Source of the DNA: an uncultured Candidatus Saccharibacteria bacterium
GTDB taxonomy: Bacteria; Patescibacteriota; Minisyncoccia; UBA6257; 2-01-FULL-56-20
Assembly: GCA_964361595.1 (NCBI GenBank)
Contig: CAYIAX010000002.1
Location: 7,722-71,721 of the forward strand
Direction: 5' to 3'
DNA length: 64,000 nucleotides
The notes under the pieces are model-generated. The model was given only the letters and a program-made list of their open reading frames with translations. It made no database searches and had not been told where the DNA came from. Of this stretch, positions 1 to 64,000 are shown piece by piece. The translations under genes were made by a program, and so were the position numbers. Numbering within the stretch: position 1 is the stretch's first letter; each line of letters starts with the position of its first letter.

Positions 1-32
1 TCGCAAGCTACGTTTTCTATCTTTTCTTAATT

Positions 33-2381
33 GTGCTCTCTGTAACTTTACTGCTCGCGGATCTCAAGGTTTTGTTTTCGGTGGGCCTCTTAACCGCTTT
101 GTTTCTCGTCGACCGTTTACTGCATCACGGGCAGGGCGACCGTCCGCTTTGGGAAATACCGGAATCAGGCCGGATTAATTTAGACTCGTATCTTACGGCC
201 AAGGCATTTTCGGCGCTTGAGCGCGCGTTCGACCGGAGCGGGATAAAAAAGATCGATCCCATGGTCGAGCTTCTCCGTGAAGTCATGAATGAAAAAATCG
301 GCAAGGAGATGCTCGCGCGGCTGGAGATCGACCCTTTGGAATTTTCCGCAAAGCTAACTGATTTTGCGAAGGAAGCAAAAGGAGAAAATACAAAAGAAGA
401 AAGGCGCGCCATTTGCGAGGTGGTTGTAAGGGAAGCCTGTTTGCGGGCTCTAAAACGCGGACACTCGTTTATCGGCATTCCGGACCTTATCGCTGCGCTT
501 GCGGCCTCAAGCCAGCCCCAGGTTATGCGTTTGTGGGCGGTTTTCTCGGTCTCGGCAGTGGATGCCGAACACGCGCTTTTAATGGGAGAGTTGCGTGAGC
601 CGGAAATTAGAATGAAAAAACTTCGCCACCGCGTGGTAAATCGCGCCTGGACAAGCAGGCCAACCCCAACTCTAGACAAGGTTAGCCAAGATTTTACGGA
701 CCTCGCGCGGAGCGGCGACGGGAGTTTGCTTGTGGGACACGGCGAAGAGTATAAAAGGCTCACCGAAGTTTTGGCGCGAACCGAAAATCCAAATGCGCTC
801 CTTGTGGGCGAAGCAGGGAGCGGCAAAGAAACCATGGTGAAGCACCTGGCCTACGAGATTACGCGCGATAACGTGCCGCCGGCGCTTTTCGACAAACGCC
901 TGGTCGCGATCTATTTAGGCCAACTCGTGGCCGGAGCTGCGCCCGAAGAATTGCACAAAAGACTGCAAACGATAGTCGCAGAAATTATGAAGGCGGGTAA
1001 TATCATCATTTTCATTCCCGATATGCATGAATTGGTGCACACCTCGGGCACAGCATATCTCTCGGCCGCCGACGCCTTGATGCCCGTTATTTCGCATCAT
1101 GCTTTTCCGATTATCGGTTCCACCTACCCGCGCGAATACAAAGAAAATATCGAATCCCGCAGCGATCTGCGCTCCATTTTCGAAGTGATCCGCGTCGAGG
1201 AGATAAACGAAGAAGAAGCCGCGAATGTTCTGATCCCGATGAATTTCGTCTTTGAGCGCAAACACGGGCTTAAGTCCAGCATGAGCGCGATCAAAGCCGC
1301 CGTAGGAGTATCAAAGAAGCATATAAAAGACGCGCCCTTGCCGGGCAGCGCCATTAATCTTTTGGAGGAAGCATTCGGCCGGGCGGCGGCGGAAAACCGC
1401 AAAGCCGTGGGCGAAGCGGAAGTATTGAAGGTGGCGGAAGAGAAAACAAACATTCCGCTTCATGAGGCCAAGGGGGAGGAAGCTGAACGCCTTCTTAACT
1501 TCGAAGCCCTGGTGCATGAGAAATTCATTGACCAGGAACCGGCCGTTACGGCCGTGGCCACCGCCCTTCGGGAATACCGAAGCGGCCTGGGGCGCAAAGG
1601 CGGGCCGATCGCAAGCTTTCTTTTTGTCGGCCCCACGGGCGTAGGTAAGACCGAGCTTGCAAAGAACGTGGCCAGATTACAATTCGGCTCGGAAGACGCG
1701 ATGGCGAGAATAGACATGAGCGAATACGCCGAAGGAGACGGACTTGCGCGCATGCTTGGCAGCGCGGACGGAAAAACCGGCGGCGTTTTCCTGGATGCCG
1801 TGCGGAGGCGGCCCTACAGCGTGATTCTTTTGGATGAATTTGAAAAATCCCACCGGGAGATCCGCAATCTTTTCCTCCAAATTTTTGACGAAGGCCGCGT
1901 AACGGATGCCGCGGGCCGGCAGGTGGATTTCAAAAACACGGTTATCATCGCCACTTCGAATGCGCACACGGAGATCGTGAGCGAGGCCTTAAGCCAGGGG
2001 GAATCGGTCGAAGCCATTTCGGAGTACCTGAAGCGGAAGCTCGTGGATGTTTTCCCGCCGGAGTTGCTGAACCGGTTCTCGAAAATCGTGGTCTTCCGCG
2101 AGCTCAAAATGGAAGAAATTGTTACAATTGCAGAGCTTCAGCTTAAATCCTTGGCTGAACAGCTTAAGGAGCAAAATATAGATTTTGTTTTCGAGCCGGA
2201 GGCGGTGGCGGAGCTCGCGAAACTTGGCTATGAGCCGATGTACGGCGCGCGCCCGTTGCGGAATGCAGTCGAGGAGAAAATACGGTCGCCCTTGGCTGAA
2301 AAAATATTGCGCAAGGAATTTACGGCTGGAGATAAAATAAAATTAGTGTTCGCGGAAACCTTTAAGTTCATAAAACAATGA
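33..2381 (+). CDS. Clp/Hsp100-family AAA+ ATPase (ClpC/ClpB-like) with two nucleotide-binding domains. The first domain looks degenerate. The ORF is open to the window start and may be 5'-partial.
   Basis: NBD2 has the canonical GPTGVGKTE Walker A, ILLDEFEK Walker B and a GARPLRN sensor. NBD1 has GEAGSGKE (Lys followed by Glu, not Thr/Ser) and IFIPDMHEL (DM in place of DE). GTG start at 33 with no upstream in-frame stop. Confidence 0.75.
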   Translation: MLSVTLLLADLKVLFSVGLLTALFLVDRLLHHGQGDRPLWEIPESGRINLDSYLTAKAFSALERAFDRSGIKKIDPMVELLREVMNEKIGKEMLARLEIDPLEFSAKLTDFAKEAKGENTKEERRAICEVVVREACLRALKRGHSFIGIPDLIAALAASSQPQVMRLWAVFSVSAVDAEHALLMGELREPEIRMKKLRHRVVNRAWTSRPTPTLDKVSQDFTDLARSGDGSLLVGHGEEYKRLTEVLARTENPNALLVGEAGSGKETMVKHLAYEITRDNVPPALFDKRLVAIYLGQLVAGAAPEELHKRLQTIVAEIMKAGNIIIFIPDMHELVHTSGTAYLSAADALMPVISHHAFPIIGSTYPREYKENIESRSDLRSIFEVIRVEEINEEEAANVLIPMNFVFERKHGLKSSMSAIKAAVGVSKKHIKDAPLPGSAINLLEEAFGRAAAENRKAVGEAEVLKVAEEKTNIPLHEAKGEEAERLLNFEALVHEKFIDQEPAVTAVATALREYRSGLGRKGGPIASFLFVGPTGVGKTELAKNVARLQFGSEDAMARIDMSEYAEGDGLARMLGSADGKTGGVFLDAVRRRPYSVILLDEFEKSHREIRNLFLQIFDEGRVTDAAGRQVDFKNTVIIATSNAHTEIVSEALSQGESVEAISEYLKRKLVDVFPPELLNRFSKIVVFRELKMEEIVTIAELQLKSLAEQLKEQNIDFVFEPEAVAELAKLGYEPMYGARPLRNAVEEKIRSPLAEKILRKEFTAGDKIKLVFAETFKFIKQ

Positions 2382-3025
2382 AAATAATTTTCGATATTTC
2401 GGTTGGCAAAATTGTAAAATATTTGGTCTTTGCCGATCTCGTTTTTTGGGCTGGCTGGGGCTTGATCTCGCCGATCTTCTCGATCTTTATCATCGAGAGA
2501 GTCGCCGGGGCGACGGTCGGCACGGTTGGCGTGGCCGCCGCCATTTATTGGATTTTGAAATCGCTTTTACAGATCCCCATCTCCCGCTATTTAGATCGCA
2601 CTCCCGGAGAGCGGGATGACTTTTACGCCTTGGCTGCTGGTCTGCTCGTGGCGGGATTTACGGCCTTTTCGTTTTTGATCGTGCGGGAAATTTGGCAACT
2701 TTATCTTACGCAAATAATCCAGGCTTTCGCTTTTAGCCTGTATTTCCCTTCGTGGATGGCTATTTTTTCCCGCCACTTGGATCGCGACAAGGTTTCCTTC
2801 GACTGGTCGCTCGACAGCACGCTTGTGGGGATAGCGATGGGTACCGCGGGGCTCGTCGGCGGCCTCATCGCAAAATATCTCGGTTTTCAGATGGTTTTTC
2901 TTCTGACCGGACTCCTCGCGATTGTAAGCGTGCTTATCCTCCTTACGATTCCCGAAGTGGTGTTGCCGCATAGGCGCGGGCCCGTTCCTCCGCCCGTAAG
3001 CCACCCTGGCGGCATCGGCAAGTAA
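2378..3025 (+). CDS. 6-TM membrane protein, resembling the C-terminal half of an MFS transporter
   Basis: Hydrophobic helices throughout. The start overlaps the upstream stop (ATGA). Confidence 0.4.
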   Translation: MKIIFDISVGKIVKYLVFADLVFWAGWGLISPIFSIFIIERVAGATVGTVGVAAAIYWILKSLLQIPISRYLDRTPGERDDFYALAAGLLVAGFTAFSFLIVREIWQLYLTQIIQAFAFSLYFPSWMAIFSRHLDRDKVSFDWSLDSTLVGIAMGTAGLVGGLIAKYLGFQMVFLLTGLLAIVSVLILLTIPEVVLPHRRGPVPPPVSHPGGIGK

Positions 3026-3027
3026 AT

Positions 3028-4761
3028 ATGCCCATTTCCAATCAAAAAATCGCCCAGGTGCTTTACGAAATTGGGGAATATTTGGACATGCAAAAGGTGT
3101 CCTTTAAGCCGCGCGCTTATGAAAAGGCCGCTCAAGCGGTTGAAGGACTCGCCGGAAGCGTGGAGGAAATTTACCGCGAGGGCGGCATCAAGGCTTTAAA
3201 AGACATTCCGGGCGTCGGCGAATCAATTGCGGAGAAAATTGAGGAACTCATTAAGACCGGCAAAGTGAAATATTATGAAGGACTTAAGAAAAAAACACCG
3301 GTAAACCTCGGGGAACTCCGCGGCATTGAAGGCCTGGGGCCAAAATCAATTCAAAAGCTATATGAGGAGTTAGGCATTCGCAGTTTGGCGGATCTGGAGC
3401 GAGCGGCGCAAAGAGGAAAGATTGCCGGGCTCTCCGGTTTCGGCAAAAAAACGGAAGCAAATATTTTGAAGGGCATCGAATTTCTCAAGGGCTCGAGCGG
3501 GCGCGCAATTTTGGGTTTTGCCATGCCGCAGATAAATTCAATTGAGGAACAGCTTAAAAAGTTAAAGGAGGTGGAGAAACTTACGGTTGCGGGCTCCGCG
3601 CGCAGAAAAAAAGAAACAATCGGAGATATTGATATCCTCGTCGTTTCAACTAAACCGGAACCGATCATGGATTACTTTACAAGCATGGCTCAAGTTGTGC
3701 GCGTTTACGCGAAGGGCAGAACCAAGTCCTCGGTGCGGACGCGGATGGGATTGGATGTGGACTTGCGCATAGTGCCCAAGGAATCTTATGGCGCCGCCTT
3801 GAATTACTTCACGGGTTCTAAGGATCACAACGTCGCTCTGCGGCAGGTCGCTATTAAAAAGGGATATAAGCTCAACGAATACGGCTTGTTCAAAGTCGGC
3901 CGCGGCAAAGAAAAAATGGTTGCGGGCGCGACCGAGGAAGAGGTTTACGCCGCTTTGGGCCTCGACTACATAGAACCGGAACTGCGCGAGCATACCGGCG
4001 AAATCGAACTGGCGGCAAAGCACGCGCTGCCGAAGCTTATCGGTTACGGCGAAATTTTAGGGGACCTACAGGTGCAGACCGACTGGACGGACGGTTCGGC
4101 TTCGATCGAAAAAATGGTGGAGGAAGCGCGGCGGCGGAAACTCCAATATATTGCGATTACAGATCACACGAAGCGGCTTGCGATGACCGGCGGCCTCGAT
4201 GAAAAGCGTATTTTAAAGCAAATGGCGGAGATAGACCATCTCAATAAAAAATTAGGCGGGAGTTTTAAGATCCTCAAGGGAACCGAATGCGACATCTTAA
4301 AAGACGGCACGCTTGATTTGCCGGATGAAGTTTTGGCAAAGCTCGATTTTGTGGGCGCTTCCGTCCACTCTTTCTTCCACTTGCCGCGGGCGGAACAGAC
4401 CGAGCGGGTAAAACGCGCAATGCGAAATCCCCATGTGGACATGATTTTCCATCCTACTGGCAGAATCTTGAAGCGGCGCGAGGCTTGCGATCTTGATTTG
4501 GATGAGGTTGTCAAGGCCGCGAAGGCGACGAAAACACTGCTCGAAATTGATGCTTACCCGGACCGCTCGGACCTCAAAGATGAATATATAAGGAAAGCGG
4601 TCGAGGCCGGCGTGAAATTAGCCGTTGATTCCGACGCGCACGCTCCGTCCCATTATGAGTTCATTGATTATGGCGTGGCCCAAGCCAGGCGGGGCTGGGC
4701 GAAGCGTAAAGATATCGTGAATAGTTGGCCAGTCGAGAAAATGTTAGCTATGCTTAAGTGA
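3028..4761 (+). CDS. polX: DNA polymerase X family protein with a C-terminal PHP phosphoesterase domain
   Basis: N-terminal HhH motifs (GIGxxIAxKI, GLGPKSIQK), a pol-beta palm, and a C-terminal ITDHTKRLAMTGG PHP motif. 577 aa. Confidence 0.8.
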   Translation: MPISNQKIAQVLYEIGEYLDMQKVSFKPRAYEKAAQAVEGLAGSVEEIYREGGIKALKDIPGVGESIAEKIEELIKTGKVKYYEGLKKKTPVNLGELRGIEGLGPKSIQKLYEELGIRSLADLERAAQRGKIAGLSGFGKKTEANILKGIEFLKGSSGRAILGFAMPQINSIEEQLKKLKEVEKLTVAGSARRKKETIGDIDILVVSTKPEPIMDYFTSMAQVVRVYAKGRTKSSVRTRMGLDVDLRIVPKESYGAALNYFTGSKDHNVALRQVAIKKGYKLNEYGLFKVGRGKEKMVAGATEEEVYAALGLDYIEPELREHTGEIELAAKHALPKLIGYGEILGDLQVQTDWTDGSASIEKMVEEARRRKLQYIAITDHTKRLAMTGGLDEKRILKQMAEIDHLNKKLGGSFKILKGTECDILKDGTLDLPDEVLAKLDFVGASVHSFFHLPRAEQTERVKRAMRNPHVDMIFHPTGRILKRREACDLDLDEVVKAAKATKTLLEIDAYPDRSDLKDEYIRKAVEAGVKLAVDSDAHAPSHYEFIDYGVAQARRGWAKRKDIVNSWPVEKMLAMLK

Positions 4762-4876
4762 TGAATCCCGTTATAAAATCAAAAGAAATTACGCATCGTG
4801 CAGTAATATTTAAATATCGCCTAAATCGTTTGCAGTCGGGCAAGCGCCAGTTTGGTTTTCTGACGGGATGAATCCG
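4761..4876 (+). repeat. ATGA-bounded ~115-nt hairpin element, copy A. Termini are ATGAATCCCGTTA ... TAACGGGATGAATCC.
   Basis: The 5' ATGA overlaps the polX stop (aagTGA). The 3' ATGA contains the NUDIX start codon. About 19 bp terminal stem including G-U pairs. Confidence 0.55.
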
Positions 4877-5359
4877 AGCGAAAAACCAGAAAGAAGAACC
4901 CGGCGGGAGATCTCCGCCGGTATTATTGTTTTCCGGCGCACGCGCGACGGGCTGAAGTTCCTGCTTTTGTATCACGGGCATAATTACTGGAATTTCCCCA
5001 AGGGAAAAATCGAAAGCGAGGAGCGCAGCTTGGCCGCGGCTTTCCGGGAAACGCGCGAGGAGACGGGGCTAACGGCCCGCGATCTGCGTTTGCTCCCGGG
5101 TTTTCGCGTGAATGAGCGGTTTACTTTCAGGCGCGGGAACCAGAGTGTATTTAAAATCGTCATCTTCTTTTTAGCCGAGACCCGCAATCCGCGCATCCAG
5201 GTCTCCGCGGAGCATAACGGTTATGCCTGGTACCTCTTTGAAGATGCCAAGCGGACGCTCACGCGCTACAAAGACAGCGAACGCGTCTTGAAGACCGCTT
5301 ATGAATTCCTGCGCGCTCCCCGCAGGCCCCAAGCGGAAGAAAAGAAAGAACAAAAATGA
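4868..5359 (+). CDS. NUDIX hydrolase
   Basis: Nudix box GKIESEERSLAAAFRETREETGL. Confidence 0.75.
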   Translation: MNPSEKPERRTRREISAGIIVFRRTRDGLKFLLLYHGHNYWNFPKGKIESEERSLAAAFRETREETGLTARDLRLLPGFRVNERFTFRRGNQSVFKIVIFFLAETRNPRIQVSAEHNGYAWYLFEDAKRTLTRYKDSERVLKTAYEFLRAPRRPQAEEKKEQK

Positions 5360-5616
5360 GCAAATTCAGCGAAAGAGTTTTGAGCGTGGTCTCGAAGATC
5401 CCGCGCGGCCGGACGTTAACGTATAAAGAAGTCGCGCGGCGTGCGGGCAGTCCGCGCGCGTTCCGGGCGGTCGGAAATATTTTGAACTCTTATGATTCAA
5501 AGAAGATGAAAGTGCCCTGCCACCGCGTCATCCGTTCGGACGGCCAAAGCGGCGGTTACCGCTGGGGCGCGCGTAAAAAGCTAATTTTGTTGAAGAAAGA
5601 AAGAGCCGCTGCTTAA
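5356..5616 (+). CDS. ogt: Methylated-DNA--protein-cysteine methyltransferase, short form with only the DNA-binding and active-site domain
   Basis: Active-site motif VPCHRVIRSDG (PCHR) at the expected spacing. 86 aa, so no N-terminal domain. Confidence 0.6.
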   Translation: MSKFSERVLSVVSKIPRGRTLTYKEVARRAGSPRAFRAVGNILNSYDSKKMKVPCHRVIRSDGQSGGYRWGARKKLILLKKERAAA

Positions 5617-5957
5617 GCGGCTTTTTCCAAGATCTTTTTGAATACTTCCGGTTCGTGGATCGCGAGCTCGGCGAGGATTTTCCGGTCGAGTTTAATATTT
5701 TTCTTTTTCAGATCGGAAATGAGCTTGCTGTACTTTGTGCCGTTCGCGCGCGTAGCCGCATTCAAGCGCACATTCCATAGTTTCCGGAAGTTGCGCTTTT
5801 TTTGTTTGCGGCCGCGGAACTTGTGCGTCCAAGCGTGCAGTAAGGCTTCTTTGGCGGCGCGTTCTTTGGATTTGCGGCCCCAGCGAAAACCCTTCGTATA
5901 CTTTAGAATACGTTCGCGCCGCTTATGCGCAATTTTTCCTCGTTTGACTCTGGGCAT
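5613..5957 (-). CDS. rplT: 50S ribosomal protein L20
   Basis: MPRVKRGKIAHKRRERILKYTKGFRWGRK... is a canonical bL20 N-terminus. Confidence 0.9.
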   Translation of the reverse strand: MPRVKRGKIAHKRRERILKYTKGFRWGRKSKERAAKEALLHAWTHKFRGRKQKKRNFRKLWNVRLNAATRANGTKYSKLISDLKKKNIKLDRKILAELAIHEPEVFKKILEKAA

Positions 5958-6060
5958 CGTGGGTCGCTCTAATTTAGATCGAATTTTTCCGAATATTTAC
6001 CGAATCGACGCATTTGTTTGAAATTTAGTTTCATTCGTTTTTTATTTGGGCGAGCAACGC

Positions 6061-6225
6061 TTAGATTCCGGCGAGGGGATAATTAAGGTGGATAACCTTG
6101 CGTTTGTTGCGCAAATTGCGCGTGGATTTACGCGTGCGGAAATGGTTTACGCCCATCGGACGGCGGATCAGCTTCCCGCGGCGGGTTACTCTTATCCTTT
6201 TAGTTATGCTTTTTCGTGTTTTCAT
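6061..6225 (-). CDS. rpmI: 50S ribosomal protein L35. Not in the ORF track because it is under 60 aa.
   Basis: Manual translation of the minus strand gives MKTRKSITKRIRVTRRGKLIRRPMGVNHFRTRKSTRNLRNKRKVIHLNYPLAGI*. It lies between infC and rplT as in the conserved operon. Confidence 0.65.
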   Translation of the reverse strand: MKTRKSITKRIRVTRRGKLIRRPMGVNHFRTRKSTRNLRNKRKVIHLNYPLAGI

Positions 6226-6326
6226 TTCATAGGTAGCGATCCGAAAAATCCGAATTACATCCGAATTATCCGAAAAAACTCATTCGTGGCATTCGGATGC
6301 ATTTGTAGATTAGGATTGCTTTTTAG

Positions 6327-6818
6327 TTATTTCTTCATGATCTGGACCACCATCCCGCGGCCGCCGAATTTCGGAGAGCTTAACAGTTTGTGCTCTATTG
6401 TAATCATTTTCAGGAATTCATCAAGTTTTTGGGCGGCCCAAGCTTTGTTGCCCTTTTCGCGCCCCCGCAGGCGCATTTGGATTTCAACCGGATGCCCTTC
6501 CCCTAAAAATTTTTCGAGCTGGCGCAGGCGGATCAATAAATCGTTGCGGGCGGCGCGGGCGCTGATCTGCACTTGCTTCAATGTTGCGCCTTTTTGCGCT
6601 TGCCGCTCCTTTTTTTCCGCTTTTTCCCGCTCGTAGCGGAATTTGTCGAAGCTCATGATGCGGACGACGGGCGGATTGGCGCTGGGGACGATTTCGATCA
6701 AGTCCAATCCCGCTTCCGGCCGCGCCAAGGCCAATGCCTTTTCCCGCGTCATCACGCCGAAGTTTTCGCCTGCGGACCCGATCACGCGGACTTGCGGAGC
6801 GCTTATTTGGTTGTTGAT
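6327..6818 (-). CDS. infC: Translation initiation factor IF-3, probably with a non-AUG (AUC/AUU/AUA) start. The longer ORF-track N-terminus is unlikely to be real.
   Basis: RINNQISAPQVRVIGSAGENFGVMTREKALALA... matches the IF-3 N- and C-domains. Head of the infC-rpmI-rplT operon. Confidence 0.8.
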   Translation of the reverse strand: MNNQISAPQVRVIGSAGENFGVMTREKALALARPEAGLDLIEIVPSANPPVVRIMSFDKFRYEREKAEKKERQAQKGATLKQVQISARAARNDLLIRLRQLEKFLGEGHPVEIQMRLRGREKGNKAWAAQKLDEFLKMITIEHKLLSSPKFGGRGMVVQIMKK

Positions 6819-6973
6819 CCTGGGTTTGGTAACTATGGCTGTATTTTCATTTAGCTTACGAAATTTTTGTTTGACTGTCAAAAGCGGGCGAAGATCATTC
6901 GGATCAGAAAATTCGCAGATTTGCAGGATTCGTAGTATGATAAAGTCAAAGTCGAAAAGTATATTGCTCAAAT

Positions 6974-7156
6974 ATGGATACCAAAATGAGTTGCGCAAAA
7001 TGCAACGGCGAAGCCAAGGGGTTCAAGTGCGCGATCTGCAAAGTCGAGTCCGCAGAGCATGACGTTTCCCATTGCCACGGCGTCCCGCCGTCGGATCGCC
7101 ACTGCATGCCGAAATGCGTTGCCTGCAACGAAGCCGAGGTGCAGTGCGTGTGCTGA
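6974..7156 (+). CDS. Small Cys-rich protein (11 Cys in 60 aa, several CxxC pairs). Putative metal-binding peptide.
   Basis: CAKC, CAIC, HCH, CMPKC, CVAC and CVC motifs. Followed by a hairpin plus T-run. Confidence 0.35.
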   Translation: MDTKMSCAKCNGEAKGFKCAICKVESAEHDVSHCHGVPPSDRHCMPKCVACNEAEVQCVC

Positions 7157-7187
7157 AACCCAAATCTACCAGTTTTTAGAAACAAAA

Positions 7188-7221
7188 AGCCGCGACAGTT
7201 ACCTGCGCGGCTGTTTCTTTT
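7188..7221 (+). terminator. Rho-independent terminator (agccgcg..cgcggct + gtttctttt)
   Basis: 7-bp GC stem followed by a T-rich run. Confidence 0.5.
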
Positions 7222-7261
7222 GGCTTTGATTTTTCCTATTTCTGTGCTAGAATATGGCCGC

Positions 7262-7588
7262 GGGGATGATTGGCTTCGATAGGTATGCGTCGTGAGCTGG
7301 CGAGCCGAGCGTGATCTCGTAAAACTCACATTCACAATAACTGCCAACTTCAAAGTTGCAGCTCCAGCCTACGCTTACGCGTAAGTTGGGATCGGCTAGC
7401 TTGGGTCTCTTAGGCTAATACCGGTCGTATACAAGGAGGCTAGTTCCGGACGATGGTTCTAATCCGGAGCAAAAATAAGAACCAATTCTGAGCAATCAGA
7501 ACTCGCCTTGAGTTTATCGAAGGGCTACGCTCGTAGAAGGTTCACCGATAGCATTTCCTAGACGCGGTTTCAACACCGCCATCTCCAC
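7262..7588 (+). ncRNA. ssrA: tmRNA (SsrA)
   Basis: The 5' GGGGAUGAUUGGCUUCGAUAGG pairs with the 3' ...GACGCGGUUUCAACACCGCCAUCUCCAC as a 7-bp acceptor stem. The T-arm GCGGUUUCAACACCGC is tRNA-like. An internal tag-like ORF ...GCC AAC UUC AAA GUU GCA GCU CCA GCC UAC GCU UAC GCG UAA is present. An extended -10 box TGCTAGAAT lies at 7245-7253. Confidence 0.85.
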
Positions 7589-7596
7589 TTAGAAAA

Positions 7597-7625
7597 TCTT
7601 TCCCGCCCAAAAGGCGGGATTAGAT
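7597..7625 (+). terminator. Hairpin plus T-run downstream of tmRNA (tcccgcc caaaa ggcggga ttagatttt)
   Basis: 7-bp GC stem followed by a U-rich tract. Confidence 0.5.
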
Positions 7626-7734
7626 TTTCAAGTGCTCCGGCCGAAGCGTCGGAGCATCCTTATTAAAATTCTACCCGGTGTGCTTATCTACTACAACGCT
7701 TAGGCAGACTTAAATTTGAGTATATACTATCCTC

Positions 7735-8175
7735 ATGCCCAAACAGCGCTTCCAGATTGTGCCTTCCGTGTACGTGATGCTAATGAAGGACGGCCAGATT
7801 ATTTTGGCGCGCCGGTATAATACCGGCTACTGCGACGGTGAATACAGTTTTCCCGCCGGACATCTCGAGGGAAACGAAACTTCTACGGCGGCCCTGCTAC
7901 GGGAAGTGAAAGAAGAGATCGGCGTTGAGCTTGATCCTGAAAACATCGAATTTGTTCACTTGATGCACCGCAAGGGGCCGGACGACGAACGCTATGATGT
8001 ATTCTTTGCCTGCGAGAAATGGGAAGGCGAACCGAAAATCATGGAGCCGAATAAGTGCGATGAGCTTGCTTGGTTTGACCTCGACAAGCTGCCGCAAAAT
8101 ACAATTCCCTATATCGCGCAGGCGACAAACTCCTACCGCGCCAAGATTTTCTACAGCGAGCACGGGTGGAATTGA
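7735..8175 (+). CDS. NUDIX hydrolase (MutT-like)
   Basis: Nudix box GHLEGNETSTAALLREVKEEIGV. Confidence 0.7.
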   Translation: MPKQRFQIVPSVYVMLMKDGQIILARRYNTGYCDGEYSFPAGHLEGNETSTAALLREVKEEIGVELDPENIEFVHLMHRKGPDDERYDVFFACEKWEGEPKIMEPNKCDELAWFDLDKLPQNTIPYIAQATNSYRAKIFYSEHGWN

Positions 8176-8246
8176 CAAGATAATAAGATTCTAGTATGAT
8201 AATCTCGGTCCTTTAACTTGAGAAGAAAGGAAGAAAGGATAGGTGT

Positions 8247-8969
8247 ATGAAACGCGCGCGTCTGATTTTCGGGCTGTTGGGCCTGGTACTCGCGGGATTG
8301 ATGTTCGCACTCTGCATGTACTTGAATGCGAACATCAAATACGTCGCGACTTTTTTCGTTGGCGTTTTCTTCGCGTCGGCGGTCTTCCTTTTCGTCACAA
8401 CCCTCTTCCGGGTGGAGCGTGACGAAGAAACCGGCGAGCTTGTCTACAGCGCCAACAATCCAGCTTGGCGTCTGTACGAGAAGATCGACGGTGGCGAACC
8501 CAAAGTGTGCCAGATGTACTGGTGCACTTTCTTCCCGACATTAGTGGTCTTCGGCGTCGTTGATCTCGTGGTACTCTTCGTATTTGCCGTGTATTACTCT
8601 TGGCAATATCGCGATTGGAGTGTACTCGGCGAAGCAGGGGCATTCTTAGGAGCCGGGATTGCCTGCGTCGTGGTTCTGCTGGCCTGCGTTATCGGCGCCG
8701 CCGAATTGGTTTATCGCTATCCACGGCTGGCGACCCCTTACCGCATCCTGTTCGCCATCGCAATCGTCGGCGGTTCCGGCCTCGCGGGCTACCATCTCAC
8801 AGAGACGCAATTAGACTGGATCAGTCTCTGGTTCTGGATCGGCGGTAGCATGCTCGGGGTGATCACGGCCATTTACATGGTCACACGGGCGTTCCGGAGC
8901 AAGTTTTACCACGAACGGATCAAGCCCTACGCTTGCCCGCGACTCCGCGTGGCTTCGCCGAAAACCTGA
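8247..8969 (+). CDS. Multi-pass membrane protein, hypothetical
   Basis: Six or more hydrophobic helices. Confidence 0.45.
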   Translation: MKRARLIFGLLGLVLAGLMFALCMYLNANIKYVATFFVGVFFASAVFLFVTTLFRVERDEETGELVYSANNPAWRLYEKIDGGEPKVCQMYWCTFFPTLVVFGVVDLVVLFVFAVYYSWQYRDWSVLGEAGAFLGAGIACVVVLLACVIGAAELVYRYPRLATPYRILFAIAIVGGSGLAGYHLTETQLDWISLWFWIGGSMLGVITAIYMVTRAFRSKFYHERIKPYACPRLRVASPKT

Positions 8970-8991
8970 CTTCTAAACCAGATAAAGTTAT

Positions 8992-9438
8992 TTGCCCTGT
9001 TGCATATCGCGGCGGGGCTTTTTTGTTATAATACAAGCGAACATGCATTCCGTCTGGATCGCGCTCCACATTTTCGGCACCGTTATCGGCGCCGGTGCGG
9101 TTACCACGGCTTATGCCCGCGAACTGTATTTTAGGTCGCATCCGGAGGAAATCGCGAAGCGCGGTTCGTTGCCCGTAATTACGCCGCTCTTAAACATCGG
9201 CTTTGCGGTAATTATTCTCTCCGGCTTCGGGCTGTATTTGGCAAATCCAGCCGAGTTTAACGCCTCGACGGGATTTATAATTAAAATTGCGCTTGTGCTG
9301 GTCCTGCTTTTAAACCACGTTTTTTTAAATGCGTTTTTGCGCGCAAAACGAAGTGAACTAAAAACCCTGTCCGTCGTTTCGGATTACGTTTCACTCTTAG
9401 GCTGGTACGCGATTATCGCCGTCTCCGTCGCAATCTAA
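8992..9438 (+). CDS. Membrane protein, hypothetical. The true start is probably the internal Met (MHSVW..., about 9043).
   Basis: Hydrophobic helices. Confidence 0.4.
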   Translation: MPCCISRRGFFVIIQANMHSVWIALHIFGTVIGAGAVTTAYARELYFRSHPEEIAKRGSLPVITPLLNIGFAVIILSGFGLYLANPAEFNASTGFIIKIALVLVLLLNHVFLNAFLRAKRSELKTLSVVSDYVSLLGWYAIIAVSVAI

Positions 9439-9472
9439 TCAGGTTCCAGGTACCAGGGATCCAAGTGTCTGG

Positions 9473-9865
9473 TTAGACCGCCGGTTCCTTGCGCGTGGCA
9501 ATTAAGTACGCAGCGATAAGCCAAAGCACGACAAACGATCCTTCGAAGAGGACGCCGGTCGTGTCGAGCAAGCCGGTTTTACCGGTAAAGCCGGCGTAAA
9601 TCAGCGCCAAAGGCCCCAAAAAAGTCAGACTCATCCAAACAGCCAATCCTTTTTTCACGCCTTCGCTCACGGTCGCTCGCCGTATGACCCAGGCAAAAAG
9701 CAAAGCGCCATAGGCAAAGCTCAAAATATGATTATGTCCTGCGGCAACCAGACTCTTGATTTTGGGTGCGCCGTCGATCAGGTAGAATCCCAGGGCGCTG
9801 AAAATCACAATCACGAGCGCGGAGACGATGATTAAATATTTTTCCGATCCGGATAGCTTTCCCAT
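9473..9865 (-). CDS. Membrane protein, hypothetical
   Basis: Four predicted TM helices. Confidence 0.45.
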   Translation of the reverse strand: MGKLSGSEKYLIIVSALVIVIFSALGFYLIDGAPKIKSLVAAGHNHILSFAYGALLFAWVIRRATVSEGVKKGLAVWMSLTFLGPLALIYAGFTGKTGLLDTTGVLFEGSFVVLWLIAAYLIATRKEPAV

Positions 9866-10008
9866 ATTTATTTTTTAGACTCCGACCTTTCCCGTGTTCT
9901 CGCCCCAAAAAGCGAGGGAATAAAGTTCAAATCTTTTTCGTTCATATTATACCATATTTGATTTCTTGAGTTTGAAATGGGATAGTACTTATAGAAAGGA
10001 GACCCCCC

Positions 10009-10359
10009 GTGCTCTTTGCGGCAGTCTATGAACTGGTTGTAGGCAGTTGGCCCTTTGAGGCGGACGAGTACCCGGAACTAAAAGGTGCTACCCGGGAGAA
10101 AAAATTCGCTTTTGGCTTGAATCATGTGCTGAAGCACATGATGAAGTCCGTCGGCGCCATCGCCGCTCAACTCGAAGATGTGGACCATCTGCGAGTTTCG
10201 GAGGTCAACGTAGGCGCAGTTCGCGTGCTCGCGCGCAAGATGATCGTAAACGCGATCCGTCTGGCCGAACTCGTCGGTTACGAGCCCGACGCCATTGTCC
10301 GCGACATGCAGGACTGGGTCGCGGCCAAGCAAAACGGCCAAGTCGCCGATTCAAGCTGA
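10009..10359 (+). CDS. Hypothetical protein
   Basis: 116-aa ORF with a GTG start. No motif recognised. Confidence 0.3.
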   Translation: MLFAAVYELVVGSWPFEADEYPELKGATREKKFAFGLNHVLKHMMKSVGAIAAQLEDVDHLRVSEVNVGAVRVLARKMIVNAIRLAELVGYEPDAIVRDMQDWVAAKQNGQVADSS

Positions 10360-10411
10360 CGCCACGCGTCGGCTTTTTGATTTGGCTGGGCTTGACAAAC
10401 CGTGAAAGGGT

Positions 10412-11167
10412 GTGGATAAGCCCTTAATAATTTCCTCTATAATGAGACTAGGCAAAGGTCGATTAGAAGCATCGCTTCTAAGCGTTAAAATTGACCAAAA
10501 ATTGATGAACAAAAACATAATTGCTGCGTTAGTTGTGGGAATAATTATCGGCGGATTGGCTTTTTGGGCGTTCGGGTCTGGCAGTAAAGTGCAGTACACC
10601 ACTTCTGAAGCCGGCAGCGGCGCGCCTTCCGGCGCGCACTTCAACCTTAATCTGATCGGCGTGCCCAAAGATAAAACCGCGGATATGACGGGCAGCCAGG
10701 GACGCCGGATTTTCGTTCCGCTTCAGGGTTCCTGCCAAATCCAGTTGGCCCAGGGCGAGTTCCAGGTGCTCGACGCCAACTGCACGGACGGCACGGGACG
10801 ATTCCAATTGCCGAATCCCGATCCGGACAACGACGGGACTACGATTTATTCCGTTTTTGCCCGCGCTCTGGGTAAACCGGGAGGCAGTTCGGAAACCACG
10901 ACCTGCGCAACCGATCCTGCAACCGGCGATACTTACTGCTCGGTTTACTCGATGGTAATGGTTCGCAATAAGGGCAAGAGTTCGTTTGATAACGTCACGA
11001 AACAGCTGCTTTATATCTATGCCGACATTGACGGCGACGGCCAGCTGAACCGCGTGCCGCTCTTCGACTCTGCTCTCCAGGACTATTATTGGCAGTACGA
11101 CAACAACGGCCTGAAGCTCGTCCAGTTGCGGTTCTACGAAATTCCCACCACGGTTTCGGCCCAATAA
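10412..11167 (+). CDS. N-terminally anchored or secreted hypothetical protein. The start is probably at MNKNIIAALVV (about 10505).
   Basis: Single N-terminal TM helix, then a Gly/Asp/Thr-rich ectodomain. A terminator follows. Confidence 0.5.
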   Translation: MDKPLIISSIMRLGKGRLEASLLSVKIDQKLMNKNIIAALVVGIIIGGLAFWAFGSGSKVQYTTSEAGSGAPSGAHFNLNLIGVPKDKTADMTGSQGRRIFVPLQGSCQIQLAQGEFQVLDANCTDGTGRFQLPNPDPDNDGTTIYSVFARALGKPGGSSETTTCATDPATGDTYCSVYSMVMVRNKGKSSFDNVTKQLLYIYADIDGDGQLNRVPLFDSALQDYYWQYDNNGLKLVQLRFYEIPTTVSAQ

Positions 11168-11191
11168 GCTGGAACCTGCATGGAGCAGAAG

Positions 11192-11217
11192 TACGGCGCT
11201 TGGGCGCCGTATTTTTG
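11192..11217 (+). terminator. Rho-independent terminator (tacggcgc ttgg gcgccgta ttttt)
   Basis: 8-bp GC stem plus T5. Confidence 0.6.
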
Positions 11218-11219
11218 TT

Positions 11220-11879
11220 ATGATTAATTGTATGGCCACGGTTTTGGTTAAGGATTACCTGAATGCGAAAATTATCGCCGTCGATCCGGACGCGCCGCTC
11301 CTTAAGGCCATCGATATACTTTTGAAGAACGGTTTCGACGGTTTGCCTGTCGTAGACTCGCAGGGAAACGTGCTCGGCGCCTTGACCGATCGCGATCTTA
11401 CCTTCCAGGGCTCCGTGCATCTGCCGACGTTTTTGAAACTACTCCAGGAATTTCATGTTTACAGCAAGGATTTGAAAGCGGTGCGTCCAGATGTGGAAAA
11501 AATTTTGAACCTGCGCGTAAAGGACGCGATGAATTCGTCCGTGCCCGTTATTAAATCCGACGCCGCGCTAGAAGAAGCTTGGAAATTGTTCAACGCCAAC
11601 CCCGAACTGACTTTTTTGATCGGGGTTGACGACTTCGGCAAACTCGCAGGCGTTTTAGCGCGGCGCGATCTCATTAAGTTTTTCGGCTCGCCTTCGGTCG
11701 TGAAAAATATAGGGAACCACCAGGAACTCGAAAAAAACGTCGCCAAGTTTCTCAAGGATTTCGAAAGCCAGTTTATTTTGGTGAACCGCTTTCATACGCT
11801 GCATTGGGTTTTGGTCAGCATGCTCTTTACGCTCGTGGGCTTTCTTGTTGCTTTTGCGCTCATCGTACGGTTCCGTTAG
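11220..11879 (+). CDS. CBS-pair domain protein with a C-terminal TM helix
   Basis: Two CBS-like units (GLPVVDSQGNVLGALTDRDL and VPVIKSD...) followed by a hydrophobic C-terminus. Confidence 0.6.
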   Translation: MINCMATVLVKDYLNAKIIAVDPDAPLLKAIDILLKNGFDGLPVVDSQGNVLGALTDRDLTFQGSVHLPTFLKLLQEFHVYSKDLKAVRPDVEKILNLRVKDAMNSSVPVIKSDAALEEAWKLFNANPELTFLIGVDDFGKLAGVLARRDLIKFFGSPSVVKNIGNHQELEKNVAKFLKDFESQFILVNRFHTLHWVLVSMLFTLVGFLVAFALIVRFR

Positions 11880-12222
11880 GACGAAAAATAAAATCCTTCG
11901 ACTCGTCCGCAAATTTGCGGATTCGTTCAGGATGTTTTCGCTGCAGCGAAAACAAAAAAGGCGCCGGAGCGCCTAGCGGTGATGGATGATTACAAACGGC
12001 AGTAAACGATGCGCGTGGGGATGCGGATTCTCCGCTTTCCACGCCCGCGCTTCTGGAGGATTTCCTGGCGGCGCTCGTTGTTGCCGCTTTTCATGATAAA
12101 TTCGTGATTGCAGCGTTCTTTACAAGAACAGCCGCCGCCAACTACGGTCAACCGACCATTATTCACGAAAATCCCTCCGCAGAAAGTTGCTCATTTTTTT
12201 ATACTCCTTTCGGTGTGAGTGG

Positions 12223-12678
12223 TCAACTACCCGCCCGCCGTATCTCCCGCTCCGCCGCTTTGCTCTTCAGGAGCTCCCGCTTATCTTCTTTCTTCCGGCT
12301 GCGGCCTAAGCCAAGCTCAAGTTTGATCAGTCCTTTCTTCAGGTAAGCGGAAAGGGGGATAAGATGAAAGCGTTTATCGGTGAGCTTTCCCGACAAGTTT
12401 TTAATTTCCTCGCGCCGCAAGAGGAGCCGCCGACCCCGTTTTGGATCGTAAGCCTCGGAAATATTCTTCGGCTGGTAAGGAGGGATTTGTGCGTTTAAAA
12501 GCCACGCCTCGTTGCCGCGGATCAAAACATGCGTGCCGCTCAAATTTAGGCGTCCGGCTTTTACGCTCTTCACCTCATGTCCCAATAGTTCGATCCCAGC
12601 TTCGAGTGTTGCCAAAATTTCGTAATCAAAACAAGCGCGGCGGTTTTCAGATAGAAACTGCATAGTTGCATTATACAA
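12223..12678 (-). CDS. smpB: SsrA-binding protein SmpB
   Basis: ENRRACFDYEILATLEAGIELLGHEVKSVK is a canonical SmpB N-terminus. Confidence 0.85.
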   Translation of the reverse strand: MYNATMQFLSENRRACFDYEILATLEAGIELLGHEVKSVKAGRLNLSGTHVLIRGNEAWLLNAQIPPYQPKNISEAYDPKRGRRLLLRREEIKNLSGKLTDKRFHLIPLSAYLKKGLIKLELGLGRSRKKEDKRELLKSKAAEREIRRAGS

Positions 12679-12729
12679 TTGCTGTAGCCGCTTTGTCTCA
12701 CCGCTTTTTTTGCGGTAAGGTAGAGGGAC

Positions 12730-14322
12730 ATGAGAAAGAAAATAGAATCAGAACTGGCGAAGATTTTTAAGAGTAAAGATTATGATTGGAATATTACTGT
12801 GTCTGAAAAGCTAGATTTCGGGCATTTTGCGACGACTTTGCCGCTCCGATTGGCAAAAACTGAAAAGCGAGCTCCGCTTGAGGCCGCGGCGAAGTTAAAA
12901 GAAACGATCGCGCAGGAGCTTATGCCTGGATTATTCTCGCGCGTAGAATTCGCGCCGCCGGGATTTATCAATTTTTGGCTTGCACCCGGCGCATTGCAGA
13001 AGGAACTCTCTATTATAAATAAAGAAAAAGCAAAATACGGCAGGTCTGCGGCAAAAAAAGAAAAGATCCAGCTTGAGTATGTTTCCGCGAATCCCACCGG
13101 GCCTTTGACACTTGCGAACGGCCGCGGTGGATTTTTCGGCGATACGCTGGCAAACGCGCTCATCTCGCAGGGCTACAAAGTTGAGCGCGAGTATTATGTG
13201 AACGATACGGGTAATCAGATCGTGGTGTTGGGAAAATCCGTGCTCGCTGCGGCAGGCTTAATTCCCATCGAAGAAAATTTTTATAAAGCTGCTTATGTCG
13301 CGGGTTGGGCAAAAGCGCATAAAGCACTTATAAAAAAGCACATAGCAGATCCGCACGCCCTGGGACGATTGGCCGCCGCTGACTTTTTGAAGGACATCAA
13401 GCATGTGCTTGGCGCAAAAGCCGGAATCAAATTCGATCGCTGGACTTCGGAGTACGGCCACATCCACCAAAAAGGGTTAGTTGAAAAAGCTTTGGCTGCG
13501 CTTAAAAAAAGCGGGGAAGTCTATAAAGAGGAAGGTGCCGTTTGGCTGCGGACCACAAGCTTCGGCGACGATAAAGACCGGGTTTTGATTACAACAGATG
13601 GATTTCCTACATATCTTTTAGCCGACGCCGGACATTATTTGGAAACCAAAATGCGCGGTTTTGACCGGAAAATCAATATTTTAGGCCCGGATCATCACGG
13701 TTATGTAAAAAGGATCCAAGCCGCGGCGCAAATCCTTGGCCTAAAAAAATCCGAGGTGCTGGTTACGCAGGCGATTAGGCTTATCCGCCGCGGCGAAGAG
13801 GTAAAAATGTCCAAGCGGAAAGGCGAATTCATAGCATTTGAGGAATTAGTGGATGAGGTTGGCCTTGATGCCGCGCGTTTTTTCATGCTAATGGTGGCTT
13901 TAGACACCCATATGGATTTCGATCTGGAGCTTGCGAAGGAGCGCTCGTTGAAAAATCCCGTCTATTACGTCCAATACTCGTATGTGCGGGCAATGAGCAT
14001 CATCAAAAAAGCCCAGATTAAGGGCGGAGTAAAACCGCAAGAGTTCGTTTTACTCACCGGCCCGGATGCGATTGCCTTAATTTTCAAACTCACCCAGTTT
14101 CCGGATATTCTTGAGCGCGCGTCCCAGGATTTTGGCGTTCACCGGCTCACGCATTACGCGATCGAACTCTCTCGCGCCTTCCACGCTTTCTATGAACGGG
14201 AGCGGATCATCGGCGCGGAACCGAAACTGGCTCGCGCGCGCGGCGCTTTGGTTGCGGCGACCGCCGTAGTTTTAAAAAATCTTTTCGATCTCTTGGGAAT
14301 TTCCGCTCCGCAGAAAATGTGA
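12730..14322 (+). CDS. argS: Arginine--tRNA ligase
   Basis: Class I signature ANPTGPLTLANGRGG, KMSKRKG and DALRY-type C-terminus ...FHAFYERERI. Confidence 0.9.
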   Translation: MRKKIESELAKIFKSKDYDWNITVSEKLDFGHFATTLPLRLAKTEKRAPLEAAAKLKETIAQELMPGLFSRVEFAPPGFINFWLAPGALQKELSIINKEKAKYGRSAAKKEKIQLEYVSANPTGPLTLANGRGGFFGDTLANALISQGYKVEREYYVNDTGNQIVVLGKSVLAAAGLIPIEENFYKAAYVAGWAKAHKALIKKHIADPHALGRLAAADFLKDIKHVLGAKAGIKFDRWTSEYGHIHQKGLVEKALAALKKSGEVYKEEGAVWLRTTSFGDDKDRVLITTDGFPTYLLADAGHYLETKMRGFDRKINILGPDHHGYVKRIQAAAQILGLKKSEVLVTQAIRLIRRGEEVKMSKRKGEFIAFEELVDEVGLDAARFFMLMVALDTHMDFDLELAKERSLKNPVYYVQYSYVRAMSIIKKAQIKGGVKPQEFVLLTGPDAIALIFKLTQFPDILERASQDFGVHRLTHYAIELSRAFHAFYERERIIGAEPKLARARGALVAATAVVLKNLFDLLGISAPQKM

Positions 14323-17300
14323 TAGAGTTCTTGCTCATGCCCAAACAAAAACTAAAAAAGTTTTTTTCTGAAGGCTGGAATCTGCCCAAAATCGAGGAGA
14401 AAGTTTTGAATTTTTGGAAAGTGAACCGGATCTTCGATAAATCCCTTGCTAAAAACAAGAAAAAGTCCGCTGCCCAGACCAAGACTTTCGTCTTTTATGA
14501 AGGTCCGCCGACCGCGAACGGCCGGCCCGGCATCCACCACGTGATCGCGCGTTCCTTTAAAGACGTAATCCTGCGCTACAAAACGATGCGTGGTTATTAC
14601 GTGCCGCGAAAAGGCGGCTGGGATACGCACGGCTTGCCGGTGGAACTTGAAGTGGAGAAACAGCTTGGACTTAAGTCCAAGAAAGAAATTGAAGCTTATG
14701 GCGTGGCCGAATTCAACCGCAAGTGCAAGGAGTCTGTTTGGAAATACAAAGACGAGTGGGAGCGGCTTACCGAGCGCATGGGCTATTGGCTCGACATGAA
14801 GCATCCCTACATTACATATGAGACCGATTACATCGAGACGCTTTGGTGGGTAATTAAAACCATTTACGACAAAGGCTATATGTACGAGGGACATAAAGTG
14901 GTGCCGTGGTGTCCGCGCTGCGGGACCGCGCTTTCCTCACATGAACTTGCGCAAGGCTATGAAGAAGTTACGGATCAATCGGTTTACGTGAAGTTCAAAT
15001 TAAAACCTGGGCAGAAATGGGGAAAGGATTACGAGACGAAAGACAGAGCTTACATCCTGGCTTGGACGACCACGCCTTGGACTTTACCGGGTAACGTGGC
15101 TTTGGCGGTCGGCGAGAAGATAAAATACAGCGCCGTGCGCGTGGACGGAGTAAAAGAACTTTTGATACTTGCTACCAATACGGTGGAAAAAGTTTTAAAA
15201 GACCGCACTATCGAAGTGGTACACGAAAATATTTCCGGGAGCGAACTCGTCGGCTTGAAATACGAGCCCCTCTTTCAGGTCAAAGCTTTAAATGCGCCTG
15301 CGGCGCACCAAGTTTATACTGCGAATTTTGTTACCACCGAAGACGGTACGGGCGTAGTGCATACGGCTGTGATGTACGGTGAAGACGATTATCAGCTAGG
15401 TTTGAAAGTCGGTCTGCCCCAGCATCACACCGTGGACGAACAGGGGAAATTCACGAAAGAAGTCGAAGGATTGAGCGGCATGTTCGTTAAGGCCAAAGAA
15501 ACCGAAAAAAAGATTTTCGAGCATCTGGAAAAGAACGGCAATTTGCTTAAGATCGAATCTTACACGCACGAATATCCGCATTGCTGGCGCTGCGGCACAC
15601 CGCTTTTGTATTACGCCCGCAATTCCTGGTTTGTGGGGATGAACAAATTGCGCAAGGAACTTATCACTAATAATAAAGCGGTGAACTGGACACCTGCGCA
15701 CATAAAAGAAGGAAGGTTTGGCGAATGGCTGCGCGAAGCAAAGGATTGGAACTTCTCGCGCGAACGCTATTGGGGCACGCCTTTGCCGATCTGGCGTTGT
15801 GATCTCTGCGAGCACAAAGAAGCCTTGGGCAGCGTCTCGGAGCTTGGCCAGAAAACCGGCGGGCTTAAAAACACTTATTGGGTTTTGCGGCACGGCGAGT
15901 CAGCCACGCAGTTGAAACGCATACACGATAACGGCGAAGGCGGTTTCCATTTGACTCTGAAGGGAAGGACGCAAGTCGAACGCGCCGCGGCAGCGGTTAA
16001 AAAACTTAAATTGGACTTGATTGTCTCCTCGCCGGTGCTGCGGACAAAAGAAACGGCGGAAATCGTGGCGGCGGCAGCCGGAGTTAAAATCGAAACCGAG
16101 CCACAGTTCAAAGAAATCCAGCTGGGCGATGTTTCGGGCAAGCCTTCGGCGACTTATCATGAAGCCTTCCCGACTTATGAAAGTAAATTCAAGGGGGCGC
16201 CCGCGGGCGGGGAGACTTTGACCGAATTACGGAAACGCACGTGGGCGGGCATTGAAACTTTGGAGAAAAAATATGCAGGCAAAAAGATATTGATCGTAAG
16301 CCACGAATATCCGGTCTGGATGCTTGCGCAAGCGGTGGAAGGATGGGATGAATCTAAAGCGATTTATGAAAAAGAAAAGCGCGGCTCCGATTTTATCGCC
16401 GCGGGTGAAATTCAAAAGGTGAACTACCGTCCCGGCCCGCGCAATGAAACCGGCGAGCTGGATTTGCATCGTCCTTATATTGATTCCGTAAAGTACGCTT
16501 GCACCTCATGCGGCAAGGGCAAAATGGGCCGCATCAAAGAACTGGCGGATGTTTGGTTCGATTCCGGCGCAATGCCGTTTGCGCAAATGCATTTTCCTTT
16601 TGGGCAATCGGAAAAATCTTTGACCAGCAAAATCCCCGAACTTGTTAAAAAAATACCTTATCCGGCCGATTATATCGTCGAAGCGATGGATCAGACCCGC
16701 GGCTGGTTCTATACTCTTTTAGCGGTGGCAACGCTTTTGGGGCAAGGCGCGCCGTATAAAAATGTTACATCACTGGGCCTCATTCACGATAAATACGGGC
16801 GCAAGATGTCAAAATCCAAGGGCAATGTGGTTGATCCGTGGCTGATGATGGAAAAATACGGGATTGATGCGGTGCGCTGGTATTTTTATGCCGCAACTCC
16901 GCCGGGCGAACCCAAAAATTTCGACGAGGAAGATGTCAAAAAAACCTTCCGCAAGCTGCACGCTATCCTCTACAACTCATTCGTTTTCTTCAAGACTTAC
17001 GGCAAGCCCCGCAGCAACACGGCTGCGCCGCGGCCGAGCCATGTGCTTGATCGTTGGATTTTGGCGCTCCTCGCCAAAACCGGCGCGGAGGTTACACTCC
17101 ATCTTGACCGTTATGAAGTGCGCGAAGCCGCGCTTGCGCTCGAAGCCTTGACGGACGATCTTTCCCGCTGGTTTATCAGGCGTTCGCGCCGCCGCTTCCA
17201 GCGGCCGACAAATCAGGGCGATTATCGTAACGCTTCGGCTACGCTCGAATATGTTTTGCGCGAAACCGCAAAAATGATCGCCCCGATGAACCCGTTTTTT

Positions 17301-17906
17301 GCCGAAGCGCTTTGGGAAGATTTGAGCAAATCGGAATCGGTTCATCTTGAAACTTGGCCGGAATTGAAACCAAAATCTGCTGACGAGAAATTACTGGCCG
17401 GAATGGAAGAGGTTCGTAAAGTCGCAAGCGCGGCTTTGGCAAAACGCGCCGAGCTGGGAATCAAATTAAAGCAGCCTTTGGCTTCGCTTACGCTAAAAAA
17501 AGCCATTCCGCAGCTTGCGAAAGAAAAACAATTGGCTGAAGTTCTGAAAGAAGAATTAAATATCAAAGCCTTACATGTTGACCCCAGGCTTAAAGAAGAA
17601 CTTGTTTTCGATACGAAGATAACGCCGGAGTTGAAAGCCGAAGGAACCCTGCGCGAAATCATGCGCACGGTGCAGGATTTGCGGCAGGAGGCGGGCTATG
17701 AACCCAAGCACAAAATCGTGCTGATGTTCGAATTGCCCAATGCGTTGCGCGAGCTTGTGGCAAAAAATGAATGGTTATTGAAAAAGGAATTGAACGCCAA
17801 CCTCGTAGAGTTCAAGCGGCAGGCGAAATTCGATGCCGAACTTGAAACCAAGATCGAAAACGAAAAAGTTTGGTTCGGCGTGAGAAAGATAAAACAGTCT
17901 ATCTAA
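14319..17906 (+). CDS. ileS: Isoleucine--tRNA ligase (type 2-like) with a histidine-phosphatase (PGAM-like) domain inserted in-frame at about aa 515-705
   Basis: [13 protein letters not shown] (HIGH), [21 protein letters not shown] and KMSKSKG. The insertion carries RHGES and IVSHEYP phosphatase motifs. 1195 aa. Confidence 0.9.
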
Positions 17907-18885
17907 GTCCAACTTTCTTTTGAACTTCTATAATCTTCTTTTTGGCAATTAGGCCAGCTTTTTTTGAGCCTGCATCCAATATTTTTACAAGCGTAGCAGG
18001 TTTTTTTATAAGTTCCGCTTTCTTTTTGCGGAAGGAAGCGAAGTGATCGCTTATAAGCTCACCTAAAACCGCTTTGAATTCTGAATACCCCTTGCCGGCA
18101 AACATTTTCTCGAGCGCGGGAATATTTTTGCCCGAAACGGCGGAGTAGATTTCGAGCAGATTCGAAATCGCCGGTTTTGCCTCCGGATCATATTTTACCT
18201 CCGAGCCCGAATCCGTAACGGCGCGGGAAATCTTCTTTTTTATCTCTTCCGGTGAATCGTCAATAAAAAGACAGCCTTGAGGATCAGATTTGGACATTTT
18301 CTTCGCGGGATTTGCTAAGCTCATCACGCGCGGGGTTTTGGTAAGAATGGGCTGCGGCTCCACGAATGTTTTTCCGAAACGGGAATTAAATTTTCGCACA
18401 AGCGTGCGCGTGAGTTCCAGGTGCTGAAGCTGGTCATCGCCAACCGGCACAAATTTTGCGTCATAAAGAATAATATCGGCGGCCATAAGCGTGGGATAGG
18501 TGAGGAGGCCGACATTCGCGTTTTCTTTTTCTGCCTCGCTTTTTCCCTTGAACTGTGTCATACGGCGAAGCTCGCTAATTGGCGTGATCGTGTTTAAGAT
18601 CCAGGCGAGCTCGCTGTGCGCGGAAATTTGCGATTGGAGGAAAACAATAGATTGCTTGGGATTAAGACCGGCGGCCATGTATTCGGCCGCAAGCTCAAGA
18701 ATTTGCTTTGATTTTTCCTTAGGCTCGAAGGGTTCGGTCAAAGAATGCAAATCAACGATTAAAAAATAGCAATAATACTTTCCCGAATTTTGCAGCTCGA
18801 CAAAGTTTTTAAGCGCGCCCAAATAGTTTCCTATGTGCAATCTGCCGGTTGGTTGGATTCCGGATACTAAAACGGGTTTAGTCAC
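17899..18885 (-). CDS. trpS: Tryptophan--tRNA ligase
   Basis: [15 protein letters not shown] (HIGH-like) and KMSKSDP. Confidence 0.9.
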
Positions 18886-19205
18886 TGTTTTAATAAAAAT
18901 TCTTTTATTACTTTATTTAATCTAATGAGAGAATTATTCTGGAACATGCCCTTACGCACCGCGCCTTCTAATAGTTTTATTAAGTCACCTTCACGATACT
19001 CGGAAGCAAATTGGCCAAAGACCCTTCTGTTGTTCGGGGTATGAACATAATAACAGAATCTGAACCGCGGTCCGATATCGGTAACTCCCTTTTGAATCAT
19101 CTTTTCGGCGCGGTATCCCCTATGGTTAGGTTTGTTAACTGGACGTTCATTCACCACGACTTCCGATTTGATCTTAAATCGGAATCTACGTTGCATTCGT
19201 GGCAT
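18882..19205 (-). CDS. Small basic hypothetical protein
   Basis: 107-aa Arg/Lys-rich ORF co-oriented between trpS and rnj. Confidence 0.35.
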
Positions 19206-19207
19206 TG

Positions 19208-21043
19208 TTATATTTCTATAACCACCGGCAAAATCATCGGCCGCCGCTTGGTTTTATTGTACAAAAATTGGCCGATTTGGTCGCGGATCAAGGTTTTCAG
19301 ATAATCCGATTCTGTCGGCTGGTAGCTCGGCAGGCGCGCAATGAGGCCGCGGATCCGCTTCCGAATATCTTCCAAGATTTCCTGGTTTTCTTTGAGGTAG
19401 ATAAAGCCGCGGGAAATAATATCGGGATTTTTCAAGAGACGGCCGTGATCGCGGTCAATCGTGGCGATGATTACAACCATGCCTTCTTGGGCCAAACTGC
19501 GGCGATCGCGGAGCACAACTTCTTCAACGTCGCCCACGCCTAAGCCGTCAACCATCACATAAAAAGCCGGTACGGTTTCTCCGGTAACGCGGAAAGTATC
19601 TTTTGTGAGTTCGGCTACCTGGCCGTTGTCCATCAAGATCGCATGGTCTTTGGGAATTCCTACTTCCCGCGCGGATTGGGTATTCGCGGCGCGCATGAAA
19701 TAATAGCCGTGGACGGGAATGATAAATTTAGGTTTGATGATTTCCATCACCAGCTTCAAGTCTCCCTTGGGCGCATGGCCGGAAGAATGGATGTCGATAA
19801 GATTCGAATGGTAGACGATCGCGCCCTGGCGGGAAAGATTATCTTTAACAACCTGAACGCTGCGTTCATTTCCGGGAATGACGGAAGAAGATAAGACGAC
19901 GGTGTCGCTGGGTTTGATTTTTATTTGCCTGTGCTCGCCATTGATGATTTTCATCAAGCTCGCGTTCGACTCTCCTTGTGCGCCGGTCGAAAGGATCAGC
20001 AATTTATCATCGCGAATTTTATGTATGTCTTCCAAGGGGACAATCGTGCCTTGTTTCGGCTTGATGAAGCCGAGATTTTGCGCGATCTGGATATTGGCTT
20101 TCATCGAATAGCCGGATAAGGCCACGCGCTTGCCCAGATGCTCGGCGATTTTGATGATTTCGGCGATCCGGGTCAAAAGCGAAGCGAAAGTTGCGACAAT
20201 GATCCGCCCCTCGGCTTTGCGGAAGATCTCTTCCAGATTCTTTTCAACTACTCGTTCGGAAAGGGAGTGCCCTTCTTCTTCGGCGTTCGTGCTGTCGATC
20301 ATAAAGCTGTGCACGCCCATGGCCGCAATTTTTTCAAACTCATCAAGCCCTTGCGCTTCCTCATTTTCGTCGTAATCAATGCGGAAGTCGGCGAAGTGGA
20401 CCATGTTGCCCACGGGCGTTCGCAGCAGCACGCCGGTAGTTTCGGGAATGGTGTGCGGCACGCCGAAAAAGAGCGCTTCAAAGTAATTTGAAAGCCGCGC
20501 GCGCATGCCGTTTTTTATAATTTGCACATTCATCTTCGGCGTGTTCGGAAAGTCTTCCTGCCGTTTCTCAATGATGGCTTTTGTGATCGAAGTTGCGTAA
20601 ATCGGCGGGTTTCCGATCCGCTCCAAAATATGCGGCAGGGCGCCGATATGGTCATAGTGGGCATGCGTGAGGATTAGAGCCTGGATATTCGCTTTGCGCT
20701 CCTCGAGATATGTAACATTAGGAATTATATAGTCCACGCCCGGCGTTTCTTCTTCGGGAAATTGGAGGCCAGCGTCAATGATGACGATCTCATTTTTATA
20801 TTCAAAAAACATCATATTGCGGCCGACTTCTTCAAGTCCGCCCAGAGGGACGAAACGCAGTGGCGCAATGCCGTTTGCGGAGTTCTTTTCGGCCGCCGGA
20901 GCGGGCTGGTTTTTTTGCGTGCGCAAAATACGCGCGCGGGAAGCGCTTTTAAATTTTTTGTCCAGATGCTGATTATGGCTCGGCGGATTCGCGCGCTGAT
21001 ACGAATGACCGCGCCGATGGCCGTCTTTTCTTTGTGTGTCCAT
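19208..21043 (-). CDS. rnj: Ribonuclease J (metallo-beta-lactamase/beta-CASP) with a basic N-terminal extension. The start is probably MDTQRK; the ORF-track first Met lies inside the palindrome.
   Basis: LILTHAHYDHIGALP (HxHxDH) and beta-CASP motifs. Confidence 0.85.
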   Translation of the reverse strand: MDTQRKDGHRRGHSYQRANPPSHNQHLDKKFKSASRARILRTQKNQPAPAAEKNSANGIAPLRFVPLGGLEEVGRNMMFFEYKNEIVIIDAGLQFPEEETPGVDYIIPNVTYLEERKANIQALILTHAHYDHIGALPHILERIGNPPIYATSITKAIIEKRQEDFPNTPKMNVQIIKNGMRARLSNYFEALFFGVPHTIPETTGVLLRTPVGNMVHFADFRIDYDENEEAQGLDEFEKIAAMGVHSFMIDSTNAEEEGHSLSERVVEKNLEEIFRKAEGRIIVATFASLLTRIAEIIKIAEHLGKRVALSGYSMKANIQIAQNLGFIKPKQGTIVPLEDIHKIRDDKLLILSTGAQGESNASLMKIINGEHRQIKIKPSDTVVLSSSVIPGNERSVQVVKDNLSRQGAIVYHSNLIDIHSSGHAPKGDLKLVMEIIKPKFIIPVHGYYFMRAANTQSAREVGIPKDHAILMDNGQVAELTKDTFRVTGETVPAFYVMVDGLGVGDVEEVVLRDRRSLAQEGMVVIIATIDRDHGRLLKNPDIISRGFIYLKENQEILEDIRKRIRGLIARLPSYQPTESDYLKTLIRDQIGQFLYNKTKRRPMILPVVIEI

Positions 21044-21051
21044 ATTTTTAT

Positions 21052-21072
21052 TTGGTGCTGGAGAGGAGATTC
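21052..21072. repeat. 21-bp direct repeat duplicating the 3' end of tRNA-Leu (ttggtgctggagaggagattc), identical to 21363-21383
   Basis: Exact match to the T-loop-to-CCA segment of the tRNA about 310 bp away. This is a classic att-like flank. Confidence 0.8.
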
Positions 21073-21120
21073 CCGCCCATTGCAAATGGGCGAGCCTCGC
21101 CCATTTGCAATGGGCGGGAA
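21070..21120. repeat. Perfect 51-bp palindrome (ttcccgcccattgcaaatgggcgag g ctcgcccatttgcaatgggcgggaa)
   Basis: 25-bp arms. It abuts the direct repeat, lies downstream of the GIY-YIG gene and upstream of rnj. Confidence 0.8.
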
Positions 21121-21123
21121 CTC

Positions 21124-21363
21124 TTACTTAAAAAATTGTTTTAGTTTTCTTCGACCACCTTCGCTTTTCCAATATTTTTCGCGCTCCTTAGCTGAACCGA
21201 GATTGGAAACTTGTTCGGAATATAAAATCTTAAATGGTGTTCTATTTCTTGTTGCTTTTACTTTACCCAAGTTATGTTCCTGAAATCGCTTTATAATATT
21301 TTCCGAAAATCCCGTATAAGTCTTTCCATCTTTTAAGCTCTGAAGGATATATACAGTATACAT
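21124..21363 (-). CDS. GIY-YIG nuclease-domain protein (YhbQ/UPF0213-like, 79 aa)
   Basis: MYTVYILQSLKDGKTYTGFSENIIKRFQEHN matches GIY-x10-YIG plus the Arg/His/Asn core. It starts 1 nt after the tRNA 3' end. Confidence 0.75.
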   Translation of the reverse strand: MYTVYILQSLKDGKTYTGFSENIIKRFQEHNLGKVKATRNRTPFKILYSEQVSNLGSAKEREKYWKSEGGRRKLKQFFK

Positions 21364-21450
21364 TGGTGCTGGAGAGGAGATTCGAACTCCTATGGTCTTG
21401 CGACCGCTGGCTCCTGAAGCCAGTGCGTCTGCCAATTCCGCCACCCCAGC
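21364..21450 (-). tRNA. tRNA-Leu (anticodon CAG), class II with a long variable arm and encoded CCA
   Basis: Folded by hand: acceptor GCUGGGG/CUCCAGC, anticodon stem-loop CUGGC-UUCAGGA-GCCAG, T-arm AGGAG-UUCGAAU-CUCCU, discriminator A. Confidence 0.85.
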
Positions 21451-21613
21451 GCGCAGGGTTAACTATTGTGTGCTCTATGGAGATGGAGTTGTTGAACTCA
21501 AGAATCCCTTCGTGGTTTAGGAATATAAGAAATTGACTGGTAGAAAGTGTAGTTTAAGCCAAAATCGGCCTCTTGTCAACCAAGCTTAACTCGGTCAACC
21601 CAGCCGAGCCGGG

Positions 21614-23251
21614 TCAATCTTTGAAAGTGCGCGCGGTTTTCACGTACCAGGACGAAACCGAACGGAAACGGTCGGCGGGTTCGCGAATGAACCCCTCTTC
21701 GACGCCGTGCAGATCTTTATTGGCGGCAAAAAGGTAATCCGGCGAAAAAAGGAAAACGGCCGGATAATCCGCCGCAATCACATTGCCCAGGTTCTGTAAT
21801 TGAGCCTCGCGGCTCACCGGATCAAAATTTCGGCGGATGCTTTCGATGAGCTGGTCCGCTTGCCGGTTGGAGTAAAGAGACAAGTTAAGTCCTGGATGGA
21901 AACGCTCATTCGAATGCCAGAAAGAATAAAGATCTTCGGCCGGATTCAAGACGTTCCCGAAAAGCAGGAGCTGGTACTCGCGATTTTTAATGGCGCGGTC
22001 AGAAATTTCCGCAACCGATAAAGAATTCACATTCACCTTCACGCCGATTTTACCCCAGGCTGAAGCAAGCCGGGCGGCGGTATCCGTAAGAAAAGGCAGA
22101 TTGGGGACGGTGAAATCCAATTCCAGAATTACCTTGTCCTTGCCGATCGTCTTTTCGCGATGGCCGTCAGCTTGCAGGGTCCACCCGGCATGCTCGAGCA
22201 ATTCATTCACGTTTAGGTCGGCCGGAGTGGAAGTTGCGGCGATCTGGAAGGGTTTGGGCACGGGATTTAGGACAGGCAAAGCGCGCCCGTTAAAGATTTC
22301 ACTCACGAGTTCCTCGCGGTTAATCGCCGCGGAAAGAGCTTTTCTTACAACCACCTCTTTTAGGGCCGGATGCTGGTTCTGATTAATGAAAACCGCATAG
22401 TAGCTTGGCAGATAAAATGAAAAAACCTGATAAGGACGCTGGATCTTGTCGGTGCGCTCATTTATATCCGCGAAGCCATCGATCTTGCCCGTGTTGAATG
22501 CTTTAACGACGTCATCTTTCTGCGCGAAAAACTGAATGAGGAAGACGGGGATCAAGGGTTGTTTTCCCGCGAAGCCAGGATTTTTGACCAGCTTATAACC
22601 AGCAATGAAGCCGTTGGCTTTTTTCTCATAAGTATCGAACTTATAAGGGCCGCTGCCGACAGGTTTCAGATTATATTCCGACAACCGCCAGTTCGAGAGC
22701 GGAGTTTCCGCGAATAAATGTTTGGGAATGGGGTAAAGATTTTCCAAGTGTTCGGCAAAAAACGGATAAGGCGAAGCTAAATTGAAAGTGAGCTCGAGTT
22801 CGCTGACGCGCGAAGCCGTAACTCCGTACCAGCTTTGCGTGTAAGGCGACAAGCTTTCCGGGTCCTGCAGTTTTTGCACCGTGAAAATTATGTCGTCACT
22901 CGTCAATTTTTCGCCGTTCGACCAAGTGAGCCCTTCCTTTAAACGCACTCGCCAGGTGCGGTCGCCCTTGTCGGCTTCGATCTTCTCGGCCAGGTCCGTG
23001 AGGTTTGCAAATAAGAGGCGTACCATGGCTTTGTCGGTTTCGCTCGCGGCCATTACTGGGTTTATATAGCTCGGCTGGCCAACGATGCCCTCGGTGAATT
23101 CTCCGCCTTCGGCCGGAACAACCCGCGTATAAGTTCCCAAAGCCAGAATTCCCCAGGCGGCTCCGCTCAAGATCAAAACCGCGAAAGCGGCAATGAAGAT
23201 TGTGCGCTCGGCGCGATTCAAAGCGCCGTAAATTTTTTTAAATAAAGCCAC
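21614..23251 (-). CDS. ABC-transporter solute-binding protein, family 5 (peptide/oligopeptide-type). No permease gene is adjacent.
   Basis: N-terminal TM/signal anchor and the SBP_bac_5-like core. 545 aa. Confidence 0.65.
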   Translation of the reverse strand: MALFKKIYGALNRAERTIFIAAFAVLILSGAAWGILALGTYTRVVPAEGGEFTEGIVGQPSYINPVMAASETDKAMVRLLFANLTDLAEKIEADKGDRTWRVRLKEGLTWSNGEKLTSDDIIFTVQKLQDPESLSPYTQSWYGVTASRVSELELTFNLASPYPFFAEHLENLYPIPKHLFAETPLSNWRLSEYNLKPVGSGPYKFDTYEKKANGFIAGYKLVKNPGFAGKQPLIPVFLIQFFAQKDDVVKAFNTGKIDGFADINERTDKIQRPYQVFSFYLPSYYAVFINQNQHPALKEVVVRKALSAAINREELVSEIFNGRALPVLNPVPKPFQIAATSTPADLNVNELLEHAGWTLQADGHREKTIGKDKVILELDFTVPNLPFLTDTAARLASAWGKIGVKVNVNSLSVAEISDRAIKNREYQLLLFGNVLNPAEDLYSFWHSNERFHPGLNLSLYSNRQADQLIESIRRNFDPVSREAQLQNLGNVIAADYPAVFLFSPDYLFAANKDLHGVEEGFIREPADRFRSVSSWYVKTARTFKD

Positions 23252-23256
23252 GGAAA

Positions 23257-23469
23257 CTAAAGGACCAAATTCAGAATCGCCAAAGCGACGAAAGCGATGC
23301 CAAGCACGATTGTGGCGATGAAAATGAACTTTTCCAAACCGCGGCGGGTTTGGTAAAAACCCCCGCCTTCGCCGCCGAAGATGCCGGACAAACCGGCGGA
23401 GCGCTCTTGAAGCAAAATCAAAGCGATTAAGGCGATGGAGACGATTATGTGAGCGATGGCAAGAATCAT
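23257..23469 (-). CDS. secG: Preprotein translocase subunit SecG
   Basis: LLQERSAGLSGIFGGEGGGFYQTRRGLEKF. Two TM helices. Confidence 0.7.
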   Translation of the reverse strand: MILAIAHIIVSIALIALILLQERSAGLSGIFGGEGGGFYQTRRGLEKFIFIATIVLGIAFVALAILNLVL

Positions 23470-23578
23470 CCCGTTAGAAGCAGATCATCAATCTGTAAAG
23501 TTTTATTGACCCGAGGGCAGTGTTCATCTTTTGGTATTGGTGGATATTAAATTTGATTACTGCTTCTAACGGGATCAT
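23464..23578 (-). repeat. ATGA-bounded ~115-nt hairpin element, copy C (minus orientation). Termini are ATGATCCCGTTAGAAGCAG ... CTGCTTCTAACGGGATGATTC.
   Basis: The 5' ATGA overlaps the stop of the upstream minus-strand gene (aaaTGA). The 3' ATG is the secG start. 16-bp perfect stem plus a 5-bp extension. Confidence 0.55.
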
Positions 23579-23928
23579 TTTTTTGTGGCTAAGTGGATGA
23601 CCGCACCCGCGATTCCCAGCGCAATCGCCGCGTATAGGTAAGTAAGAATCCCTCCCATGGTAAGATTTGCCGACAAAAAGTCAAGCGCGAAAAGAAAAAC
23701 TACATTGATAATAATAAACCCCAGGCCGAGCGTAAGAATGATCACGGGACCCATGAGTAGGGTAAGAATCGGTTTTACAAAAATATTTAAGAGCGTAAAG
23801 ATGAGCGCCAAGACCAAGGTTTGTTCGAAATTTCCCGTGAGCGTGAATCCGGGCAAGCGACTGTTCATTAAGAGAAGTACGGTAGCGAAAAAACCAGTGG
23901 CGGTAATAACGCGGGCGAGGAAGTGCAT
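23575..23928 (-). CDS. Small 4-TM membrane protein (DUF360 / holin-4-like family)
   Basis: Four hydrophobic helices. 117 aa. Confidence 0.4.
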   Translation of the reverse strand: MHFLARVITATGFFATVLLLMNSRLPGFTLTGNFEQTLVLALIFTLLNIFVKPILTLLMGPVIILTLGLGFIIINVVFLFALDFLSANLTMGGILTYLYAAIALGIAGAVIHLATKK

Positions 23929-23949
23929 ATTCTAATTATAGCGCATAGT

Positions 23950-25479
23950 TTAATGCATCAACTCCTTAAGCAGGCTGCGGCCGTTCATGTCCTCCGGTTT
24001 GGGAATTCCCATGAGCTCCAGGATCGTGGGGGCAACATCTGCCAAGAGCCCGCCAGTTTCTTGGGCGAGATTAGGCCAGTTCACGAAACGCCGGCCTTTG
24101 AACTCTCGGCCAATGAGGTAAAAAGGCACCGGGCTGGGATTGTGGCCTGTCTCCGCGCGGCCGCTTAAGGGATCGAATAAGGTTTCAATATTGCCGTGAT
24201 CGGAGGTGATAATGAGGACTGTATCGGTTTTCAAAACCGCATCGAGTACGCGTCCGATCTCGCGATCAATAACCTTAACCGCCTCAAGCGCGGCTTCATA
24301 ATTGCCGGTATGCGCAATCGTGTCGGGATTCGAGTAGTTGGCCAAAACAAAATCGAAAGCGTTATTTTGGACGGAATCAATGATGCGGTCGCTTACCGCC
24401 GCGGCCATCAGTTCGGGCCGTTCGTCGGGATGGGGAATGGCCAAGGACGGAATGAGCACGCGATATTCATTTTTAAACGGAGATTCGCGATGGCCGTTAA
24501 AAAAGAAAGTAACATGGGCGTACTTGTAGGTTTCGGCCAAGCGCAGCTGGGTTTTGCCCGCGTCGCTCAAAACTTTGCCTAAGGGTTCTAAAACTCCTTC
24601 CGGCGGGAACGCCACATCTAAATTCAAGCTTTCTTCATAGCGGGTCATGGTAACGAGCTTCAGGTTGGCAATGCGTTTGCGTAGCAGTTGCGGCAGGTCG
24701 CCCGCGAAAGCTTCCACTAATTGGCGCATGCTGTCTTCGCGGAAGTTGAAAAAAATCAGGCTCTCGTTGTCTTTAATCGCTCCGTCCGGTTTGAGCCGCA
24801 AGGGCGGAATGAATTCTTCCGTAAACCCCTTGGCGTAGGTTTCGCGGATCGTCGCGCCCAAGTCGTGAACCAAGTTGCCGCCTTCGCCCACTAAACATTC
24901 GTACGCGCGGCCCGTAAGCATCCATTTTTTTGTCCGGTCCATGGCGTAATATCTGCCCGTTAAGGTCGCCAAATTTTCCATCGGGATTTTCTCGAGCAGT
25001 TCCTCCAGGGAATGCGGCGGGCCATCCTTGCCGTCCGCGAAAAGGTGGAGCTTGAAGGGAATTTGCTTTTTTTTGGCAAGCTCGATTAGAGCCAAAAGAT
25101 GGTCAAGCGAGGCATGAACGGTGGCTTTGGTCAAAAGTCCTACCAGGTTCACGGCGGTTTTATTTTTTTCGGCGTGCTCCATAGCGGAAACCAGCGCCGG
25201 ATTCGAAAAAAAAGTTTCGTCCTGGATTGCCATCGTGATCCGCGGGAAGTATTGGTAAATTATTTTCCCGGCGCCCAAAGTGAGGTGCCCCACTTCGCTG
25301 TTGCCCACATCCCCCCAGGGCAGGCCGACGCTGATGCCGGAGGCCTGCAGACTCGTCATCGGATAATTTTCCGCGAGCCAATTGAATTTTTCCGGATTAA
25401 CAATGTAGACGGGATTTGCTTCTGTGGCCGGACCCAAACCCCAGCCGTCCAGGATGATCATGACGACGTTTCTTTTCAT
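23950..25479 (-). CDS. gpmI: 2,3-bisphosphoglycerate-independent phosphoglycerate mutase
   Basis: MKRNVVMIILDGWGLG N-terminus and the metalloenzyme-domain motif SDHGN. Confidence 0.85.
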   Translation of the reverse strand: MKRNVVMIILDGWGLGPATEANPVYIVNPEKFNWLAENYPMTSLQASGISVGLPWGDVGNSEVGHLTLGAGKIIYQYFPRITMAIQDETFFSNPALVSAMEHAEKNKTAVNLVGLLTKATVHASLDHLLALIELAKKKQIPFKLHLFADGKDGPPHSLEELLEKIPMENLATLTGRYYAMDRTKKWMLTGRAYECLVGEGGNLVHDLGATIRETYAKGFTEEFIPPLRLKPDGAIKDNESLIFFNFREDSMRQLVEAFAGDLPQLLRKRIANLKLVTMTRYEESLNLDVAFPPEGVLEPLGKVLSDAGKTQLRLAETYKYAHVTFFFNGHRESPFKNEYRVLIPSLAIPHPDERPELMAAAVSDRIIDSVQNNAFDFVLANYSNPDTIAHTGNYEAALEAVKVIDREIGRVLDAVLKTDTVLIITSDHGNIETLFDPLSGRAETGHNPSPVPFYLIGREFKGRRFVNWPNLAQETGGLLADVAPTILELMGIPKPEDMNGRSLLKELMH

Positions 25480-25564
25480 TAATCTAAGTTTAAACCAGAA
25501 CTTGTTTCGAATATATAGAAGCAGGCAGGCCTCGCCGTGGCTGTGTTGCGCGGCCAAAGCCGTC

Positions 25565-25596
25565 TATTTGCGATAATTTTGTTATTATGGTATAAT
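25565..25596 (+). promoter_or_regulatory. Candidate sigma70 promoter with an extended -10 (TTGCGA-17 bp-TGGTATAAT) upstream of the DGR target gene
   Basis: Sequence match only. Confidence 0.4.
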
Positions 25597-25633
25597 TTAA
25601 AGGTACTTTGAAATAATAAAAAACTTGCGATAT

Positions 25634-25680
25634 TTGCCATGGCTGAAAGCGCTTTTGTTTAGAGCTTTTTCAGCCATGGC
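25634..25680 (+). promoter_or_regulatory. 14-bp perfect inverted repeat (tgccatggctgaaa ... tttcagccatggca) in the 5' leader of the DGR target gene
   Basis: Lies between the putative promoter and the RBS (aaggaga-7 nt-ATG at 25728). Confidence 0.5.
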
Positions 25681-25727
25681 AAACTCCGAACAGTCGGAGA
25701 GCCCACTGGCAGAAAAGGAGACACCCC

Positions 25728-26432
25728 ATGTCGGAACATGGAACACCTCTGACGACTGTGCGCTTGCGGAAGCTATCGGGAACGGTAGTTCTCAATCTTC
25801 CCGAGATTGATTCCGAGCTGGCGCTCGACTTTTCCAATAACGCCGACGCTCTCGCGATTGTTCTTGAGCGGGCGCTGACTCGCGAGAACCTCGACGCGGC
25901 TTTGGTCGAGCTTGGGAAGAAACGACCCGAACCGAAAAAGCCCATCGAGCACGTCGGCGACTGTTTCCGCGAAACCGGCGAACTCGCGGGAACGATGATC
26001 CAAATCCCCGCCCTCCCGCGCCCGACTCTCGCGGAACTCCGGGAAAAGTTTCCCTGGATCCGAGGAGAGAACGGCATTGAGCGTGACATCTCCCCAGAGG
26101 GAGCTGTAACGCTTGTTCTGGGTACGGTGCTCCGTGAAGGAGAGCCGTCGATTAGCGGCCTGGAATACGAGCGCCGCCTCGCGCTCGTCAGTCGCCCGCT
26201 CTTCGGCTACCAGCAACTCGCCTGGCTCGTCGAGCATCAGGACGAGCACCCCGTTTTCAAGGCTCTTCTGGGACAGATTTATATCGACGGCCCGGGCCTT
26301 GTGGTGGTGATCGATGACGGCGTCCGGTACTTCCCGTCTCTTGATCAGATCGGCAAGCGGTGGAACCTGGATTTGCACTGGATCGGCCGCGGTCTGTACT
26401 CGCGCGGCCGGATCGCCTCCGGTAAGCAGTAA
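25728..26432 (+). CDS. DGR target (variable) protein, 234 aa, with the VR at its C-terminus and no signal peptide
   Basis: The C-terminal 40 aa are encoded by the VR. RBS AAGGAGA. Confidence 0.7.
   Translation: MSEHGTPLTTVRLRKLSGTVVLNLPEIDSELALDFSNNADALAIVLERALTRENLDAALVELGKKRPEPKKPIEHVGDCFRETGELAGTMIQIPALPRPTLAELREKFPWIRGENGIERDISPEGAVTLVLGTVLREGEPSISGLEYERRLALVSRPLFGYQQLAWLVEHQDEHPVFKALLGQIYIDGPGLVVVIDDGVRYFPSLDQIGKRWNLDLHWIGRGLYSRGRIASGKQ
26299..26419 (+). repeat. DGR variable repeat (VR)
   Basis: About 121 bp homologous to 26764-26884. At least 15 mismatches, every one at a TR adenine (e.g. AAC to ATC, GTC, TAC, CAC, CGC). Confidence 0.85.
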
Positions 26433-26485
26433 ATCTTAATCTCTTGGGTTCTTGGGATTTTTAATCCCTTAAACCCTTAACACCA

Positions 26486-26514
26486 AGCCCTTGCGCTCCG
26501 CGCAAGGGCTTTTT
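26486..26514 (+). terminator. GC-rich hairpin with a 4-nt loop plus T-run (agcccttgcgc tccg gcgcaagggct ttttt) 67 nt downstream of the VR. It could act as a terminator and as a DGR homing-associated stem-loop.
   Basis: 10-bp stem plus T5. Confidence 0.6.
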
Positions 26515-26763
26515 CAATCGTGATATGATCAACGCGGATAGTAGGCGATCTGTGTATGGCCAAGGTTATGCACGGCCGAATTCCCGGACAGCACCTGCCG
26601 GAACGGGAGCGGACAAGTCTTCTCCCAGTGTGCGGCGCTGGTTCGCAAATTTCTTTTGCTGCTTGGTGCGTAAAACTAAGGAATTACAGATTCCGGATAC
26701 GATTCAATCCAGAGACCTTTTTGGCGGATCGAAGGATGGTGGTTATGGCGGTTTTTCGCACAA

Positions 26764-26884
26764 TTGTGGTGGTGAACGATGACGGCAACCGGAACTTCCC
26801 GTATCTTGATCAGAACGGCAAGCGGTGGAACCTGAATTTGAACTGGATCGACAACGATCTGAACTCGAACGGCCGGATCGCCTC
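26764..26884 (+). repeat. DGR template repeat (TR). The ORF 26556-26900 is an artefact of TR/VR homology.
   Basis: Invariant, adenine-rich (AAC/AAT codons) copy of the VR. Located between the target gene and avd/RT. Confidence 0.85.
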
Positions 26885-26927
26885 TGGCCAGAAGCAATAG
26901 GAAATAAGGCAGGGCTCGGCGGAATGT

Positions 26928-27341
26928 TTATTTGGATAGCTGGCGTAGCCAGCCGCCGAGCATCTTGCCGATCTCGTCCAATGGTTCAGATAAAATAATG
27001 TATTTTTTGTTGTCGAGCGATTTTATGCGCCAGGCGATTTCCAGGAAAAACTTCGCAAGGTTCAACTTGGCCGCCGCCTGCTCTATATAGGGATATTTTT
27101 TATCCCTCGGTAGAAAAATCGCGGTATATACCGATTCGATTGTTTCAATAAACAATGAATCTATTTTATCACCCAATGTATAACGGGATATTTTCGGGAT
27201 ATGAACGGTAAATTCATGCCAAATTTCATAAGCCCGAACGAGCCGCTCGATTATCGGCAGATTGAGGTTCCCGGGGGGGGGGTTACGTGGAATGAGTTTT
27301 GCATGGATTATGAAATTCAGAAACACTTTTGAGGAAATCAT
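26928..27341 (-). CDS. avd: Avd-like accessory variability determinant (four-helix-bundle, 23S-rRNA-IVS protein family). Encoded antisense to the RT, with a C10 homopolymer in its 5' region.
   Basis: ...YTLGDKIDSLFIETIESVYTAIFLP...LNLAKFFLEIAWRIKSLDNKKYIILSEPLDEIGKMLGGWLRQL is four-helix-bundle-like. The C-run at 27274-27283 encodes NPPPG. Confidence 0.55.
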   Translation of the reverse strand: MISSKVFLNFIIHAKLIPRNPPPGNLNLPIIERLVRAYEIWHEFTVHIPKISRYTLGDKIDSLFIETIESVYTAIFLPRDKKYPYIEQAAAKLNLAKFFLEIAWRIKSLDNKKYIILSEPLDEIGKMLGGWLRQLSK

Positions 27342-28338
27342 CTCGGCTGAAAACCTGCTGATGGCCTGGCGGGAGTTCCTTTACGGCAAGCGCGGGAAGC
27401 CGGATGTGCAGGAATTCCAAATGCGGCTTATGGATAATATTTTCGCACTGCGGGACGAACTTGTAAACAAAACCTATAAACACGGCGGCTACAAGCATTT
27501 CCGGATCTCCGACCCGAAGCCGAGAGATATCCATAAGGCAGGCGTCCGCGACCGCCTGCTCCATCATGCCGTCTACCGCATTTTATACCCGCTGTTCGAC
27601 AAGACTTTCATTACCGATTCATATTCCTGCCGGTTGGGAAAAGGGACGCACCGGGCCTTAAACAAATTCCGGGCATTTGCGTATAAAGTTAGCCAAAATA
27701 ATACAAAAACCTGCTGGGTATTGAAGTGCGACATCCGCAAGTTCTTTGCAAGCATAGATCACGAAGTCCTCGCAAGAATTCTCGAGAAATATATAAAAGA
27801 CGAGGATACGATCTGGTTGCTCCAAAAAGTCATCGAAAGTTTTTCATCCACCCGCCCGGGCGTTGGCCTTCCCCTCGGCAATCTTACCTCCCAGCTGCTC
27901 GTCAATATCTATATGAATGAATTCGACCAGTTTATGAAACACGGTTCGACAAATTTCGACTCCGAGCTCGACTCGAGGAGCTTACCGCAGGCAAGAGCGA
28001 AATATTATATCCGCTATGCGGACGATTTTGTAATTCTGTCGGATAGCAGAAAATGGCTTGAACATTTAATCCCGATCATCCAAAAATTTCTGTTTGAGAA
28101 ATTAAAATTAAACCTGCATCCGAACAAAATCTCGATTAAAACCCTGGCTTCCGGAGTTGATTATCTTGGGTGGGTTCATTTTCCCGATCACCGGGTCTTG
28201 CGGACAAGCACGAAGCGGCGGATGCTGAAGCGGATTAAAACATTGCCATCGCCGGAAACAATGAATTCATATCTGGGACTTCTAAAGCATGGGAATACGC
28301 GGAAGATAAGAAAATCCAGTTTTCAGTGGTTTGTATAA
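27292..28338 (+). CDS. DGR reverse transcriptase
   Basis: RT motifs, including the DGR-type LPLGNLTSQLLVNIYMNEFD (IGxxxSQ in place of the group-II QG) and YADDFVIL. Confidence 0.85.
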   Translation: MSFAWIMKFRNTFEEIISAENLLMAWREFLYGKRGKPDVQEFQMRLMDNIFALRDELVNKTYKHGGYKHFRISDPKPRDIHKAGVRDRLLHHAVYRILYPLFDKTFITDSYSCRLGKGTHRALNKFRAFAYKVSQNNTKTCWVLKCDIRKFFASIDHEVLARILEKYIKDEDTIWLLQKVIESFSSTRPGVGLPLGNLTSQLLVNIYMNEFDQFMKHGSTNFDSELDSRSLPQARAKYYIRYADDFVILSDSRKWLEHLIPIIQKFLFEKLKLNLHPNKISIKTLASGVDYLGWVHFPDHRVLRTSTKRRMLKRIKTLPSPETMNSYLGLLKHGNTRKIRKSSFQWFV

Positions 28339-28506
28339 CAACCCGAAAGATTGACGCAGGGAACGAGAGGCTGTATGCTTAAACCAAAGAGTCACTAATC
28401 TATGTCTTAAACGCGCCAGTGCCAAATTTGAACGTCATCACAGTTTTGGCTGCGACAAACCGCCCTGGGGCGGCAATTTGGCGTGTTGAAGAACAAATAA
28501 AAAACC

Positions 28507-30030
28507 ATGCAAATTTCGTTGCCAGTCTTAATCGGCGGATCCGTAGTTTTGCTCCTCGCGGGGTATTTTCTCCGTCGTTATCTTGCGGCGCGCGACAGTA
28601 AATCTTTAGAATCGGAAGCGGAGCGCAAGGTTCGCGAAGCGGAAACGGAAGGAAAAAAGATAATAGTCGAGGCCAAAGAAAAGGCCGCCGCGGTTTTGGG
28701 CGAAGCGCAGAAGGAAGAAAGAGAAAGAAAGAGCCAGATTACGTCCTTGGAGTCGCGCTTGTTCCAGCGCGAAGAAATGTTGGACAAGAAGCTCATCGGC
28801 CTTTCCGAAGAAGAAACCAAGTTGCGGGCTAAAAACGATGAGCTGAAGCAGGCCGAGGCCAAAGTCGAATCTTTACGCAACGATATTCTAGCCCAGCTTG
28901 AAAAAGTTGCCGGCTTGTCCAAGGAGGCAGCCCGGGAGGAACTCTTCAATCAAATTAAAAAGAAGGGGCAAGAAGACTTGGGCCAGCTTTTGCAGAAAAT
29001 TGAAAAAGAAAAGCGCGACGAGATCGAAAAGAAAGCTTTGGATGTGATCACAATCGCTCTACAGCGTTATGCGCGCTCACACGTGGCCGAGATTACCACC
29101 ACGATTTTCCCTTTAGGCGACGAAGAGCTTAAGGGCAAGATCATCGGGCGGGAAGGCAGGAACATCCGCGCCCTGGAGCGCGCAACCGGCGTAGAATTTG
29201 TGATTGACGAAACGCCCGACAGCATCATCATTTCTTCCTTTGATCCGTATCGGCGAGAAATTGCCCGCTTAGCTTTGGGCAAACTCATCAAGGACGGCCG
29301 CATCCAACCCGCGAAAATCGAAGAGAAAGTGGAGGAAGCTAAAGCTGAACTTGCAAAACGTATCGAAGAAATTGGCGAAGCGGCGGCAACCGAGGTTGGC
29401 GTCTATGACCTGCCAAAGGAAATTTTGCAGCTTTTAGGCAGACTGCATTTCCGGACGAGCTACGGCCAGAATGTGCTTGTCCATTCGATCGAAATGGCTC
29501 ATATCTCTGCAATGATGGCGGCAGAGCTGGGGCTAAACGTAGAGGTCGCTAAGAAAGGCGCGCTCGTGCATGATATCGGCAAAGCGATTGACCACGAAGT
29601 GGAAGGCACGCACGTGGAGCTCGGCATGAAAATTCTTCGCAAGTACGGCGTGAACGAAGCGGTTATCCAAGCCATGCAGTCGCACCATGAAGATTATCCG
29701 TATGCGAGCCCTGAAGCCTACATCGTAACGGCCGCGGATGCCTTATCCGCCGCGAGACCCGGCGCGCGGCGGGACAGCTTGGAAAATTACGTAAAGCGCC
29801 TTACCGATCTTGAAAAAATCGCCACGGATTTTCCCGGCGTAAAACAAGCCTATGCGATCGCGGCCGGGCGGGAATTGCGGGTTTTTGTTGTGCCGGAGAA
29901 GATTGATGACTTCCGCGCCTTGGAGCTTGCGCGTGAAATTGCCAATCGCATCCAATCCGAGTTACAATATCCTGGTGAGATTAAGGTGAATGTTATCCGT
30001 GAAATAAGAGCCGTTGAGTACGCCAGATAA
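28507..30030 (+). CDS. rny: Ribonuclease Y
   Basis: N-terminal TM helix, a KH domain (KGKIIGREGRNIRALE) and an HD domain (HSIEMAHISAMMA...LVHDIGK). Confidence 0.85.
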   Translation: MQISLPVLIGGSVVLLLAGYFLRRYLAARDSKSLESEAERKVREAETEGKKIIVEAKEKAAAVLGEAQKEERERKSQITSLESRLFQREEMLDKKLIGLSEEETKLRAKNDELKQAEAKVESLRNDILAQLEKVAGLSKEAAREELFNQIKKKGQEDLGQLLQKIEKEKRDEIEKKALDVITIALQRYARSHVAEITTTIFPLGDEELKGKIIGREGRNIRALERATGVEFVIDETPDSIIISSFDPYRREIARLALGKLIKDGRIQPAKIEEKVEEAKAELAKRIEEIGEAAATEVGVYDLPKEILQLLGRLHFRTSYGQNVLVHSIEMAHISAMMAAELGLNVEVAKKGALVHDIGKAIDHEVEGTHVELGMKILRKYGVNEAVIQAMQSHHEDYPYASPEAYIVTAADALSAARPGARRDSLENYVKRLTDLEKIATDFPGVKQAYAIAAGRELRVFVVPEKIDDFRALELAREIANRIQSELQYPGEIKVNVIREIRAVEYAR

Positions 30031-30125
30031 TAGCAATCAATTTCTAATTTCCAATTACTAATTTCCAAATGTGGTTACCGTGCGGCGTTTTGAAGATTAG
30101 AAATTGGATATTGGAAATTTAACTT

Positions 30126-31475
30126 ATGCTGCTTAAACTTTCCCGCTTTTTTGTTTACACCGCTGTTTTCAGCGTTGTTGTAGTTTTGGCGAGGACATTT
30201 TTCCCTTTCATCGGAGGCAAATACTATTTTTTCCGAATTTGCGTGGAGCTGGGGATAATATTTTTCGCCCTTTGGTGGGGGTTTGAAGCTTCAGCCGGAG
30301 AGGTAAAAAAGCTTTTCAAACCGTTGCTCAAAAATCCGCTTTTCATTCTGGTTTCAGTTTTCGCTATCGTTTTCGTGCTGGCTGCACTTTTTGCTGACGA
30401 TCCCAAAGTAGCTTTCTGGTCAAATTATGAGCGAGGGGAGGGCGGATTCCAAATGTTGCATTATTACGCTTTCTTCCTTTTGCTCGTATTGCTTTTTCGA
30501 GACGAGCAGAAATGGAAAACTCTTTTTGTGTATTCTTTGGTTGCAGCGGCCTTAATGATTGGTTACGGATTGATCGCGCAACTAGGTTCGACTGGGAGTA
30601 TAACTTTTATAAGTCCTTACGGAGCAGATCCTCCTCCTACTTTTTGGGGAAAGCTCGCATCTGCTAGATTTCAGGGTTCCCTGGGTAACCCCGCTTATGT
30701 AGCGCCGTATTTGATGTTCGCGATTTTTTTTGCTTTATATCTTTGGCTTGCGCCGCTGACAAAAAAAATCTGGAGCTGGCGCGGAGTCGGCTACATCGCA
30801 CTCGCCCTCTCCTTCCTTTTCTTTTTCGTTTTGAGCCAAACGCGCGGAGCGCTCTTGGGCTTGGGCGCCTCTTTGATCCTTTACTTTTTGATTCTCGCTC
30901 TTTCGCGGCAAAATTTCCGCAAACCCGCCTTGCTGGGCCTCGCGATTGTCCTCGTGGCGGGAGGGCTACTTATAGCCAATCGCAATTCCGGCTTCGTGCG
31001 CGCCTTGCCGGGCTCCAGGATTTTTAACATTTCTTTTGGAGAACAAACTGTAAAAACCCGGCTTTGGACCTGGGGTTCGGCGTGGCGCGGCTTCAAAGAT
31101 AGGCCGATTTTGGGCTGGGGGCCGGAAAATTTCAGCACGGTTTTCGACAAACACTTCGACATAAGACACTATATACCCGGCCAAAATTCAGAAACTTGGT
31201 TTGATCGCGCACACGGCGTTCTCTTTGACTACTTAGCAGAAACAGGGATCTTGGGACTTTTAGCCTACATCGGAATTTTTGCCGCTTTCGCTTGGGAATT
31301 CTTCAAAAATGGCTTGAGCAATGGGCGCTCGCCGGCCGCCGCCGCGCTTTTCCCGGCGATCTTGGGCGGTTACCTCGTGCAGGGGTTGGTGCTTTTCGAT
31401 GTGCTGCCGATTTACTTAAATATTTTTATCGTGCTCGCAATGAGCGTGTACATTTTTAGCCATGAATCCCGTTAG
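30126..31475 (+). CDS. O-antigen ligase/polymerase-family (Wzy_C-like) membrane protein
   Basis: At least 10 TM helices and an SQTRGALLGL loop motif. Confidence 0.55.
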   Translation: MLLKLSRFFVYTAVFSVVVVLARTFFPFIGGKYYFFRICVELGIIFFALWWGFEASAGEVKKLFKPLLKNPLFILVSVFAIVFVLAALFADDPKVAFWSNYERGEGGFQMLHYYAFFLLLVLLFRDEQKWKTLFVYSLVAAALMIGYGLIAQLGSTGSITFISPYGADPPPTFWGKLASARFQGSLGNPAYVAPYLMFAIFFALYLWLAPLTKKIWSWRGVGYIALALSFLFFFVLSQTRGALLGLGASLILYFLILALSRQNFRKPALLGLAIVLVAGGLLIANRNSGFVRALPGSRIFNISFGEQTVKTRLWTWGSAWRGFKDRPILGWGPENFSTVFDKHFDIRHYIPGQNSETWFDRAHGVLFDYLAETGILGLLAYIGIFAAFAWEFFKNGLSNGRSPAAAALFPAILGGYLVQGLVLFDVLPIYLNIFIVLAMSVYIFSHESR

Positions 31476-31575
31476 AAAATTAACAAAAATGTTAATCTCA
31501 CAAGCAAAAGTTTTTATCTGCAATAATTCCTTTCAGTCGAAAGGATGGCTTCGTAATTTTCTAACGGGATGAATC
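31461..31575 (+). repeat. ATGA-bounded ~115-nt hairpin element, copy B. Termini are ATGAATCCCGTTAGAAAATTA ... TAATTTTCTAACGGGATGAATCC.
   Basis: The 5' end encodes the last codons and stop of the upstream gene (cat gaa tcc cgt tag). The 3' ATG is the start of the 31569 ORF. 15-bp perfect stem. Confidence 0.55.
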
Positions 31576-32186
31576 CTGCCATTAAAAAAACAATCAGCAT
31601 CCTGATCGTCGCGGGGCTTGTGGCCGTGGCAATCTACGGCTCCATACTTCCGTACCGCAAATCCGGGGCCTTCATCGAGGCCATGCGCAGGTTAAACTCC
31701 GCCAAGTCGCTCGATGAATTCAAAACCATCATGTCGCGTCCGCTTGAGATGACTTCGCCGATCGGACAGGACGAACTTGTCCGCAACTTGGCGAGCGTAG
31801 TCACAAATCTAGTGGAACGCAACGGCCAAGGCAGGCCCGAATTTGTGGCCTCCGTGATTGAATATTTGCAAGGTTACTACGATCCAATTATAAGCTATGG
31901 GAAAGGCCCGAGTTTTTCCCAGAATCTTTACGTGTTGGGCATTTTGAACGAGATCGCGTTTTTGCAAACCCAAGATAAGGCTTATCTTGCGGCCGCCAAG
32001 AATTATTTCAGCCGCGGCCATGAGTTGGGCCCGCGGCGGCCGCAATTCCTCTATGGCCTTTTTGACGTATATCGAGCCGAAGGCGATACTCAAAAAGCGG
32101 TGGAAATCGCGAATCAAATCTTGACGTATTGGCCGAACGATACGCAGATCAAAAGCCTTTTAGGAGGTACGCCGCCGCAGCGTTAA
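31569..32186 (+). CDS. N-terminally anchored hypothetical protein
   Basis: One TM helix, then a helical soluble domain. 205 aa. Confidence 0.4.
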   Translation: MNPAIKKTISILIVAGLVAVAIYGSILPYRKSGAFIEAMRRLNSAKSLDEFKTIMSRPLEMTSPIGQDELVRNLASVVTNLVERNGQGRPEFVASVIEYLQGYYDPIISYGKGPSFSQNLYVLGILNEIAFLQTQDKAYLAAAKNYFSRGHELGPRRPQFLYGLFDVYRAEGDTQKAVEIANQILTYWPNDTQIKSLLGGTPPQR

Positions 32187-32238
32187 CCCCTAAGCTTGGT
32201 TGACAATCAGAGGTGTAAGTTTTAAGGTATTCGGACAA

Positions 32239-33312
32239 ATGAAGAAAGCTCTAATTTTTGGCATTACCGGTCAAGACGGCAGTTATTTAGCCGAGTTTTT
32301 GCTCAAGAAGGGATATGAAGTGCACGGTGTTATGCGCCGCGCTTCTACCTTCAACACCGCTCGGATTGATCATATTTACCAGGATCCGCACGAGGCCGGC
32401 AAGCGGCTGATTCTCCATTACGGTGACTTGGCGGACGCGAATACGGTGCGCAAACTCATCTATAAAGTCCAGCCGGAGGAAATATACAATCTGGGCGCCC
32501 AATCGCACGTGCGCGTCAGTTTCGATATCCCCGAGTACACCGCGAACATAACTGGGGTGGGAACTTTGCGCGTGCTTGAAGCCGTTAAGGATTACGAAGA
32601 ATATGTCGGCAAGAAAGTGAGATTTTATCAAGCTTCGAGTTCGGAAATGTTCGGCGCCGCGCCGCCGCCGCAGAACGAATTAACTAGGTTTGAGCCAAGA
32701 AGCCCTTATGGCGTAGCCAAGGTTTTTGCCTATCACACGACAAAAAATTATCGCGAGGCCTACGGAATCTTTGCCGTGAACGGGATCCTTTTTAATCACG
32801 AGTCTCCGCGCCGCGGCGAAACTTTTGTAACCCGCAAAATTACGCGAGGCATAGCGAGAATTTTGGCGGGCTTGGATAAAAAGATCTATTTGGGAAATTT
32901 GGATGCCCGTCGCGATTGGGGATATGCGCCGGAATTCGTGGAAGCGATGTGGCTGATGCTCCAGCAGGAAAAGCCAAACGATTACGTGATTGGTACGGGG
33001 CAAAGCCATTCCGTCCGTGATTTAGTGGCCATGGCCTTTAAAGAGGCTGGCTTGAGCGATTGGGAATCTTATATCGGCATCGACCCCCGTTACTACCGGC
33101 CGGCGGAAGTGGAAAACCTGATTGCCGACCCGACGAAAGCCCACAAAGAACTCAATTGGCAGCATAAAACTTCCTTCGAAGAGTTGATTCGCATGATGCT
33201 TAAACACGATTTGGAACTGCTTGGCTTGCGGGAGGCAGCTGAAAAAATTAATGCCAAATCCGAAAAGGAATCGGAGATCGTGAAGGCTGCCGACCAGATC
33301 CGGACTGCTTAA
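32239..33312 (+). CDS. gmd: GDP-mannose 4,6-dehydratase
   Basis: [22 protein letters not shown] and the Gmd core with YxxxK. Confidence 0.85.
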
Positions 33313-33764
33313 TGGGGGCTCGCCGCTTCATACCTGCCGCTTTGTATAAAAAAATCCTTGCCGCCGTTCCGATTCCTTGCGTGGATGTCGTGATTGCGAA
33401 CGGAAGAAAATTTCTCTTGGTAAAAAGAAAAAATAAACCCGCGCAGAGGAAATGGTGGTTTATCGGCGGCCGCATTTTCAAAGGAGAAACTTTGCAAAGA
33501 GCATTGCGCCGAAAGTTAAATGAGGAAAGCGACATTAAAATTTTCCGCGTGAAGAAGTTGCTTGCGGCCCAAGAAACTATTTTTAAAAGCAGCGCCTTCG
33601 GTGTGCCCGCGCACACGGTCAATTCGGTATTTTTGGTTGAGACAAAAGAGCCAGGAAGCATGACCAAGCATAGCGATTATCACGAGTTTCGATGGTTTAC
33701 GCGCATAAACAAAAGTTGGCCGCTTTACGTTAAAAAAATGCTGCGGCTGGCGGGATTTAAATAA
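33312..33764 (+). CDS. gmm: NUDIX hydrolase, GDP-mannose mannosyl hydrolase-like
   Basis: Nudix fold (WWFIGGRIFKGETLQRALRRKLNEE). Located between gmd and fcl. Confidence 0.55.
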   Translation: MGARRFIPAALYKKILAAVPIPCVDVVIANGRKFLLVKRKNKPAQRKWWFIGGRIFKGETLQRALRRKLNEESDIKIFRVKKLLAAQETIFKSSAFGVPAHTVNSVFLVETKEPGSMTKHSDYHEFRWFTRINKSWPLYVKKMLRLAGFK

Positions 33765-33793
33765 ATAAAAAAGCTGCGGCCACGGGGGCGCAG

Positions 33794-34504
33794 CTAGTGA
33801 TTCAGAGCCCACTTTTCATAGTAAGCTCCTAATGCGGCTTTCAAATCTTCCTCCACTCGATTCTCGATCCCTTCGCGCTCGGCGATATCGCGCCCGAGGA
33901 GTCGCAGAAAATCGAGAAAGAACCTCAAGTAGGCTGGGTTGATGAGAGCGCGCGCTTCATCCGAAGGCAGCATACCAACCCATTCCAGGTTCCAGAAGAA
34001 AAATTTGAAAACGCAAGGCCGCATCGTCCTGAAGCCAAAGGGCTGGCTCCTGTCGTAGAGCGGCAGCTCATGGCCTCGGTGGGCGGCGCTGGCAATGATG
34101 TTGAGCGGCGTGAACCGCTCAACCCTGTCTGCAATCCGCAGCGCGGTTAGGAGCGACGAATCCGCTGGCTCATCCAACCGCTTCGAATGCTGCAGTATCG
34201 CATCGACGATGCGGTTTCTGCTTGCTTCGTTGAACGGACTGCGGCCCAGAATGGCGCCGAGATACTGCTTGAGGCCGCCTGCCCTTTGGATTTCGGGTTG
34301 AAGGGCGAAGCAGCGGTCAAGGTTGTGTAACCAAGACGCGACCCGGTACTCCTCGGGATCGAAGCTTAAGAATTGCGCAATCCGCAAGCCGAGTTTTTCG
34401 ATTGCGCAGACGTGGATCAGATCGTGCCCGCCTTCGCCATGCGGCGAGACATAGATAGGACTCAACCAAGCCTGGATGGCTTGGGCGAATTCAGTCATAA
34501 CCAC
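33794..34504 (-). CDS. Hypothetical protein, possible HD-domain phosphohydrolase
   Basis: An H..HD-like motif (HGEGGHDLIHV). Confidence 0.35.
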   Translation of the reverse strand: MVMTEFAQAIQAWLSPIYVSPHGEGGHDLIHVCAIEKLGLRIAQFLSFDPEEYRVASWLHNLDRCFALQPEIQRAGGLKQYLGAILGRSPFNEASRNRIVDAILQHSKRLDEPADSSLLTALRIADRVERFTPLNIIASAAHRGHELPLYDRSQPFGFRTMRPCVFKFFFWNLEWVGMLPSDEARALINPAYLRFFLDFLRLLGRDIAEREGIENRVEEDLKAALGAYYEKWALNH

Positions 34505-34555
34505 CCTCCTTCGCTGGCCACATTATACGCTTTTTTTCAGTTCTGTAAAGGTTGA

Positions 34556-35530
<975 letters not shown>

Positions 35531-35536
35531 CGATTT

Positions 35537-36289
35537 ATGAATCCGGACGACTTAAAGCGCATCCGCGTTGATATTCTGGAAATGATTCATGCGGCCGGCG
35601 AAGGGCACCTGGCCAGCTCTTTTTCCGTCGTGGAATTGCTTTACGCAATCTATGCGGGGATGGACAAAAACGACTCGTTTTTTTTGAGCAAGGGCCATGC
35701 TAGCGCCGCGCTCTTTGCGGTACTTGCGCATTTCGGGCACATCGACCGGAAAGAGCTGGCCGGTTATTGCAAATACGACTCGCGGCTCGGCGGGCATCCA
35801 TATAGAATTTCTCAAGCGGTGATGGCCGCGACCGGTTCTTTGGGGCACGGTTTTCCGATGGCGGCCGGATATGCTCTGGCTAAGAAAATAAAAAACGAAC
35901 CCGGCCGGGTTTTTTGCCTGGTTGGCGACGGCGAAACGAACGAAGGCAGTATCTGGGAGACGGCGATGTATACCGAACAGCTGGGCTTGAAAAACCTGGT
36001 TTGCGTGATTGACGAAAATAATTCCCAAGTGCGGGCAAAAGTTTCGGTTAACATCCAGCGGAAATTCGAAGCCTTTGGCTGGCAGACGGCAAGCGTGGAC
36101 GGACACAACCTGCAGGCGATCAATAAGGCCATATTTTCTCCCGCAGCCGTAACTTCTCCTTACTGCGTCGTTGCGCATACGGTCAAAGGCAAAGGCGTAA
36201 AACAGGTGGAAGCCGACATGTTTTCCTGGCACCATAAAGCGCCAACCGAGGCGGAACTCCAAGAGTTCAAAAAGGAAATATTTTCATGA
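35537..36289 (+). CDS. Transketolase, N-terminal (TPP-binding) subunit
   Basis: Split-transketolase N-terminal motifs (GHASAALFAVLAHFG, GSLGHGFP). Confidence 0.8.
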   Translation: MNPDDLKRIRVDILEMIHAAGEGHLASSFSVVELLYAIYAGMDKNDSFFLSKGHASAALFAVLAHFGHIDRKELAGYCKYDSRLGGHPYRISQAVMAATGSLGHGFPMAAGYALAKKIKNEPGRVFCLVGDGETNEGSIWETAMYTEQLGLKNLVCVIDENNSQVRAKVSVNIQRKFEAFGWQTASVDGHNLQAINKAIFSPAAVTSPYCVVAHTVKGKGVKQVEADMFSWHHKAPTEAELQEFKKEIFS

Positions 36290-37203
36290 GAAAACAATTT
36301 GCAAAAACAATGCAGGAGCTTGGCGCTGACGAGAGGTTGGTTATTCTCATCGGCGACATTAGCCATTATTTGCTCAAGGATTTTGCCGAAAAATATCCGC
36401 GGCGTTTTTACAATATGGGAGTTGCCGAACAGGCGATGATGAGCATGGCGGCGGGCCTCGCGATGCACGGTTTCACTCCCGTCGTACACAGCATTACGCC
36501 ATTCGTGACGGAGCGCTGTTTCGAACAAATCAAAGACGACGTTTGCTACCAGCATTTGGGCGTGAAAATTGTAAGCGTTGGCAGCGCTTTTGACTACGCT
36601 TCGCTCGGCTGCACCCATCATTGCTATGATGACTTAGCCATCCTGCGGGCCCTGCCGCATATGCAAATTATTTACCCGGCCTCGCCTCAAGAGTTCGATG
36701 TTTTATTCAAGGAAACTTTTAGAAACGGCGAGCCGACGTACTTCCGACTGCCGGCCAAAACCCACGGCTTGGAAACGCATCCGCGTTTCGGCGAAGCCGA
36801 GAAGTTGAAATCCGGCGAAGATGTAACCATAATTGCTATTGGCCCACAGGTGGCGAACGCTTATGAAGCCGCCGGTACTTTATCCGGAATGGGAATCACT
36901 TGCGATTTGATTTATCTTTCGACCATTAAACCCATCTCCGCGGCGTCGCAGGAAATGATCCGCGAGAGTTTGAATCGGACCGGTGCGCTCATTACCGTCG
37001 AGGAACACTCGATTATCGGCGGCGTTGCCGACGCAATTGCGGCGATCGGACAGGGAATTAAATACGAAGAGCGGCGTTTGGGCATCCGCGACAAGTTTTT
37101 GACAAACTATGGAACCTACGAAGAACACTGCGAAGCCAACGGTTTGACCAAAAACGGAATTATCAAAACCGTTCATGAAATTAAGTCAAAAAATAATTCA
37201 TAG
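36286..37203 (+). CDS. Transketolase, C-terminal (pyrimidine-binding) subunit
   Basis: Transketolase Pyr and C-terminal domains. Start overlaps the upstream stop (ATGA). Confidence 0.8.
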   Translation: MRKQFAKTMQELGADERLVILIGDISHYLLKDFAEKYPRRFYNMGVAEQAMMSMAAGLAMHGFTPVVHSITPFVTERCFEQIKDDVCYQHLGVKIVSVGSAFDYASLGCTHHCYDDLAILRALPHMQIIYPASPQEFDVLFKETFRNGEPTYFRLPAKTHGLETHPRFGEAEKLKSGEDVTIIAIGPQVANAYEAAGTLSGMGITCDLIYLSTIKPISAASQEMIRESLNRTGALITVEEHSIIGGVADAIAAIGQGIKYEERRLGIRDKFLTNYGTYEEHCEANGLTKNGIIKTVHEIKSKNNS

Positions 37204-38239
37204 CGACATCAAGAGCATTTGCGACACGAGCGACTTAAGCGAGTTGCGCGGCAAGAGCATTATGATTGCGGGAGCTAACGGCCTCATCGGCGCCTACTTA
37301 AGCCACCTGATCAATTATTTGAATGAGAATTTTGATTACAATATTCAAGCCGATCTCATCACACGGGGAGAAATCACGCCCGAAAAGCGCATCTATGACT
37401 TAAAGGACGCCAAGAACTTCAACCTGATCCAGCAGGATTTGGCGAAGCCGGCTGTCTATGTGAAAAAATATGATTATATCGTGCATGCTGCGGGCTACGG
37501 CGCTCCCAGCAGGTTTTTACAGGAACCGCTTAACGTCATCGATGTGAACTACATCGGCCTCAAGAGCATTCTGGAGAGCTACCGGCAGGTTAATCCGGCA
37601 GCAAAAATTTTATATTTAAGCAGCAGCGAGATTTACGGTTCGCCGCCGGCAGACCAGATCCCCACCGTGGAAACTTATGAAGGCAGAAGTTCGGTTTTAA
37701 ACAACCGCGCTTGTTATATCGAATCAAAGCGGCTCTCGGAGGTGCTGGCTTTGGCTTACATCAACCTCTATAAAATGAACGTTAAAATCGCCCGTCCGGC
37801 GCTTTCCTATGGCCCCGGTTTGTCCTTCGACGACCAGCGGGTAATCGGCCAGTTCATGAAAAAAGCTCATACCTTAAAGACAATCGAGATGATTGACGAC
37901 GGCAGGGACCTCCGCTGTTTCTGCTATATTTCCGATGTCATAAAACAGCTTGTGCATATTCTTTTGTTCGGCAAAGACGTGATTTACAACGTGGGCTCTT
38001 CGCAGGAAGAAATCAGCATTAAAGATTTGGCGATGATGATCGGGGAACTTATGTCCGCCCAAGCGGTGGTCGGCCGCGGGAAAACCACCGAGGTCATCGG
38101 AGCGCCCAACCGCGTTTGTTTGGATATGCGAAAACTGGAATTTGAATTCAACTTCAAGCCGACCGTGAAAATGAAGGAGGGGCTCCAGCGGACGATCGAA
38201 TGGAATTTGGCGGTGGAAGCGGAAAAGCAAAAAGCATGA
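37175..38239 (+). CDS. NAD-dependent sugar epimerase/dehydratase (extended SDR)
   Basis: IMIAGANGLIGAYL Rossmann motif and a YxxxK motif. Confidence 0.6.
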   Translation: MKLSQKIIHSDIKSICDTSDLSELRGKSIMIAGANGLIGAYLSHLINYLNENFDYNIQADLITRGEITPEKRIYDLKDAKNFNLIQQDLAKPAVYVKKYDYIVHAAGYGAPSRFLQEPLNVIDVNYIGLKSILESYRQVNPAAKILYLSSSEIYGSPPADQIPTVETYEGRSSVLNNRACYIESKRLSEVLALAYINLYKMNVKIARPALSYGPGLSFDDQRVIGQFMKKAHTLKTIEMIDDGRDLRCFCYISDVIKQLVHILLFGKDVIYNVGSSQEEISIKDLAMMIGELMSAQAVVGRGKTTEVIGAPNRVCLDMRKLEFEFNFKPTVKMKEGLQRTIEWNLAVEAEKQKA

Positions 38240-39174
38240 ACGCAAGAGGCGCGCAAGAAAGAATTTTAACCGCCCGGGACTTTGAACAAGTTTTTGGAGA
38301 AGAAATCAGCGCTGAAATCAGCCGGCTCGTTGCCGCATTCGACTTTCGCTATGCGGAGGTCGGGACGGAGGAGCGCGACCGGTATCTTTTGGAGATCTTA
38401 AAGCGGCTGGGAGACGCGAATCTCGCGGCGGCCGGACCGCACCGCCTCCCGCAATGGGAAACGGGCTGGGGTGAAAACCTGGAGAATCTGGAGAAGAATG
38501 AAGCGGATCCGCTGCTGCCGAAATATTTCGGGAAGTTCGGCGTTTTGCGCTGGCGGCAGCAATTTATCAAGCCGCTGACGAAAAATTTTGAAAGCAAAAC
38601 TTTGCGGATAATCCAAGAATGGCTTTTCGAAAAATACCTGCCCGAGGCGAAAGCGATTTACGAGTTCGGCTGCGGCACCGGCCATCACTTGCTCAATGTC
38701 CGCCGCGTCAACAAATCCGCTCCGCTCTGGGGCCTTGACTGGGCAACTTCCTCGCAGAAAATCATCGCCGAGCTGGCCAGGCGGAATCCGGAGGCCGGAG
38801 TGAATGGGCGCCGCTTCGATTTTTTCAATCCGGACTATGCGTTCAAGCTTCAACCCGAAAGCGCGGTTTATACGGTGGCTGCGCTTGAGCAAACAGGAAA
38901 AGCTTACGAAGCGTTTGTGGAATATCTGCTTGAACAAAAGCCGAAAATTTGTTTTCACACCGAGCCAATCGGGGAGTTGCTCGACGAGCATAACCTCCTG
39001 GATTACTTGTCGCTGCGGTATTTCGAGAAAAGAAATTATCTTTCGGGATTTTTGAACTATTTGCGGCGGCTCGAGAAAGCGGGCAAGCTCGTCATCCACA
39101 AAGCCCAGCGGACATACATCGGCAGCCTCTTTATCGAAGGCTACTCGGTCGTGGCCTGGTCGCCGCTTCCTTAA
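38236..39174 (+). CDS. Class I SAM-dependent methyltransferase
   Basis: Motif I EFGCGTGHHLLNV. ATGA overlap with the upstream gene. Confidence 0.5.
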   Translation: MNARGAQERILTARDFEQVFGEEISAEISRLVAAFDFRYAEVGTEERDRYLLEILKRLGDANLAAAGPHRLPQWETGWGENLENLEKNEADPLLPKYFGKFGVLRWRQQFIKPLTKNFESKTLRIIQEWLFEKYLPEAKAIYEFGCGTGHHLLNVRRVNKSAPLWGLDWATSSQKIIAELARRNPEAGVNGRRFDFFNPDYAFKLQPESAVYTVAALEQTGKAYEAFVEYLLEQKPKICFHTEPIGELLDEHNLLDYLSLRYFEKRNYLSGFLNYLRRLEKAGKLVIHKAQRTYIGSLFIEGYSVVAWSPLP

Positions 39175-40250
39175 TGGCGTCTCCGATTAAAACAATTTAT
39201 TTCGTGCCATCGGGACCCGAGGGTTTAGGCGGGAAAATATTCAAGCCCAACCCGCCGATTTCTCCGACCGCCGCCTTGGGCGGCGGCTTCCCGGAATTCT
39301 TTAAAGAGCGGGGAGTCGAAGTTAAAACTATCGACGCCTGGGATCCCAAGGCGCACAATCCTGGCGATGCGGTGGTTTTTATCAACCACCCCGACGACAG
39401 CTTGTTCTGGCGGTGTTTGTATTTCTTGAAATACACCGCGCGCGGAAAAAAACGCTTCGCCGTCACCCGAGCAGAGCTTTTCCGCATCGCCAAAAATTTT
39501 TCCAAGCGGGTCCTCTTCCAATGCGAGCCGCCGATCAATATGCCTTACCCCTACAAACATTTAGAACTGCTCCACGAGCTTTATGATGTCATTTTTTTGT
39601 ATCATAAGATGTCAACAGAATCTCCGAAAGTTAAGTATATATTTTGGCCGCGCGAGTTCCGGGAAGAGTTCGAAGAATTTTTCGCCGTCCCCAAGGAAAA
39701 ATTTCTGGTGATGATGAATCACAACGCGCGGCCGCGGGCGTTTTTCAATAAAGAACTCTACAGCGAGCGGCTGCGGGCGATAAAGTTCTTGAGCCAGGCG
39801 AATGATTTCGATCTCTACGGCGGCCGCTGGGACAAGCGCCCGTTTTTCCCTTTCTGGCACTACCGCTCGGCGGTCCAAAAATGCTGGCGAGGCTACGTGG
39901 ATGGGGATAAAATCAAGACCCTGGCTGCTTATAAATTTTCGATCGCTTTCGAAAACTCACGCTATCCCGGCTACTTGAGCGAGAAAATTTTCGATTCTTT
40001 CCTCGCGGGGTGCATACCCGTGTATCTGGGCGCGCCCGATGTAACCGATTATGTCTCCGCGGATTGTTTCATTGATATGCGGAACTTCAAAAATTACGGC
40101 GAATTGGAAAAATACCTGCGGTCACTTTCGCCGGCCGAGTGCGCAGAATACCGGCAGCGAATCAGACAGTATCTCTTGAGCCAAAAAAACAATATTTTCT
40201 CGAAGCGCAAATTTGCCGAAATCCTGTGGCGTGAAGTGAGCGCGTTCTAA
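39174..40250 (+). CDS. GT10-family (alpha-1,3-fucosyltransferase-like) glycosyltransferase
   Basis: YKFSIAFENSRYPGYLSEKIFD matches the GT10 FEN...Y[VL][ST]EK signature. Paralogous to the N-terminal half of 47904-49988. Confidence 0.55.
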   Translation: MASPIKTIYFVPSGPEGLGGKIFKPNPPISPTAALGGGFPEFFKERGVEVKTIDAWDPKAHNPGDAVVFINHPDDSLFWRCLYFLKYTARGKKRFAVTRAELFRIAKNFSKRVLFQCEPPINMPYPYKHLELLHELYDVIFLYHKMSTESPKVKYIFWPREFREEFEEFFAVPKEKFLVMMNHNARPRAFFNKELYSERLRAIKFLSQANDFDLYGGRWDKRPFFPFWHYRSAVQKCWRGYVDGDKIKTLAAYKFSIAFENSRYPGYLSEKIFDSFLAGCIPVYLGAPDVTDYVSADCFIDMRNFKNYGELEKYLRSLSPAECAEYRQRIRQYLLSQKNNIFSKRKFAEILWREVSAF

Positions 40251-40275
40251 GCGGCGTCCGGCACCGCTCTTAAAA

Positions 40276-41286
40276 TTGGAATCGAGCCGAGCGTACTGGC
40301 GTGCCATGCAGTTCCTGGATACGAGGACGAATGGCAAAAACGGGTTCGCCATGTGGCGTGATGCTAACGGGATAAATACTTCGCTCAACTGCGATAACTC
40401 GACCACCACCGTTCAGGTGGCCGGAGCGGCAAGCGTGATCAATCGAATCAACCCGAGCACCGGCGGTGTGTACAATGAATGGCATCACGTTGCGATTACA
40501 AAAGGTACTACTGCTTCGTCGACGGACGCATTCAAGCTGTATGTCGACGGTAACCAGAAAACAAGCGGCAAATGTTATACCGCAACGAGTACCGATTCCA
40601 TTTGGATAGGCGGCAACCCTTCATCCTCTATCGGTTTGTTCAACGGCTATATTGACGAAGTGAGAATCTGGAACGCAGAAAGGTCATCTTCGAGTATTGA
40701 AACATACAGCGGTCAAGAGGTAACTTCCACAAGCAGCGGACTCAAAGGTTACTGGCGTTTCAACGGCACTTCAACCGACCTTGCGACAGGCAATTCGACG
40801 TCGGGACAAAGCGGAAATCCGACATTTTCAACCTATACCCCGTTCGGACACTTTATTCTAGACCAGAATTTATATCCGACTTCTGTGAACACGAGCACGC
40901 GCGAACTTAAATGGCATGCTTCCACCACCTATTCGAATGAATGGCTAGGCGCTATTTCTGCATGGAACGCATTAGGGAAAATCACTTTTTCTTCGACTAC
41001 TCCTTCAAGCACAGCATATGTGAAGGTGTATGATGTGAATGAGCCACTGGAAGATTTCACTGGGGTGTGGACGCCACTCGTTGGACTTCCTGATACAATC
41101 GAATTAAATCTGCCGAAATTGGCGGGCGGCACTTCCTCCTCTACACAAAAAACCGCAACTCATGAACTCGGCCACGCCCTTGGGCTGGCCCACAGCATAT
41201 TCGGAAACGTTATGTATTACATACAAACGACACAGACTTGGTTAGGAAACAAGGATATTGACGACTTCAATTATTTTTGGCCGTAG
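40276..41286 (+). CDS. LamG/concanavalin-A-like lectin domain fused to a metzincin zinc-metalloprotease motif
   Basis: LamG-like WHHVAITKG...LYVDGNQ...GYIDEVRIWN and a C-terminal HELGHALGLAHS (HExxHxxGxxH). Confidence 0.5.
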   Translation: MESSRAYWRAMQFLDTRTNGKNGFAMWRDANGINTSLNCDNSTTTVQVAGAASVINRINPSTGGVYNEWHHVAITKGTTASSTDAFKLYVDGNQKTSGKCYTATSTDSIWIGGNPSSSIGLFNGYIDEVRIWNAERSSSSIETYSGQEVTSTSSGLKGYWRFNGTSTDLATGNSTSGQSGNPTFSTYTPFGHFILDQNLYPTSVNTSTRELKWHASTTYSNEWLGAISAWNALGKITFSSTTPSSTAYVKVYDVNEPLEDFTGVWTPLVGLPDTIELNLPKLAGGTSSSTQKTATHELGHALGLAHSIFGNVMYYIQTTQTWLGNKDIDDFNYFWP

Positions 41287-41328
41287 GTTAAAAAAGTCGG
41301 AAATAATAACACAAAATGCTACAATAAC

Positions 41329-42192
41329 GTGAACATGGGTAAACCAATATTATTTGTGGGAAGTGCTGCCGTGGTAATTGTGGCTATAAGCCTTAGTGCT
41401 TACTTTTATTTTCACGGATTCCCCGCTTCAAACATCGTTGAGAATACACCATCTGTTGGTGAACAAGGAATAGTGCAAACACCTAACGAGACGACCGATG
41501 TTACACAGGAAATAACCTCATCAAGCGAAACAGGAAAAAGCGGTCCGTTGGTGATAAGAGAAATCCAACAGGAATACGAAGCCGATTTTTCGAATGACGG
41601 AATATTAGTGGGGGGGTCGCATAATATATTTGTTGCCAAGATCATAAAAAAAGTTGGCAACGAGAGTCGTTTAAGTGCTCCTAAAACCCAGTTCGAAGCA
41701 GAGATTATTTACAATATCAAAGGCAGTTTATCCGGGAAAGTCATTGTTAGCCAAACGGGCGGTTACCTCAACGGCATATTATACGTGGTCGGCGGCATAA
41801 ACTTCGGCGACGTAGTTGGCCCCACCAACGAATCCGAAGCAAAATATCTACTTCAGCCGGGATATACATACCTTTTGGCGACACGGCATATCAAGCCGGA
41901 TGATTTTTACACGATGCTCTCTTTTCCAGGCGTGGGCGCTAAGTTAATCAGCGATAATCAGGGTCTATCAAGCATTCAGCTTCGTGCTTTAGCCGAGAAC
42001 GACTCTCGGGTTCGCGTACTGCAAATGGCTTATCCGAAAGAGATACTTTTAAGCTCTGATATTCGGAACAGCACAACCATAAACAGCTACAAATCCCTCA
42101 CCGAAGCGCAAAAGTATGCCTTGCCTTACTACGCCGGTTCCTATAGCCCGCCTCCAACTTCTACCACCAGCACGGCGACCTCGACGAGGTAA
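41329..42192 (+). CDS. N-terminally anchored secreted hypothetical protein with a Thr/Ser-rich C-terminal tail
   Basis: TM helix at aa 6-27. Ends PPPTSTTSTATSTR. Confidence 0.4.
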   Translation: MNMGKPILFVGSAAVVIVAISLSAYFYFHGFPASNIVENTPSVGEQGIVQTPNETTDVTQEITSSSETGKSGPLVIREIQQEYEADFSNDGILVGGSHNIFVAKIIKKVGNESRLSAPKTQFEAEIIYNIKGSLSGKVIVSQTGGYLNGILYVVGGINFGDVVGPTNESEAKYLLQPGYTYLLATRHIKPDDFYTMLSFPGVGAKLISDNQGLSSIQLRALAENDSRVRVLQMAYPKEILLSSDIRNSTTINSYKSLTEAQKYALPYYAGSYSPPPTSTTSTATSTR

Positions 42193-42224
42193 ATCTTTGC
42201 GGGCGAGCAGCTTCGCCAGCTTTA

Positions 42225-43532
42225 TTGATTCTTCACGCCGGATGTCCTATGATGAAGCCCATCACGGCGATGAAGGATGAAAACAACAAGCCAAGTTCGC
42301 GCCGGACAACCTGCCGGATCTGTGGAAGCAGCAAGCTTTTCCAATTTTTGAGCCTCGGCGAGACGCCGCTCGCCGACGCTTTCGTTGAAAAGGAGGATTT
42401 GGACAAGCCGGAAGCGAAGTACCCGCTGGACGTCGCGGTTTGCGAAGACTGCGGCTTGGTCATGCTCGTAAACATCGTGCCGGCCGAAGTCCTCTTCGGC
42501 GACACTTACGCGTTTTACACTTCGGGCTCCCCGCAGGCCGTCGCGCATTTCCGGAAATATGCGCATACGGTGATGGAGCGTTTTCCCGCGCTGGCAAAAA
42601 AACTTACGATTGATATCGCTTCGAATGACGGCGTGCTGCTGCGTCCCCTAAAGGAAATGGGAGCGAAAGTTTTGGGGATCGACCCGGCGAAAAATGTCGC
42701 GGTCGTTGCAAACGCGGCGGGCATTGAAACGATTGTAGATTTTTTCAACATCGCTTGCGCGCAAAAAATTCTTAAGGAGCGGGGCCAAGCCTCCCTCGTC
42801 CTCGCAAATAATGTTATTGCCCACGTTGACGATGTCCGCGGTTTTACGGACGGAGTAAAACTTCTGCTTGAGCCGGACGGGGTTTTTATCTTCGAGGCCC
42901 AGTACTTCCCGAATCTTCTTTTTAAGAATCAGTTTGACAACGTTTACCACGAACATCATTCGTTCTACTCTCTGCGGCCGCTCAAGCTTTTGATGGAAAA
43001 GAGCGGGCTTGAGATTTTCGACGTCGAAGAAGTGGATACGCAAGGCGGTTCCCTGCGCGTGTATGCCAAGCACAAAAACGGCCCTTATCCTGTCGCGCCC
43101 GTTGTCGCCAAAATGATCCAGACCGAACTTGAGCTGGGGCTCGCGAAGACAGAGACATACCTGGAGCTCGCTAAGCGGGCGCAAACGGTCAAGACGGAAT
43201 TGATCAAGATCCTTGAAGATTTGAAAGCGCAGGGCAAAAAAATCGTCGGTTACGGCGCACCCGCCAAGGGCAACACGCTTTTAAACTTCTGCGGCATCAG
43301 CACCCAATATCTCGATTACATCATCGACAAAACGTATTTCAAGCACGGGAAATTCACCCCAGGCATGCATATCCCGGTTTTTCCGGTTGAGAAAATCGAG
43401 GAAGACGGGCCGCCGGACTGCTATCTCCTGCTCGTCTGGAATTATGCGGCCGGAATTTTAAAGCAGGAGGAGGAGTTCAGGAAGCATGGCGGCAAGTTTA
43501 TCATTCCGATTCCAATTCCGCAGATAGTATGA
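42225..43532 (+). CDS. Putative sugar C-methyltransferase (zinc-ribbon + SAM methyltransferase + C-methyltransferase C-terminal domain, TylCIII/NovU-like)
   Basis: N-terminal CRICGSS...C..C, motif I IDIASNDG, and a C-terminal domain typical of the family. Confidence 0.55.
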   Translation: MILHAGCPMMKPITAMKDENNKPSSRRTTCRICGSSKLFQFLSLGETPLADAFVEKEDLDKPEAKYPLDVAVCEDCGLVMLVNIVPAEVLFGDTYAFYTSGSPQAVAHFRKYAHTVMERFPALAKKLTIDIASNDGVLLRPLKEMGAKVLGIDPAKNVAVVANAAGIETIVDFFNIACAQKILKERGQASLVLANNVIAHVDDVRGFTDGVKLLLEPDGVFIFEAQYFPNLLFKNQFDNVYHEHHSFYSLRPLKLLMEKSGLEIFDVEEVDTQGGSLRVYAKHKNGPYPVAPVVAKMIQTELELGLAKTETYLELAKRAQTVKTELIKILEDLKAQGKKIVGYGAPAKGNTLLNFCGISTQYLDYIIDKTYFKHGKFTPGMHIPVFPVEKIEEDGPPDCYLLLVWNYAAGILKQEEEFRKHGGKFIIPIPIPQIV

Positions 43533-44371
43533 TTGACAAGTCAAAAGTTCTCGTAACCGGGGGGCGGGGGATGATGGGCAGCCGCATTCCGTTCGGCATC
43601 AAGCTTGATCGGGACGATTTGGACATCCGGCGGGAAGATTCCGTAAACGCGGCTTTCGCGAAGCACGAGCCGCAACTCGTCATCCACCTGGCTGCGCTCA
43701 AAGACAAGGCATATTGCCAAGCTCATCCGGCCGACGCTTATAACGTCAATGTTTTAGGCACATTGAATGTCGCCAAAGCCTGCCGATCGCGTGACATCCC
43801 GCTCATCTTTGCTTCTTCCTATTATGTTTTCGATTGCAATGCGCGCGCGCCCTACCGCGAAAACGATCTTGCGCATCCGATTAACGTTTACGGCAAGACG
43901 AAATTCGCGGGCGAGCTCATCGTGGAAGACTTGGTGAAACGGCATGCGATTGTCCGTTTGGGCCTCGTCTACGGCGAAGGCATCGAAGACAGCTTCATTA
44001 ACGTGGTTGCCAAGCGCATCGCAAAAGGCGAAAGTATTGCGGAGCGCGACGACAGAAAGTTTTCCCTGACCAGCATCCGAGGCTTTTTGGACGGCATTTC
44101 GCTCGTCATCGAAGACGGCCTGCATGGATTATTTCATTTAGCCGAAAGCGGCGGACCGTCTTACTACGAGACAGCAACCTTTATAAAAGAACAATTGAAT
44201 CCAGCCGCGACTGTCACGGTCATCACGCCCGGTCCGGATGACGCTGCCGCCCCGCCTCGCGGCGGCGGCTTCGGCGTGCTCATGCCATCGGCGGTTTTTT
44301 CTCCGCGGAGCTGGCAGGCGGCTTTAAGTGATTACTTGCTTTCCCTTAAAACCAAAACGGCTGGGCAATAA
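43529..44371 (+). CDS. RmlD-like NAD(P)-dependent sugar reductase
   Basis: VLVTGGRGMMGS and an RmlD substrate-binding domain pattern. Confidence 0.5.
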   Translation: MIDKSKVLVTGGRGMMGSRIPFGIKLDRDDLDIRREDSVNAAFAKHEPQLVIHLAALKDKAYCQAHPADAYNVNVLGTLNVAKACRSRDIPLIFASSYYVFDCNARAPYRENDLAHPINVYGKTKFAGELIVEDLVKRHAIVRLGLVYGEGIEDSFINVVAKRIAKGESIAERDDRKFSLTSIRGFLDGISLVIEDGLHGLFHLAESGGPSYYETATFIKEQLNPAATVTVITPGPDDAAAPPRGGGFGVLMPSAVFSPRSWQAALSDYLLSLKTKTAGQ

Positions 44372-44375
44372 TCCA

Positions 44376-45584
44376 ATGAAAATAGCCATCATCGAGCCGG
44401 TGCTTAGTTTGCCGTACGGAACCTCGAGGTTCGCCTTGAGCGTTGCGGCGGCCCTCCAGAAACTGGGGCATCAGGTCTTGATCTATACGAACGAGTTCAA
44501 TGAGGATATTTTTTCCGGACTGGCGCGAGGTCTGAATGTTAAAGTCGTCCAGCCGCGCCTTCGCGAAGAAGACTTAAAAGGCGCGCGAACCGTTTTCGGC
44601 AAGCTAGTCCAGCGCTGGCAGCGGCGAGCGCTGGCGGCGGAAAATTCCCGGTTGATTGCGGAGGCGATGGATAAAGATTTCGACATCATTGATTGCCAGA
44701 ATCTTTACACCTACCGCGTCGGTTATCTTTATAAAAAGCGCGTTAGGAAAAACGTGAAAGTAATTTGGAGCCTGTACGATGTTCCTTGGATTCACCGGCC
44801 GGCCGGCCGCTTTCTCTACGACTTACCTCGGCGGCTGAATTCATATCTCGAAGAAATTTTGGAAAAGAAATTCTACAATCAGGTGGACAATGTCGTACTT
44901 TTGGAAAACCGCAACTATCCGGTCGCGCGGCGGCTGGGCTTTGCCGATTCACAAATCACCAAAATTTTTTGGAGCGGCGTTGAGGAAAAATTTTACTTTC
45001 CGGTGAGGGACATAGCCAAAGTTGAAGAGGTTAGGCTTATGAGCGTCGGCGCGCTGACGCCGCAGCGCCGCTACGAGGACATCATTGTAGCCGTCGCCTT
45101 GCTGAAGCAAAGAGGAATTTCGGCAAAAGCAACGTTAGTTTGCAGAGTTTCTCCCGACACAGTCTCGTACCAAGAGGAAATTTCCCGTTTTGCCGAAGCG
45201 CAAGGCGCGGCGGCCGACATCGACTTCCGTTTTGCCGGCGCGAGCGACGATGAATTGCGCGAGCTGCAGCGCCAGAGCCAGTTTTACGTTTCGCCCAACG
45301 CCATCGGCATTTGGAGCATGGCGGCATTTGAAGCCATGGCTGCCGGGCTTTTCCTTGTGGTTTCCCGCGTAACCAGCAACGCCGCCGTTTTAACGGAGGG
45401 GGAACATGCTTTGTTTACGGATCCGGCGAAGCCCGAGGATATTGCAGCCAAGGTTGAGACAGCTCTCAAGAATCCCAGAATGTACGAGCAAATTGCGCTC
45501 AAGGGCCAGCGCTTCGTGAAAGAAAACTTCACTTGGGAAAAATACGCCGAAAAACTTTTGGCGGCTGCCCAGTCGCATTATTGA
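44376..45584 (+). CDS. Glycosyltransferase family 4 (GT1-fold)
   Basis: C-terminal EAMAAG motif (E..E-like) and GT-B architecture. Confidence 0.65.
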   Translation: MKIAIIEPVLSLPYGTSRFALSVAAALQKLGHQVLIYTNEFNEDIFSGLARGLNVKVVQPRLREEDLKGARTVFGKLVQRWQRRALAAENSRLIAEAMDKDFDIIDCQNLYTYRVGYLYKKRVRKNVKVIWSLYDVPWIHRPAGRFLYDLPRRLNSYLEEILEKKFYNQVDNVVLLENRNYPVARRLGFADSQITKIFWSGVEEKFYFPVRDIAKVEEVRLMSVGALTPQRRYEDIIVAVALLKQRGISAKATLVCRVSPDTVSYQEEISRFAEAQGAAADIDFRFAGASDDELRELQRQSQFYVSPNAIGIWSMAAFEAMAAGLFLVVSRVTSNAAVLTEGEHALFTDPAKPEDIAAKVETALKNPRMYEQIALKGQRFVKENFTWEKYAEKLLAAAQSHY

Positions 45585-45587
45585 ACT

Positions 45588-46556
45588 ATGGATTTGGGAG
45601 CGTTGCTTAAAGAACGCGTCAGCCGGAACAACCTGATTCTTTTTTCGGAGCGGCGGGCAAAATTCAGGGAACACCCCTTCGGCGCCGCCTGGCAGGCCCT
45701 GCGGCGGCGAATCAGCCAGTTTTTCGACGTGCGGATACCGAATCTGCTGGGTGCGTCGGAGTTTGCAGCCTCTAAAACTTTTTTCAGCGCGCCGATAAAA
45801 GTATTGCGGCGCGACAAATTTTGCATGGATACTTGGGGAGTAATCGGCGGCGGCACCGACATTTTAACCACAAAGTTCTTTATCGATACGATCCGAAAAG
45901 GCGTAACCGTAATCGATGGCGGGGCATATATCGGCTGGTACACGCTTCTTGCCGCAGAACTTACGGGAAGTACCGGCAGTGTCCATGCTTTCGAACCGAC
46001 TGCCCGGACCCTGCCGGTTTTAAGGAGAAATATCGCCGGCCGGAAAAATATTTTTTTGAATAACGCCGCGCTTTATAAACAAAGCGGCCAGATTGAATTT
46101 TATGATTTCGGCAAGGGCTTAGGCTATGCCAATGCCGTCGTATCCGAGGCGAAGCCGCTTCCGGGAAAAAGGGGAGAAAATCACGGCCAGCACCTGCTGG
46201 TTCAAGGAGTGAGCCTTGACAACTATTGCGCAAAAGTCGGAATCACCCCCGATTTTATCAAGCTCGATCTTGAAGGCGGGGAATACGACGCGCTTTTGGG
46301 AGCGCAAGCGGTGCTTAAGTCAAAGCAACCCATCGTTGTCATTGAAGTGTCGCAGACGGAGATTCAAAGCGGAGAATATAATCGCATCGCTGATTTTCTT
46401 AGAGTCCATGGCTACGAGGCCTATCGCATGTTTGCTGACAAGGATTTTAATGCGCAGCTGCAGCCGTTTAAGCCCGCGCAGGCGAATAATTTCGCCATGG
46501 AAAACATAATTTTCAGCGCTCGGATGAGCGGGTTGCCGTGGCGGATCGTAAGTTGA
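45588..46556 (+). CDS. FkbM-family methyltransferase
   Basis: VIDGGAYIGWYT...FEP...DFIKLDLEGGE is FkbM-like. Confidence 0.55.
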   Translation: MDLGALLKERVSRNNLILFSERRAKFREHPFGAAWQALRRRISQFFDVRIPNLLGASEFAASKTFFSAPIKVLRRDKFCMDTWGVIGGGTDILTTKFFIDTIRKGVTVIDGGAYIGWYTLLAAELTGSTGSVHAFEPTARTLPVLRRNIAGRKNIFLNNAALYKQSGQIEFYDFGKGLGYANAVVSEAKPLPGKRGENHGQHLLVQGVSLDNYCAKVGITPDFIKLDLEGGEYDALLGAQAVLKSKQPIVVIEVSQTEIQSGEYNRIADFLRVHGYEAYRMFADKDFNAQLQPFKPAQANNFAMENIIFSARMSGLPWRIVS

Positions 46557-46568
46557 GCACCTTAAAAC

Positions 46569-47867
46569 ATGGGCAGTAAAAATATTTTAACCGCAGGGAA
46601 ATGGCTGTTTCTTGCCGGCATAGCACTGCTCATTATCCGCAGCAACAGCTATCCTTGGCCCCTAAAGCGCGCAAGCGATATTCTGTTTCTTTTAGCGGCG
46701 CTTTTGGCCTGCTCAAGTTTTGTTCGCGAAAAACCCTGGAAAGTCGGCAGAATCCGTCAAGGCATTTTCGGCTTTTTGCTGATCTTCGGCGGTATTCTGA
46801 TTGCAACTGCTTTCGCTTATTTCCTCAACGGGACCAAAGTTACCGCCGCCGGCGTTTTAGCGTTCGGCAGATTCATCGAGGTAGCCGTTATTTTCTTGCT
46901 CGCGGGTTTTTTTCTAAAGCAGGATCCCAGGTTTTTAAAAGAAGCTGCTTTGGCCCAGCTCTCCACGTTGATCTATTTAATCGCTCTAATTTATCCGGCA
47001 TTAGCGCCTGAAGGCCGCTTCCGCCTGTTTGAGAACTGGCCGTCAAACGCCGGTTACTATCTGATTGCGAGCCTAAGCATGATTTATACCTGGCTTGCCA
47101 TTCGCGCTTCCGGCCCGGCGCGGTCAGCGCTGTACTTCGCTTTATTCGCCGGCCTGGGCGGCATCCTTTTATGGACGATGTCGCGCGCAAGCTGGTTGGC
47201 AGTTTTGCTGTCAATTGGGCTGATTATTTTTACGCGGCTGTTTGTCCCCGGTGAGCAGCGCCGGTCAAAAATCAAAAAAGCCGCGGTCGGACTTTTCACT
47301 GCGCTTTTAGGCATCGGTTTTGGTTTTTTGTTGTTATCTGCTCCCGTCAAAAACCAGGTTTTAACGAGATTTTTTCCCCAGCTTCAACTTGATATTTGGG
47401 CACAGGCACCGGCGGCTACGATAAAAAATATTTTAGAAACAGATTTGATGCCAGATTTAAGCGATCCCAATCGTATCATTATTTGGAAAAAATACATTTC
47501 TTTGCTCTTAAAAAATCCGCTTGGATTGGGCCTAGATTATCCGCCGGTTACGCTCGGCGATGAATCAAAAGGTCCGCATAACACCTTGCTCGAGTTATTG
47601 TTGGTTGCCGGCCCTTTCGGTTTGGCCGGATTCCTCTATCTTTTCCTTGTAGCGGTGAAGAACGCGGCAACCCAAGCGAGGAGAAGCGGCTACGGAGCAG
47701 TCTGGCCGATCTATCTTCTGGCTGTTTTGGCGGGATTCGCTACGGCTGCATTTTTCGACAATATGTCCACTTTCAGGTTGATGTGGATTCTGATCGGCGT
47801 CGGTTTCTTTTTGGACGCCGAAAACCAAAACAAAGAATTGGCTGGAAAATCAGCAGTCCTAGACTAA
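46569..47867 (+). CDS. O-antigen polymerase/ligase-like (Wzy-family) membrane protein
   Basis: At least 10 TM helices and a Wzy_C-like loop (MSRASWLAV). Confidence 0.5.
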   Translation: MGSKNILTAGKWLFLAGIALLIIRSNSYPWPLKRASDILFLLAALLACSSFVREKPWKVGRIRQGIFGFLLIFGGILIATAFAYFLNGTKVTAAGVLAFGRFIEVAVIFLLAGFFLKQDPRFLKEAALAQLSTLIYLIALIYPALAPEGRFRLFENWPSNAGYYLIASLSMIYTWLAIRASGPARSALYFALFAGLGGILLWTMSRASWLAVLLSIGLIIFTRLFVPGEQRRSKIKKAAVGLFTALLGIGFGFLLLSAPVKNQVLTRFFPQLQLDIWAQAPAATIKNILETDLMPDLSDPNRIIIWKKYISLLLKNPLGLGLDYPPVTLGDESKGPHNTLLELLLVAGPFGLAGFLYLFLVAVKNAATQARRSGYGAVWPIYLLAVLAGFATAAFFDNMSTFRLMWILIGVGFFLDAENQNKELAGKSAVLD

Positions 47868-47903
47868 GCGGTCTATGCTAGACTGGTTTTGAAACTGTAG
47901 ATT

Positions 47904-49988
47904 ATGAACGTCTACATCATTCCATTTTCCGAAGACGAGCTTGGCGATCAGCTGTTCAGCGATGCACAGGTGCTTGCTTGGAAACACACCGTGATCCTTT
48001 GGCGCAAGCTCAAGGCCGAGTGCGCGCAGCAAGGAATTCGGCTTCAGACGATTGACTTCTTTGACCCCAAGCGTGCCCAGCCAGACGACGCGCTCCTGGT
48101 TTTAAATCATCCGGAGGAAAGTTTTTGGTGGCGGTTGTATTACCTTTGGAAATACAGGAAATCGAAAGGTGGATTCGTTTGGCGAAAACGCAAAATATTT
48201 TTTGCGGTGCACGCTTATTTTAAAAGAAAAATTTTGCTGCAGCTGGAGGCGCCGGTTGTGGCTCCCGCCACTTACCGCCGGCTGCCGAGTTTGGCGAAAC
48301 TTTACACCGAGGCATATTTTATCGTCAACGACCTTCCTGAAAAGTTCGGCTATGTGGCGCCCGTTTACGACATTTACAACGGCCGGGACAAACGCGAGAT
48401 GATTAAAAAATATGCCGCTCTCGCCAAGGACAAATACTTGTGCATGATCAATGCGAACAACGCCCCGCACGAGTTCTGGGGATCGCTTTTAGGCGAACGC
48501 ATCAAGGCGATTAAATTTTTCAGCCGCTTCCCTGATTTTGATTTATATGGCTCCCGCTGGAATTGGCCCCCTCGACATCCGTGGTGGTGGTTTTGGCGAA
48601 GTTTTGTTAAAAAAGCCTGGCGCGGGGCGCCACCGGACAAACTCGAAACACTTTCAAGGTATAAATTCGCTTTGGTTTTTGAAAATTGCGCTTATCCCGG
48701 CTACGTGAGCGAGAAAATTTTCGACTGTTTCGTAAGCGGCGTTGTCCCTGTCTATCTCGGCGCGCCGGACATCCACGCGCACATTCCCGGCGATTGTTTT
48801 GTGGATTTCCGGCGCTTTTCTTCTTACGCGGCACTGGATGAATTTTTGAGATCATTGACCGAGCAGGATCTCGCGGCCTATCGTCGCGCGGCCTCCGAAT
48901 TTCTCCGCAGCGGGAAAGATCGGCCGTTTACACAGGCTTTTTTCGCAGAAAAACTTCTTGAAATCATTAACCCCGAGCTTCGGAAGCTTGCCGCCCAAGT
49001 CCCCCGGCCTCTGGTTTCAGTCGTTTTGCCCGCCTATAACGACGCTAAATACCTAAAAGGCGCAATCACAAGCGTGCTGGCGCAGACTTACGAAAACTGG
49101 GAGTTGGTAGTCGCCGACGACGGATCAACCGATAACACCAAAGCGGTGGCCAGTTTTTTTGGCGACAAGCGAATTCATTATTTTTACCAGGCAAACAAAG
49201 GCTTGGCATCAGCAAGGAATTTCGGTTTGGCGCACTGCCGCGGCAAGTATGTCGCGCTTTTGGATGCCGACGATCTCTTTTTGCCGGAAAAACTTGAGCG
49301 GCACGTTGCTTACCTCGAAAAACACCCGGAATGCGATTTAACCTACGACGAGTTGATATTTATAAGAGACGAGGAACCGGGAAAGTTTTGGAAAGTTATC
49401 GGCATTGAACATTTATCCGGCTTTTTGAAAGAGCCGTTTATCAAGATGGCCGGGCACTGCATCGGCCCCTCGGCGGCTTTTTTCCGGCGCGAGCTTTTTC
49501 AAGAATACGGCGGATTTCCGGATGGCTGGCGAAGGAATGAAGATTACTATTTCTGGTTGAAGCTGGCGGTGCGCGGCGCCTATTTTCAACATCTTAAAGA
49601 ACCGCTCACAATCTCGCGTTTGCGAGCGCAAAGCCTGTCAAGATCGGGTATTCACCTGAAAGAAGCGGCGGAATTAAATTTACAAATTTTCGACTGGCTC
49701 GACAAAGAACTCGCAAAAGATGATTTCGCGAGGGGCTACCTGCCGGATTTTCTTTCCGTCACGCGCCGTCGCCTCGCGCTTGGATATTTTATTTTACAAG
49801 ACAAAGAAAGCGGAATCCGAGAACTTAAAAAATGGCGTTACGGCTGGTTGTTGACTCCGTTCTTCCGTTTATTGCCGTCTCGTTTGCTCTCCTCGTTGCT
49901 TACTCGCCTCCGCGGCGCCCGAGAGAAATTTCTGTACCAGGAAACAGCTGGGCCGCTAGGAACAATTCCGCCGCCAGTTTTACATTAA
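47904..49988 (+). CDS. Bifunctional glycosyltransferase: N-terminal GT10 (fucosyltransferase-like) fused to a C-terminal GT2 domain
   Basis: N-terminal YKFALVFENCAYPGYVSEKIFD. C-terminal VSVVLPAYNDAKYLKGAITSVLAQTY...DDGSTD...DADD. Confidence 0.6.
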   Translation: MNVYIIPFSEDELGDQLFSDAQVLAWKHTVILWRKLKAECAQQGIRLQTIDFFDPKRAQPDDALLVLNHPEESFWWRLYYLWKYRKSKGGFVWRKRKIFFAVHAYFKRKILLQLEAPVVAPATYRRLPSLAKLYTEAYFIVNDLPEKFGYVAPVYDIYNGRDKREMIKKYAALAKDKYLCMINANNAPHEFWGSLLGERIKAIKFFSRFPDFDLYGSRWNWPPRHPWWWFWRSFVKKAWRGAPPDKLETLSRYKFALVFENCAYPGYVSEKIFDCFVSGVVPVYLGAPDIHAHIPGDCFVDFRRFSSYAALDEFLRSLTEQDLAAYRRAASEFLRSGKDRPFTQAFFAEKLLEIINPELRKLAAQVPRPLVSVVLPAYNDAKYLKGAITSVLAQTYENWELVVADDGSTDNTKAVASFFGDKRIHYFYQANKGLASARNFGLAHCRGKYVALLDADDLFLPEKLERHVAYLEKHPECDLTYDELIFIRDEEPGKFWKVIGIEHLSGFLKEPFIKMAGHCIGPSAAFFRRELFQEYGGFPDGWRRNEDYYFWLKLAVRGAYFQHLKEPLTISRLRAQSLSRSGIHLKEAAELNLQIFDWLDKELAKDDFARGYLPDFLSVTRRRLALGYFILQDKESGIRELKKWRYGWLLTPFFRLLPSRLLSSLLTRLRGAREKFLYQETAGPLGTIPPPVLH

Positions 49989-50014
49989 AAGAAATTTACG
50001 TTACAGTTGGCTTT

Positions 50015-51013
50015 ATGTCACAGCTTAAGGGCAAGACAATTTTTATAACCGGCGGAACAGGTTCGTGGGGTTACGAACTCACGAGCCAGATACTTAAGCA
50101 AGATCCAGCGGAAGTCAGAATCTTCAGCCGCGGCGAGCATGCGCAGATCGAAATGGCGAGAGAGTTTGGCGACCCGCGTTTGGATTTTTATATAGGTGAT
50201 GTGCGTGACGAAGAGCGTCTGAAGGAAACCATGAGGGGAGCTAATATAGTTTTTCATTTAGCCGCGCTGAAACATGTGCCCATCTGCGAGCGCCATATTT
50301 GGGAAGCCGTACAAACCAATATTTACGGAACGAACGCCGTGGTCCGCGCTGCGCTGTTCAACAACGTTGACGTGGCGGTATACGTTTCATCAGACAAGGC
50401 GGTGGAGCCGATTAATCTCTACGGTGAAACCAAAGCGATTGCCGAAAAACTTTTCGTAGCCGCGAATTCTATGCCCGGGAAGACCCGTTTCGCCTGTCTG
50501 CGCGCGGGAAATGTTATCGGCACCCGCGGCAGCGTCATCCCTTTCTTTAAGAAGCAAATCAGCAGTTCCGGCAAAGTTACCTTGACCGACAAGCGCATGA
50601 CGCGGTTCTTTGAACTGTCTGGACCAGTTATCGAACTTTTATTGCGGGTGGCTGAAGAGGCGTGCGGGGGAGAGATCTTTATCCCCAAAATGCCGTCGGC
50701 CAACATCGAGACGCTTGCCAAGGTTATGATCGAAAAGCTTAGCGGGGGTACCGCTACGATAGAATACGTGGGAATGCGGCCGGGAGAAAAGATTCACGAA
50801 CTTCTTATCTCCGAGAGCGAGATCGATCGCGTAGCGGAATTCCCGGGAAATTTCGTGATCTTGCCTTATGATTTTTTAAACAAACACGAAAAGTTTGTTG
50901 GCTACACTGGAAAGATGACTAAACTCGCGGGCGCCTATAGTTCAGGGACGATACCACTGCTCGAAGAGAAAGAAATAGAGGCTGTGCTAAAAAGGAGCGG
51001 ATATCTAAGTTAG
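50015..51013 (+). CDS. UDP-GlcNAc 4,6-dehydratase-like (PseB/CapD family)
   Basis: GKTIFITGGTGSWG, the K..H catalytic region and polysaccharide-biosynthesis-domain features. Confidence 0.65.
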   Translation: MSQLKGKTIFITGGTGSWGYELTSQILKQDPAEVRIFSRGEHAQIEMAREFGDPRLDFYIGDVRDEERLKETMRGANIVFHLAALKHVPICERHIWEAVQTNIYGTNAVVRAALFNNVDVAVYVSSDKAVEPINLYGETKAIAEKLFVAANSMPGKTRFACLRAGNVIGTRGSVIPFFKKQISSSGKVTLTDKRMTRFFELSGPVIELLLRVAEEACGGEIFIPKMPSANIETLAKVMIEKLSGGTATIEYVGMRPGEKIHELLISESEIDRVAEFPGNFVILPYDFLNKHEKFVGYTGKMTKLAGAYSSGTIPLLEEKEIEAVLKRSGYLS

Positions 51014-51017
51014 TTTA

Positions 51018-51902
51018 ATGAATTCGAAGACAGTTGCTATCCTCGGCGCGACCGGCATGCTCGGGAGCGCAACTTACGACGAACTTAAAGACCGCTACGA
51101 GCTCACGCTGGTTGTGCGTGACAAAAATAAAATAAAGCTTTTAGAGGACCGTTACGGGGGCACGGCTAGGCATAAAGTCGTAGAATTCGATGCCGCTCTT
51201 CTCTATCGAGATTTCGCGGCGGAGAACGGCCAGCAAAGTTCCTCCTGGAATGAATTGCTGACCGGAATCGGTGATGTTCGCTACGTCATTAACGCTATCG
51301 GCGTTACTATTCCATTTGTCTTGGAAAACCCAGCCCTTACTTTTTTTATAAACGGCGGCCTACCGCATCTTTTAGCGAGTGCGTTCCGCGGAAAATTGAT
51401 CCAGATCACCACGGACTGCGCCTACAGCGGCAGCGAGGGGTTTCCTTACGACGAAAAATCGCCGAAATCACCGGTTGATATCTACGGCCTTTCTAAAATA
51501 TTGGGCGAACCGGCGGGCTGCCTCACGCTTCGCACGTCCATCGTGGGCAGGGAGCTTGAAGGCCATACCGGCCTTTTAGACTGGTTCTTGGCCCAACAAG
51601 GCAAAACCGTAACCGGCTTCGCCAATCAGTTTTGGAACGGCATTACCGCCAAGCAGTTCGCCAAAATTTGCGACAAGGTTATGAGCGATCCAGGGAAGTT
51701 TCCCCGGAGTGGTTTATTTCATGTTTTCTCCACCACGATTTCCAAATACGAAATGCTTTTGAAATTCAAAGAGAAATTTAGTATCGATTGCGAGGTCAGT
51801 AAGGACGAAACAAGAAAACTTAATCGTACGCTTGCTACTATTTATGATTTCAATAAGGAACTCAATCTGCCCGCTTTCGATGAAATGCTTAAAGAGATTT
51901 AG
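51018..51902 (+). CDS. NAD(P)-dependent sugar reductase/epimerase (RmlD-like)
   Basis: VAILGATGMLGS Rossmann motif. Confidence 0.5.
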   Translation: MNSKTVAILGATGMLGSATYDELKDRYELTLVVRDKNKIKLLEDRYGGTARHKVVEFDAALLYRDFAAENGQQSSSWNELLTGIGDVRYVINAIGVTIPFVLENPALTFFINGGLPHLLASAFRGKLIQITTDCAYSGSEGFPYDEKSPKSPVDIYGLSKILGEPAGCLTLRTSIVGRELEGHTGLLDWFLAQQGKTVTGFANQFWNGITAKQFAKICDKVMSDPGKFPRSGLFHVFSTTISKYEMLLKFKEKFSIDCEVSKDETRKLNRTLATIYDFNKELNLPAFDEMLKEI

Positions 51903-51911
51903 CGGCTGAAG

Positions 51912-52865
51912 CTATGCTGTCAGTTCGCCGAATTTATTTCTTATACCGTCGAAATAGCCCCGTACGATCGAGACGATTTTCCTAAGCTTATGGTCTTCAA
52001 ATAGGACAATCTTCCCAAAACTCATTACCTCGCTCATTAAATTGTTTAAGAGCCAGCGGGGAACCAGGCGCCAGTAAGTCTTATACATATAAACGCTGTT
52101 CCGGTACATGTAATAATAGCGCGCAGCCGAATAATTCGGTACGACGAATTTTCTCCCCAGGAACGATTTTAAGATTGGCTTGGGACCGGCCGTTTCTTCA
52201 AGAACGGCATCGGGGACAAGCAGGATTTTGTATCCTGCCTGAAGCAGCCGGAGGCAAAATTCATGATCTACCCACATGACGAACAAGTCTTCTTTATACC
52301 TGCCACTGGTTTTCCAGACAGAAGTTTTAACGAGCTGGCCGGTTTGAACGGTAGTTGGCACGAAGTATGGGTTCTTGCCCGGATAAACTGTTCCTTTGAG
52401 ATTTGTATAATTCGGTGCGATCACGGCGGTTTTTTCCTGGTCTTGGGGCGAAAGCGAAGCGTAAGCGGCGAACAGCTTTTTTACAAGATCTTTTTCGGGA
52501 TTAGCAGCATCGTCGAGGGTGATGATCCAGCCGTAACCTTTTCTAAGCGCGTATTCGGCGCCGCTGTTGAACCCGCCGCCGACTCCTTCGTTTCGGGAAT
52601 TCTTAATCAGGGCAGCGTTTTTAAAGTTTCTGACGGCGTTTTCAACCACGGCGAGTTCGTCCGGCCTCGAACCGTTATCGATTACGACAACCTCATCAAC
52701 TTGTCCGGAAATGGCCGGCAGGCTCGTATGAATACTTTCCCCGGAATTCCAGGTAAGGATAAGCGCGCATACCTTATGGTTTTCTATGTTTTCGTTGCGG
52801 CTCTCTGGTTTGTTATTGGCCATAATTTCTGCTAGATTGTAGTGTATTGCCGGATTATAGGGCAT
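51912..52865 (-). CDS. Glycosyltransferase family 2
   Basis: CALILTWNSG...VVVIDNGS...TLDDAA (DxD-like). Confidence 0.6.
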   Translation of the reverse strand: MPYNPAIHYNLAEIMANNKPESRNENIENHKVCALILTWNSGESIHTSLPAISGQVDEVVVIDNGSRPDELAVVENAVRNFKNAALIKNSRNEGVGGGFNSGAEYALRKGYGWIITLDDAANPEKDLVKKLFAAYASLSPQDQEKTAVIAPNYTNLKGTVYPGKNPYFVPTTVQTGQLVKTSVWKTSGRYKEDLFVMWVDHEFCLRLLQAGYKILLVPDAVLEETAGPKPILKSFLGRKFVVPNYSAARYYYMYRNSVYMYKTYWRLVPRWLLNNLMSEVMSFGKIVLFEDHKLRKIVSIVRGYFDGIRNKFGELTA

Positions 52866-52902
52866 AAAATTGAGCTTGTCATGTTTCCCGAATTGCGGGT
52901 AA

Positions 52903-53964
52903 GTGTTTTTTAAGGTGAAAATAATTTACAGCGGCATCCAGCGCGAAAACTATAATCCCGATCGGGGGCGGAGTTTTGAATACGGCAATTTTTATCTGAC
53001 CTTGAAAACTTTGCCGGGAATCGAGGTGATTGAGTATCCTTTCGATCCGATTATCCAAATCGGCCGCAAGCGCTTCAATCAGGAGCTTCTTGATTTGGTT
53101 GAGAAAGAAAAACCAGATTTGTTTTTCGCTTTCATGCTTTCCGACGAGCTCGACCCCGCTGTGCTAAATGAAATCAAACGTTTAACGACGAGTGTAGCTT
53201 GGTTTGCCGATGACCATTGGCGGCTTTGGAATTATTCGCGTTATTACGCGCCTCATTTCACCTGGAATATTACCACTTGGTCCAAGGCTCCTGCGGCTTA
53301 TGCTGATTACGGCATAAAAAATGTAATCCGTTCGCAGTGGGCCTGCAATACGAATGAATGGAAACCTGCCGAGGTGGTGAGTCAGGATATAGATGTTTCT
53401 TTCGTCGGACAATATAATTCCTCCCGTGGGAAAATTATCGAAGAACTCCGCAAGGCCGGCGTAAATGTTTGGGTCCGCGGCTGGGGCTGGCCGGAGGGCC
53501 GGCTTTCTCACGCGGAAATAATTCAGGCTTTTGCCCGCAGCAAAATCAACCTTAACTTCAATACGCCGCCGCCGCTTTTTAATCCGCGCATGTTCGCGCG
53601 CATCTTTTTCCGCCGCTCTTTGAATAAGATCGTTCCTTCTTTAAGGAGGCTGCCGCAGAACATTTCAACCTGGCGGCACATGTCCATTCCGCAGATTAAA
53701 GCGCGGCCATTCGAAATTTTAGGTTCCAAAGCGTTCCTTATTTCCGCCTGTGCGGACGACGTCGAGCATTATTATGCAGACGGCAAAGAAATAGTTTATT
53801 ATGACGGAACCATTAAAGATTTGGTTGATAAAATAAATTATTATCTGCCCCGCGAGGAAGAACGGCGCCGGATTGCCGAGGCAGGTTATGAGCGAACCGT
53901 AAAAGAGCACACATACAAAATCCGATTCGAGCAGATTTTCAAAATTATTGGTCTGAATCGGTAA
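52903..53964 (+). CDS. CgeB-like glycosyltransferase-domain protein
   Basis: DUF3880/CgeB-like pattern (WFADDHWR...FVGQYN..R...GWGW). Confidence 0.45.
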   Translation: MFFKVKIIYSGIQRENYNPDRGRSFEYGNFYLTLKTLPGIEVIEYPFDPIIQIGRKRFNQELLDLVEKEKPDLFFAFMLSDELDPAVLNEIKRLTTSVAWFADDHWRLWNYSRYYAPHFTWNITTWSKAPAAYADYGIKNVIRSQWACNTNEWKPAEVVSQDIDVSFVGQYNSSRGKIIEELRKAGVNVWVRGWGWPEGRLSHAEIIQAFARSKINLNFNTPPPLFNPRMFARIFFRRSLNKIVPSLRRLPQNISTWRHMSIPQIKARPFEILGSKAFLISACADDVEHYYADGKEIVYYDGTIKDLVDKINYYLPREEERRRIAEAGYERTVKEHTYKIRFEQIFKIIGLNR

Positions 53965-54069
53965 ATCAAAGTGTAAAAATCAAAGTGCAAAACGACAATT
54001 CAAAATTATAAAAATTTTTAACTTTAAACTTTCATTTTGATTTTTGATATTTAATTTTTCCATTTAATT

Positions 54070-55038
54070 ATGAACAAGGATCCTTTAGTCTCAATAATTA
54101 TTCCCAGTTATAATTCCGCCAAATTCGTGAGCGAGGCGGTAGATTCGGCGCTCGCTCAAACTTATCCGAAAATTGAAATAATTATTGTAGACGACGGTTC
54201 GTCGGATAACACCAAGGAAGTCATTGCTAAATACGGGGATAAAATAAATTATATTTACCAAGCCAATAAAGGCTTGGCCGGGGCGCGTAACACCGGAATT
54301 GCGGCGGCAGCGGGGGAGTTCGTTGCTTTGCTTGATGCCGACGACATTTTTCTGCCGGAAAAAATCGCCAAGCAAGTCGAATTCTTAAAATCCCATCCTG
54401 GCTGCGACATTTCTTATTCTGACCTCTACCACTTTTGGGATGACCGGCCGCAGGAGCTTTTGGAACTTGGCTACAAATACTATTCCGGCGATGAAGTGCT
54501 GCCGCGGCTAATCGAGCGGGATTTTATCGCGCCCCTAACCATGCTGATACGCAAATCGGTTTTCGAACGCTTCGGAGTTTTTGATGAACAATTCCGGCGC
54601 TCCGAAGATTTGGAATTTCTGGTGCGGATTTTGAAGCAGGGGGCTCGCATCTGTTTTTTGTCCGAACGCTTGGCCAAGCTGCGTTTGCGCCGGACGGATA
54701 ATCTACAGGGATTTGGCAGCCAGCCGGAAGTGAAACGCACTGGCCTCATGATTTTTGAGGCCTTGAATCGAGAAGTGAGTGAGACGGAACGCAAGCGCTT
54801 GAACCTGCTTCATAATCTCGTGCGTTATCGCTTTAAAACCGGTTTGGCGTATCTGGAAAACGGAGACAAGCGGAATGCCAGAGGTTACATCACGACGGCA
54901 TTCAAGAGTCTGCGCTGGGGGAAGATCTGGGGTTGGCTTTTTTGGTTCCCACTGGCGCTTATCCCGGCCGGCCTTTTGGCCGCGGTCTTGAGGGCTTATC
55001 ATGTAAGAAGGCAGAGATCGTTACTCAAACGTAAATGA
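54070..55038 (+). CDS. Glycosyltransferase family 2
   Basis: VSIIIPSYNSAKF...IIVDDGSSDNT...LLDADD. The region aa 19-110 is nearly identical in motif layout to the GT2 half of 47904-49988. Confidence 0.75.
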   Translation: MNKDPLVSIIIPSYNSAKFVSEAVDSALAQTYPKIEIIIVDDGSSDNTKEVIAKYGDKINYIYQANKGLAGARNTGIAAAAGEFVALLDADDIFLPEKIAKQVEFLKSHPGCDISYSDLYHFWDDRPQELLELGYKYYSGDEVLPRLIERDFIAPLTMLIRKSVFERFGVFDEQFRRSEDLEFLVRILKQGARICFLSERLAKLRLRRTDNLQGFGSQPEVKRTGLMIFEALNREVSETERKRLNLLHNLVRYRFKTGLAYLENGDKRNARGYITTAFKSLRWGKIWGWLFWFPLALIPAGLLAAVLRAYHVRRQRSLLKRK

Positions 55039-55071
55039 TGCCAATCTGCGAATGTAATGCTAATCTGCTAA

Positions 55072-55476
55072 TTGCGAATGGATAAAAATCAAACAAAATT
55101 AGTTTATCCAGATTTATCCTATAAAGTTTCAGGGATTCTGTTCGCGGTTCACAATGAATTGGGCAGGTATTGCAACGAGAAACAATATTCAGATTGCATA
55201 GAAAAGCATTTTAAGAAATTTAATATTCCATATGAAAGAGAAAAGTTTCTGCCAGCTTCTTTTGAAGGCGAGCTAAAGGGAAGAAATAAAGTTGATTTTC
55301 TGGCGGATAATAAAATTATTGTTGAGGTGAAAGCAAAACGAGTTTTGGGACGGGAAGAGTATTACCAAACGAGACGATATTTGGAAGCAGAAAAGAAAAA
55401 ATTAGGAATTATCGCGAATTTTCGAGAAAAATATCTTCGACCAAGAAGAATTTTAAACTCCTCGGTCAGTTATTAG
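55072..55476 (+). CDS. GxxExxY-family protein (PD-(D/E)XK nuclease-like)
   Basis: YKVSGILFAVHNELG...EVKAK pattern. 134 aa. Flanked by imperfect direct repeats. Confidence 0.65.
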   Translation: MRMDKNQTKLVYPDLSYKVSGILFAVHNELGRYCNEKQYSDCIEKHFKKFNIPYEREKFLPASFEGELKGRNKVDFLADNKIIVEVKAKRVLGREEYYQTRRYLEAEKKKLGIIANFREKYLRPRRILNSSVSY

Positions 55477-55581
55477 CAATTCGAATTATTGGCATGAAAT
55501 TGGCATATCAGCATTTCCAGGGATAACTTAGCTATTAGCAATTCGCGTGATTGGCATAAAATTAGTATATTAGCATAACTT

Positions 55582-56625
55582 ATGAAAACAGCATTAATTA
55601 CCGGCGGTGCGGGATTTATCGGCAGTCACACTGCTGATGCCTTAAAAAAAGCCGGTTATCGCGTAAGAATTTTAGACAACCTTGAACACATTGTGCATGG
55701 CGGAGTTTGGCCTACGCATATAAAAAACAAAGGGTTCATCCTAGTTAGAGGAGATGTGCGTTTTAAGAAGGATTGGCTACGGGCACTCCAGGGCGTGGAC
55801 GTGGTTTTCCATTTTGCCGCCTACCAGGACCAGCGGCCGGATTTCAGTAAGTTTTTCGAGGTGAATACAATGGGCACGGCACTGCTCTATGAAATCATCG
55901 CTGAAAATAAACTGCCCGTGAAAAAAATTGTCTTGGCTAGTTCGCAATTCGTTTACGGCGACGGCGAGTATGAATGCGTGCACAAGCGTAAAATTTTCTA
56001 TCCGGAATTGCGCGCAGAAGCTGATTTGAAGAAAAAAAGATTCGAGATTCTTTGCGCGCACGGCAAACCGGCGCGCTTCCGGCCGTTCCGAGAGGAGCAG
56101 AAGCTTACACCCACGAACTCTTACGGATTATCCAAAGAGGCGCTCGAACATTTGGCTTTGCGCTTGGGTAAAACTTACAACATTCCCACAACCATCTTGC
56201 GCTATTCAATCGTGCAAGGCGCTCGCCAATCGCCCCGCAATCTTTATTCTGGCGCTTTGAGGATTTTTATCACGCAAGCGCTTAAACATAAACCGATCAC
56301 CGTCTATGAAGACGGCAAGCAGCTGCGGGATTTCGTGAACGTGAAGGACGTGGTCCGCGCTAATTTCTTGGCGTTAAAACCAAAGGCGGATTTTGAGATC
56401 TTGAATGTCGGCGGCGGCAAGGCGTGGACAGTGCTCGAATTTGCGGAACTAGTGAAGAAACTCACAAAATCAAAATCCGGGATTGCAATCGGCGGTTATC
56501 GCCGGACCGATACGCGGAATGCGGTTTCGGACATTTCCAAATTCAAACATTTGGGCTGGCGGCCAAGATACACGCCGAAGGATTCGGTCAAGGAGTACAC
56601 CGCGTGGTACAAAGCGAATTTTTAA
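55582..56625 (+). CDS. NAD-dependent nucleotide-sugar epimerase/dehydratase (extended SDR). Possibly a GDP-heptose-modifying enzyme.
   Basis: ALITGGAGFIGSH and YGLSK (YxxxK). Confidence 0.65.
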   Translation: MKTALITGGAGFIGSHTADALKKAGYRVRILDNLEHIVHGGVWPTHIKNKGFILVRGDVRFKKDWLRALQGVDVVFHFAAYQDQRPDFSKFFEVNTMGTALLYEIIAENKLPVKKIVLASSQFVYGDGEYECVHKRKIFYPELRAEADLKKKRFEILCAHGKPARFRPFREEQKLTPTNSYGLSKEALEHLALRLGKTYNIPTTILRYSIVQGARQSPRNLYSGALRIFITQALKHKPITVYEDGKQLRDFVNVKDVVRANFLALKPKADFEILNVGGGKAWTVLEFAELVKKLTKSKSGIAIGGYRRTDTRNAVSDISKFKHLGWRPRYTPKDSVKEYTAWYKANF

Positions 56626-56667
56626 TGCGTCCTTGCTAAGAGACAAAATTCCTTTTATAGTAGCCTC

Positions 56668-57678
56668 GTGATCGTAGTCCGCGCGCCTTTAAGATTGAGT
56701 TTCGTTGGGGGGGGAACAGACTTGCCCGATTTTTATACCCGCCATCCCGGACGGGTGATTTCAGCGACGATCGATAAATTCGTTTATCTTGTCATCAATC
56801 ATACGCCGCTTGTGAACCGGGTTTCAGCTCGTTATTCAACGTCAGAAACAGTCAATCATCCTTCCGAGCTTCAGCACACGCGCATCAAAGCGGCGCTCAC
56901 GGATTTGGGAATTACAAACAACATTGAAATCGGATCTTTCGCTTCGTTGCCGGCCAAAACCGGCCTGGGTTCATCCTCTAGTTTTTCCGTGGCGCTCTTA
57001 AAAGGCCTGCATGAGTTTTTGGGCAAGAACATAGATAAAAACGAGTTGGCCAATGCAGCAAGCCGTTTGGAAATCGAACTTGTGGGCGAACCGATCGGCA
57101 AGCAGGATCAATACGCCGCCGCTTTCGGCGGTTTGAATATTTTTACGTTCAATCCCGACCACAGCGTTAAAGCGGAGCCTGTTAATCTTGATTACAAAAC
57201 TAAGGCGGATTTAGAACACCATCTTTTAGTTTTCTTCATGGGCACCACGCGTCCGGCCGGCGCGGTTTTAGCCGAGCAAAAAGCCAACCTCGAGCAAAAA
57301 ATCGAAACCATGAAAGCGATGGCGGACTCGGTGCCGGAATTCCATGCGCGGTTAGCGAAAAGCGATCTGCCCGGCTTGGGCGCGATGCTTCAGGACGGTT
57401 GGGCGGCCAAGAAGAGCCTTGCCGCTTCCATCTCGAACTCGATAACGGATGAATTTTACAGCGCGGGTATGAATGCTGGCGCCTGGGGCGGCAAGGTAAA
57501 CGGCGCGGGCGGCGGCGGCTGCATTATGTTCCTCGCGCCGGCCGAGAAGCGCGAAGCGATACGCGAAGGCATGAGGCAAGTGGCCAAGCGGAACGAACTC
57601 ACTGATTTTTGCGAGATCCCTGTTAGATTTTCACAATCCGGTTCGGAAATTATCTTTAAAGATACTCACTTCAGCTAA
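56668..57678 (+). CDS. GHMP-family sugar kinase, D-glycero-alpha-D-manno-heptose-7-phosphate kinase (HddA)-like
   Basis: VVRAPLRLSFVGGGTDLPDFY and GHMP motif PAKTGLGSSSS. Confidence 0.65.
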   Translation: MIVVRAPLRLSFVGGGTDLPDFYTRHPGRVISATIDKFVYLVINHTPLVNRVSARYSTSETVNHPSELQHTRIKAALTDLGITNNIEIGSFASLPAKTGLGSSSSFSVALLKGLHEFLGKNIDKNELANAASRLEIELVGEPIGKQDQYAAAFGGLNIFTFNPDHSVKAEPVNLDYKTKADLEHHLLVFFMGTTRPAGAVLAEQKANLEQKIETMKAMADSVPEFHARLAKSDLPGLGAMLQDGWAAKKSLAASISNSITDEFYSAGMNAGAWGGKVNGAGGGGCIMFLAPAEKREAIREGMRQVAKRNELTDFCEIPVRFSQSGSEIIFKDTHFS

Positions 57679-57717
57679 TGTTATGTCGTGGTCATAATCA
57701 TCGGTCATAGTTAGATC

Positions 57718-58272
57718 ATGCAGCGCGCAGTTTTTTTAGATCGCGACGGAACAATTAACTACGAAGTTGATTACCTTTTCAAACTTTCACAGCTTCGTGT
57801 CTTGCCCGGGACGGCAAATGCGATTAAGGCTTTAAACAAACTTGGTTTTTTGGTGGTTGTAATTACTAACCAGCCGGTGGTGGGAAGAGGTTTTCTGAAA
57901 GAAAAAGAACTTGATCGCATTCATGCCGTTTTGATTGAAAGGCTAAAAAGAGGAGGTGCGCACGTTGATCAAGTTTATTACTGCCCTCATCATCCTAAGG
58001 CCAAACTCAAAAAGTACCGGATCGAATGCAGGTGCCGTAAACCGGGTTTAGGCATGATCAAGAACGCACTTCGCGATTTTAAAATTAATACGAAGAAAAG
58101 CTTCTTTGTGGGCGATATGACGCGGGATATTTTAACCGGTAAGCGCGCGGGTCTCAAGACCATTCTTGTGCGGACCGGCCACGGTGGCCGCGATGGCAAG
58201 CACGATGTAAAACCGGATTACGTTGTACGCGATTTGGCAGCGGCTGTAAAAGTAATTAGGAAACATGTCTAA
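57718..58272 (+). CDS. gmhB: D,D-heptose 1,7-bisphosphate phosphatase (HAD family)
   Basis: VFLDRDGTIN and GDMTRD(I) HAD motifs. The CxH...CxC zinc site is typical of GmhB. Confidence 0.7.
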   Translation: MQRAVFLDRDGTINYEVDYLFKLSQLRVLPGTANAIKALNKLGFLVVVITNQPVVGRGFLKEKELDRIHAVLIERLKRGGAHVDQVYYCPHHPKAKLKKYRIECRCRKPGLGMIKNALRDFKINTKKSFFVGDMTRDILTGKRAGLKTILVRTGHGGRDGKHDVKPDYVVRDLAAAVKVIRKHV

Positions 58273-58984
58273 AGTTACACAAACTGTTATTCTCTCGGCG
58301 GGACTGGGTACGCGTCTCCGGCCCTTAACCGACAATCTCCCAAAAGTAATGGTTCCCATTCTTGGCAGGCCCTTGCTCGGTTACCATTTGGAGCAGCTAA
58401 AAAAATGCGGTGTAGACGAGGTTTTTTTGAATCTTCATTACCTGCCGGACGTGATCCGTAATTACGTAGGCGACGGTTCGAAGTGGGGAGTAAAAGTAAC
58501 TTATAAATTCGAATCGGAGATCCGCGGCACCGCGGGCGGGATCAAGAATTTTGAGAGCGACTTGAAAGATAGGTTTTTCGTAATTTACGGAGATATGTTC
58601 AGCCTGCTTGATTACGAAAAACTCGCAGCCGAGCATGATAAGAATCCAGAATCATTGGGCGTCGCGGTCGTGGGCAACCCAGATCATCCGGAAGATTCAG
58701 ATATCGTTGAACTGGATGTGGATGGGAAAATCGTAAAATTGCACCGCAAACCTCACGCCAAGCTGCCCGAACGGTACAAAGAGCTTTTAGCCACATATCT
58801 TTTTACGCGCCGCTTGTTCGATTACATTCCAGATGTGAATACATCTAATCTTGATCACGAAGTGCTTCCAGTTGCACTCGCAAAAGAGAATATGCATACA
58901 TTTGAAACATCTGATTACGTTAAGGACGTCGGTACGCCGGAGCGGTATCGAGCTGTAGAAGATTATTTGGCCCGGCAGAAATAA
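58265..58984 (+). CDS. Sugar-1-phosphate nucleotidyltransferase (HddC-like guanylyltransferase)
   Basis: ILSAGLGTRLRPLTDNLPK (GxGTRLxPLT). Confidence 0.65.
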   Translation: MSKVTQTVILSAGLGTRLRPLTDNLPKVMVPILGRPLLGYHLEQLKKCGVDEVFLNLHYLPDVIRNYVGDGSKWGVKVTYKFESEIRGTAGGIKNFESDLKDRFFVIYGDMFSLLDYEKLAAEHDKNPESLGVAVVGNPDHPEDSDIVELDVDGKIVKLHRKPHAKLPERYKELLATYLFTRRLFDYIPDVNTSNLDHEVLPVALAKENMHTFETSDYVKDVGTPERYRAVEDYLARQK

Positions 58985-59032
58985 AGAGCTTGATATTCAA
59001 TAAAAAGGCCTTTTTCTACTATCCTTGAAGCT

Positions 59033-59872
59033 ATGCCACAAGTAACAGTGCTGATGGCCACATGGAATCGCGCCCAGATGATCCGGCGCGCGATCGAATC
59101 CGTTCAAGCCCAAACATTTAAGGATTGGGAGCTTGTGATCGTGGATGATGGCTCAAGCGACAACACCAAAGAAGTTGTGGAGGAGTGGCAAAAAAGAATC
59201 CCGCCAAAGGACGGGCAAGCGCGCATAGTTTTTCTTTCCAACGACGTAAACCAGGGGATTTCCAAAACCTATAACAAGGGCCTGCGCGCGGCGCGGGGAA
59301 AATATGTGGCGATGATTGACGATGATGATCCCTGGGCGGATGAAAAAAAACTCGAGAAGCAGGTGGCATTCCTCGAAAAAAATCCGGAATACGTCGGCTG
59401 CGGTGCGGGCGTAATTGTCGTGGATGGAAGCGGCAAAGAAATGTATCGTTACTTCAAGCCCGCAACCGATGGAGAAATCAGGAAATACATGCTTTTTTCT
59501 AATCCAATGGCAAACAGCACGACCATGTTCCGGCGCGAAGAAGCGGTGGCAACCGGCCTTTATGATGAAGGCACTCGCTATTCCGGCGACCGTGATTTTT
59601 GGCTCAAGCTCGGCTTGCGCGGCAAACTTTGCAACTTCAAGGAATATTTTTCTTACTACACGATGACGGGCGGCAATACTTCAATTGCGCGCATGCGGCC
59701 GCACCTCAAGGCCTCGCTCATGATCATGAAACGGTACAAAGGAAAATATCCGCATTACTATCCGGCGCTTTTATTGAACACGCTCCAGTATTGGTACTCG
59801 TTCCTGCCGGAATTTATTCGGCGGGCGCTTCACGTATCGCTGGCTCGCTTGAAGCGGGCGCTCGTAGGATAA
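59033..59872 (+). CDS. Glycosyltransferase family 2
   Basis: VTVLMATWNR...VIVDDGSSDNT...MIDDDD. Confidence 0.65.
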   Translation: MPQVTVLMATWNRAQMIRRAIESVQAQTFKDWELVIVDDGSSDNTKEVVEEWQKRIPPKDGQARIVFLSNDVNQGISKTYNKGLRAARGKYVAMIDDDDPWADEKKLEKQVAFLEKNPEYVGCGAGVIVVDGSGKEMYRYFKPATDGEIRKYMLFSNPMANSTTMFRREEAVATGLYDEGTRYSGDRDFWLKLGLRGKLCNFKEYFSYYTMTGGNTSIARMRPHLKASLMIMKRYKGKYPHYYPALLLNTLQYWYSFLPEFIRRALHVSLARLKRALVG

Positions 59873-61316
59873 GCCGTATTTCTTTAAAAAGAGGTTCCTT
59901 AAGCGTGAAAAGCAAGCCGAAGTAAATTGCTCCAGATAAAGCAATCACAATTAGCACATGGAGTTTCACGGCCAGGAGGAACCAAGCAACAATTGCGAGG
60001 GCGATGTTCGCGGGAATTAATCGTTTGAGCTTGGAGAATACGGAAAAATCAACAAGCTTTTTAGTTTCGCGCCACAAGTAGATATTTGTGACGATTTGCG
60101 AAATTAAAGTTGCCCAGGCAGAGCCGGCAATTCCATAAACGGGGATCAAGGCTAAGTCGAGAATGACATTTAAAATCACTCCAATCGCCGAATAAATTAT
60201 GAGTAACTTTTGGCGATTGTAAGCGAAAACGGTATTCGCAAGAATTACAGCCGGGAAATTTACCGCCAGCGTCAAGGCAAGGATCTTAAACGACCATGCT
60301 CCCGGCAGGTAAGCTGATCCAAATAGTAAAGTTATCACCTGGGTGCCGGTGATAAGTCCGCCTACCGCCAGGGGAATGGCCAAGAGAAAAGCCAGAGCGA
60401 CGACTTGTTCAAGAACCGATTTCACTTTGGAATCAGCGTTGTGGGCCAAGCGGGAAATGGCAGGAAAAATGCTTACGGATAAAATGGCGGGAAATAGATA
60501 GAGCAGTTGGATTACTCTTAAAGCTACTGAATAAAAACCGACTTCAGCGGCGGAGCGGAAAGCCCCAATAATTAAAATATCCGTGTTTACCATGATGCCG
60601 CCCAAGACTCCAGAAAGCGCGAATGGCCAGGCGGAATTCAAAATTGCAAAGGTCTTTTTTAACGAAAAAAAACGAAAGGGGTTAGGCAAATCCCGGCGCA
60701 GAAAAATAAATGTTGCAGCCATGCCCAAACCAGTGCCTAAAGTGTAAGCATAAGTGAAACCTAGGGCCGAAGGTCGGATTAAGAGGAAGAAGAAACCAAA
60801 GCCGACCAGCGCCAAGTTTGTGAAGAGAAAAAGCATAGCTTCCCATTCCATGCGCTCGCGGGCGCGGATAACGGAAAAACCGAATTCACGCAAAGTATCG
60901 AAAATTAAAACCAAAGAAACGATGGGCAAAAGAGGAATTGCACTTTCAACTTTGGTGAGTATAGGTCCCAAAAAGATGACGAGGATTACGCCCAGCGCCA
61001 AGAGTACGAGTTTAAGCCGGAGCGCCGTGCCCAGGAGTTCATCTTGCTCTTCGCGGCTGGTGCCTTTGGCAGCTTCGCGCGTAACGATGGCGTTAATGCC
61101 GGAATCCGTAAAAATCGTAAGAAAAGCTACGAATGTAATGGCGTAAGAAAATGCCCCCCAGCCTTCGGCGCCCAAGACGCGCGCGGCGTAAATGATGATT
61201 ATCGCTCGCAGCAAACGTCCGCCGATATTCGACACGCCCAGCCAAAAAGTATTTTTCGCCACGGTTTGGCGAAAAGAAGTGTTATGGAAAAGCAGCGCCT
61301 TTACCTTTTTAAGCAT
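59814..61316 (-). CDS. wzx: Polysaccharide flippase (Wzx, MOP superfamily)
   Basis: About 12-14 TM helices and a polysaccharide-biosynthesis-protein pattern. 500 aa. Confidence 0.7.
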   Translation of the reverse strand: MLKKVKALLFHNTSFRQTVAKNTFWLGVSNIGGRLLRAIIIIYAARVLGAEGWGAFSYAITFVAFLTIFTDSGINAIVTREAAKGTSREEQDELLGTALRLKLVLLALGVILVIFLGPILTKVESAIPLLPIVSLVLIFDTLREFGFSVIRARERMEWEAMLFLFTNLALVGFGFFFLLIRPSALGFTYAYTLGTGLGMAATFIFLRRDLPNPFRFFSLKKTFAILNSAWPFALSGVLGGIMVNTDILIIGAFRSAAEVGFYSVALRVIQLLYLFPAILSVSIFPAISRLAHNADSKVKSVLEQVVALAFLLAIPLAVGGLITGTQVITLLFGSAYLPGAWSFKILALTLAVNFPAVILANTVFAYNRQKLLIIYSAIGVILNVILDLALIPVYGIAGSAWATLISQIVTNIYLWRETKKLVDFSVFSKLKRLIPANIALAIVAWFLLAVKLHVLIVIALSGAIYFGLLFTLKEPLFKEIRLILRAPASSEPAIREAPAE

Positions 61317-61330
61317 TTATTTTATAGTGG

Positions 61331-62038
61331 TTGGCAATGAAAGCAGTAATCCTAGCCGGCGGCATGGGCACGCGCTTGCGCCCGATTACTTACGAAATTC
61401 CCAAGCCGCTCGTTACGGTGAAGAAGAAGCCAATTGTAAATCATCTGATCGAGCTTTTTCACAAACACGGTTTTAACGAAATTGCCTTGCTCGTTAATCG
61501 CGATCATGAAGAAGATTTCAAGCGCTGGCGGAAGGCGTGGGAGGATGATTTACCCACTCGGGAGATTACCACATTCTTTGAGGAGACGCCACGCGGAACT
61601 TTCGGCGGCATGGAACTAGTAAAAAGTTGGTTAGGCGGCGAAAAATTTATTCTCTCCAACGGTGACGAACTTAAGGATTTCGATTTAACGGCGCTCAAAA
61701 ACTTTCACGATACCCATAAACCAGTCGGAACGATTGCGCTTGTCGAAGTGACCAATCCGCAAGAATACGGAGTTCCGGTTTTGAACGATCATCATGTAGT
61801 AGAATTTTTGGAAAAGCCGCAAAATCCTCCTTCGAACTATATCAACTCCGGTCTTTACATGCTCGAGCCGACAATTTTTGAATATGCGGATTTTTCCAAG
61901 CCAACGCTCATGATTGAAAAAGATATTTTTCCGGCTTTAGCGGCTGCGCAGAAACTCGCGGGGTTTAAAGTAAAAAACGGCCGCTGGTATGATTGCGGAA
62001 CTCTCGAGCGCTGGGAGCGCGCCATGCAGGAGTGGTAA
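61331..62038 (+). CDS. Sugar-phosphate nucleotidyltransferase (mannose-1-P guanylyltransferase / glucose-1-P thymidylyltransferase-like)
   Basis: VILAGGMGTRLRPITYEIPKPL. Confidence 0.7.
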   Translation: MAMKAVILAGGMGTRLRPITYEIPKPLVTVKKKPIVNHLIELFHKHGFNEIALLVNRDHEEDFKRWRKAWEDDLPTREITTFFEETPRGTFGGMELVKSWLGGEKFILSNGDELKDFDLTALKNFHDTHKPVGTIALVEVTNPQEYGVPVLNDHHVVEFLEKPQNPPSNYINSGLYMLEPTIFEYADFSKPTLMIEKDIFPALAAAQKLAGFKVKNGRWYDCGTLERWERAMQEW

Positions 62039-62057
62039 GCTGGCTTATCGCTTATCG

Positions 62058-62975
62058 CTACAATGTTTTGAGCGTTGCTCTAATGCCTGATTCGAGCGGT
62101 ACCTGCGGGCGCCAGCCCAAGCGGCGAGTGGCGCGTTTGGCGTCGAGCGCAATTTGGTAAACTTCGCCTTTGCGATAAGGGGCGTAGAGCGGTTTTTCTC
62201 CGAAGCCCAATTCGTTTGCGATGGCGTCGAAAATCATCTGGTCGGTTATTTTTTTGCCCCAACCGAGATTCAAGATTTCATTTTTACCTTTGCGGAGAAC
62301 GGCAAGATTGGCGCGCACAATGTCGCTCACAAAGGTGTAGTCACGAGCTTTGGTGCCGTCGCCGAAAATAATCGGCCGCTTACCGGATTTGATGAGGCCG
62401 CCAAAAATAGCGATTACGCCGGCTTCGCCCTTGGGGTTCTGGCGCGGCCCGTACACATTGGGGTAGCGAAAAATCAAATATTTAAATCCATAATGCCGGC
62501 TGTAAAAACGGATCAGTTCTTCGCCGATGTGTTTCGAAAGCCCGTAAGGAGAGAGCGGTGTCGATTCCGTGGTTTCCGGAGCGGGAATTTTTTTGGGTTC
62601 GCCGTAGATCGCGCCGCCGGTTGAGGAAAAAATAAACTTCGCCGGCTTTTTGCCGTATTTGCCTAAAGCTAAGAGCACATTCGTGGTCCCTAGGATATTT
62701 GTTTCATAAGTCGGCAGGGGATTGCGCAGGGATTTCAGGATTTCGGCGATCGCGGCATGATGATTTACCACTTGCGGACGTTCATGCTTGAAAATTTTTT
62801 CCATCAAACCTAAATCACGAATATCGGCTTTATAAAATTTAGCTTTGGGGTTTACGTTGCGTCGAAAACCTGTCGCTAAGTTGTCGATTACTGCAACTTT
62901 GTGGCCAGCCTTAATATAGGCATCCGTGATGTGGCTAGCGATAAATCCTGCGCCGCCCGTAACAATAATCTTCAT
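62058..62975 (-). CDS. NAD-dependent nucleotide-sugar epimerase (GalE/UDP-glucuronate decarboxylase-like)
   Basis: IIVTGGAGFIASH and YGLSK. Confidence 0.7.
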   Translation of the reverse strand: MKIIVTGGAGFIASHITDAYIKAGHKVAVIDNLATGFRRNVNPKAKFYKADIRDLGLMEKIFKHERPQVVNHHAAIAEILKSLRNPLPTYETNILGTTNVLLALGKYGKKPAKFIFSSTGGAIYGEPKKIPAPETTESTPLSPYGLSKHIGEELIRFYSRHYGFKYLIFRYPNVYGPRQNPKGEAGVIAIFGGLIKSGKRPIIFGDGTKARDYTFVSDIVRANLAVLRKGKNEILNLGWGKKITDQMIFDAIANELGFGEKPLYAPYRKGEVYQIALDAKRATRRLGWRPQVPLESGIRATLKTL

Positions 62976-62976
62976 A

Positions 62977-63984
62977 TCAGCTTTTTACAAAAAAAGATTT
63001 TAAGGTTTTTAGAATGATGGCCAGATCGAGAATGAGCGATCGGTTTTTAAGATAGTAGATATCGTACTGAAGTTTTTCGTAAGCATCCTCGACGGAGGCG
63101 CCGTAACGGTAATTTATCTGCGCCCAGCCGGTTACTCCCGGCTTAACCAGGTGCCGGATGTCATAATAGGGGACAGTGCGGGATAAATCTCCCGTAAACT
63201 CCGGACGCTCGGGACGCGGGCCCACGAACGAGAGTTCGCCTTTGATAATGTTAACCAATTGCGGCAATTCATCAAGGTGGCTCCGCCGCAGAAAGCTGCC
63301 GATCGCGGTTGTGCGATCATCATGTTCCGCCGCCCAGCGGGCGCCGTCTTTTTCGGCGTCCATGCGCATGGTCCGGAACTTGTAAAGCGTAAACGCTTCG
63401 CCGTATTTCCCAATCCGCGCTTGAGAGTAAATGACCGGGCCGGGAGAAGTAAGTAGAATAAAGAGCGCAAACAAAAGCTCCAGGGGGAGAAGGATAATTT
63501 GGAGGACTAAGGCAATCGCCAATTCGGCGGCGCGTTTTAAGCCGTCATAAATTGTGTTTGTCGCGGGAATTTTTTCCAAAAACCATTCTTCGGAGAGAAG
63601 CGACAGGGGGACGCGCCGGAAAACTGTTTCATAGAAAACGGGCAAGTCTTCCACGCGCACGCCGGCCGCGAGGAGCTGGTACAAAAGCTTGTTCAAGTCC
63701 GACGCTTTTTTGAAGTGCGCCGGCACGACGATCAAATCGATATTGTGCGCACCAATGAATTTTTTCCAGTCGGCAATTGCGGCGAGGTGCGCAGGCATCG
63801 TTTCTTCCTTGAGCCAAGCGGAGACCGTATAGCCGAGCTGGGGATTTTCTCCTAGAAATTTCATCACCGTTTCAGCTTCCGCGCCTTTGCCCACTACGAC
63901 TATCCTGGAGAGCGGTTCGGCGGTAGTGGTAACCCGGTTAAAAAGCCGCCGCCAATAAGCTTCAAGCACGGCAAAGAAAGCCAA
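62977..63984 (-). CDS. Polyprenyl-phosphate sugar-phosphotransferase (WbaP/WcaJ-like initiating glycosyltransferase). Possibly N-terminally truncated by the window end.
   Basis: C-terminal bacterial sugar-transferase domain ...LDELPQLVNIIKGELSFVGPRPERPEF... The ORF is open toward position 64000. Confidence 0.75.
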   Translation of the reverse strand: MAFFAVLEAYWRRLFNRVTTTAEPLSRIVVVGKGAEAETVMKFLGENPQLGYTVSAWLKEETMPAHLAAIADWKKFIGAHNIDLIVVPAHFKKASDLNKLLYQLLAAGVRVEDLPVFYETVFRRVPLSLLSEEWFLEKIPATNTIYDGLKRAAELAIALVLQIILLPLELLFALFILLTSPGPVIYSQARIGKYGEAFTLYKFRTMRMDAEKDGARWAAEHDDRTTAIGSFLRRSHLDELPQLVNIIKGELSFVGPRPERPEFTGDLSRTVPYYDIRHLVKPGVTGWAQINYRYGASVEDAYEKLQYDIYYLKNRSLILDLAIILKTLKSFFVKS

Positions 63985-64000
63985 GAAGGCAAAAAGGTTG

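Follow-up and report, generated by a model that had tools for sequence, protein, structure and literature searches.

Three hairpin-forming elements of nearly equal length lie within the window, by which we mean the whole 64-kb stretch of DNA analysed here, and each of them adjoins the ATG of a real gene, raising the question of what these elements are and how they came to occupy start codons. A preliminary description of this DNA had recognised the three copies (A, B and C) by their shared termini and had offered two explanations, a MITE-like element with a duplicated ATGA or a dedicated cis-regulatory RNA hairpin sequestering the downstream start codon. From our analysis, the shared termini and the near-equal length could be confirmed (cores ATCCCG...CGGGAT of 105–108 nt, Table 1), with a terminal inverted repeat ATCCCGTTAGAA...TTCTAACGGGAT of at least 14 bp in each copy. 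The 11-mer TCCCGTTAGAA occurs in the window four times exactly and twice with one mismatch, at the six arm positions only, where about 0.03 exact copies would be expected by chance, and the termini are therefore no ordinary frequent k-mers of this genome. A looser search of the window, allowing up to three mismatches per arm, gave no further convincing copy, and the candidates at 27084–27194, 48311–48416 and 40362 were discarded as chance matches within coding sequence. As described before, the downstream gene starts at the 3′ ATG in all three cases, whereas the proposed overlap of the 5′ ATGA with the upstream stop codon is exact for copy B, shrinks to one shared base for copy A (GTGATGA) and fails for copy C, where the upstream ORF is out of frame. 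The interiors, formerly called unrelated, place copies A and C in one subfamily, with an internal hairpin whose CAGTCG loop is equidistant from the 3′ end and with an open 36-codon frame; between subfamilies, the interiors vary.

Table 1. Elements, their reading frames and their neighbouring genes in the window
Feature	Position	Strand	Description
Copy A core	4765..4869	+	105 nt, ATCCCGTTATAAAATCAAA ... TTTGGTTTTCTGACGGGAT; short, ORF-less (MITE-like)
Copy A mini-ORF	4761..4871	+	36 codons (MNPVIKSKEITHRAVIFKYRLNRLQSGKRQFGFLTG, stop); from left duplicated ATG to TGA overlapping the NUDIX ATG (4868-4870); read directly
Copy A direct repeat	4761-4768 and 4868-4875	+	ATGAA(TCC)
polX, upstream of copy A	3028..4761	+	pol-beta domains and PHP; stop TGA 4759-4761
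NUDIX hydrolase, downstream of copy A	4868..5359	+	start codon (4868) is the element's right-hand ATG
Copy B core	23468..23575	-	108 nt; in ATG orientation ATGATCCCGTTAGAAGCAG ... CTGCTTCTAACGGGATGATTC
Copy B mini-ORF	23474..23578	-	34 codons; left ATG 23578-23576 to TAA 23476-23474 within TTCTAACGGG; read directly
PF04020 (DUF360/holin_4_2) protein, upstream of copy B	23575..23928	-	terminates at the left ATGA, whose TGA (23577-23575) is its stop
secG, downstream of copy B	23257..23469	-	start codon (23469) is the element's right-hand ATG
Copy C core	31466..31570	+	105 nt, ATCCCGTTAGAAAATTA ... TAATTTTCTAACGGGAT
Copy C mini-ORF	31462..31572	+	36 codons (MNPVRKLTKMLISQAKVFICNNSFQSKGWLRNFLTG, stop); terminal TGA overlaps the downstream ATG
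Copy C direct repeat	31462-31469 and 31569-31576	+	ATGAATCC
Wzy_C O-antigen-ligase-like gene, upstream of copy C	30126..31475	+	enters the element; stop TAG 31473-31475 from the conserved CGTTAG
205-aa membrane/TPR-like ORF, downstream of copy C	31569..32186	+	start codon (31569) is the element's right-hand ATG

The distribution of the element goes far beyond this genome and covers the CPR. When one genome for each GTDB species was scanned with a symmetric pattern of the termini, the flanks being left outside the pattern, many copies beyond the window were obtained, with the same termini in at least 120 genomes or loci over many phyla of the Patescibacteria (CPR), where about 2 loci would be expected by chance. 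It should be noted that invariance of the short set at terminus positions 1–9 and 11–12 is imposed by the search pattern, the full-length set described below being the sole independent test. In 114 copies the left flank reads ATGR and the right flank GRA, so that the bounding direct repeat is ATGRA and not the ATGA originally proposed; its variable base is equal on both sides in 98 of the 114, and 17 of the 24 copies with a left G are G–G. The minimal duplication is GR, inside AT-GR-A, and its exact length can be bracketed only as 2–5 bp, since the AT ends of the inverted repeat also belong to the direct repeat. A longer duplication ATGAATCC, seen at copies A and C and in L086, did not clearly exceed chance, and L086 is not orthologous to copy C. 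At the right ATG an ORF of at least 50 codons begins in 111 of the 114 copies, with codon periodicity in the right flank; a same-strand upstream ORF ends nearby in 52 of the 114, 14 of which stop at the ATGA. The constant feature is consequently the downstream start codon in ATGRA and not the upstream stop. Start-codon occupancy (97%) is higher than predicted from a preference for ATGRA combined with purging of genic insertions; a rough tally of unoccupied ATGRA sites gave 369 at starts and as many as 789 in intergenic regions. In function, the genes downstream have nothing in common, their proteins (150) representing 186 Pfam families. The left repeat forms the start of the element's own frame and the right repeat restores the host ATG, which the element's TGA overlaps as ATGA, and the conserved terminus supplies stops in two frames (TGA, TAG) to upstream genes that formerly overlapped the start. 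No description of such a family was found in Rfam or in the literature searched, coverage of which was incomplete, so that an earlier description elsewhere is possible.

The same termini and flanks also bound longer versions of 276–288 nt, whose sole gene codes for a UPF0213/SLX1-type GIY-YIG nuclease of 93–95 aa. Of the two termini, ATGAATCCCGTTAGA on the left specifies the N-terminal residues MNPVR of the nuclease, and TCTAACGGGATGA on the right specifies (S)LTG and the stop codon; the coincidence of the termini with the opening and closing codons of a gene for a GIY-YIG nuclease of 94 aa had been overlooked before. L110 and L108 contain versions of 277–280 nt whose product is a GIY-YIG protein (PF01541, E = 1e-16), and 563 GIY-YIG-bearing stretches were confirmed. 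Homologous proteins form 2296 clusters, and among the best 120 of these 2296, 77 begin with MNPVRD and 90 finish with FLSLTG. For full-length loci from metagenomes, which were found via protein motifs, the terminus pair was located 276–288 nt apart in 80 of 80 cases, with flanks of mostly ATGA on the left and GAA on the right (77 of the 80 loci have enough flank to be read), and the inverted repeat displays compensatory double changes. The columns of the catalytic Tyr, Arg and Glu are invariant, the residues without variation being Y13, Y24, G26, R32 and E58. In a profile search, the nearest solved structures were the UPF0213 proteins 1zg2 (E = 7e-11) and 1ywl (1e-5), followed by SLX1 (1e-3), with UPF0213/SLX1 matches ranging from E = 7e-11 to 6.5e-3 (PDB 1zg2, 1ywl; SLX1 7wme, 7cq2). 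SLX1 is a structure-specific endonuclease acting on branched and hairpin DNA; for UPF0213 proteins, we know of no reported role in mobile elements, inverted-repeat boundary or location on start codons. The full-length proteins consist of the catalytic domain and a short basic tail, with no separate DNA-binding domain. Short and full-length forms coexist and adjoin each other (L110, L108, L170), and their nhmmer similarity reaches past the repeat, over up to about 45 nt at the 3′ end and 55–66 nt at the 5′ end. In the window, copies A, B and C contain frames of 34–36 codons only, without a recognisable domain (GIY-YIG included), and a full-length copy of the family is absent, so that a local partner is not seen.

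Evidence for mobility comes from relatives, in which empty sites were found as the preliminary description had suggested looking for. The polX–NUDIX junction is empty in L021, where it consists of a direct ATGA overlap, and one and the same gene lacks the element in L122, L023, L115 and L162 and bears a full-length one in L132, L138, L144 and L159. On one contig of L046, two copies at a distance of 5.9 kb share 96% identity within unrelated flanks. The 25 copies of one short subfamily precede 23 unrelated genes in many phyla, and short copies, which are oriented with the host gene at a ratio of 55:7, include seven reversed copies with the same flanks. Orthologous starts often bear different element types, although this could also reflect ancient insertions and turnover instead of repeated transposition. 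Because of the empty sites, the near-identical dispersed copies, the multi-gene subfamily and the reversals, we regard the hairpins of the window as MITE-like, ORF-less relatives of the GIY-YIG cassette. Judged from sequence comparison, they are probably non-autonomous members of a CPR-wide mobile family whose full form is this cassette. The short elements display what characterises prokaryotic MITEs, i.e. small size, no transposase gene, terminal inverted repeats, target duplication and dispersed polymorphic copies; they share termini and flanks with the 276–288-bp GIY-YIG cassette, the protein of which is only a candidate mobiliser. The first of the two original explanations was thus essentially right, the checks proposed with it (further copies, empty sites, stem covariation, termini other than frequent k-mers) having come out in its favour, and calls for correction in its constant feature (the start codon in ATGRA), in the coding role of the termini and in the CPR-wide range of the element.

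Full-length and short forms were also observed at the same orthologous start (L155 versus L010, L079 and L094), which would be expected if short elements were remnants of full-length cassettes decaying in place by independent internal deletions, with no mobility of their own. The strong co-orientation of short elements with their host genes points the same way, as does a C-terminus-like coding trace kept in copy A (...QSGKR...FLTG-stop, read directly), and streamlined genomes tend to shed DNA via deletion. However, independent decay would have to account for a short subfamily that presents the same architecture before all of its 23 unrelated genes in many phyla, for the pair of 96%-identical copies at unrelated sites of one contig, and for seven short copies being reversed when not one of the 77 full-length copies whose flanks could be read shows the flank pattern of a reversed insertion. 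In addition, the diagnostic repeat position 12 distinguishes short elements (AGAA/TTCT) from most full-length copies (AGAG/CTCT), and the short elements therefore did not arise recently from the full-length copies sampled, a point that weighs against our own reading as well. We consequently consider decay in place unlikely and favour short elements that are themselves mobile.

The second original explanation takes the hairpins chiefly as a host cis-regulatory RNA, a coupler or insulator that sequesters the start codon, with the link to the nuclease gene being secondary. The terminal stems are real, as stated previously, with arms of 23 nt at 91% in copy B and 17 nt at 100% in copy C, and with 9+9 pairs in copy A, including one mismatch and two G–U pairs. 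The stems of the window, given earlier as 15–21 bp, measure 16–19 bp, which is the long end of the family range; the ungapped inverted repeat is 14 bp family-wide, in short and full-length forms alike. Stem covariation was seen, repeat pairs 13 and 14 covarying and remaining 93–97% Watson–Crick. Folding of the sense strand gave z-scores of -2.8 (A), -5.4 (B) and -3.7 (C). Copy A folds well on the sense strand only; together with the host ATG contained in the stem of every copy, the orientation bias and the mini-ORFs discussed below, this speaks for an RNA function. Nevertheless, the argument for a structured RNA drawn from U–G pairs in copy A fails to generalise, as G–U is not favoured over A–C on the sense strand, with counts of 7 vs 5 in short elements and 7 vs 16 in full-length ones. 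A host RNA device would furthermore not be expected to occur reversed with unchanged flanks, to be polymorphic among orthologous genes, to precede genes without functional relation, to differ in its interior among subfamilies or to share its termini with a nuclease ORF. At the gathering threshold, Rfam gave only tmRNA and tRNA for the window and only rRNA and tRNA for L110, L079 and L094, and searches with the three window copies at E<=1 returned noise only. Taken together, we regard cis-regulation as the primary nature of these elements as very improbable.

Several specific RNA or transcription signals were considered separately. Self-cleaving ribozymes (hammerhead, twister) were dismissed, with no CUGANGA/GAAA core in the right arrangement by eye and no Rfam match. 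For a leaderless-mRNA promoter, TTCTAACGGG ahead of the ATG is unlike a -10 box and a scan of 4600–5000 contained no promoter-like site; the same scan contained no terminator-like site within copy A, and an intrinsic terminator was rejected.

As a side effect of the mobile elements, however, translational coupling is statistically supported. In 32 of 96 copies, a mini-ORF opened by the left ATG runs through the whole element, compared to 10.8% with shuffled interiors, and the same holds for all three copies of the window, the mini-ORF of copy B ending 4 nt ahead of the secG ATG. This excess of about three times chance suggests, from sequence statistics, that translational coupling keeps the host gene expressed. 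Ribosomes initiating at the duplicated left ATG would enter the 5′ arm and melt the stem in which the true start codon is sequestered; in a third of the copies, and in all three of the window, they would stop at or 4 nt before this codon. In a Shine–Dalgarno check ahead of the left ATG, crude gene starts, a set contaminated by element-linked starts, showed no G-rich signal.

Least probable of all, in our judgement, is movement by an unrelated enzyme located elsewhere, such as a conventional transposase or host recombination, with the GIY-YIG gene as passenger or active in homing only: we know of no GIY-YIG protein acting as a transposase, the 94-aa protein lacks a separate DNA-binding domain and the window holds three short but zero full-length copies of the family, yet forms of 277–312 nt were the only longer elements with these termini in the roughly 0.96 Mb of CPR sequence surrounding 148 short elements, the GIY-YIG forms are abundant by the counts of stretches and protein clusters given above, the inverted repeat itself consists of the nuclease's first and last codons, and the catalytic residues are conserved. 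We therefore return to the GIY-YIG cassette as the full form of the family. The GIY-YIG protein may make staggered cuts that move full-length and short copies alike, and, as a structure-specific nuclease, it may recognise inverted repeats that are abutted or extruded, and repair or ligation by the host would finish the move. Short copies would have been born by internal deletion and would then have spread independently. A further-reaching reading, which we put forward tentatively and hold to be possible rather than probable, is that the 276–288-bp cassette is an autonomous transposon that uses its 94-aa GIY-YIG nuclease as transposase, inserts specifically at start codons, exploits the translation start of the host for its own gene, hands ribosomes back to the host gene via ATGA and has the MITEs of the window as its progeny.

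Free-standing GIY-YIG homing genes of T-even phages (seg, mobE; 'intronless homing', PMC2988022) resemble this arrangement, as there, too, a selfish GIY-YIG gene has inserted between genes of the host, its start and stop codons overlap with those of the neighbours (UAAUGA for mobE), suggesting translational coupling, and RNA hairpins surround translation starts. GIY-YIG cuts leave 2-nt 3′ overhangs, which would fit the minimal GR duplication. In contrast to I-TevI and the Seg proteins, a class of about 200–250 aa, the cassette protein of about 94 aa is a catalytic domain without their separate DNA-binding domain, and in contrast to seg and mobE, the cassette is bounded by terminal inverted repeats of 14 bp and by a short direct repeat, its family occupies many unrelated start codons within one genome and includes ORF-less miniature derivatives, and it is chromosomal in CPR bacteria, with 0 matches in IMG/VR for the short and the long pattern. 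Among CPR bacteria, GIY-YIG ORFs have been noted in non-intron insertions of rRNA genes (PMC11270868). MITEs such as Correia of Neisseria, RUP, ERIC and Nezha are comparable in their size of 100–150 bp, their long hairpin-forming terminal inverted repeats, their short target duplication and their many dispersed copies co-transcribed with neighbouring genes. They differ in repeat sequence and in target, which is TA for Correia and ATGRA on the start codon here, in conservation, which is genus-wide for them and superphylum-wide here, and in the terminus-sharing element, which here encodes a GIY-YIG nuclease and not a DDE transposase; an assignment to the Correia element was rejected, as its defining motifs are absent. 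REPIN/RAYT systems likewise feature dispersed extragenic inverted doublets, about 100 nt long and hairpin-forming, that are associated with a nuclease-type protein of small size, whereas here the position is fixed on start codons and a direct repeat flanks each copy. Membership in REPIN/RAYT was discarded, with termini ATCCCGTTAGA in place of a REP motif (GTAG/CGTC head) and with an associated ORF of GIY-YIG instead of HUH Y1 RAYT type. Rickettsia palindromic elements are also short palindromic mobile elements tolerated in reduced genomes without loss of host genes, but they lie in frame within coding sequence and become part of the protein, in contrast to elements located at the start codon and outside the host protein. 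Integron attC sites (5′ RYYYAAC ... GTTRRRY 3′) were rejected as well, the order being reversed here (GTTAGAA ... TTCTAAC) and the neighbours being housekeeping genes outside any integron context. Closest to the cassette nuclease itself are the UPF0213/SLX1 proteins, by profile and by the conserved catalytic Tyr, Arg and Glu.

If the cassette transposes autonomously, DNA transposons would gain a new enzymatic class and, to our knowledge, by far their smallest autonomous member, and if the GIY-YIG protein moves the elements, a nuclease class would be added to the known transposase chemistries. The cassette would then be a minimal selfish gene of about 280 bp persisting in the most streamlined bacterial genomes known. 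Placement on the start codon can be considered a natural system for near-harmless insertion, combining a duplicated start, stops in two frames and a stem that would be melted by translation, and with its precise targeting of ATGRA, the family might offer a small nuclease or insertion system of interest for site-specific use. For CPR metagenome-assembled genomes, the family constitutes a recurrent source of gene-calling errors, with spurious MNPV... mini-ORFs, shifted starts and upstream genes ending inside the element, and at the same time it provides a CPR-wide marker for horizontal exchange between phyla.

The three elements of the window (copies A, B and C in coordinate order) are bounded by the same termini, ATCCCGTTAGAA ... 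TTCTAACGGGAT, with arms pairing over 16–19 bp, and their common ends and near-equal length could be confirmed. The 11-mer TCCCGTTAGAA has four exact and two one-mismatch occurrences in the window, solely at the six arm positions of A, B and C, and a search allowing up to 3 mismatches per arm gave no further credible copy there. The ATG at the 3′ edge (right ATG) is the start codon of the downstream gene in each case, as had been claimed in the preliminary description. The overlap of the upstream stop codon with the 5′ ATGA, claimed for all three, did not hold for copy C, where the ORF enters the element and is closed by the TAG within CGTTAG (31473–31475), and in copy A the polX TGA merely touches the ATGA. 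The interiors, described as unrelated, are related in A and C, which both contain an internal hairpin with a CAGTCG loop and an open 36-codon frame. The contigs derive from a Hainich groundwater 0.1-µm metagenome.

Table. Coordinates of elements, nuclease cassette parts and other features of the window
Feature	Position	Strand	Size or score	Remarks
Copy A core	4765–4869	+	105 nt	upstream PolX; downstream NUDIX
Copy B core	23468–23575	ATG orientation on −	108 nt	upstream PF04020 protein; downstream SecG
Copy C core	31466–31570	+	105 nt	upstream Wzy_C O-antigen-ligase-like protein; downstream 205-aa TPR-like ORF
tRNA-Leu(CAG)	21364–21450	−		start of tRNA/GIY-YIG region 21053–21450
GIY-YIG ORF (MYTVYILQS...)	21124–21363	−	79 aa	directly after CCA of tRNA-Leu(CAG)
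Perfect palindrome	21070–21120	−	25 nt	after GIY-YIG ORF
Repeat of tRNA 3′ end	21053–21069	−	17 nt	TCTCCTCTCCAGCACCA; after palindrome
tmRNA gene	7262–7590		114 bits	Rfam RF00023
Tandem and inverted repeats	30038–30119		14–17 nt	CAATTTCTAATTTC / CAATTACTAATTTC and complements; just upstream of Wzy_C start 30126; may be operator or promoter region
Two direct repeats	55468–55576		47 nt	83% identical, 62-nt spacing; AGTTATTAGCAATTCGAATTATTGGCATGAAATTGGCATATCAGCAT

A symmetric terminus pattern with unconstrained flanks and interior, run against a single genome of each GTDB species, gave at least 120 matches, where about 2 are expected by chance according to our own arithmetic. Nearly all lie in Patescibacteria/CPR MAGs of many phyla (Nomura-, Doudna-, Kaiser-, Kerfeld-, Levyi-, Lipton-, Sungii- and Saccharibacteria and Paceibacterota among the matches listed), and the repeat is therefore not genome-local. 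Among the 114 orientable copies in the matches listed, the left flank reads ATGR and the right one GRA, constituting a direct repeat ATGRA which overlaps the AT at each end of the inverted repeat and whose variable base is equal on both sides in 98 copies. The right flank displays codon periodicity in phase with the right ATG, where an ORF ≥50 codons long begins in 111 of the 114, whereas a same-strand upstream ORF ends nearby in only 52 (at the TGA of ATGA in 14, at the TAG of CGTTAG in 12); what stays constant is therefore the start codon and not the stop/start overlap. The element terminus provides stop codons in two frames. Genes downstream of the copies listed are diverse, with 186 Pfam families in 150 proteins, including glycosyltransferases, SSB, topoisomerase, FtsW and ClpP.

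A search for unpaired termini revealed 277–280-nt versions of the element in the CPR loci L110 and L108, encoding a 94-aa protein (MNPVRDDEYYYVYVLRS...GMGKRFLKNRLKRFLSLTG, followed by a stop) which matches the GIY-YIG domain PF01541 with E = 1e-16. From this reading frame, terminus ATGAATCCCGTTAGA therefore encodes M-N-P-V-R and terminus TCTAACGGGATGA (S)-L-T-G-stop. A protein search gave 2296 homologous clusters, and among the best 120 of these, 102 are 93–95 aa long, 77 start with MNPVRD and 90 end with FLSLTG. The catalytic residues are invariant in the homologues aligned; nearest by profile search are the UPF0213 structures 1zg2 and 1ywl, followed by SLX1, a structure-specific nuclease. 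Scanning metagenomes with two peptide motifs yielded 563 confirmed stretches, and in all 80 loci returned the terminus pair lies 276–288 nt apart, flanked mostly by ATGA on the left and GAA on the right in the 77 with a readable flank. The inverted repeat comprises 14 bp in short and full-length forms alike in the loci listed: pairs 13 and 14 are variable yet 93–97% Watson–Crick and pairing collapses at position 15, the invariance of positions 1–9 and 11–12 in the scanned short set being imposed by the search pattern. Compensatory double changes occur in the returned full-length repeats (AGAGAC/GTCTCT, AGAGAT/ATCTCT, AGAGGC/GCCTCT, AGAGCC/GGCTCT, ATCACG/CGTGAT, ACCCCG/CGGGGT). In ~0.96 Mb around 148 elements we found no conventional transposase bounded by the same termini, and IMG/VR gave no match to either form. 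MAGs labelled Omnitrophota (L014, L062) and Gammaproteobacteria (L034) occur among the matches listed, the L014 copy being flanked by ATAAA and not ATGRA, and one homologous protein, P0029, is labelled Syntrophomonadaceae; these copies could represent mis-binning or real transfer out of CPR.

An empty site, proposed in the preliminary description as a check in relatives, exists in L021, where the polX–NUDIX junction CTTAAATGACC is a direct ATGA overlap without insert and the NUDIX protein is 64% identical to that of the window. One gene is empty in L122 (ATGAA), L023 and L115 (both ATGTC) and L162, and carries the full-length cassette in L132, L138, L144 and L159. Two short copies in L046, 5.9 kb apart, are 96% identical with unrelated flanks, and a CGCGATC...GATCGCGAYCTG subfamily comprises, among the copies listed, 25 copies of 112–124 nt ahead of 23 unrelated genes in many lineages. 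According to an intrinsic polarity marker, 55 of the short copies listed run in the same direction as the host gene and 7 in the opposite one; flanks as they should look after a reversed insertion are seen in 0 of the 77 full-length copies. Both forms coexist and even abut with one common ATGA (L170, L110, L108), and in several subfamilies nhmmer similarity between them continues outside the 14-bp repeat. Taken together, empty sites, a gene that is empty or filled, near-identical copies, a multi-host subfamily, both orientations, coexisting forms and similarity beyond the repeat fit MITE-like derivatives spreading on their own and do not fit purely in-place decay. Orthologous genes often have differing element types at the same start (L010, L079, L094, L155; also L055, L066, L078, L103), which points to hot spots or else to old insertions that have turned over. 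Tandem elements were observed in L013, L066, L167, L200 and L201; in these arrays and in L170, two elements have a single common ATGA with the junction ...CTAACGGGATGAATCCCGTTAG..., which is nearly palindromic around an asymmetric GA and could resemble an excised element's ends after joining. A 312-nt composite (L049:7263–7575) contains a short element, CCCCGTTAGAAATC...AATTTCTAACGGGG, nested inside a CGCGATC-subfamily element.

Start codons are occupied by 97% of the copies listed. In the same loci, ATGRA is left unoccupied at about 369 gene starts, at up to 789 intergenic (over-called) positions and at 4818 intragenic ones. Target preference combined with the purging of insertions inside genes falls short of this 97%; possible sources of the excess are genuine targeting of initiation regions, selection for expression acting on the element, and protection from deletion when adjoining an essential start codon. 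The crude starts of ~900 long ORFs in CPR loci, a set contaminated by element-linked starts, showed no G-rich Shine–Dalgarno signal upstream and AAN as second codon in ~31%.

The argument from G–U pairs for a structured RNA fails family-wide, with sense-strand G–U:A–C ratios of 7:5 in short and 7:16 in full-length stems; reversed short copies keep the same flanks, and no Rfam family matches. A translational signal in the short elements is nevertheless real: the frame from the duplicated left ATG spans the whole element in 32 of 96 copies, compared to 10.8% with shuffled interiors, and in all three window copies, the stop being either a TGA that overlaps the host ATG or a TAA that precedes it by 4 nt. 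Translation begun at the left ATG would melt the 5′ arm and pass ribosomes to the sequestered host start, and we infer that this coupling would be a mitigation kept by selection, not the reason for the element's existence. In the full-length layout, the nuclease gene would use the host translation start and hand ribosomes on via ATGA, comparable to the free-standing homing endonuclease genes of T4-like phages with their start/stop overlaps and hairpins (PMC2988022).

Inverted repeats, a copy-specific direct repeat, start-codon location, presence polymorphism and many copies in many lineages are observed, as is a conserved nuclease ORF whose own ends are the terminal repeats. In the mechanism we propose, the GIY-YIG protein would make the cuts. 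The 2-nt 3′ overhangs produced by GIY-YIG homing enzymes (PMC2988022) would agree with a minimal duplication of GR within AT-GR-AT. Re-creation of this duplication at either junction would permit the element to excise precisely and insert again, the move being finished by ligation or repair in the host. A preference for hairpin or cruciform DNA like that of SLX1 would account for the repeats being needed. No description of this element family was found in the literature searched or in Rfam, and one may exist elsewhere; sparse GIY-YIG ORFs are reported in non-intron insertions of CPR rRNA genes (PMC11270868). We rate the family as akin to known kinds, a MITE plus a free-standing homing endonuclease gene, with a credible chance of a new transposon class.

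The GIY-YIG ORF adjoining tRNA-Leu(CAG) in the window differs from the hairpin-family cassette, and its region resembles a nuclease cassette that entered at the 3′ end of the tRNA and duplicated its target. Small GIY-YIG ORFs inside or just after tRNA genes were also seen in L005 (~4450–4700), L084 (~5200–5500) and L017 (~5330–5560), with the tRNA 5′ half duplicated on the other side of the ORF in L005 and L084, and the ORF beginning at the tRNA 3′ end in L017. In CPR, small GIY-YIG genes may more generally be selfish cassettes that are site-specific and directed at several kinds of target.

What the first reader, a model, noticed from the sequence alone, without database searches (positions are those of the whole stretch)
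15861..16434. Histidine-phosphatase (PGAM-like) domain inserted in-frame inside isoleucyl-tRNA synthetase
IleRS is 1195 aa, about 150-250 aa longer than typical. An extra ~190-aa module lies between the conserved [14 protein letters not shown] motif and the DVWFDSG zinc-knuckle region. It carries both catalytic signatures of branch-1 histidine phosphatases: RHGES (phospho-His acceptor) near its start and (L)IVSHEYP near its end. The insertion preserves the reading frame and all aaRS motifs (HIGH, KMSKS). It therefore looks like a functional domain accretion, not a pseudogene fusion.

A phosphatase embedded in an aaRS catalytic core is not a described IleRS architecture. Possible roles include hydrolysis of a phosphorylated nucleotide or regulator, or a moonlighting/editing-related activity.
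Basis: partly seen in the sequence, partly recalled or inferred. Interest (0 to 1): 0.6.

Follow-up and report, generated by a model that had tools for sequence, protein, structure and literature searches.

The report
Phosphatase nested inside isoleucyl-tRNA synthetase
The enzyme that loads isoleucine onto tRNA in a large group of ultra-small bacteria carries a complete, apparently active phosphatase enzyme inside its catalytic core, and in sister lineages that phosphatase is a separate gene directly in front of it; this partnership seems undescribed and its purpose is unknown.

Summary
ORF 14319-17906 (+) is a type-2 IleRS (TIGR00392, 867 bits) with a branch-1 histidine phosphatase (HP) module (PF00300, E=3.5e-35). 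The module replaces a ~9-residue loop between the two Cys pairs of the CP3 zinc knuckle.

It is not an artefact. All 120 best homologues and 80 GTDB species representatives across Paceibacteria (Parcubacteria) have the same architecture. The five HP catalytic residues (R524, H525, R575, E632, H662) are invariant in 121/121 sequences, although the module is only ~46% identical overall.

New findings:
- The module's closest relatives are ~190-aa free-standing phosphatases. These lie directly upstream of an insert-less ileS in 9/9 sampled genomes and 58/62 testable metagenome loci. Split and fused forms are mutually exclusive.
- Other IleRS2 lineages carry two or three HP modules at other surface loops, and a ValRS fragment carries four.
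- The window encodes a canonical iPGM, so the module is not the missing glycolytic mutase.

No paper found describes this. The substrate is unknown. My best reading is an IleRS-dedicated auxiliary phosphohydrolase, encoded in trans or in cis.

The parts
14319..17906 (+). ileS: type-2 isoleucyl-tRNA synthetase with a nested histidine-phosphatase module (1195 aa from GTG; public annotation starts at Met7)
   Evidence: ORF. TIGR00392 scores 866.8 bits against a cut-off of 621.4. Best solved relatives are 1ILE and 8C8U-W. The AF2 model has mean pLDDT 85 and pTM 0.76.
14529..14540 (+). Class I signature motif in its non-canonical form G-I-H-H (residues 71-74)
   Evidence: Sequence. H73/H74 are invariant and G71 is at least 90% conserved in the clade. 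PMC10485003 shows that natural G/AXHH occurs only in IleRS2 and confers mupirocin hyper-resistance.
14955..15581 (+). CP1 editing domain (residues ~213-421) with TTTPWTLP and [15 protein letters not shown] motifs
   Evidence: Matches the isolated IleRS editing-domain structures 1WK8/1WNY/1UE0. Motifs located and conserved.
15798..15809 (+). First Cys pair of the CP3 zinc knuckle (C494-D-L-C497)
   Evidence: Aligns to the T. thermophilus 'CQAC'. Invariant in 48/48 sequences. CP3 and its zinc motif are described in PMC7191050.
15852..16457 (+). Inserted module with its linkers (residues 512-713), absent from canonical IleRS
   Evidence: Gap in the alignments to 1ILE and 8C8W and to split-form IleRSs. 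Insert length is 198-221 aa in 121 orthologues. Junctions are identical in all fused groups.
15879..16358 (+). Histidine phosphatase branch-1 core (Pfam PF00300, residues 521-680)
   Evidence: E=3.5e-35, 121.9 bits against a cut-off of 21.7. The domain-only AF2 model has pLDDT 93.2. Nearest folds are PspA, GpgP, HFP, PhoE and CobC with TM ~0.75.
15888..15896 (+). R524-H525-G526: phosphate-binding Arg and nucleophilic His
   Evidence: R and H are present in 121/121 sequences and G in 115/121.
16041..16043 (+). R575: second phosphate-binding Arg (motif LRTKETA)
   Evidence: Present in 121/121 sequences.
16212..16214 (+). E632: general acid/base (motif GGET/GES)
   Evidence: Present in 121/121 sequences.
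16302..16304 (+). H662: second catalytic His (motif SHEYP; free-standing relatives have SHGDP)
   Evidence: Present in 121/121 sequences. The motif difference is shown.
16437..16484 (+). Conserved C-linker [16 protein letters not shown] that returns the chain to CP3
   Evidence: P707, G712 and D715 are at least 90% conserved. A homologous linker occurs in all fused groups. pLDDT here is 86-92.
16500..16511 (+). Second Cys pair of the CP3 zinc knuckle (C728-T-S-C731)
   Evidence: Aligns to the second Cys pair of 1ILE and 8C8W. Invariant.
16548..16568 (+). DVWFDSG motif (second half of the Rossmann fold)
16803..16817 (+). KMSKS loop
17049..17888 (+). Anticodon-binding domain (PF08264, residues 911-1054) and type-2 C-terminal domain (DUF5915, residues 1095-1190)
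12730..14322 (+). argS, overlapping the ileS start by 4 nt. In split-form relatives the free phosphatase gene sits between argS and ileS.
   Evidence: ORF. Synteny.
12223..12678 (-). smpB, a conserved synteny anchor (smpB / argS / [HP] / ileS)
   Evidence: ORF. Pfam SmpB matches at the same position in related loci.

Best explanation
The insert is a complete, catalytically competent branch-1 histidine phosphatase that acts as a dedicated accessory module of IleRS.

In Paceibacteria this phosphatase family occurs in two mutually exclusive forms:
- Split form: a ~190-aa protein encoded immediately upstream of ileS and probably translationally coupled to it.
- Fused form, as in this window: the whole protein is transplanted into the loop between the two Cys pairs of the CP3 zinc knuckle, on the periphery of the Rossmann-fold catalytic domain. 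Short conserved linkers hold it there.

Shown:
- The domain identity, the intact catalytic residues and a confident fold.
- An intact IleRS.
- Lineage-wide conservation.
- The split/fused duality, with 94% gene adjacency in the split form.
- Recurrence of HP modules at other loops of other IleRS2 lineages and of a ValRS.

Inferred mechanism:
- The module forms a phospho-His525 intermediate on a phosphomonoester (or terminal phosphoanhydride) ligand and hydrolyses it, with E632 as the general acid/base.
- Because it is tethered to, or co-produced with, IleRS, that ligand is connected with the aminoacylation/editing cycle.
- My favoured candidate is a small by-product or ligand of the cycle (AMP- or PPi-type), whose removal would pull activation and editing forward. 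This is a guess, with probability at most 0.2.
- A tRNA 2'/3'-terminal phosphate, or a phosphorylated IleRS-directed inhibitor, are the next candidates.

The most parsimonious origin is that the split form is ancestral and a single in-frame transplantation of the neighbouring gene produced the fused form.
For: Identity and integrity
- PF00300 matches with E=3.5e-35.
- R524, H525, R575, E632 and H662 are invariant in 121/121 sequences, while the module is 45.6% identical overall against 64.1% for the IleRS core.
- pLDDT is above 90 through most of the module and 82-92 in the linkers.
- Nearest folds are phosphatases: PspA, GpgP, HFP, PhoE and CobC.
- The IleRS passes its equivalog cut-off and keeps its editing, KMSKS and zinc-knuckle residues.

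Distribution
- All 120 top homologues carry PF00300.
- 80 GTDB species representatives matched one 8-residue pattern, and 62/64 complete ORFs around it are ~1200 aa.

Linkage to IleRS
- Free relatives align end to end with the insert.
- 9/9 sampled free relatives lie directly upstream of an insert-less ileS.
- 58/62 testable metagenome loci show the same arrangement.
- The HP-ileS pair survives where a HEPN/NTase/AbiEii cassette separated argS from it.
- 0/80 fused loci keep a separate HP gene within 5 kb.
- The pairing spans three divergent IleRS types: HYGH, GIHH and GVHH.

Recurrence
- IleRS2 proteins from other lineages carry two or three HP modules at four different loops, and a ValRS fragment carries four. 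All keep RH[GA]. A second-His motif was found for most, but my simple pattern missed it for P0322 337-520 and for the truncated fourth module of P0275.
- Two of these IleRSs sit in genomic contexts that are not CPR-like.

Origin
- All fused forms share identical junctions and a homologous C-linker.
- The outer IleRS clades are all split-form.
Against: - No substrate is known, and nothing here measures activity.
- The tools gave no coordinates, so I could not test whether the phosphatase pocket faces the synthetic site or the tRNA.
- CP3 is a variable peripheral subdomain with no described tRNA contact in the yeast IleRS-tRNA complex. It may therefore simply be a permissive site.
- Conserved operon order and a neutral in-frame capture of a neighbouring essential gene could explain the Paceibacteria data without any functional coupling.
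- 4/62 free-standing genes are not next to ileS.
- A diffusible small-molecule substrate does not obviously need tethering.
- Hydrolysing AMP would be wasteful for nucleotide scavengers.
- Acidic residues next to H662 (HEY/HGD) argue against a polyanionic substrate such as PPi.
- The direction and number of split/fused transitions are unresolved. With 65 taxa the fused IleRSs are never monophyletic (0/200), and Fitch parsimony needs 2-4 changes.
- The HP-domain tree is too noisy to prove that the multi-copy cases are independent acquisitions.
Confidence: 0.55

Rival explanations
1. Neutral capture. The phosphatase has a housekeeping role unrelated to IleRS. It merely sat upstream in a conserved translation-gene operon and was accidentally transplanted in frame into a permissive CP3 loop. 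It is kept because both activities are needed, not because they cooperate.
For: - Adjacency explains where the insert came from.
- CP3 is structurally variable among IleRSs.
- The wider synteny (infC-rpmI-rplT-smpB-argS) is also conserved.
- 4/62 free copies sit elsewhere.
- The module evolves faster than the IleRS core.
Against: - HP-ileS adjacency is tighter than argS-HP adjacency: gaps of about 0-4 nt, against up to 3.3 kb, and the pair stays intact when a cassette is inserted upstream.
- HP modules recur at four other loops, in multiple copies, in unrelated IleRS2 lineages and in a ValRS.
- The linkers are conserved and confidently modelled rather than floppy.
Confidence: 0.22
2. tRNA end-healing. 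The module removes a 2'- or 3'-terminal phosphate (for example after ribotoxin damage or opening of a cyclic phosphate) from tRNA bound to the synthetase, restoring a chargeable A76.
For: - Tethering is most useful for a macromolecular substrate already bound to the same enzyme.
- A histidine phosphatase fused to a nucleic-acid enzyme has a precedent: the bifunctional RNase H/acid phosphatase model is the best NCBIfam phosphatase hit.
- Split-form loci often sit next to HEPN/NTase toxin modules. This may be coincidental.
Against: - I know of no polynucleotide phosphatase in this superfamily (from memory).
- The nearest folds all act on small molecules.
- The module has the ~35-residue cap typical of small-molecule phosphatases.
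- There is no reason for Ile/Val specificity.
- No CP3-tRNA contact is described.
Confidence: 0.1
3. Self-protection. The module inactivates a phosphorylated natural inhibitor directed at IleRS/ValRS, or needs dephosphorylation to release it. This would be analogous to resistance domains attached to their target.
For: - The enzyme already carries the GxHH motif linked to mupirocin hyper-resistance, so this IleRS lineage has a history of inhibitor pressure.
- NCBIfam records another IleRS with an accreted enzyme domain (ileS_w_GNAT).
- Patchy, multi-copy, multi-site recurrence in other lineages resembles arms-race evolution.
Against: - No phosphorylated IleRS inhibitor is known to me.
- In Paceibacteria the association is ancient and near-universal, which is more typical of a housekeeping role.
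- Aminoacyl-adenylate mimics are phosphodiesters or amidates, not the monoesters this fold hydrolyses.
Confidence: 0.07
4. Regulatory switch. The domain is phosphorylated on His525 by a metabolic donor (for example 1,3-/2,3-bisphosphoglycerate or acetyl phosphate) and tunes IleRS activity allosterically to energy state.
For: - The chemistry (a stable phospho-His) is intrinsic to the fold.
- The linkers look rigid.
- Split-form loci often have histidine kinases and response regulators downstream of ileS.
Against: - The downstream genes differ in other loci and in this window.
- Invariance of E632 points to turnover.
- Multiple tandem copies are hard to explain as a switch.
Confidence: 0.05
5. 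The module is the organism's glycolytic phosphoglycerate mutase. Jaffe et al. 2020 reported PGM as undetected in some Parcubacteria.
For: - PMC7304191 notes that PGM is absent from several shallow Parcubacteria clades.
- Some free copies are annotated 'putative phosphoglycerate mutase'.
- The archaeal short dPGM model is the second-best NCBIfam phosphatase hit.
Against: - The window itself encodes a canonical iPGM at 23950-25557 (Metalloenzyme + iPGM_N, E=1e-60 and 4e-52).
- The dPGM_arch score is 80-83 bits against a cut-off of 225.
- dPGM structures fit worse (rmsd above 5 Å) than phosphatases (2.5-3 Å).
- The dPGM 'HGN' motif and distal substrate-binding residues are absent (sequence; dPGM residues recalled from memory).
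Confidence: 0.02
6. Artefact, pseudogene, or a catalytically dead structural spacer.
For: None beyond prior caution. One GTDB locus has an in-frame stop and one has frameshifts.
Against: - An identical protein lies on an 82-kb public contig, and hundreds of independent assemblies share the same junctions.
- The catalytic residues are invariant.
- The two odd loci look like sequence-quality problems: one interrupting stop within an otherwise continuous alignment, and a frameshifted MAG assembly.
Confidence: 0.01

Closest known systems
Type-2 (eukaryote-like) bacterial IleRS, e.g. T. thermophilus IleRS (1ILE) and P. megaterium IleRS2 (8C8U-W)
   Same: The domain order and motifs match outside the insert: CP1 editing domain, CP3 zinc knuckle, KMSKS, and a type-2 C-terminus (Anticodon_1 + DUF5915). 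Sequence E-values are 7e-239 and 1e-231. Structural TM relative to the target is 0.76-0.88.
   Different: About 200 extra residues forming a separate enzyme fold sit between the CP3 Cys pairs. No solved IleRS has anything there. The signature motif is a natural GIHH rather than HVGH.
Small branch-1 histidine phosphatases: PhoE/YhfR (1EBB, 1H2E), phosphoserine phosphatase PspA (4IJ5), GpgP Rv2419c (4PZ9), riboflavin-pathway HFP (9MMH), CobC alpha-ribazole phosphatase
   Same: The fold matches (TM ~0.75, rmsd 2.5-3 Å). The size is ~190 aa, the R-H-R-E-H catalytic set is present, and there is a short cap subdomain.
   Different: Identity is only 22-27%. The module scores below every curated equivalog cut-off. 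It is nested in, or encoded next to, an aaRS. It has its own signatures: N-x-[YF]-x(3)-RHG, and SH[EG][YD]P.
Trans and cis forms of aaRS accessory catalytic modules, such as the ProRS INS domain versus free YbaK/ProX, and AlaRS editing versus AlaX (from my own knowledge)
   Same: The same module exists either as a free-standing protein or as a domain inside the synthetase in different lineages.
   Different: Those modules are aminoacyl-tRNA deacylases with an established proofreading role. This one is a phosphatase fold with no known link to aminoacylation chemistry.
NCBIfam NF040702 'isoleucine--tRNA ligase, N-acetyltransferase domain-containing'
   Same: It is a precedent for a foreign enzyme domain accreted to IleRS.
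   Different: The accreted domain is a GNAT, not a phosphatase. The window protein scores 326 bits against a cut-off of 1999, so it is not a member.
Bifunctional RNase H / acid phosphatase (NF005567, Rv2228c-type)
   Same: A CobC-like histidine phosphatase is joined to a nucleic-acid-processing enzyme. It is the best NCBIfam phosphatase hit for the insert (E=2e-26).
   Different: That protein is an end-to-end fusion rather than a nested insertion, and its partner is RNase H. The score is 93 bits against a cut-off of 326.

Membership tests
Isoleucyl-tRNA synthetase (TIGR00392 equivalog), type 2 | Whole-protein score above the curated equivalog cut-off | tested here: met
   866.8 bits against a cut-off of 621.4, despite the insert.
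Isoleucyl-tRNA synthetase (TIGR00392 equivalog), type 2 | Class I signature motifs HxGH and KMSKS | tested here: met
   KMSKS is at 829-833. The first motif is GIHH (71-74), the natural G/AXHH variant documented only in IleRS2.
Isoleucyl-tRNA synthetase (TIGR00392 equivalog), type 2 | CP1 editing domain with a Thr-rich peptide and a GTG..H..D motif | tested here: met
   TTTPWTLP is at 250-257 and [15 protein letters not shown] at 343-357. The region matches the isolated editing-domain structures 1WK8/1WNY.
Isoleucyl-tRNA synthetase (TIGR00392 equivalog), type 2 | Type-2 C-terminal organisation (no C-terminal zinc-binding domain; ARD-type domains) | tested here: met
   Anticodon_1 + DUF5915 are present. 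The best matches are IleRS2 structures and MupA/MupB-like models.
Isoleucyl-tRNA synthetase (TIGR00392 equivalog), type 2 | Aminoacylation of tRNA-Ile | not testable with these tools
   This needs an enzyme assay.
Histidine phosphatase superfamily, branch 1 (PF00300) | Profile score above Pfam's gathering threshold | tested here: met
   121.9 bits (127.5 for the excised segment) against a threshold of 21.7.
Histidine phosphatase superfamily, branch 1 (PF00300) | Catalytic core: RHG Arg + nucleophilic His, second Arg, second His, and an acidic proton donor | tested here: met
   R524, H525, R575, H662 and E632 are present and invariant in 121/121 orthologues. They are also invariant across fused plus free forms.
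Histidine phosphatase superfamily, branch 1 (PF00300) | Alpha/beta fold of the superfamily | tested here: met
   The AF2 domain model has pLDDT 93.2. Foldseek gives probability 1.00 and TM 0.70-0.77 to PspA, GpgP, PhoE, Rv3214 and CobC.
Histidine phosphatase superfamily, branch 1 (PF00300) | Phosphatase or mutase activity through a phospho-histidine intermediate | not testable with these tools
   This needs biochemistry.
Cofactor-dependent phosphoglycerate mutase (dPGM; NF038349, NF002339, NF002217) | Score above the curated equivalog cut-off, and a fold closest to dPGM | tested here: not met
   Scores are 80-83 bits against 225, 26 against 316, and 25 against 320. dPGM structures align with rmsd above 5 Å, against 2.5-3 Å for phosphatases. 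The genome has its own iPGM.
Alpha-ribazole phosphatase CobC (TIGR03162) / phosphoserine phosphatase PspA (NF045917) / phosphohistidine phosphatase SixA (TIGR00249) | Score above the curated equivalog cut-off | tested here: not met
   Scores are 70-74 against 162.9, 54-58 against 350, and 31-34 against 74.5.
IleRS with accreted GNAT domain (NF040702) | Score above the curated cut-off, and presence of an acetyltransferase domain | tested here: not met
   325.9 bits against 1999. There is no GNAT hit in Pfam.
Intein / mobile protein-splicing insertion | Hint/intein or homing-endonuclease domain | tested here: not met
   The Pfam scan of the whole protein and of the insert finds only His_Phos_1 in the insert. 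The insert has free-standing homologues that are ordinary genes.

The most novel reading that the evidence does not exclude
Histidine-phosphatase modules are a previously unrecognised class of accessory catalytic domain of class Ia synthetases. They were recruited repeatedly by IleRS and ValRS, in trans (a gene coupled upstream) or in cis (one to four copies in surface loops of the catalytic core). They carry out a second chemical step that is mechanistically coupled to aminoacylation or editing. That step could be built-in removal of a phosphorylated by-product, healing of a phosphorylated tRNA end, or destruction of a phosphorylated inhibitor. Translation in a whole bacterial class would then depend on a two-enzyme IleRS.
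Probability: 0.4. Interest if true: 0.85.

Novelty: new variant of a known kind. Interest (0 to 1): 0.72.

Why it matters
Aminoacyl-tRNA synthetases are among the best-studied enzymes. New catalytic domains inside their cores are rare, and the known ones (the editing domains) changed how translational fidelity is understood.

Here a second, apparently active enzyme is built into, or genetically coupled to, IleRS across a very large uncultivated bacterial class. Similar modules recur in other IleRS lineages and in a ValRS.

If the phosphatase is functionally coupled, it points to a requirement of the aminoacylation cycle that model organisms do not reveal, such as product removal, tRNA-end quality control, inhibitor defence or metabolic gating.

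The coexisting split and fused forms have identical junctions. That makes the system a good natural case for studying how a neighbouring gene becomes a nested domain.

It also matters for annotation. These proteins are often labelled only 'class I tRNA ligase family protein', the free copies are sometimes labelled 'phosphoglycerate mutase', and at least one free copy is labelled 'isoleucyl-tRNA synthetase'. Such labels can distort metabolic reconstructions of CPR bacteria.

Tried and rejected
- **Assembly chimera or pseudogene:** rejected.
- **'Missing PGM':** rejected for this genome, because a canonical iPGM lies 6 kb away and the dPGM membership tests failed.
- **Known IleRS-specific insertion:** rejected. 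The INS subdomain lies in ARD2, not CP3, and a 96,219-sequence survey mentions no phosphatase.
- **Intein:** no splicing or endonuclease domain.
- **Literature:** five full-text searches on IleRS/aaRS combined with histidine phosphatase, PGM, His_Phos_1 or CPR found nothing relevant. The search for CPR pyrophosphatase status was uninformative.
- **Geometry:** The full-length fold search only recovered IleRS structures.
- the afdb50 fold library was unavailable. The first bootstrap timed out.
- **'Single insertion, fused monophyletic':** a 39-taxon tree supported this (200/200). A 65-taxon tree overturned it (0/200). I now rest the single-origin argument on the shared junction and linker, and I flag the conflict.
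- **Phosphatase-domain NJ tree:** too noisy to establish independent acquisitions, and contaminated by gene fragments counted as 'free'.
- **Window scan for a soluble pyrophosphatase:** none in these 64 kb, which says nothing about the rest of the genome.


Full report
**1. The observation**

The window holds an ORF at 14319-17906 (+) of 1195 aa. It overlaps the stop codon of argS by 4 nt and is followed by a convergent trpS.

It scores 866.8 bits on the IleRS equivalog TIGR00392 (cut-off 621.4) and is closest to the MupA/MupB-type, meaning type-2, models. Pfam splits tRNA-synt_1 into two stretches and places His_Phos_1 (PF00300) at residues 521-680 with E=3.5e-35.

Base composition changes only slightly across the borders.

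**2. Where exactly the insert sits**

Against T. thermophilus IleRS (1ILE), residues 21-511 align to chain 9-478 and residues 714-1048 to chain 488-821. The P. megaterium IleRS2 structure 8C8W behaves the same way. So about 200 residues (512-713) replace a loop of about 9 residues.

That loop lies between the two Cys pairs (C494/C497 and C728/C731) of a zinc knuckle, and all four Cys are invariant in the clade. The published domain scheme calls this region CP3. It is a peripheral insertion of the Rossmann fold that carries a zinc motif in T. thermophilus IleRS and has a different topology in yeast-type and S. aureus enzymes (PMC7191050).

The rest of the enzyme looks fully functional. The editing motifs TTTPWTLP and GTG..H..D, the DVWFDSG motif and KMSKS are all present. 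The 'HIGH' motif is the natural variant GIHH. PMC10485003 shows that G/AXHH occurs only in IleRS2 and gives mupirocin hyper-resistance.

**3. Is the phosphatase intact?**

In a MAFFT alignment of the window protein with 120 homologues (54-59% identical overall), R524, H525, R575, E632 and H662 are invariant in 121/121 sequences. The module averages only 45.6% identity, against 64.1% for the IleRS core, and its length stays within 198-221 aa.

AlphaFold2 gives a full-length model with mean pLDDT 85 and pTM 0.76. The module is mostly above 90, and the linkers score 82-92. The module alone reaches pLDDT 93.2.

Foldseek places the module next to small-molecule phosphatases: PspA, glucosyl-3-phosphoglycerate phosphatase, the riboflavin-pathway HFP, PhoE, Rv3214 and CobC, with TM about 0.75 and rmsd 2.5-3 Å. 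Cofactor-dependent mutases align worse, with rmsd above 5 Å. By sequence, PhoE is the nearest solved relative (E=2e-10). The module falls below the curated cut-off of every characterised NCBIfam equivalog, including dPGM, CobC, PspA, GpmB and SixA.

**4. Distribution**

All 120 best IleRS homologues carry PF00300. They are named Parcubacteria, Paceibacterota, Wolfe-, Lipton-bacteria or Minisyncoccia.

One exact peptide pattern (VSHEYP[IV]W) recovered 80 species-representative genomes. They span Wolfe-, Lipton-, Jorgensen-, Yanofsky-, Sung-, Niyogi-, Campbell-, Vogel-, Taga- and Kaiserbacteria, and include the complete genome CP011209.1. 62 of 64 complete ORFs around the motif are IleRSs of about 1200 aa. 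One exception has an interrupting stop within an otherwise continuous alignment, and the other has multiple frameshifts.

Members have been public for years under plain IleRS names (KKS82181.1 / UniRef100_A0A0G1EGL4, KKW47578.1).

**5. The split form**

The module's nearest relatives outside IleRS are free-standing proteins of about 190 aa (34-41% identity). They align with it end to end. That family is large, with 892 clusters at E≤1e-8.

In 9 of 9 members I looked up, the gene lies directly upstream of an insert-less ileS of 956-1015 aa on the same strand. The spacing runs from an 11-nt overlap to a 40-nt gap. The usual order is smpB(-), [C39 peptidase], argS, HP, ileS, which is the synteny of this window minus the separate HP gene.

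In L006-L008 a HEPN/NTase/AbiEii cassette has separated argS from the pair, but HP and ileS remain 1 nt apart. The split-form IleRSs have an ordinary short CP3 connection at the insertion point.

A metagenome scan with the free-HP alignment returned 80 loci:
- 15 with the module embedded in ileS;
- 58 free-standing with ileS immediately downstream;
- 3 untestable;
- 4 free-standing without ileS downstream (one checked: neighbours are ackA, an M23 peptidase and a flavoprotein).

Conversely, none of the 80 fused loci has a second HP-like region within 5 kb. Split and fused forms are therefore alternative states of one HP-IleRS unit.

**6. Direction of change**

With 39 taxa and two non-CPR IleRS2 outgroups, an NJ tree of 814 core columns made the fused enzymes monophyletic (200/200), with the split L006 enzyme as their sister (173/200).

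With 65 taxa the result changed. A second group of fused enzymes clusters with the GIHH-type split enzymes L006, L108 and L122 in 200/200 replicates. The fused enzymes are never monophyletic, Fitch parsimony needs 2-4 changes, and the root state is ambiguous.

Against multiple events, all fused groups share exactly the same N- and C-junctions and a homologous C-linker, P-[YR]-[ND]-E-x-x-E-[LI]-D-[LF]-H-R-P.

The phosphatase identities form a gradient. Free forms are 46-58% identical among themselves. The second fused group is 41-47% identical to free forms. The main fused clade is 26-36% identical to free forms. That pattern can mislead distance trees.

My reading is one transplantation of the upstream gene in a GIHH-type ancestor, with the split state ancestral, because the outer HYGH and GVHH clades are all split. 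Fission, recombination and repeated insertion are not excluded.

**7. Recurrence beyond this clade**

An exhaustive HMMER search of 1.84 billion representatives with the window module found 574 proteins at E≤1e-10. Among the best 150, 13 have two or more HP domains:
- P0286 (1419 aa) has one in CP3 and one between the 'FFVTYA' helix and the anticodon-binding domain.
- P0369 (1419 aa; six cluster members, on contigs up to 1.06 Mb) and P0410 have one after DCWFESG..PYAS and one before the anticodon-binding domain. The first of these sites corresponds to the only low-confidence internal loop of the window model, residues 758-777.
- P0385/P0322 have two modules within CP3.
- The fragment P0339 has modules at three sites.
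- P0275 has four modules.

The first four full-length proteins pass the IleRS cut-off, and P0275 is best matched by ValRS models. All modules keep RH[GA]. A second-His motif was found for most, but my simple pattern missed it for P0322 337-520 and for the truncated fourth module of P0275.

P0369 sits among pyruvate:ferredoxin oxidoreductase, purA, DAHP synthase and an SLH-domain protein. P0418, from the P0385 cluster, sits next to uvrA, a 932-aa RelA/SpoT and an ECF sigma factor. Neither context looks like a CPR genome. Their N-terminal halves are about as distant from Paceibacteria IleRS as from the Thermus enzyme.

Free tandem HP-HP proteins also exist, for example in a Chloroflexota MAG. 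The domain tree hints that these modules are heterogeneous in origin, but it is too noisy to rely on.

**8. What it does**

Shown: an intact phosphatase active site under purifying selection. It is tied to IleRS by gene order and by fusion, and similar modules have been recruited again in related synthetases.

Not shown: the substrate, and the orientation of the pocket, because the tools returned no coordinates.

The glycolytic-mutase idea was raised by the reported absence of PGM in some Parcubacteria (PMC7304191). It is contradicted here by a canonical iPGM at 23950-25557 and by the failed dPGM membership tests.

I consider a dedicated accessory phosphohydrolase acting on a ligand of the aminoacylation/editing cycle the best-supported reading (confidence 0.55 for the general statement). 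The specific substrate is open. Candidates are an AMP- or PPi-type by-product, a tRNA terminal phosphate, or a phosphorylated inhibitor.

The main rival is neutral capture of a neighbouring housekeeping gene (0.22). That explains the origin of the insert, but not the tighter-than-operon adjacency or the recurrence at other sites.

**9. Novelty**

Full-text searches found no description of a histidine phosphatase in or next to any aaRS. A 2026 preprint that annotated 96,219 IleRS architectures mentions none.

The parts (IleRS2 and a branch-1 histidine phosphatase) are well known. The nested architecture, its split counterpart and its recurrence appear to be new, so I classify it as a new variant of a known kind.

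Noticed in passing
window 25728-28338: A diversity-generating retroelement. A 134-nt repeat lies at the 3' end of ORF 25728-26432 (VR, 26299-26432) and again at 26764-26897 (TR), with 85% identity. 16 of the 20 mismatches fall on A in the TR copy. A reverse transcriptase follows at 27262-28338 (RVT_1, E=6e-24). The target protein has no Pfam hit.
   Followed up: partly
window 14529-14540: The IleRS signature motif is a natural GIHH. H73/H74 are invariant in the clade. This is the G/AXHH swap that PMC10485003 links to mupirocin hyper-resistance in IleRS2. Split-form relatives carry HYGH, GIHH or GVHH.
   Followed up: partly
window 23950-25557 (-): A canonical cofactor-independent phosphoglycerate mutase (Metalloenzyme + iPGM_N), 6 kb from ileS. 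It is relevant because PGM has been reported as undetected in some Parcubacteria.
   Followed up: yes
proteins P0286, P0369, P0410, P0385, P0322, P0339, P0275; loci L179 8001-12260, L180 8001-12407: IleRS2 enzymes from other lineages, apparently not CPR, carry two or three histidine-phosphatase modules at four different surface loops. A ValRS-like fragment carries four. The organisms were not identified.
   Followed up: partly
window 16590-16649 (residues 758-777): This is the only low-confidence internal loop of the AF2 model (pLDDT 35-50). It corresponds to the site where P0369, P0410 and P0339 carry a phosphatase module, which suggests a second permissive loop.
   Followed up: no
L001 10586-13483, L003, L006 6581-9628 (CP3 region): Split-form IleRSs of two different clades (HYGH and GIHH types) share a Lys-rich extension of 12-18 residues between the two cysteines of the first CP3 Cys 'pair' (C-x16-C instead of CxxC). 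It could be a docking element for the free phosphatase or a trace of recombination.
   Followed up: no
L006-L008 3216-5841; L003/L004 5965-6548: Toxin-antitoxin or abortive-infection modules (HEPN + nucleotidyltransferase, AbiEii, HepT/MNT) are inserted in or beside the smpB-argS-HP-ileS block in split-form genomes.
   Followed up: no
L132, L133, L144, L147 (HP at ~3989-4588): A minority lineage of the same free-standing phosphatase family is not adjacent to ileS. In L144 its neighbours are ackA, an M23 peptidase and a HI0933-like flavoprotein.
   Followed up: partly
proteins P0343, P0312, P0365, P0382, P0383, P0389: Free-standing tandem HP-HP proteins of ~420 aa. P0343 is from Chloroflexota MAGs (KAA3648736.1).
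   Followed up: no
protein P0249; P0261: Annotation drift. One 189-aa free phosphatase is labelled 'isoleucyl-tRNA synthetase' by JGI, and others are labelled 'putative phosphoglycerate mutase' or 'PhoE'. Many fused IleRSs are named only 'class I tRNA ligase family protein'.
   Followed up: no
window 30126-63984: A glycan/cell-envelope biosynthesis cluster of ~34 kb. It includes two Wzy_C proteins, GDP-mannose dehydratase, several epimerases, RmlD-like and C-methyltransferase genes, GT2/GT4/GT10 glycosyltransferases, a flippase and a sugar transferase. A transketolase split into two genes lies at 35537-37203.
   Followed up: no
window 7262-7590; 21364-21450 (-): A tmRNA (114 bits) lies upstream of smpB, and tRNA-Leu(CAG) is the only tRNA in the window.
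   Followed up: no

What the first reader, a model, noticed from the sequence alone, without database searches (positions are those of the whole stretch)
21043..21452. GIY-YIG gene cassette inserted at the 3' end of tRNA-Leu(CAG), flanked by a 21-bp tRNA-end direct repeat and a 51-bp perfect palindrome
The last 21 nt of the tRNA (T-loop to CCA, plus-strand ttggtgctggagaggagattc at 21363-21383) are repeated exactly at 21052-21072, about 290 bp away. Between the two copies lies only a 79-aa GIY-YIG nuclease gene, starting 1 nt after the tRNA 3' end. Next to it is a perfect palindrome with 25-bp arms (21070-21120).

This is the footprint of a site-specific insertion into a tRNA 3' end that regenerates the tRNA, with attL/attR-like repeats. 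There is no integrase, and the sole cargo is a GIY-YIG endonuclease. That suggests a minimal homing-type selfish element that uses the tRNA end as its target. The long palindrome could be the nuclease recognition or cleavage structure, or a terminator. The first Met of rnj lies inside the palindrome, so the element may also have remodelled the rnj start and promoter.
Basis: partly seen in the sequence, partly recalled or inferred. Interest (0 to 1): 0.62.

Follow-up and report, generated by a model that had tools for sequence, protein, structure and literature searches.

The report
tRNA-targeting mini-nuclease cassette with double hairpin
A 311-bp selfish DNA cassette, made of one tiny nuclease gene and a conserved double-hairpin, has inserted at the end of a leucine tRNA gene in this groundwater bacterium; the same kind of cassette sits behind many different tRNA genes across this group of ultra-small bacteria and I found no published description of it.

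Summary
tRNA-Leu(CAG) is followed directly by a 79-aa GIY-YIG gene, then a perfect 51-nt palindrome, then an exact 21-nt copy of the tRNA 3' end, 8 nt before the true rnj start.

The anatomy needs refining. Removing a 45-nt double-hairpin element (DHE, 21073-21117) restores a 27/27-nt copy of the tRNA T arm-to-CCA segment. The palindrome is therefore an insert that splits the T loop of that copy.

About 60 relatives keep tRNA-Leu(CAG) next to rnj. Only the window's own genome has the cassette between them, so empty sites exist.

In 80 genomes carrying homologues:
- 58 of 77 genes have a same-strand tRNA ending within 200 nt upstream (2% expected).
- 57 of 80 loci carry the exact 11-mer GCGAGGCTCGC inside a covarying double hairpin.
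- Many keep displaced tRNA fragments.

No integrase is present. The protein is a minimal Slx1-like/UPF0213 nuclease.

Best reading: a nuclease-driven, homing-type element that targets tRNA genes. Its closest known relative is phage T4 SegB, which recognises a 27-bp T-arm-to-CCA site. Insertion is shown; the cleavage mechanism is inferred.

The parts
21551..21579 (-). Promoter-like site (TTGACA-17-TAAACT) about 100 nt upstream of the tRNA. It is the only one predicted between here and rnj.
   Evidence: This is a consensus match only and is no more than the shuffles give.
21364..21450 (-). Intact tRNA-Leu(CAG), with CCA encoded.
   Evidence: ARAGORN; Rfam tRNA, 52.7 bits.
21363..21389 (-). Repeat copy 1: GAGTTCGAATCTCCTCTCCAGCACCAA. 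It runs from the T-stem 5' strand through the T loop, acceptor 3' strand and CCA to the A of the ATG (27 nt).
21124..21363 (-). 79-aa GIY-YIG nuclease gene of the minimal Slx1-like/UPF0213 type. The ATG directly abuts the CCA and the stop is TAA at 21126-21124.
   Evidence: The alignment keeps Y5, Y16, G18, R26, H30 and E62 invariant.
21118..21123 (-). Repeat copy 2, left piece: GAGTTC (T-stem 5' strand plus the first T-loop bases).
   Evidence: The same GGGTTC half-site precedes the element in the other loci with this layout.
21073..21117 (-). 45-nt double-hairpin element (DHE): C [CGCCCATTGCAAATGGGCG] AGGCT [CGCCCATTTGCAATGGGCG] G. Hairpin A is 21116..21098, the spacer is 21097..21093 and hairpin B is 21092..21074. 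The conserved 11-mer GCGAGGCTCGC is at 21100..21090.
21070..21120 (.). It is the DHE plus 3 flanking T-loop bases on each side. It is perfect here because hairpins A and B are also complementary to each other.
21052..21072 (-). Repeat copy 2, right piece: GAATCTCCTCTCCAGCACCAA (T loop to CCA+A, 21 nt, exact).
19208..21043 (-). rnj (RNase J, 611 aa). The true start is ATG 21043-21041, 8 nt after repeat copy 2.

Best explanation
The segment is a small selfish cassette that targets tRNA genes and belongs to a widespread, apparently undescribed family in Patescibacteria (CPR).

Each member consists of a roughly 80-aa stand-alone GIY-YIG nuclease gene plus a conserved double-hairpin DNA element (DHE). 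It sits directly behind an intact tRNA gene and is followed by a leftover copy of that tRNA's 3' part.

Shown:
- The cassette is an insertion at a conserved tRNA-Leu(CAG)-rnj junction.
- The tRNA stays whole.
- The segment from the T arm to the 3' end is duplicated.
- The DHE splits the T loop of the second copy.

Inferred:
- The nuclease breaks cassette-free tRNA genes in or next to the universally conserved T-arm sequence GGTTCRANTCC.
- The break is repaired from a cassette-bearing copy. The intact tRNA serves as the left homology arm and the T-loop-to-3'-end fragment as the right arm.
- This copies nuclease gene and DHE into the new site and often carries the donor's tRNA allele along.
- The DHE disables the second copy of the target, or is itself the site the nuclease binds.
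- The gene is probably expressed by read-through from the tRNA promoter, as an mRNA with almost no leader.
For: Insertion:
- tRNA-Leu(CAG) next to rnj is conserved in about 60 relatives with 60-80% RNase J identity.
- The GIY-YIG gene lies between the tRNA and rnj, and the 11-mer occurs, only in the window's own genome, L087-L089. One relative, L112, carries a different, distant GIY-YIG gene just upstream of the tRNA.

Family-wide link to tRNA:
- 58 of 77 homologous genes have a same-strand tRNA ending within 200 nt upstream, and 16 within 12 nt.
- The local background is 2%, binomial P about 1e-80.
- Hosts include tRNA-Gly, Leu, Pro, Asp, Glu, Arg and Met.

Conserved cis element:
- The exact GCGAGGCTCGC occurs in 57 of 80 loci, on the gene's strand in all but a few cases.
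- It lies within two hairpins. 54 distinct hairpin-A sequences have perfect stems of 8 bp or more, with 3-4 pair types per stem position. About 0.4% of random positions reach 8 bp.
- It is absent from the relatives' loci (over 350 kb) that lack the cassette.

Recurrent tRNA-end duplication:
- Exact 18-22-nt copies beginning at T-loop C56 occur in L001, L002, L005, L009, L013, L026 and L054.

Replacement of resident tRNAs:
- In L020, L081-84, L292 and L294 the 5' and 3' fragments of an older tRNA bracket a new tRNA followed by the DHE; all but L081-84 also carry the nuclease gene.

Mobility signs:
- Two copies with near-identical DHEs sit at two tRNA-Pro genes in one MAG, L017 and L044.
- Within the protein clade that has the window's layout, tRNA hosts are mixed.
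- The closest relatives of the window protein (67-71% identity) sit at tRNA-Leu(TAG), Gly(CCC) and Gly(GCC).
- Some ORFs are truncated (L022, L067, L079) and some scars lack an ORF (L081, L085, L090).
- A solo DHE splits a T-arm-like GGTTCTC|ATCC in an anticodon loop in L036.

Precedent:
- T4 SegB is a free-standing GIY-YIG endonuclease in a tRNA cluster. It recognises 27 bp (GGTTCRANTCC, then a degenerate stretch, then CCAR), cuts after CCAR, and co-converts neighbouring tRNA genes (PMC2330249).
- The duplicated span here is the same 27 nt, and the ORF starts where SegB would cut.

Catalytic residues are invariant and the predicted fold is confident, pLDDT 92.
Against: - No nuclease activity, target or cut site has been measured.
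- The protein is only the catalytic domain and lacks the DNA-binding domain that gives SegB and I-TevI their specificity. Its nearest relatives (UPF0213, Slx1) are structure-specific or of unknown function, and were considered vertically inherited repair proteins (PMC1564403).
- The intact tRNA next to the cassette keeps a complete T arm, so self-immunity is unexplained.
- How the first duplication arises, and why the DHE lands in the T loop, is not explained by simple homing.
- In the second layout (DHE upstream of the gene, almost always after tRNA-Gly), direct evidence for mobility is weaker. That arrangement could be old and stable.
- No relative closer than 85% RNase J identity was found, so the insertion cannot be dated.
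Confidence: 0.6

Rival explanations
1. Transposon-like element with a structure-specific nuclease. The double hairpin is the cis-acting end. The Slx1-like nuclease cuts hairpin or cruciform DNA (or the folded non-template strand of a transcribed tRNA gene) rather than reading a sequence. The unit is then cut or copied into T-loop-like sequences.
For: - The closest folds are Slx1 nuclease domains, which process branched DNA, and UPF0213.
- There is no DNA-binding domain.
- The DHE has inverted termini CCGCCC/GGGCGG, two covarying hairpins and invariant unpaired bases.
- The DHE insertion point is always the centre of TTC|GAA-like sequences, including a T-arm look-alike in an anticodon loop.
- Tandem DHE arrays occur in L025, L068 and L072.
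Against: - DHEs are not dispersed. There are none in the relatives' loci (over 350 kb) that lack the gene, and only a few solo copies in the 80 loci.
- No consistent target-site duplication flanks the DHE (0-1 nt).
- The long tRNA-end repeats with variable right limits, and the co-transfer of whole tRNA alleles, look like recombinational repair rather than transposition.
Confidence: 0.2
2. Resident tRNA-linked gene with RNA-level signals. The nuclease serves the cell, for example in tRNA or nucleic-acid metabolism, and is deliberately co-transcribed with a tRNA. The hairpins and tRNA-end copies are RNA processing or stability signals (tRNA-like minihelix, RNase P/Z sites) rather than mobile-element parts.
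For: - The start codon lies 0-12 nt after a real or copied tRNA 3' end in both layouts.
- With the DHE upstream, GAGCG-A-GGC-T-[hairpin]-GCC-CGCTC forms a 13-bp acceptor/T-arm-like minihelix. Its ends covary with the tRNA tail, for example TTTGCG...CGCAAA at tRNA-Met.
- Hairpin covariation is equally expected for RNA.
- A TrmH (tRNA methylase) fusion in this protein family hinted at RNA metabolism (PMC1564403).
- The upstream-DHE layout is almost confined to tRNA-Gly.
Against: - The gene is absent from about 60 orthologous tRNA-Leu(CAG)-rnj sites.
- Split and displaced tRNA fragments, tRNA allele replacement, truncated copies and ORF-less scars are DNA-level events.
- The downstream tRNA piece is often from a different tRNA than the adjacent one, so it cannot be a matched RNA signal.
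- No Rfam family matches.
Confidence: 0.1
3. Integron-like cassette moved in trans. A circular ORF-plus-hairpin cassette is inserted into the tRNA 3' end by a recombinase encoded elsewhere. The DHE acts as an attC-like folded site, and the GIY-YIG gene is only cargo.
For: - Direct repeats of the tRNA end resemble attL/attR.
- The two layouts (gene then DHE, DHE then gene) are circular permutations of one unit.
- The folded site has unpaired bases.
Against: - No integrase is present in the window neighbourhood.
- The 'cargo' is always the same nuclease family, and the DHE occurs only with it.
- The repeat length varies from 18 to over 55 nt.
- Imprecise left junctions retain old tRNA 5' fragments, which is unlike site-specific recombination.
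Confidence: 0.06
4. Decayed remnant of a larger tRNA-integrated island or prophage, of which only the nuclease gene and one att-like repeat survive.
For: tRNA 3' ends are classic integration sites, and direct repeats of the tRNA end flank the insert.
Against: - The same minimal unit of about 300 bp recurs in more than 60 loci across many CPR lineages with no other element genes.
- Only one weak relative was found in 2.9 million viral contigs.
- There is no PHROGs or PADLOC match.
Confidence: 0.03

Closest known systems
Phage T4 SegB, a free-standing GIY-YIG homing endonuclease in the T4 tRNA gene cluster (PMC2330249)
   Same: - A GIY-YIG nuclease gene lies among or behind tRNA genes.
- SegB's 27-bp site is the T arm GGTTCRANTCC, then the acceptor strand, then CCAR, with the cut right after CCAR. 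That is the same 27-nt span that is duplicated here, and the ORF begins at the equivalent point.
- SegB spreads together with neighbouring tRNA genes, as the tRNA allele replacements here suggest.
   Different: - SegB belongs to the two-domain homing-endonuclease class, which pairs the nuclease domain with a DNA-binding domain (PMC3664794 abstract). This protein is 79 aa, catalytic domain only, and belongs to the Slx1/UPF0213 branch rather than the homing-endonuclease/UvrC branch.
- It sits in bacterial chromosomes, not phage.
- It has a conserved double-hairpin element and a duplicated, split tRNA fragment, which the SegB paper does not describe.
Prokaryotic Slx1-like / UPF0213 proteins (BH0048 1ZG2, EF2693 1YWL)
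   Same: - These are the best sequence and fold matches (E 4e-10 and 4e-9).
- They share the minimal single-domain architecture and lack a conserved C-terminal Asn.
   Different: - Those proteins have no assigned function and were viewed as vertically inherited repair factors (PMC1564403).
- Neither a tRNA-linked, patchy, cassette-like distribution nor an associated DNA element is reported for them in that study.
tRNA-targeting integrative elements (integrase-mediated islands and prophages)
   Same: The insert sits at the 3' end of a tRNA gene, the tRNA is regenerated, and direct repeats of the tRNA end lie on both sides.
   Different: - There is no integrase.
- The element is about 300 bp.
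- The repeats vary in length.
- The second repeat is split by a hairpin element.
- Old tRNA 5' fragments are sometimes retained.
Mobile endonuclease ORFs and GC-rich double-hairpin elements of fungal mitochondria (Allomyces; Paquin et al. 2000, cited in PMC3787672)
   Same: - Small double-hairpin DNA elements shown to be mobile are reported there (PMC3787672 citing Paquin et al. 2000).
- From my own knowledge, not checked here: such mitochondrial genomes also hold free-standing endonuclease ORFs whose insertion replaces the 3' end of a resident gene and leaves the displaced end downstream.
   Different: - Different host (organelle), different sequences and different targets (protein genes).
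- A fixed pairing of one nuclease family with one hairpin element was not looked for in that literature.

Membership tests
GIY-YIG nuclease superfamily (Pfam PF01541) | Profile match above the curated cut-off | tested here: met
   54 bits against a cut-off of 22.6, E=2e-14, residues 1-73.
GIY-YIG nuclease superfamily (Pfam PF01541) | Conserved catalytic residues (GIY Tyr, YIG Tyr, Arg, His/Tyr, metal-binding Glu) and the beta-beta-alpha-beta-alpha fold | tested here: met
   - Y5, Y16, G18, R26, H30 and E62 are invariant in 40 sequences.
- The AF2 model has pLDDT 92.3 with the expected topology.
- Foldseek finds UPF0213, Slx1 and I-TevI catalytic domains.
Prokaryotic Slx1-like / UPF0213 branch | Closest similarity to 1ZG2/1YWL and Slx1; single minimal domain; no conserved C-terminal Asn | tested here: met
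   - Profile search of the PDB gives 1ZG2 at E 3.9e-10, 1YWL at 4.1e-9, then SLX1.
- The protein is 79 aa with no other Pfam domain.
- There is no invariant Asn after E62.
- Criteria are from PMC1564403.
Free-standing homing endonuclease gene (Seg/I-TevI type) | Presence/absence polymorphism at an otherwise conserved site | tested here: met
   The cassette lies between the tRNA and rnj only in the window's own genome, among about 60 loci that keep tRNA-Leu(CAG) next to rnj.
Free-standing homing endonuclease gene (Seg/I-TevI type) | Nuclease domain joined to a sequence-specific DNA-binding domain | tested here: not met
   The protein is 79 aa, all of it GIY-YIG domain. NCBIfam group I intron endonuclease scores 18.5 bits against a cut-off of 56.
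Free-standing homing endonuclease gene (Seg/I-TevI type) | Site-specific cleavage of the allele that lacks the gene | not testable with these tools
   This needs biochemistry. The only indirect evidence is the fixed breakpoint at the T arm.
Free-standing homing endonuclease gene (Seg/I-TevI type) | Co-conversion of flanking markers | tested here: inconclusive
   Fragments of an older tRNA bracket a new tRNA plus cassette in L020, L081-84, L292 and L294. This is consistent with co-conversion but is not a cross.
Integrase-mediated tRNA-site integrative element | Tyrosine or serine recombinase gene in the element | tested here: not met
   The insert holds one ORF. The neighbours are a solute-binding protein, SecG, RNase J and Trp-tRNA and Ile-tRNA synthetases.
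Integrase-mediated tRNA-site integrative element | Direct repeats of the tRNA 3' end at both borders | tested here: met
   21 nt exact, or 27 nt if the DHE is removed.
MITE / insertion sequence (for the double hairpin alone) | Terminal inverted repeats, target-site duplication, many dispersed copies | tested here: not met
   - Inverted termini CCGCCC/GGGCGG are present.
- The duplication is 0-1 nt and inconsistent.
- There are no copies in the relatives' loci (over 350 kb) and only one in the 64-kb window.
Intrinsic terminator | GC-rich hairpin followed by a T run | tested here: not met
   No terminator-like site is called at the palindrome on either strand. The flanks are GAATCTCC and CTCTTAC.
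Any Rfam RNA family (for the hairpin element) | Match at the gathering score | tested here: not met
   Only tRNA passes. The miRNA-precursor hits at 27-36 bits (gathering scores 90-100) are generic long-hairpin matches. Nothing was found at the DHE in 20 loci.

The most novel reading that the evidence does not exclude
The stand-alone Slx1-like/UPF0213 GIY-YIG proteins, or at least their large CPR branch, are the engines of a previously unrecognised class of minimal mobile elements. Each element is one 80-aa nuclease plus one double-hairpin DNA site. They home into the universally conserved T arm of tRNA genes, regenerate or replace the tRNA, and so drive horizontal turnover of tRNA alleles in genome-reduced bacteria. 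The nuclease may gain its specificity from DNA structure (the hairpin, or the folded tRNA-gene strand) rather than from a DNA-binding domain.
Probability: 0.45. Interest if true: 0.85.

Novelty: new variant of a known kind. Interest (0 to 1): 0.72.

Why it matters
- It would assign a role to a large family of function-unknown mini-nucleases: 3,910 clusters at E<=1e-10 and 16,407 at E<=1e-3.
- It would show that the Slx1-like branch of GIY-YIG enzymes, thought to be vertically inherited repair proteins, also includes selfish elements.
- It would be the cellular counterpart of phage T4 SegB and one of the smallest autonomous mobile units known, at about 300 bp.
- It offers an explanation for the scattered tRNA fragments and the unusually varied tRNA alleles at one locus in CPR genomes.
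- A nuclease plus a short DNA hairpin that targets a sequence present in every tRNA gene is also a tractable system for studying how a bare catalytic domain finds its target.
- Practically, gene callers often extend these ORFs through the tRNA, as in the 106-aa call here, so annotations of this family are systematically wrong at the N terminus.

Tried and rejected
- Generic repeat: the 21-mer and the palindrome arm each occur only at this locus in the window.
- Terminator: there is no T tract and no call from the scanner.
- Known RNA family: Rfam gives only tRNA; the miRNA-precursor hits are generic long-hairpin artefacts far below the gathering score.
- Phage origin: only one weak relative was found in IMG/VR.
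- Viral 14-mer hits: 120 or more viral contigs hold GGGCGAGGCTCGCC, but 0 of the 81 examined have the double hairpin, so these are chance matches.
- GenBank phages: the only hits are 36-39% identical genes, mostly in Rhizobium phages; the two regions inspected showed no annotated tRNA gene.
- PHROGs, PADLOC and NCBIfam gave no usable family.
- Exact look-up of the 79-aa protein found nothing, because the collection holds the 106-aa over-extended call P0001.
- Fixed-stagger target-site duplication was considered and rejected. The right limit of the repeat varies from +1 to at least +36 nt, while the left limit stays at the T arm.
- Nine literature searches found no description of tRNA-linked GIY-YIG cassettes or T-loop hairpin inserts in bacteria. 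The nearest paper on Patescibacteria tRNA genes covers only anticodon-loop group I introns.
- I did not test whether UPF0213 genes outside CPR are tRNA-linked.


Full report
**1. The observation**

On the minus strand the window reads, in order:
- a promoter-like site at 21579..21551;
- tRNA-Leu(CAG) at 21450..21364, with CCA encoded;
- a 79-aa ORF from ATG 21363 to TAA 21124, matching Pfam GIY-YIG at E=2e-14;
- a perfect palindrome with 25-nt arms at 21120..21070;
- an exact second copy of the last 21 nt of the tRNA plus one base, at 21072..21052.

That 21-mer occurs only twice in 64 kb, with none expected.

The six bases before the palindrome core (GAGTTC, 21123..21118) continue the match to the tRNA. 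If the 45 nt at 21117..21073 are removed, the downstream copy is 27 of 27 identical to the tRNA from the T-stem 5' strand to CCA+A (21389..21363). So the palindrome is an insert in the T loop (TTC|GAA) of a duplicated tRNA fragment.

The rnj start is ATG 21043, 8 nt after the copy. An identical 611-aa RNase J on record in the protein collection starts there. The TTG inside the palindrome is only the mechanical ORF start.

**2. Is it an insertion?**

RNase J relatives were fetched from metagenomes and assemblies.
- In about 60 distinct relatives (60-80% RNase J identity) a tRNA-Leu(CAG) lies upstream of rnj on the same strand.
- Most show tRNA, a short A/T-rich spacer, then the rnj ATG, which is a clean empty site.
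- The GIY-YIG gene between the tRNA and rnj, and the conserved hairpin motif, occur only in contigs of the window's own organism. These are L087-L089, from two Hainich groundwater assemblies, and are identical to the window.
- One relative, L112, carries a different, distant GIY-YIG gene just upstream of the tRNA (section 4).
- The gene is therefore not a core gene in synteny with rnj.

**3. The family**

The protein has dozens of 50-71% identical homologues of 80-90 aa in Patescibacteria. Eighty loci from species-representative genomes were scanned for tRNAs.
- 58 of 77 genes with enough upstream sequence have a same-strand tRNA ending within 200 nt, and 16 within 12 nt.
- The local background is 2%.
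- Hosts are tRNA-Gly (TCC, GCC, CCC), Leu (TAG, CAG, TAA), Pro, Asp, Glu, Arg and Met.

An 11-mer, GCGAGGCTCGC, is present exactly in 57 of 80 loci, on the gene's strand in all but a few cases. It is the centre of a double-hairpin element: [CGCyC..top..GrGCG] AGGCT [CGCCC..top..GGGCG] G.
- The hairpin tops differ between loci but stay perfectly paired.
- 54 distinct hairpin-A sequences have stems of 8-16 bp and 3-4 pair types per position.
- About 0.4% of random positions reach 8 bp.
- In the window the two hairpins happen also to be complementary to each other. That creates the 51-nt perfect palindrome.

Two layouts exist.
- Gene first (the window's type): tRNA, gene, GGGTTC, DHE, then C(G/A)A(A/T)TCC plus the acceptor 3' strand. 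This is a tRNA 3' fragment whose T loop is split by the DHE. GGG-TTC-CCG-CC is often read as a GFPP C terminus.
- DHE first: after tRNA-Gly (rarely tRNA-Met), the tRNA's own last bases form the 5' arm of hairpin A. A short copy of the tRNA end follows hairpin B. The gene comes next, and sometimes a T-loop-to-3'-end copy follows the stop codon (L054, L072, L075, L047).

On a neighbour-joining tree the gene-first proteins form one clade, with mixed tRNA hosts, nested among the DHE-first proteins.

**4. Signs of movement and of tRNA replacement**

- Exact 18-22-nt duplications starting at T-loop C56 recur at Gly, Leu and Asp tRNAs.
- In other loci the downstream fragment is a well-formed 3' end of a different tRNA allele (L004, L007, L010, L020, L022, L037, L040, L292-L294).
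- In L020, L081-84, L292, L294 and L067 a piece of the 5' part of the older tRNA still lies upstream of the intact tRNA. In those loci the intact tRNA and DHE, with the gene in all but L081-84, sit inside an older tRNA gene.
- L009 and L294 share the gene, the DHE and the downstream fragment but differ in the intact tRNA.
- One MAG has two copies with near-identical DHEs at two tRNA-Pro genes (L017, L044).
- Three genes are truncated (L022, L067, L079).
- ORF-less scars occur at the rnj locus itself (L081-85, L090).
- A distant GIY-YIG (38% identity) sits in the anticodon loop of an old tRNA-Leu at the same locus in L112.
- A solo DHE splits GGTTCTC|ATCC, a T-arm look-alike, in an anticodon loop in L036.
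- The left limit of the duplication is fixed at the T arm. The right limit varies from +1 to at least +36 nt past the tRNA end. This argues for recombinational repair rather than a fixed staggered cut.

**5. The protein**

- The profile search of solved structures gives the UPF0213 proteins BH0048 (1ZG2) and EF2693 (1YWL), then Slx1.
- The AlphaFold model is confident, at pLDDT 92.3.
- Its best structural matches are 1ZG2, Slx1 nuclease domains (TM 0.6-0.69), then the I-TevI catalytic domain.
- It is the catalytic domain only. Y5, Y16, R26, H30 and E62 are invariant.
- The wider family is large: 3,910 clusters at E<=1e-10. Many gene calls carry 20-58-aa N-terminal extensions, like the 106-aa call here that reads through the tRNA.
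- According to PMC1564403, prokaryotic Slx1-like proteins are the minimal GIY-YIG form and were regarded as vertically inherited. The selfish GIY-YIG enzymes were placed on the UvrC-related branch.

**6. How it most likely works**

Shown: insertion, tRNA-end duplication, the split T loop, the family-wide tRNA link, the conserved DHE and the absence of an integrase.

Inferred: the nuclease breaks tRNA genes that lack the cassette, at or beside the conserved T arm. Repair from a cassette-bearing copy uses the intact tRNA and the T-loop-to-3'-end fragment as homology arms, and sometimes carries the donor tRNA along.

The precedent is T4 SegB. It is a GIY-YIG endonuclease in a tRNA cluster whose 27-bp site is GGTTCRANTCC, then a degenerate stretch, then CCAR, with the cut just after CCAR. 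It promotes inheritance of itself and the surrounding tRNA genes (PMC2330249). The 27-nt duplicated span and the position of the ORF here correspond to that site and cut.

Open points:
- how a bare catalytic domain finds its target;
- whether the DHE is the binding or cleavage site, an immunity device, or both;
- why the adjacent intact tRNA is spared;
- how the first duplication forms.

A structure-specific, transposon-like mechanism is the main rival. An RNA-level role for the hairpins (a tRNA-like minihelix giving a near-leaderless mRNA) may coexist with mobility.

**7. Novelty**

- No Rfam family covers the hairpin element, and no PHROGs or PADLOC family, nor any NCBIfam model above its cut-off, covers the protein.
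- Nine full-text searches found no description of such cassettes.
- The recent survey of Patescibacteria tRNA genes deals only with anticodon-loop group I introns.

I rate this a new variant of a known kind: a free-standing, tRNA-directed GIY-YIG homing element.

What is new:
- the minimal Slx1-like nuclease;
- the obligatory double-hairpin partner;
- the split, duplicated tRNA fragment;
- the chromosomal, CPR-wide distribution.

Noticed in passing
L081-L168 (region upstream of rnj); window 21364-21450: The tRNA-Leu(CAG) next to rnj has very different acceptor stems among relatives with 60-80% identical RNase J (for example CCTGCCCA, CCTCGGCA, GGAGGGCA, CTCCAGCA). Several loci keep 3' fragments of an older tRNA-Leu downstream of the current one (L081, L085, L128, L147). 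This suggests repeated replacement of the tRNA allele at one locus.
   Followed up: partly
L112 1700-2260: A distant GIY-YIG gene (38% identical, no 11-mer motif) lies at the same rnj locus. It starts right after the 5' half of an old tRNA-Leu, which ends in the anticodon loop (GGCTTCA|CA ATG). The D loop of that old tRNA also holds an insert of about 62 nt. The gene is followed by a new intact tRNA-Leu(CAG).
   Followed up: partly
L036 2680-2790: A double-hairpin element without an adjacent gene splits the anticodon loop (GGTTCTC|ATCC) of a second tRNA-Glu-like copy. That site resembles the T-arm consensus. The stretch is followed by an assembly gap.
   Followed up: partly
L025 2679-2931; L072 860-1037; L068 75-200: There are tandem arrays of two to four double-hairpin units between the tRNA and the nuclease gene. 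L054 ends inside a repeat of at least 55 nt (tRNA end plus spacer plus motif), which probably broke the assembly.
   Followed up: no
L047 2458-2700: Rfam calls a group I intron (RF00028, 56.6 bits) between tRNA-Phe and the tRNA-Gly that precedes the nuclease gene. It may sit in a tRNA that ARAGORN missed.
   Followed up: no
window 21041-21052, and the empty sites in L090-L168: In the window the rnj start codon lies 8 nt after the copied tRNA end, and in several relatives it lies within about 10-60 nt of the tRNA-Leu(CAG) 3' end. In the window no promoter-like site is predicted between them. rnj may be co-transcribed with the tRNA and released by tRNA processing. In the window a hairpin of -35 kcal/mol now lies 30 nt upstream of the rnj start.
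   Followed up: partly
window 21124-21444 (mechanical 106-aa ORF); P0001 and many proteins: Gene callers extend these nuclease ORFs upstream through the tRNA gene, giving spurious N-terminal extensions of 20-58 aa. The exact 79-aa product is therefore not on record.
   Followed up: partly
window 20860-21043 (RNase J residues 1-61): The N-terminal 60 or so residues of RNase J are basic, low-complexity and highly variable in length among relatives. The distance from the tRNA to the conserved core ranges from 72 to over 1,100 nt.
   Followed up: no
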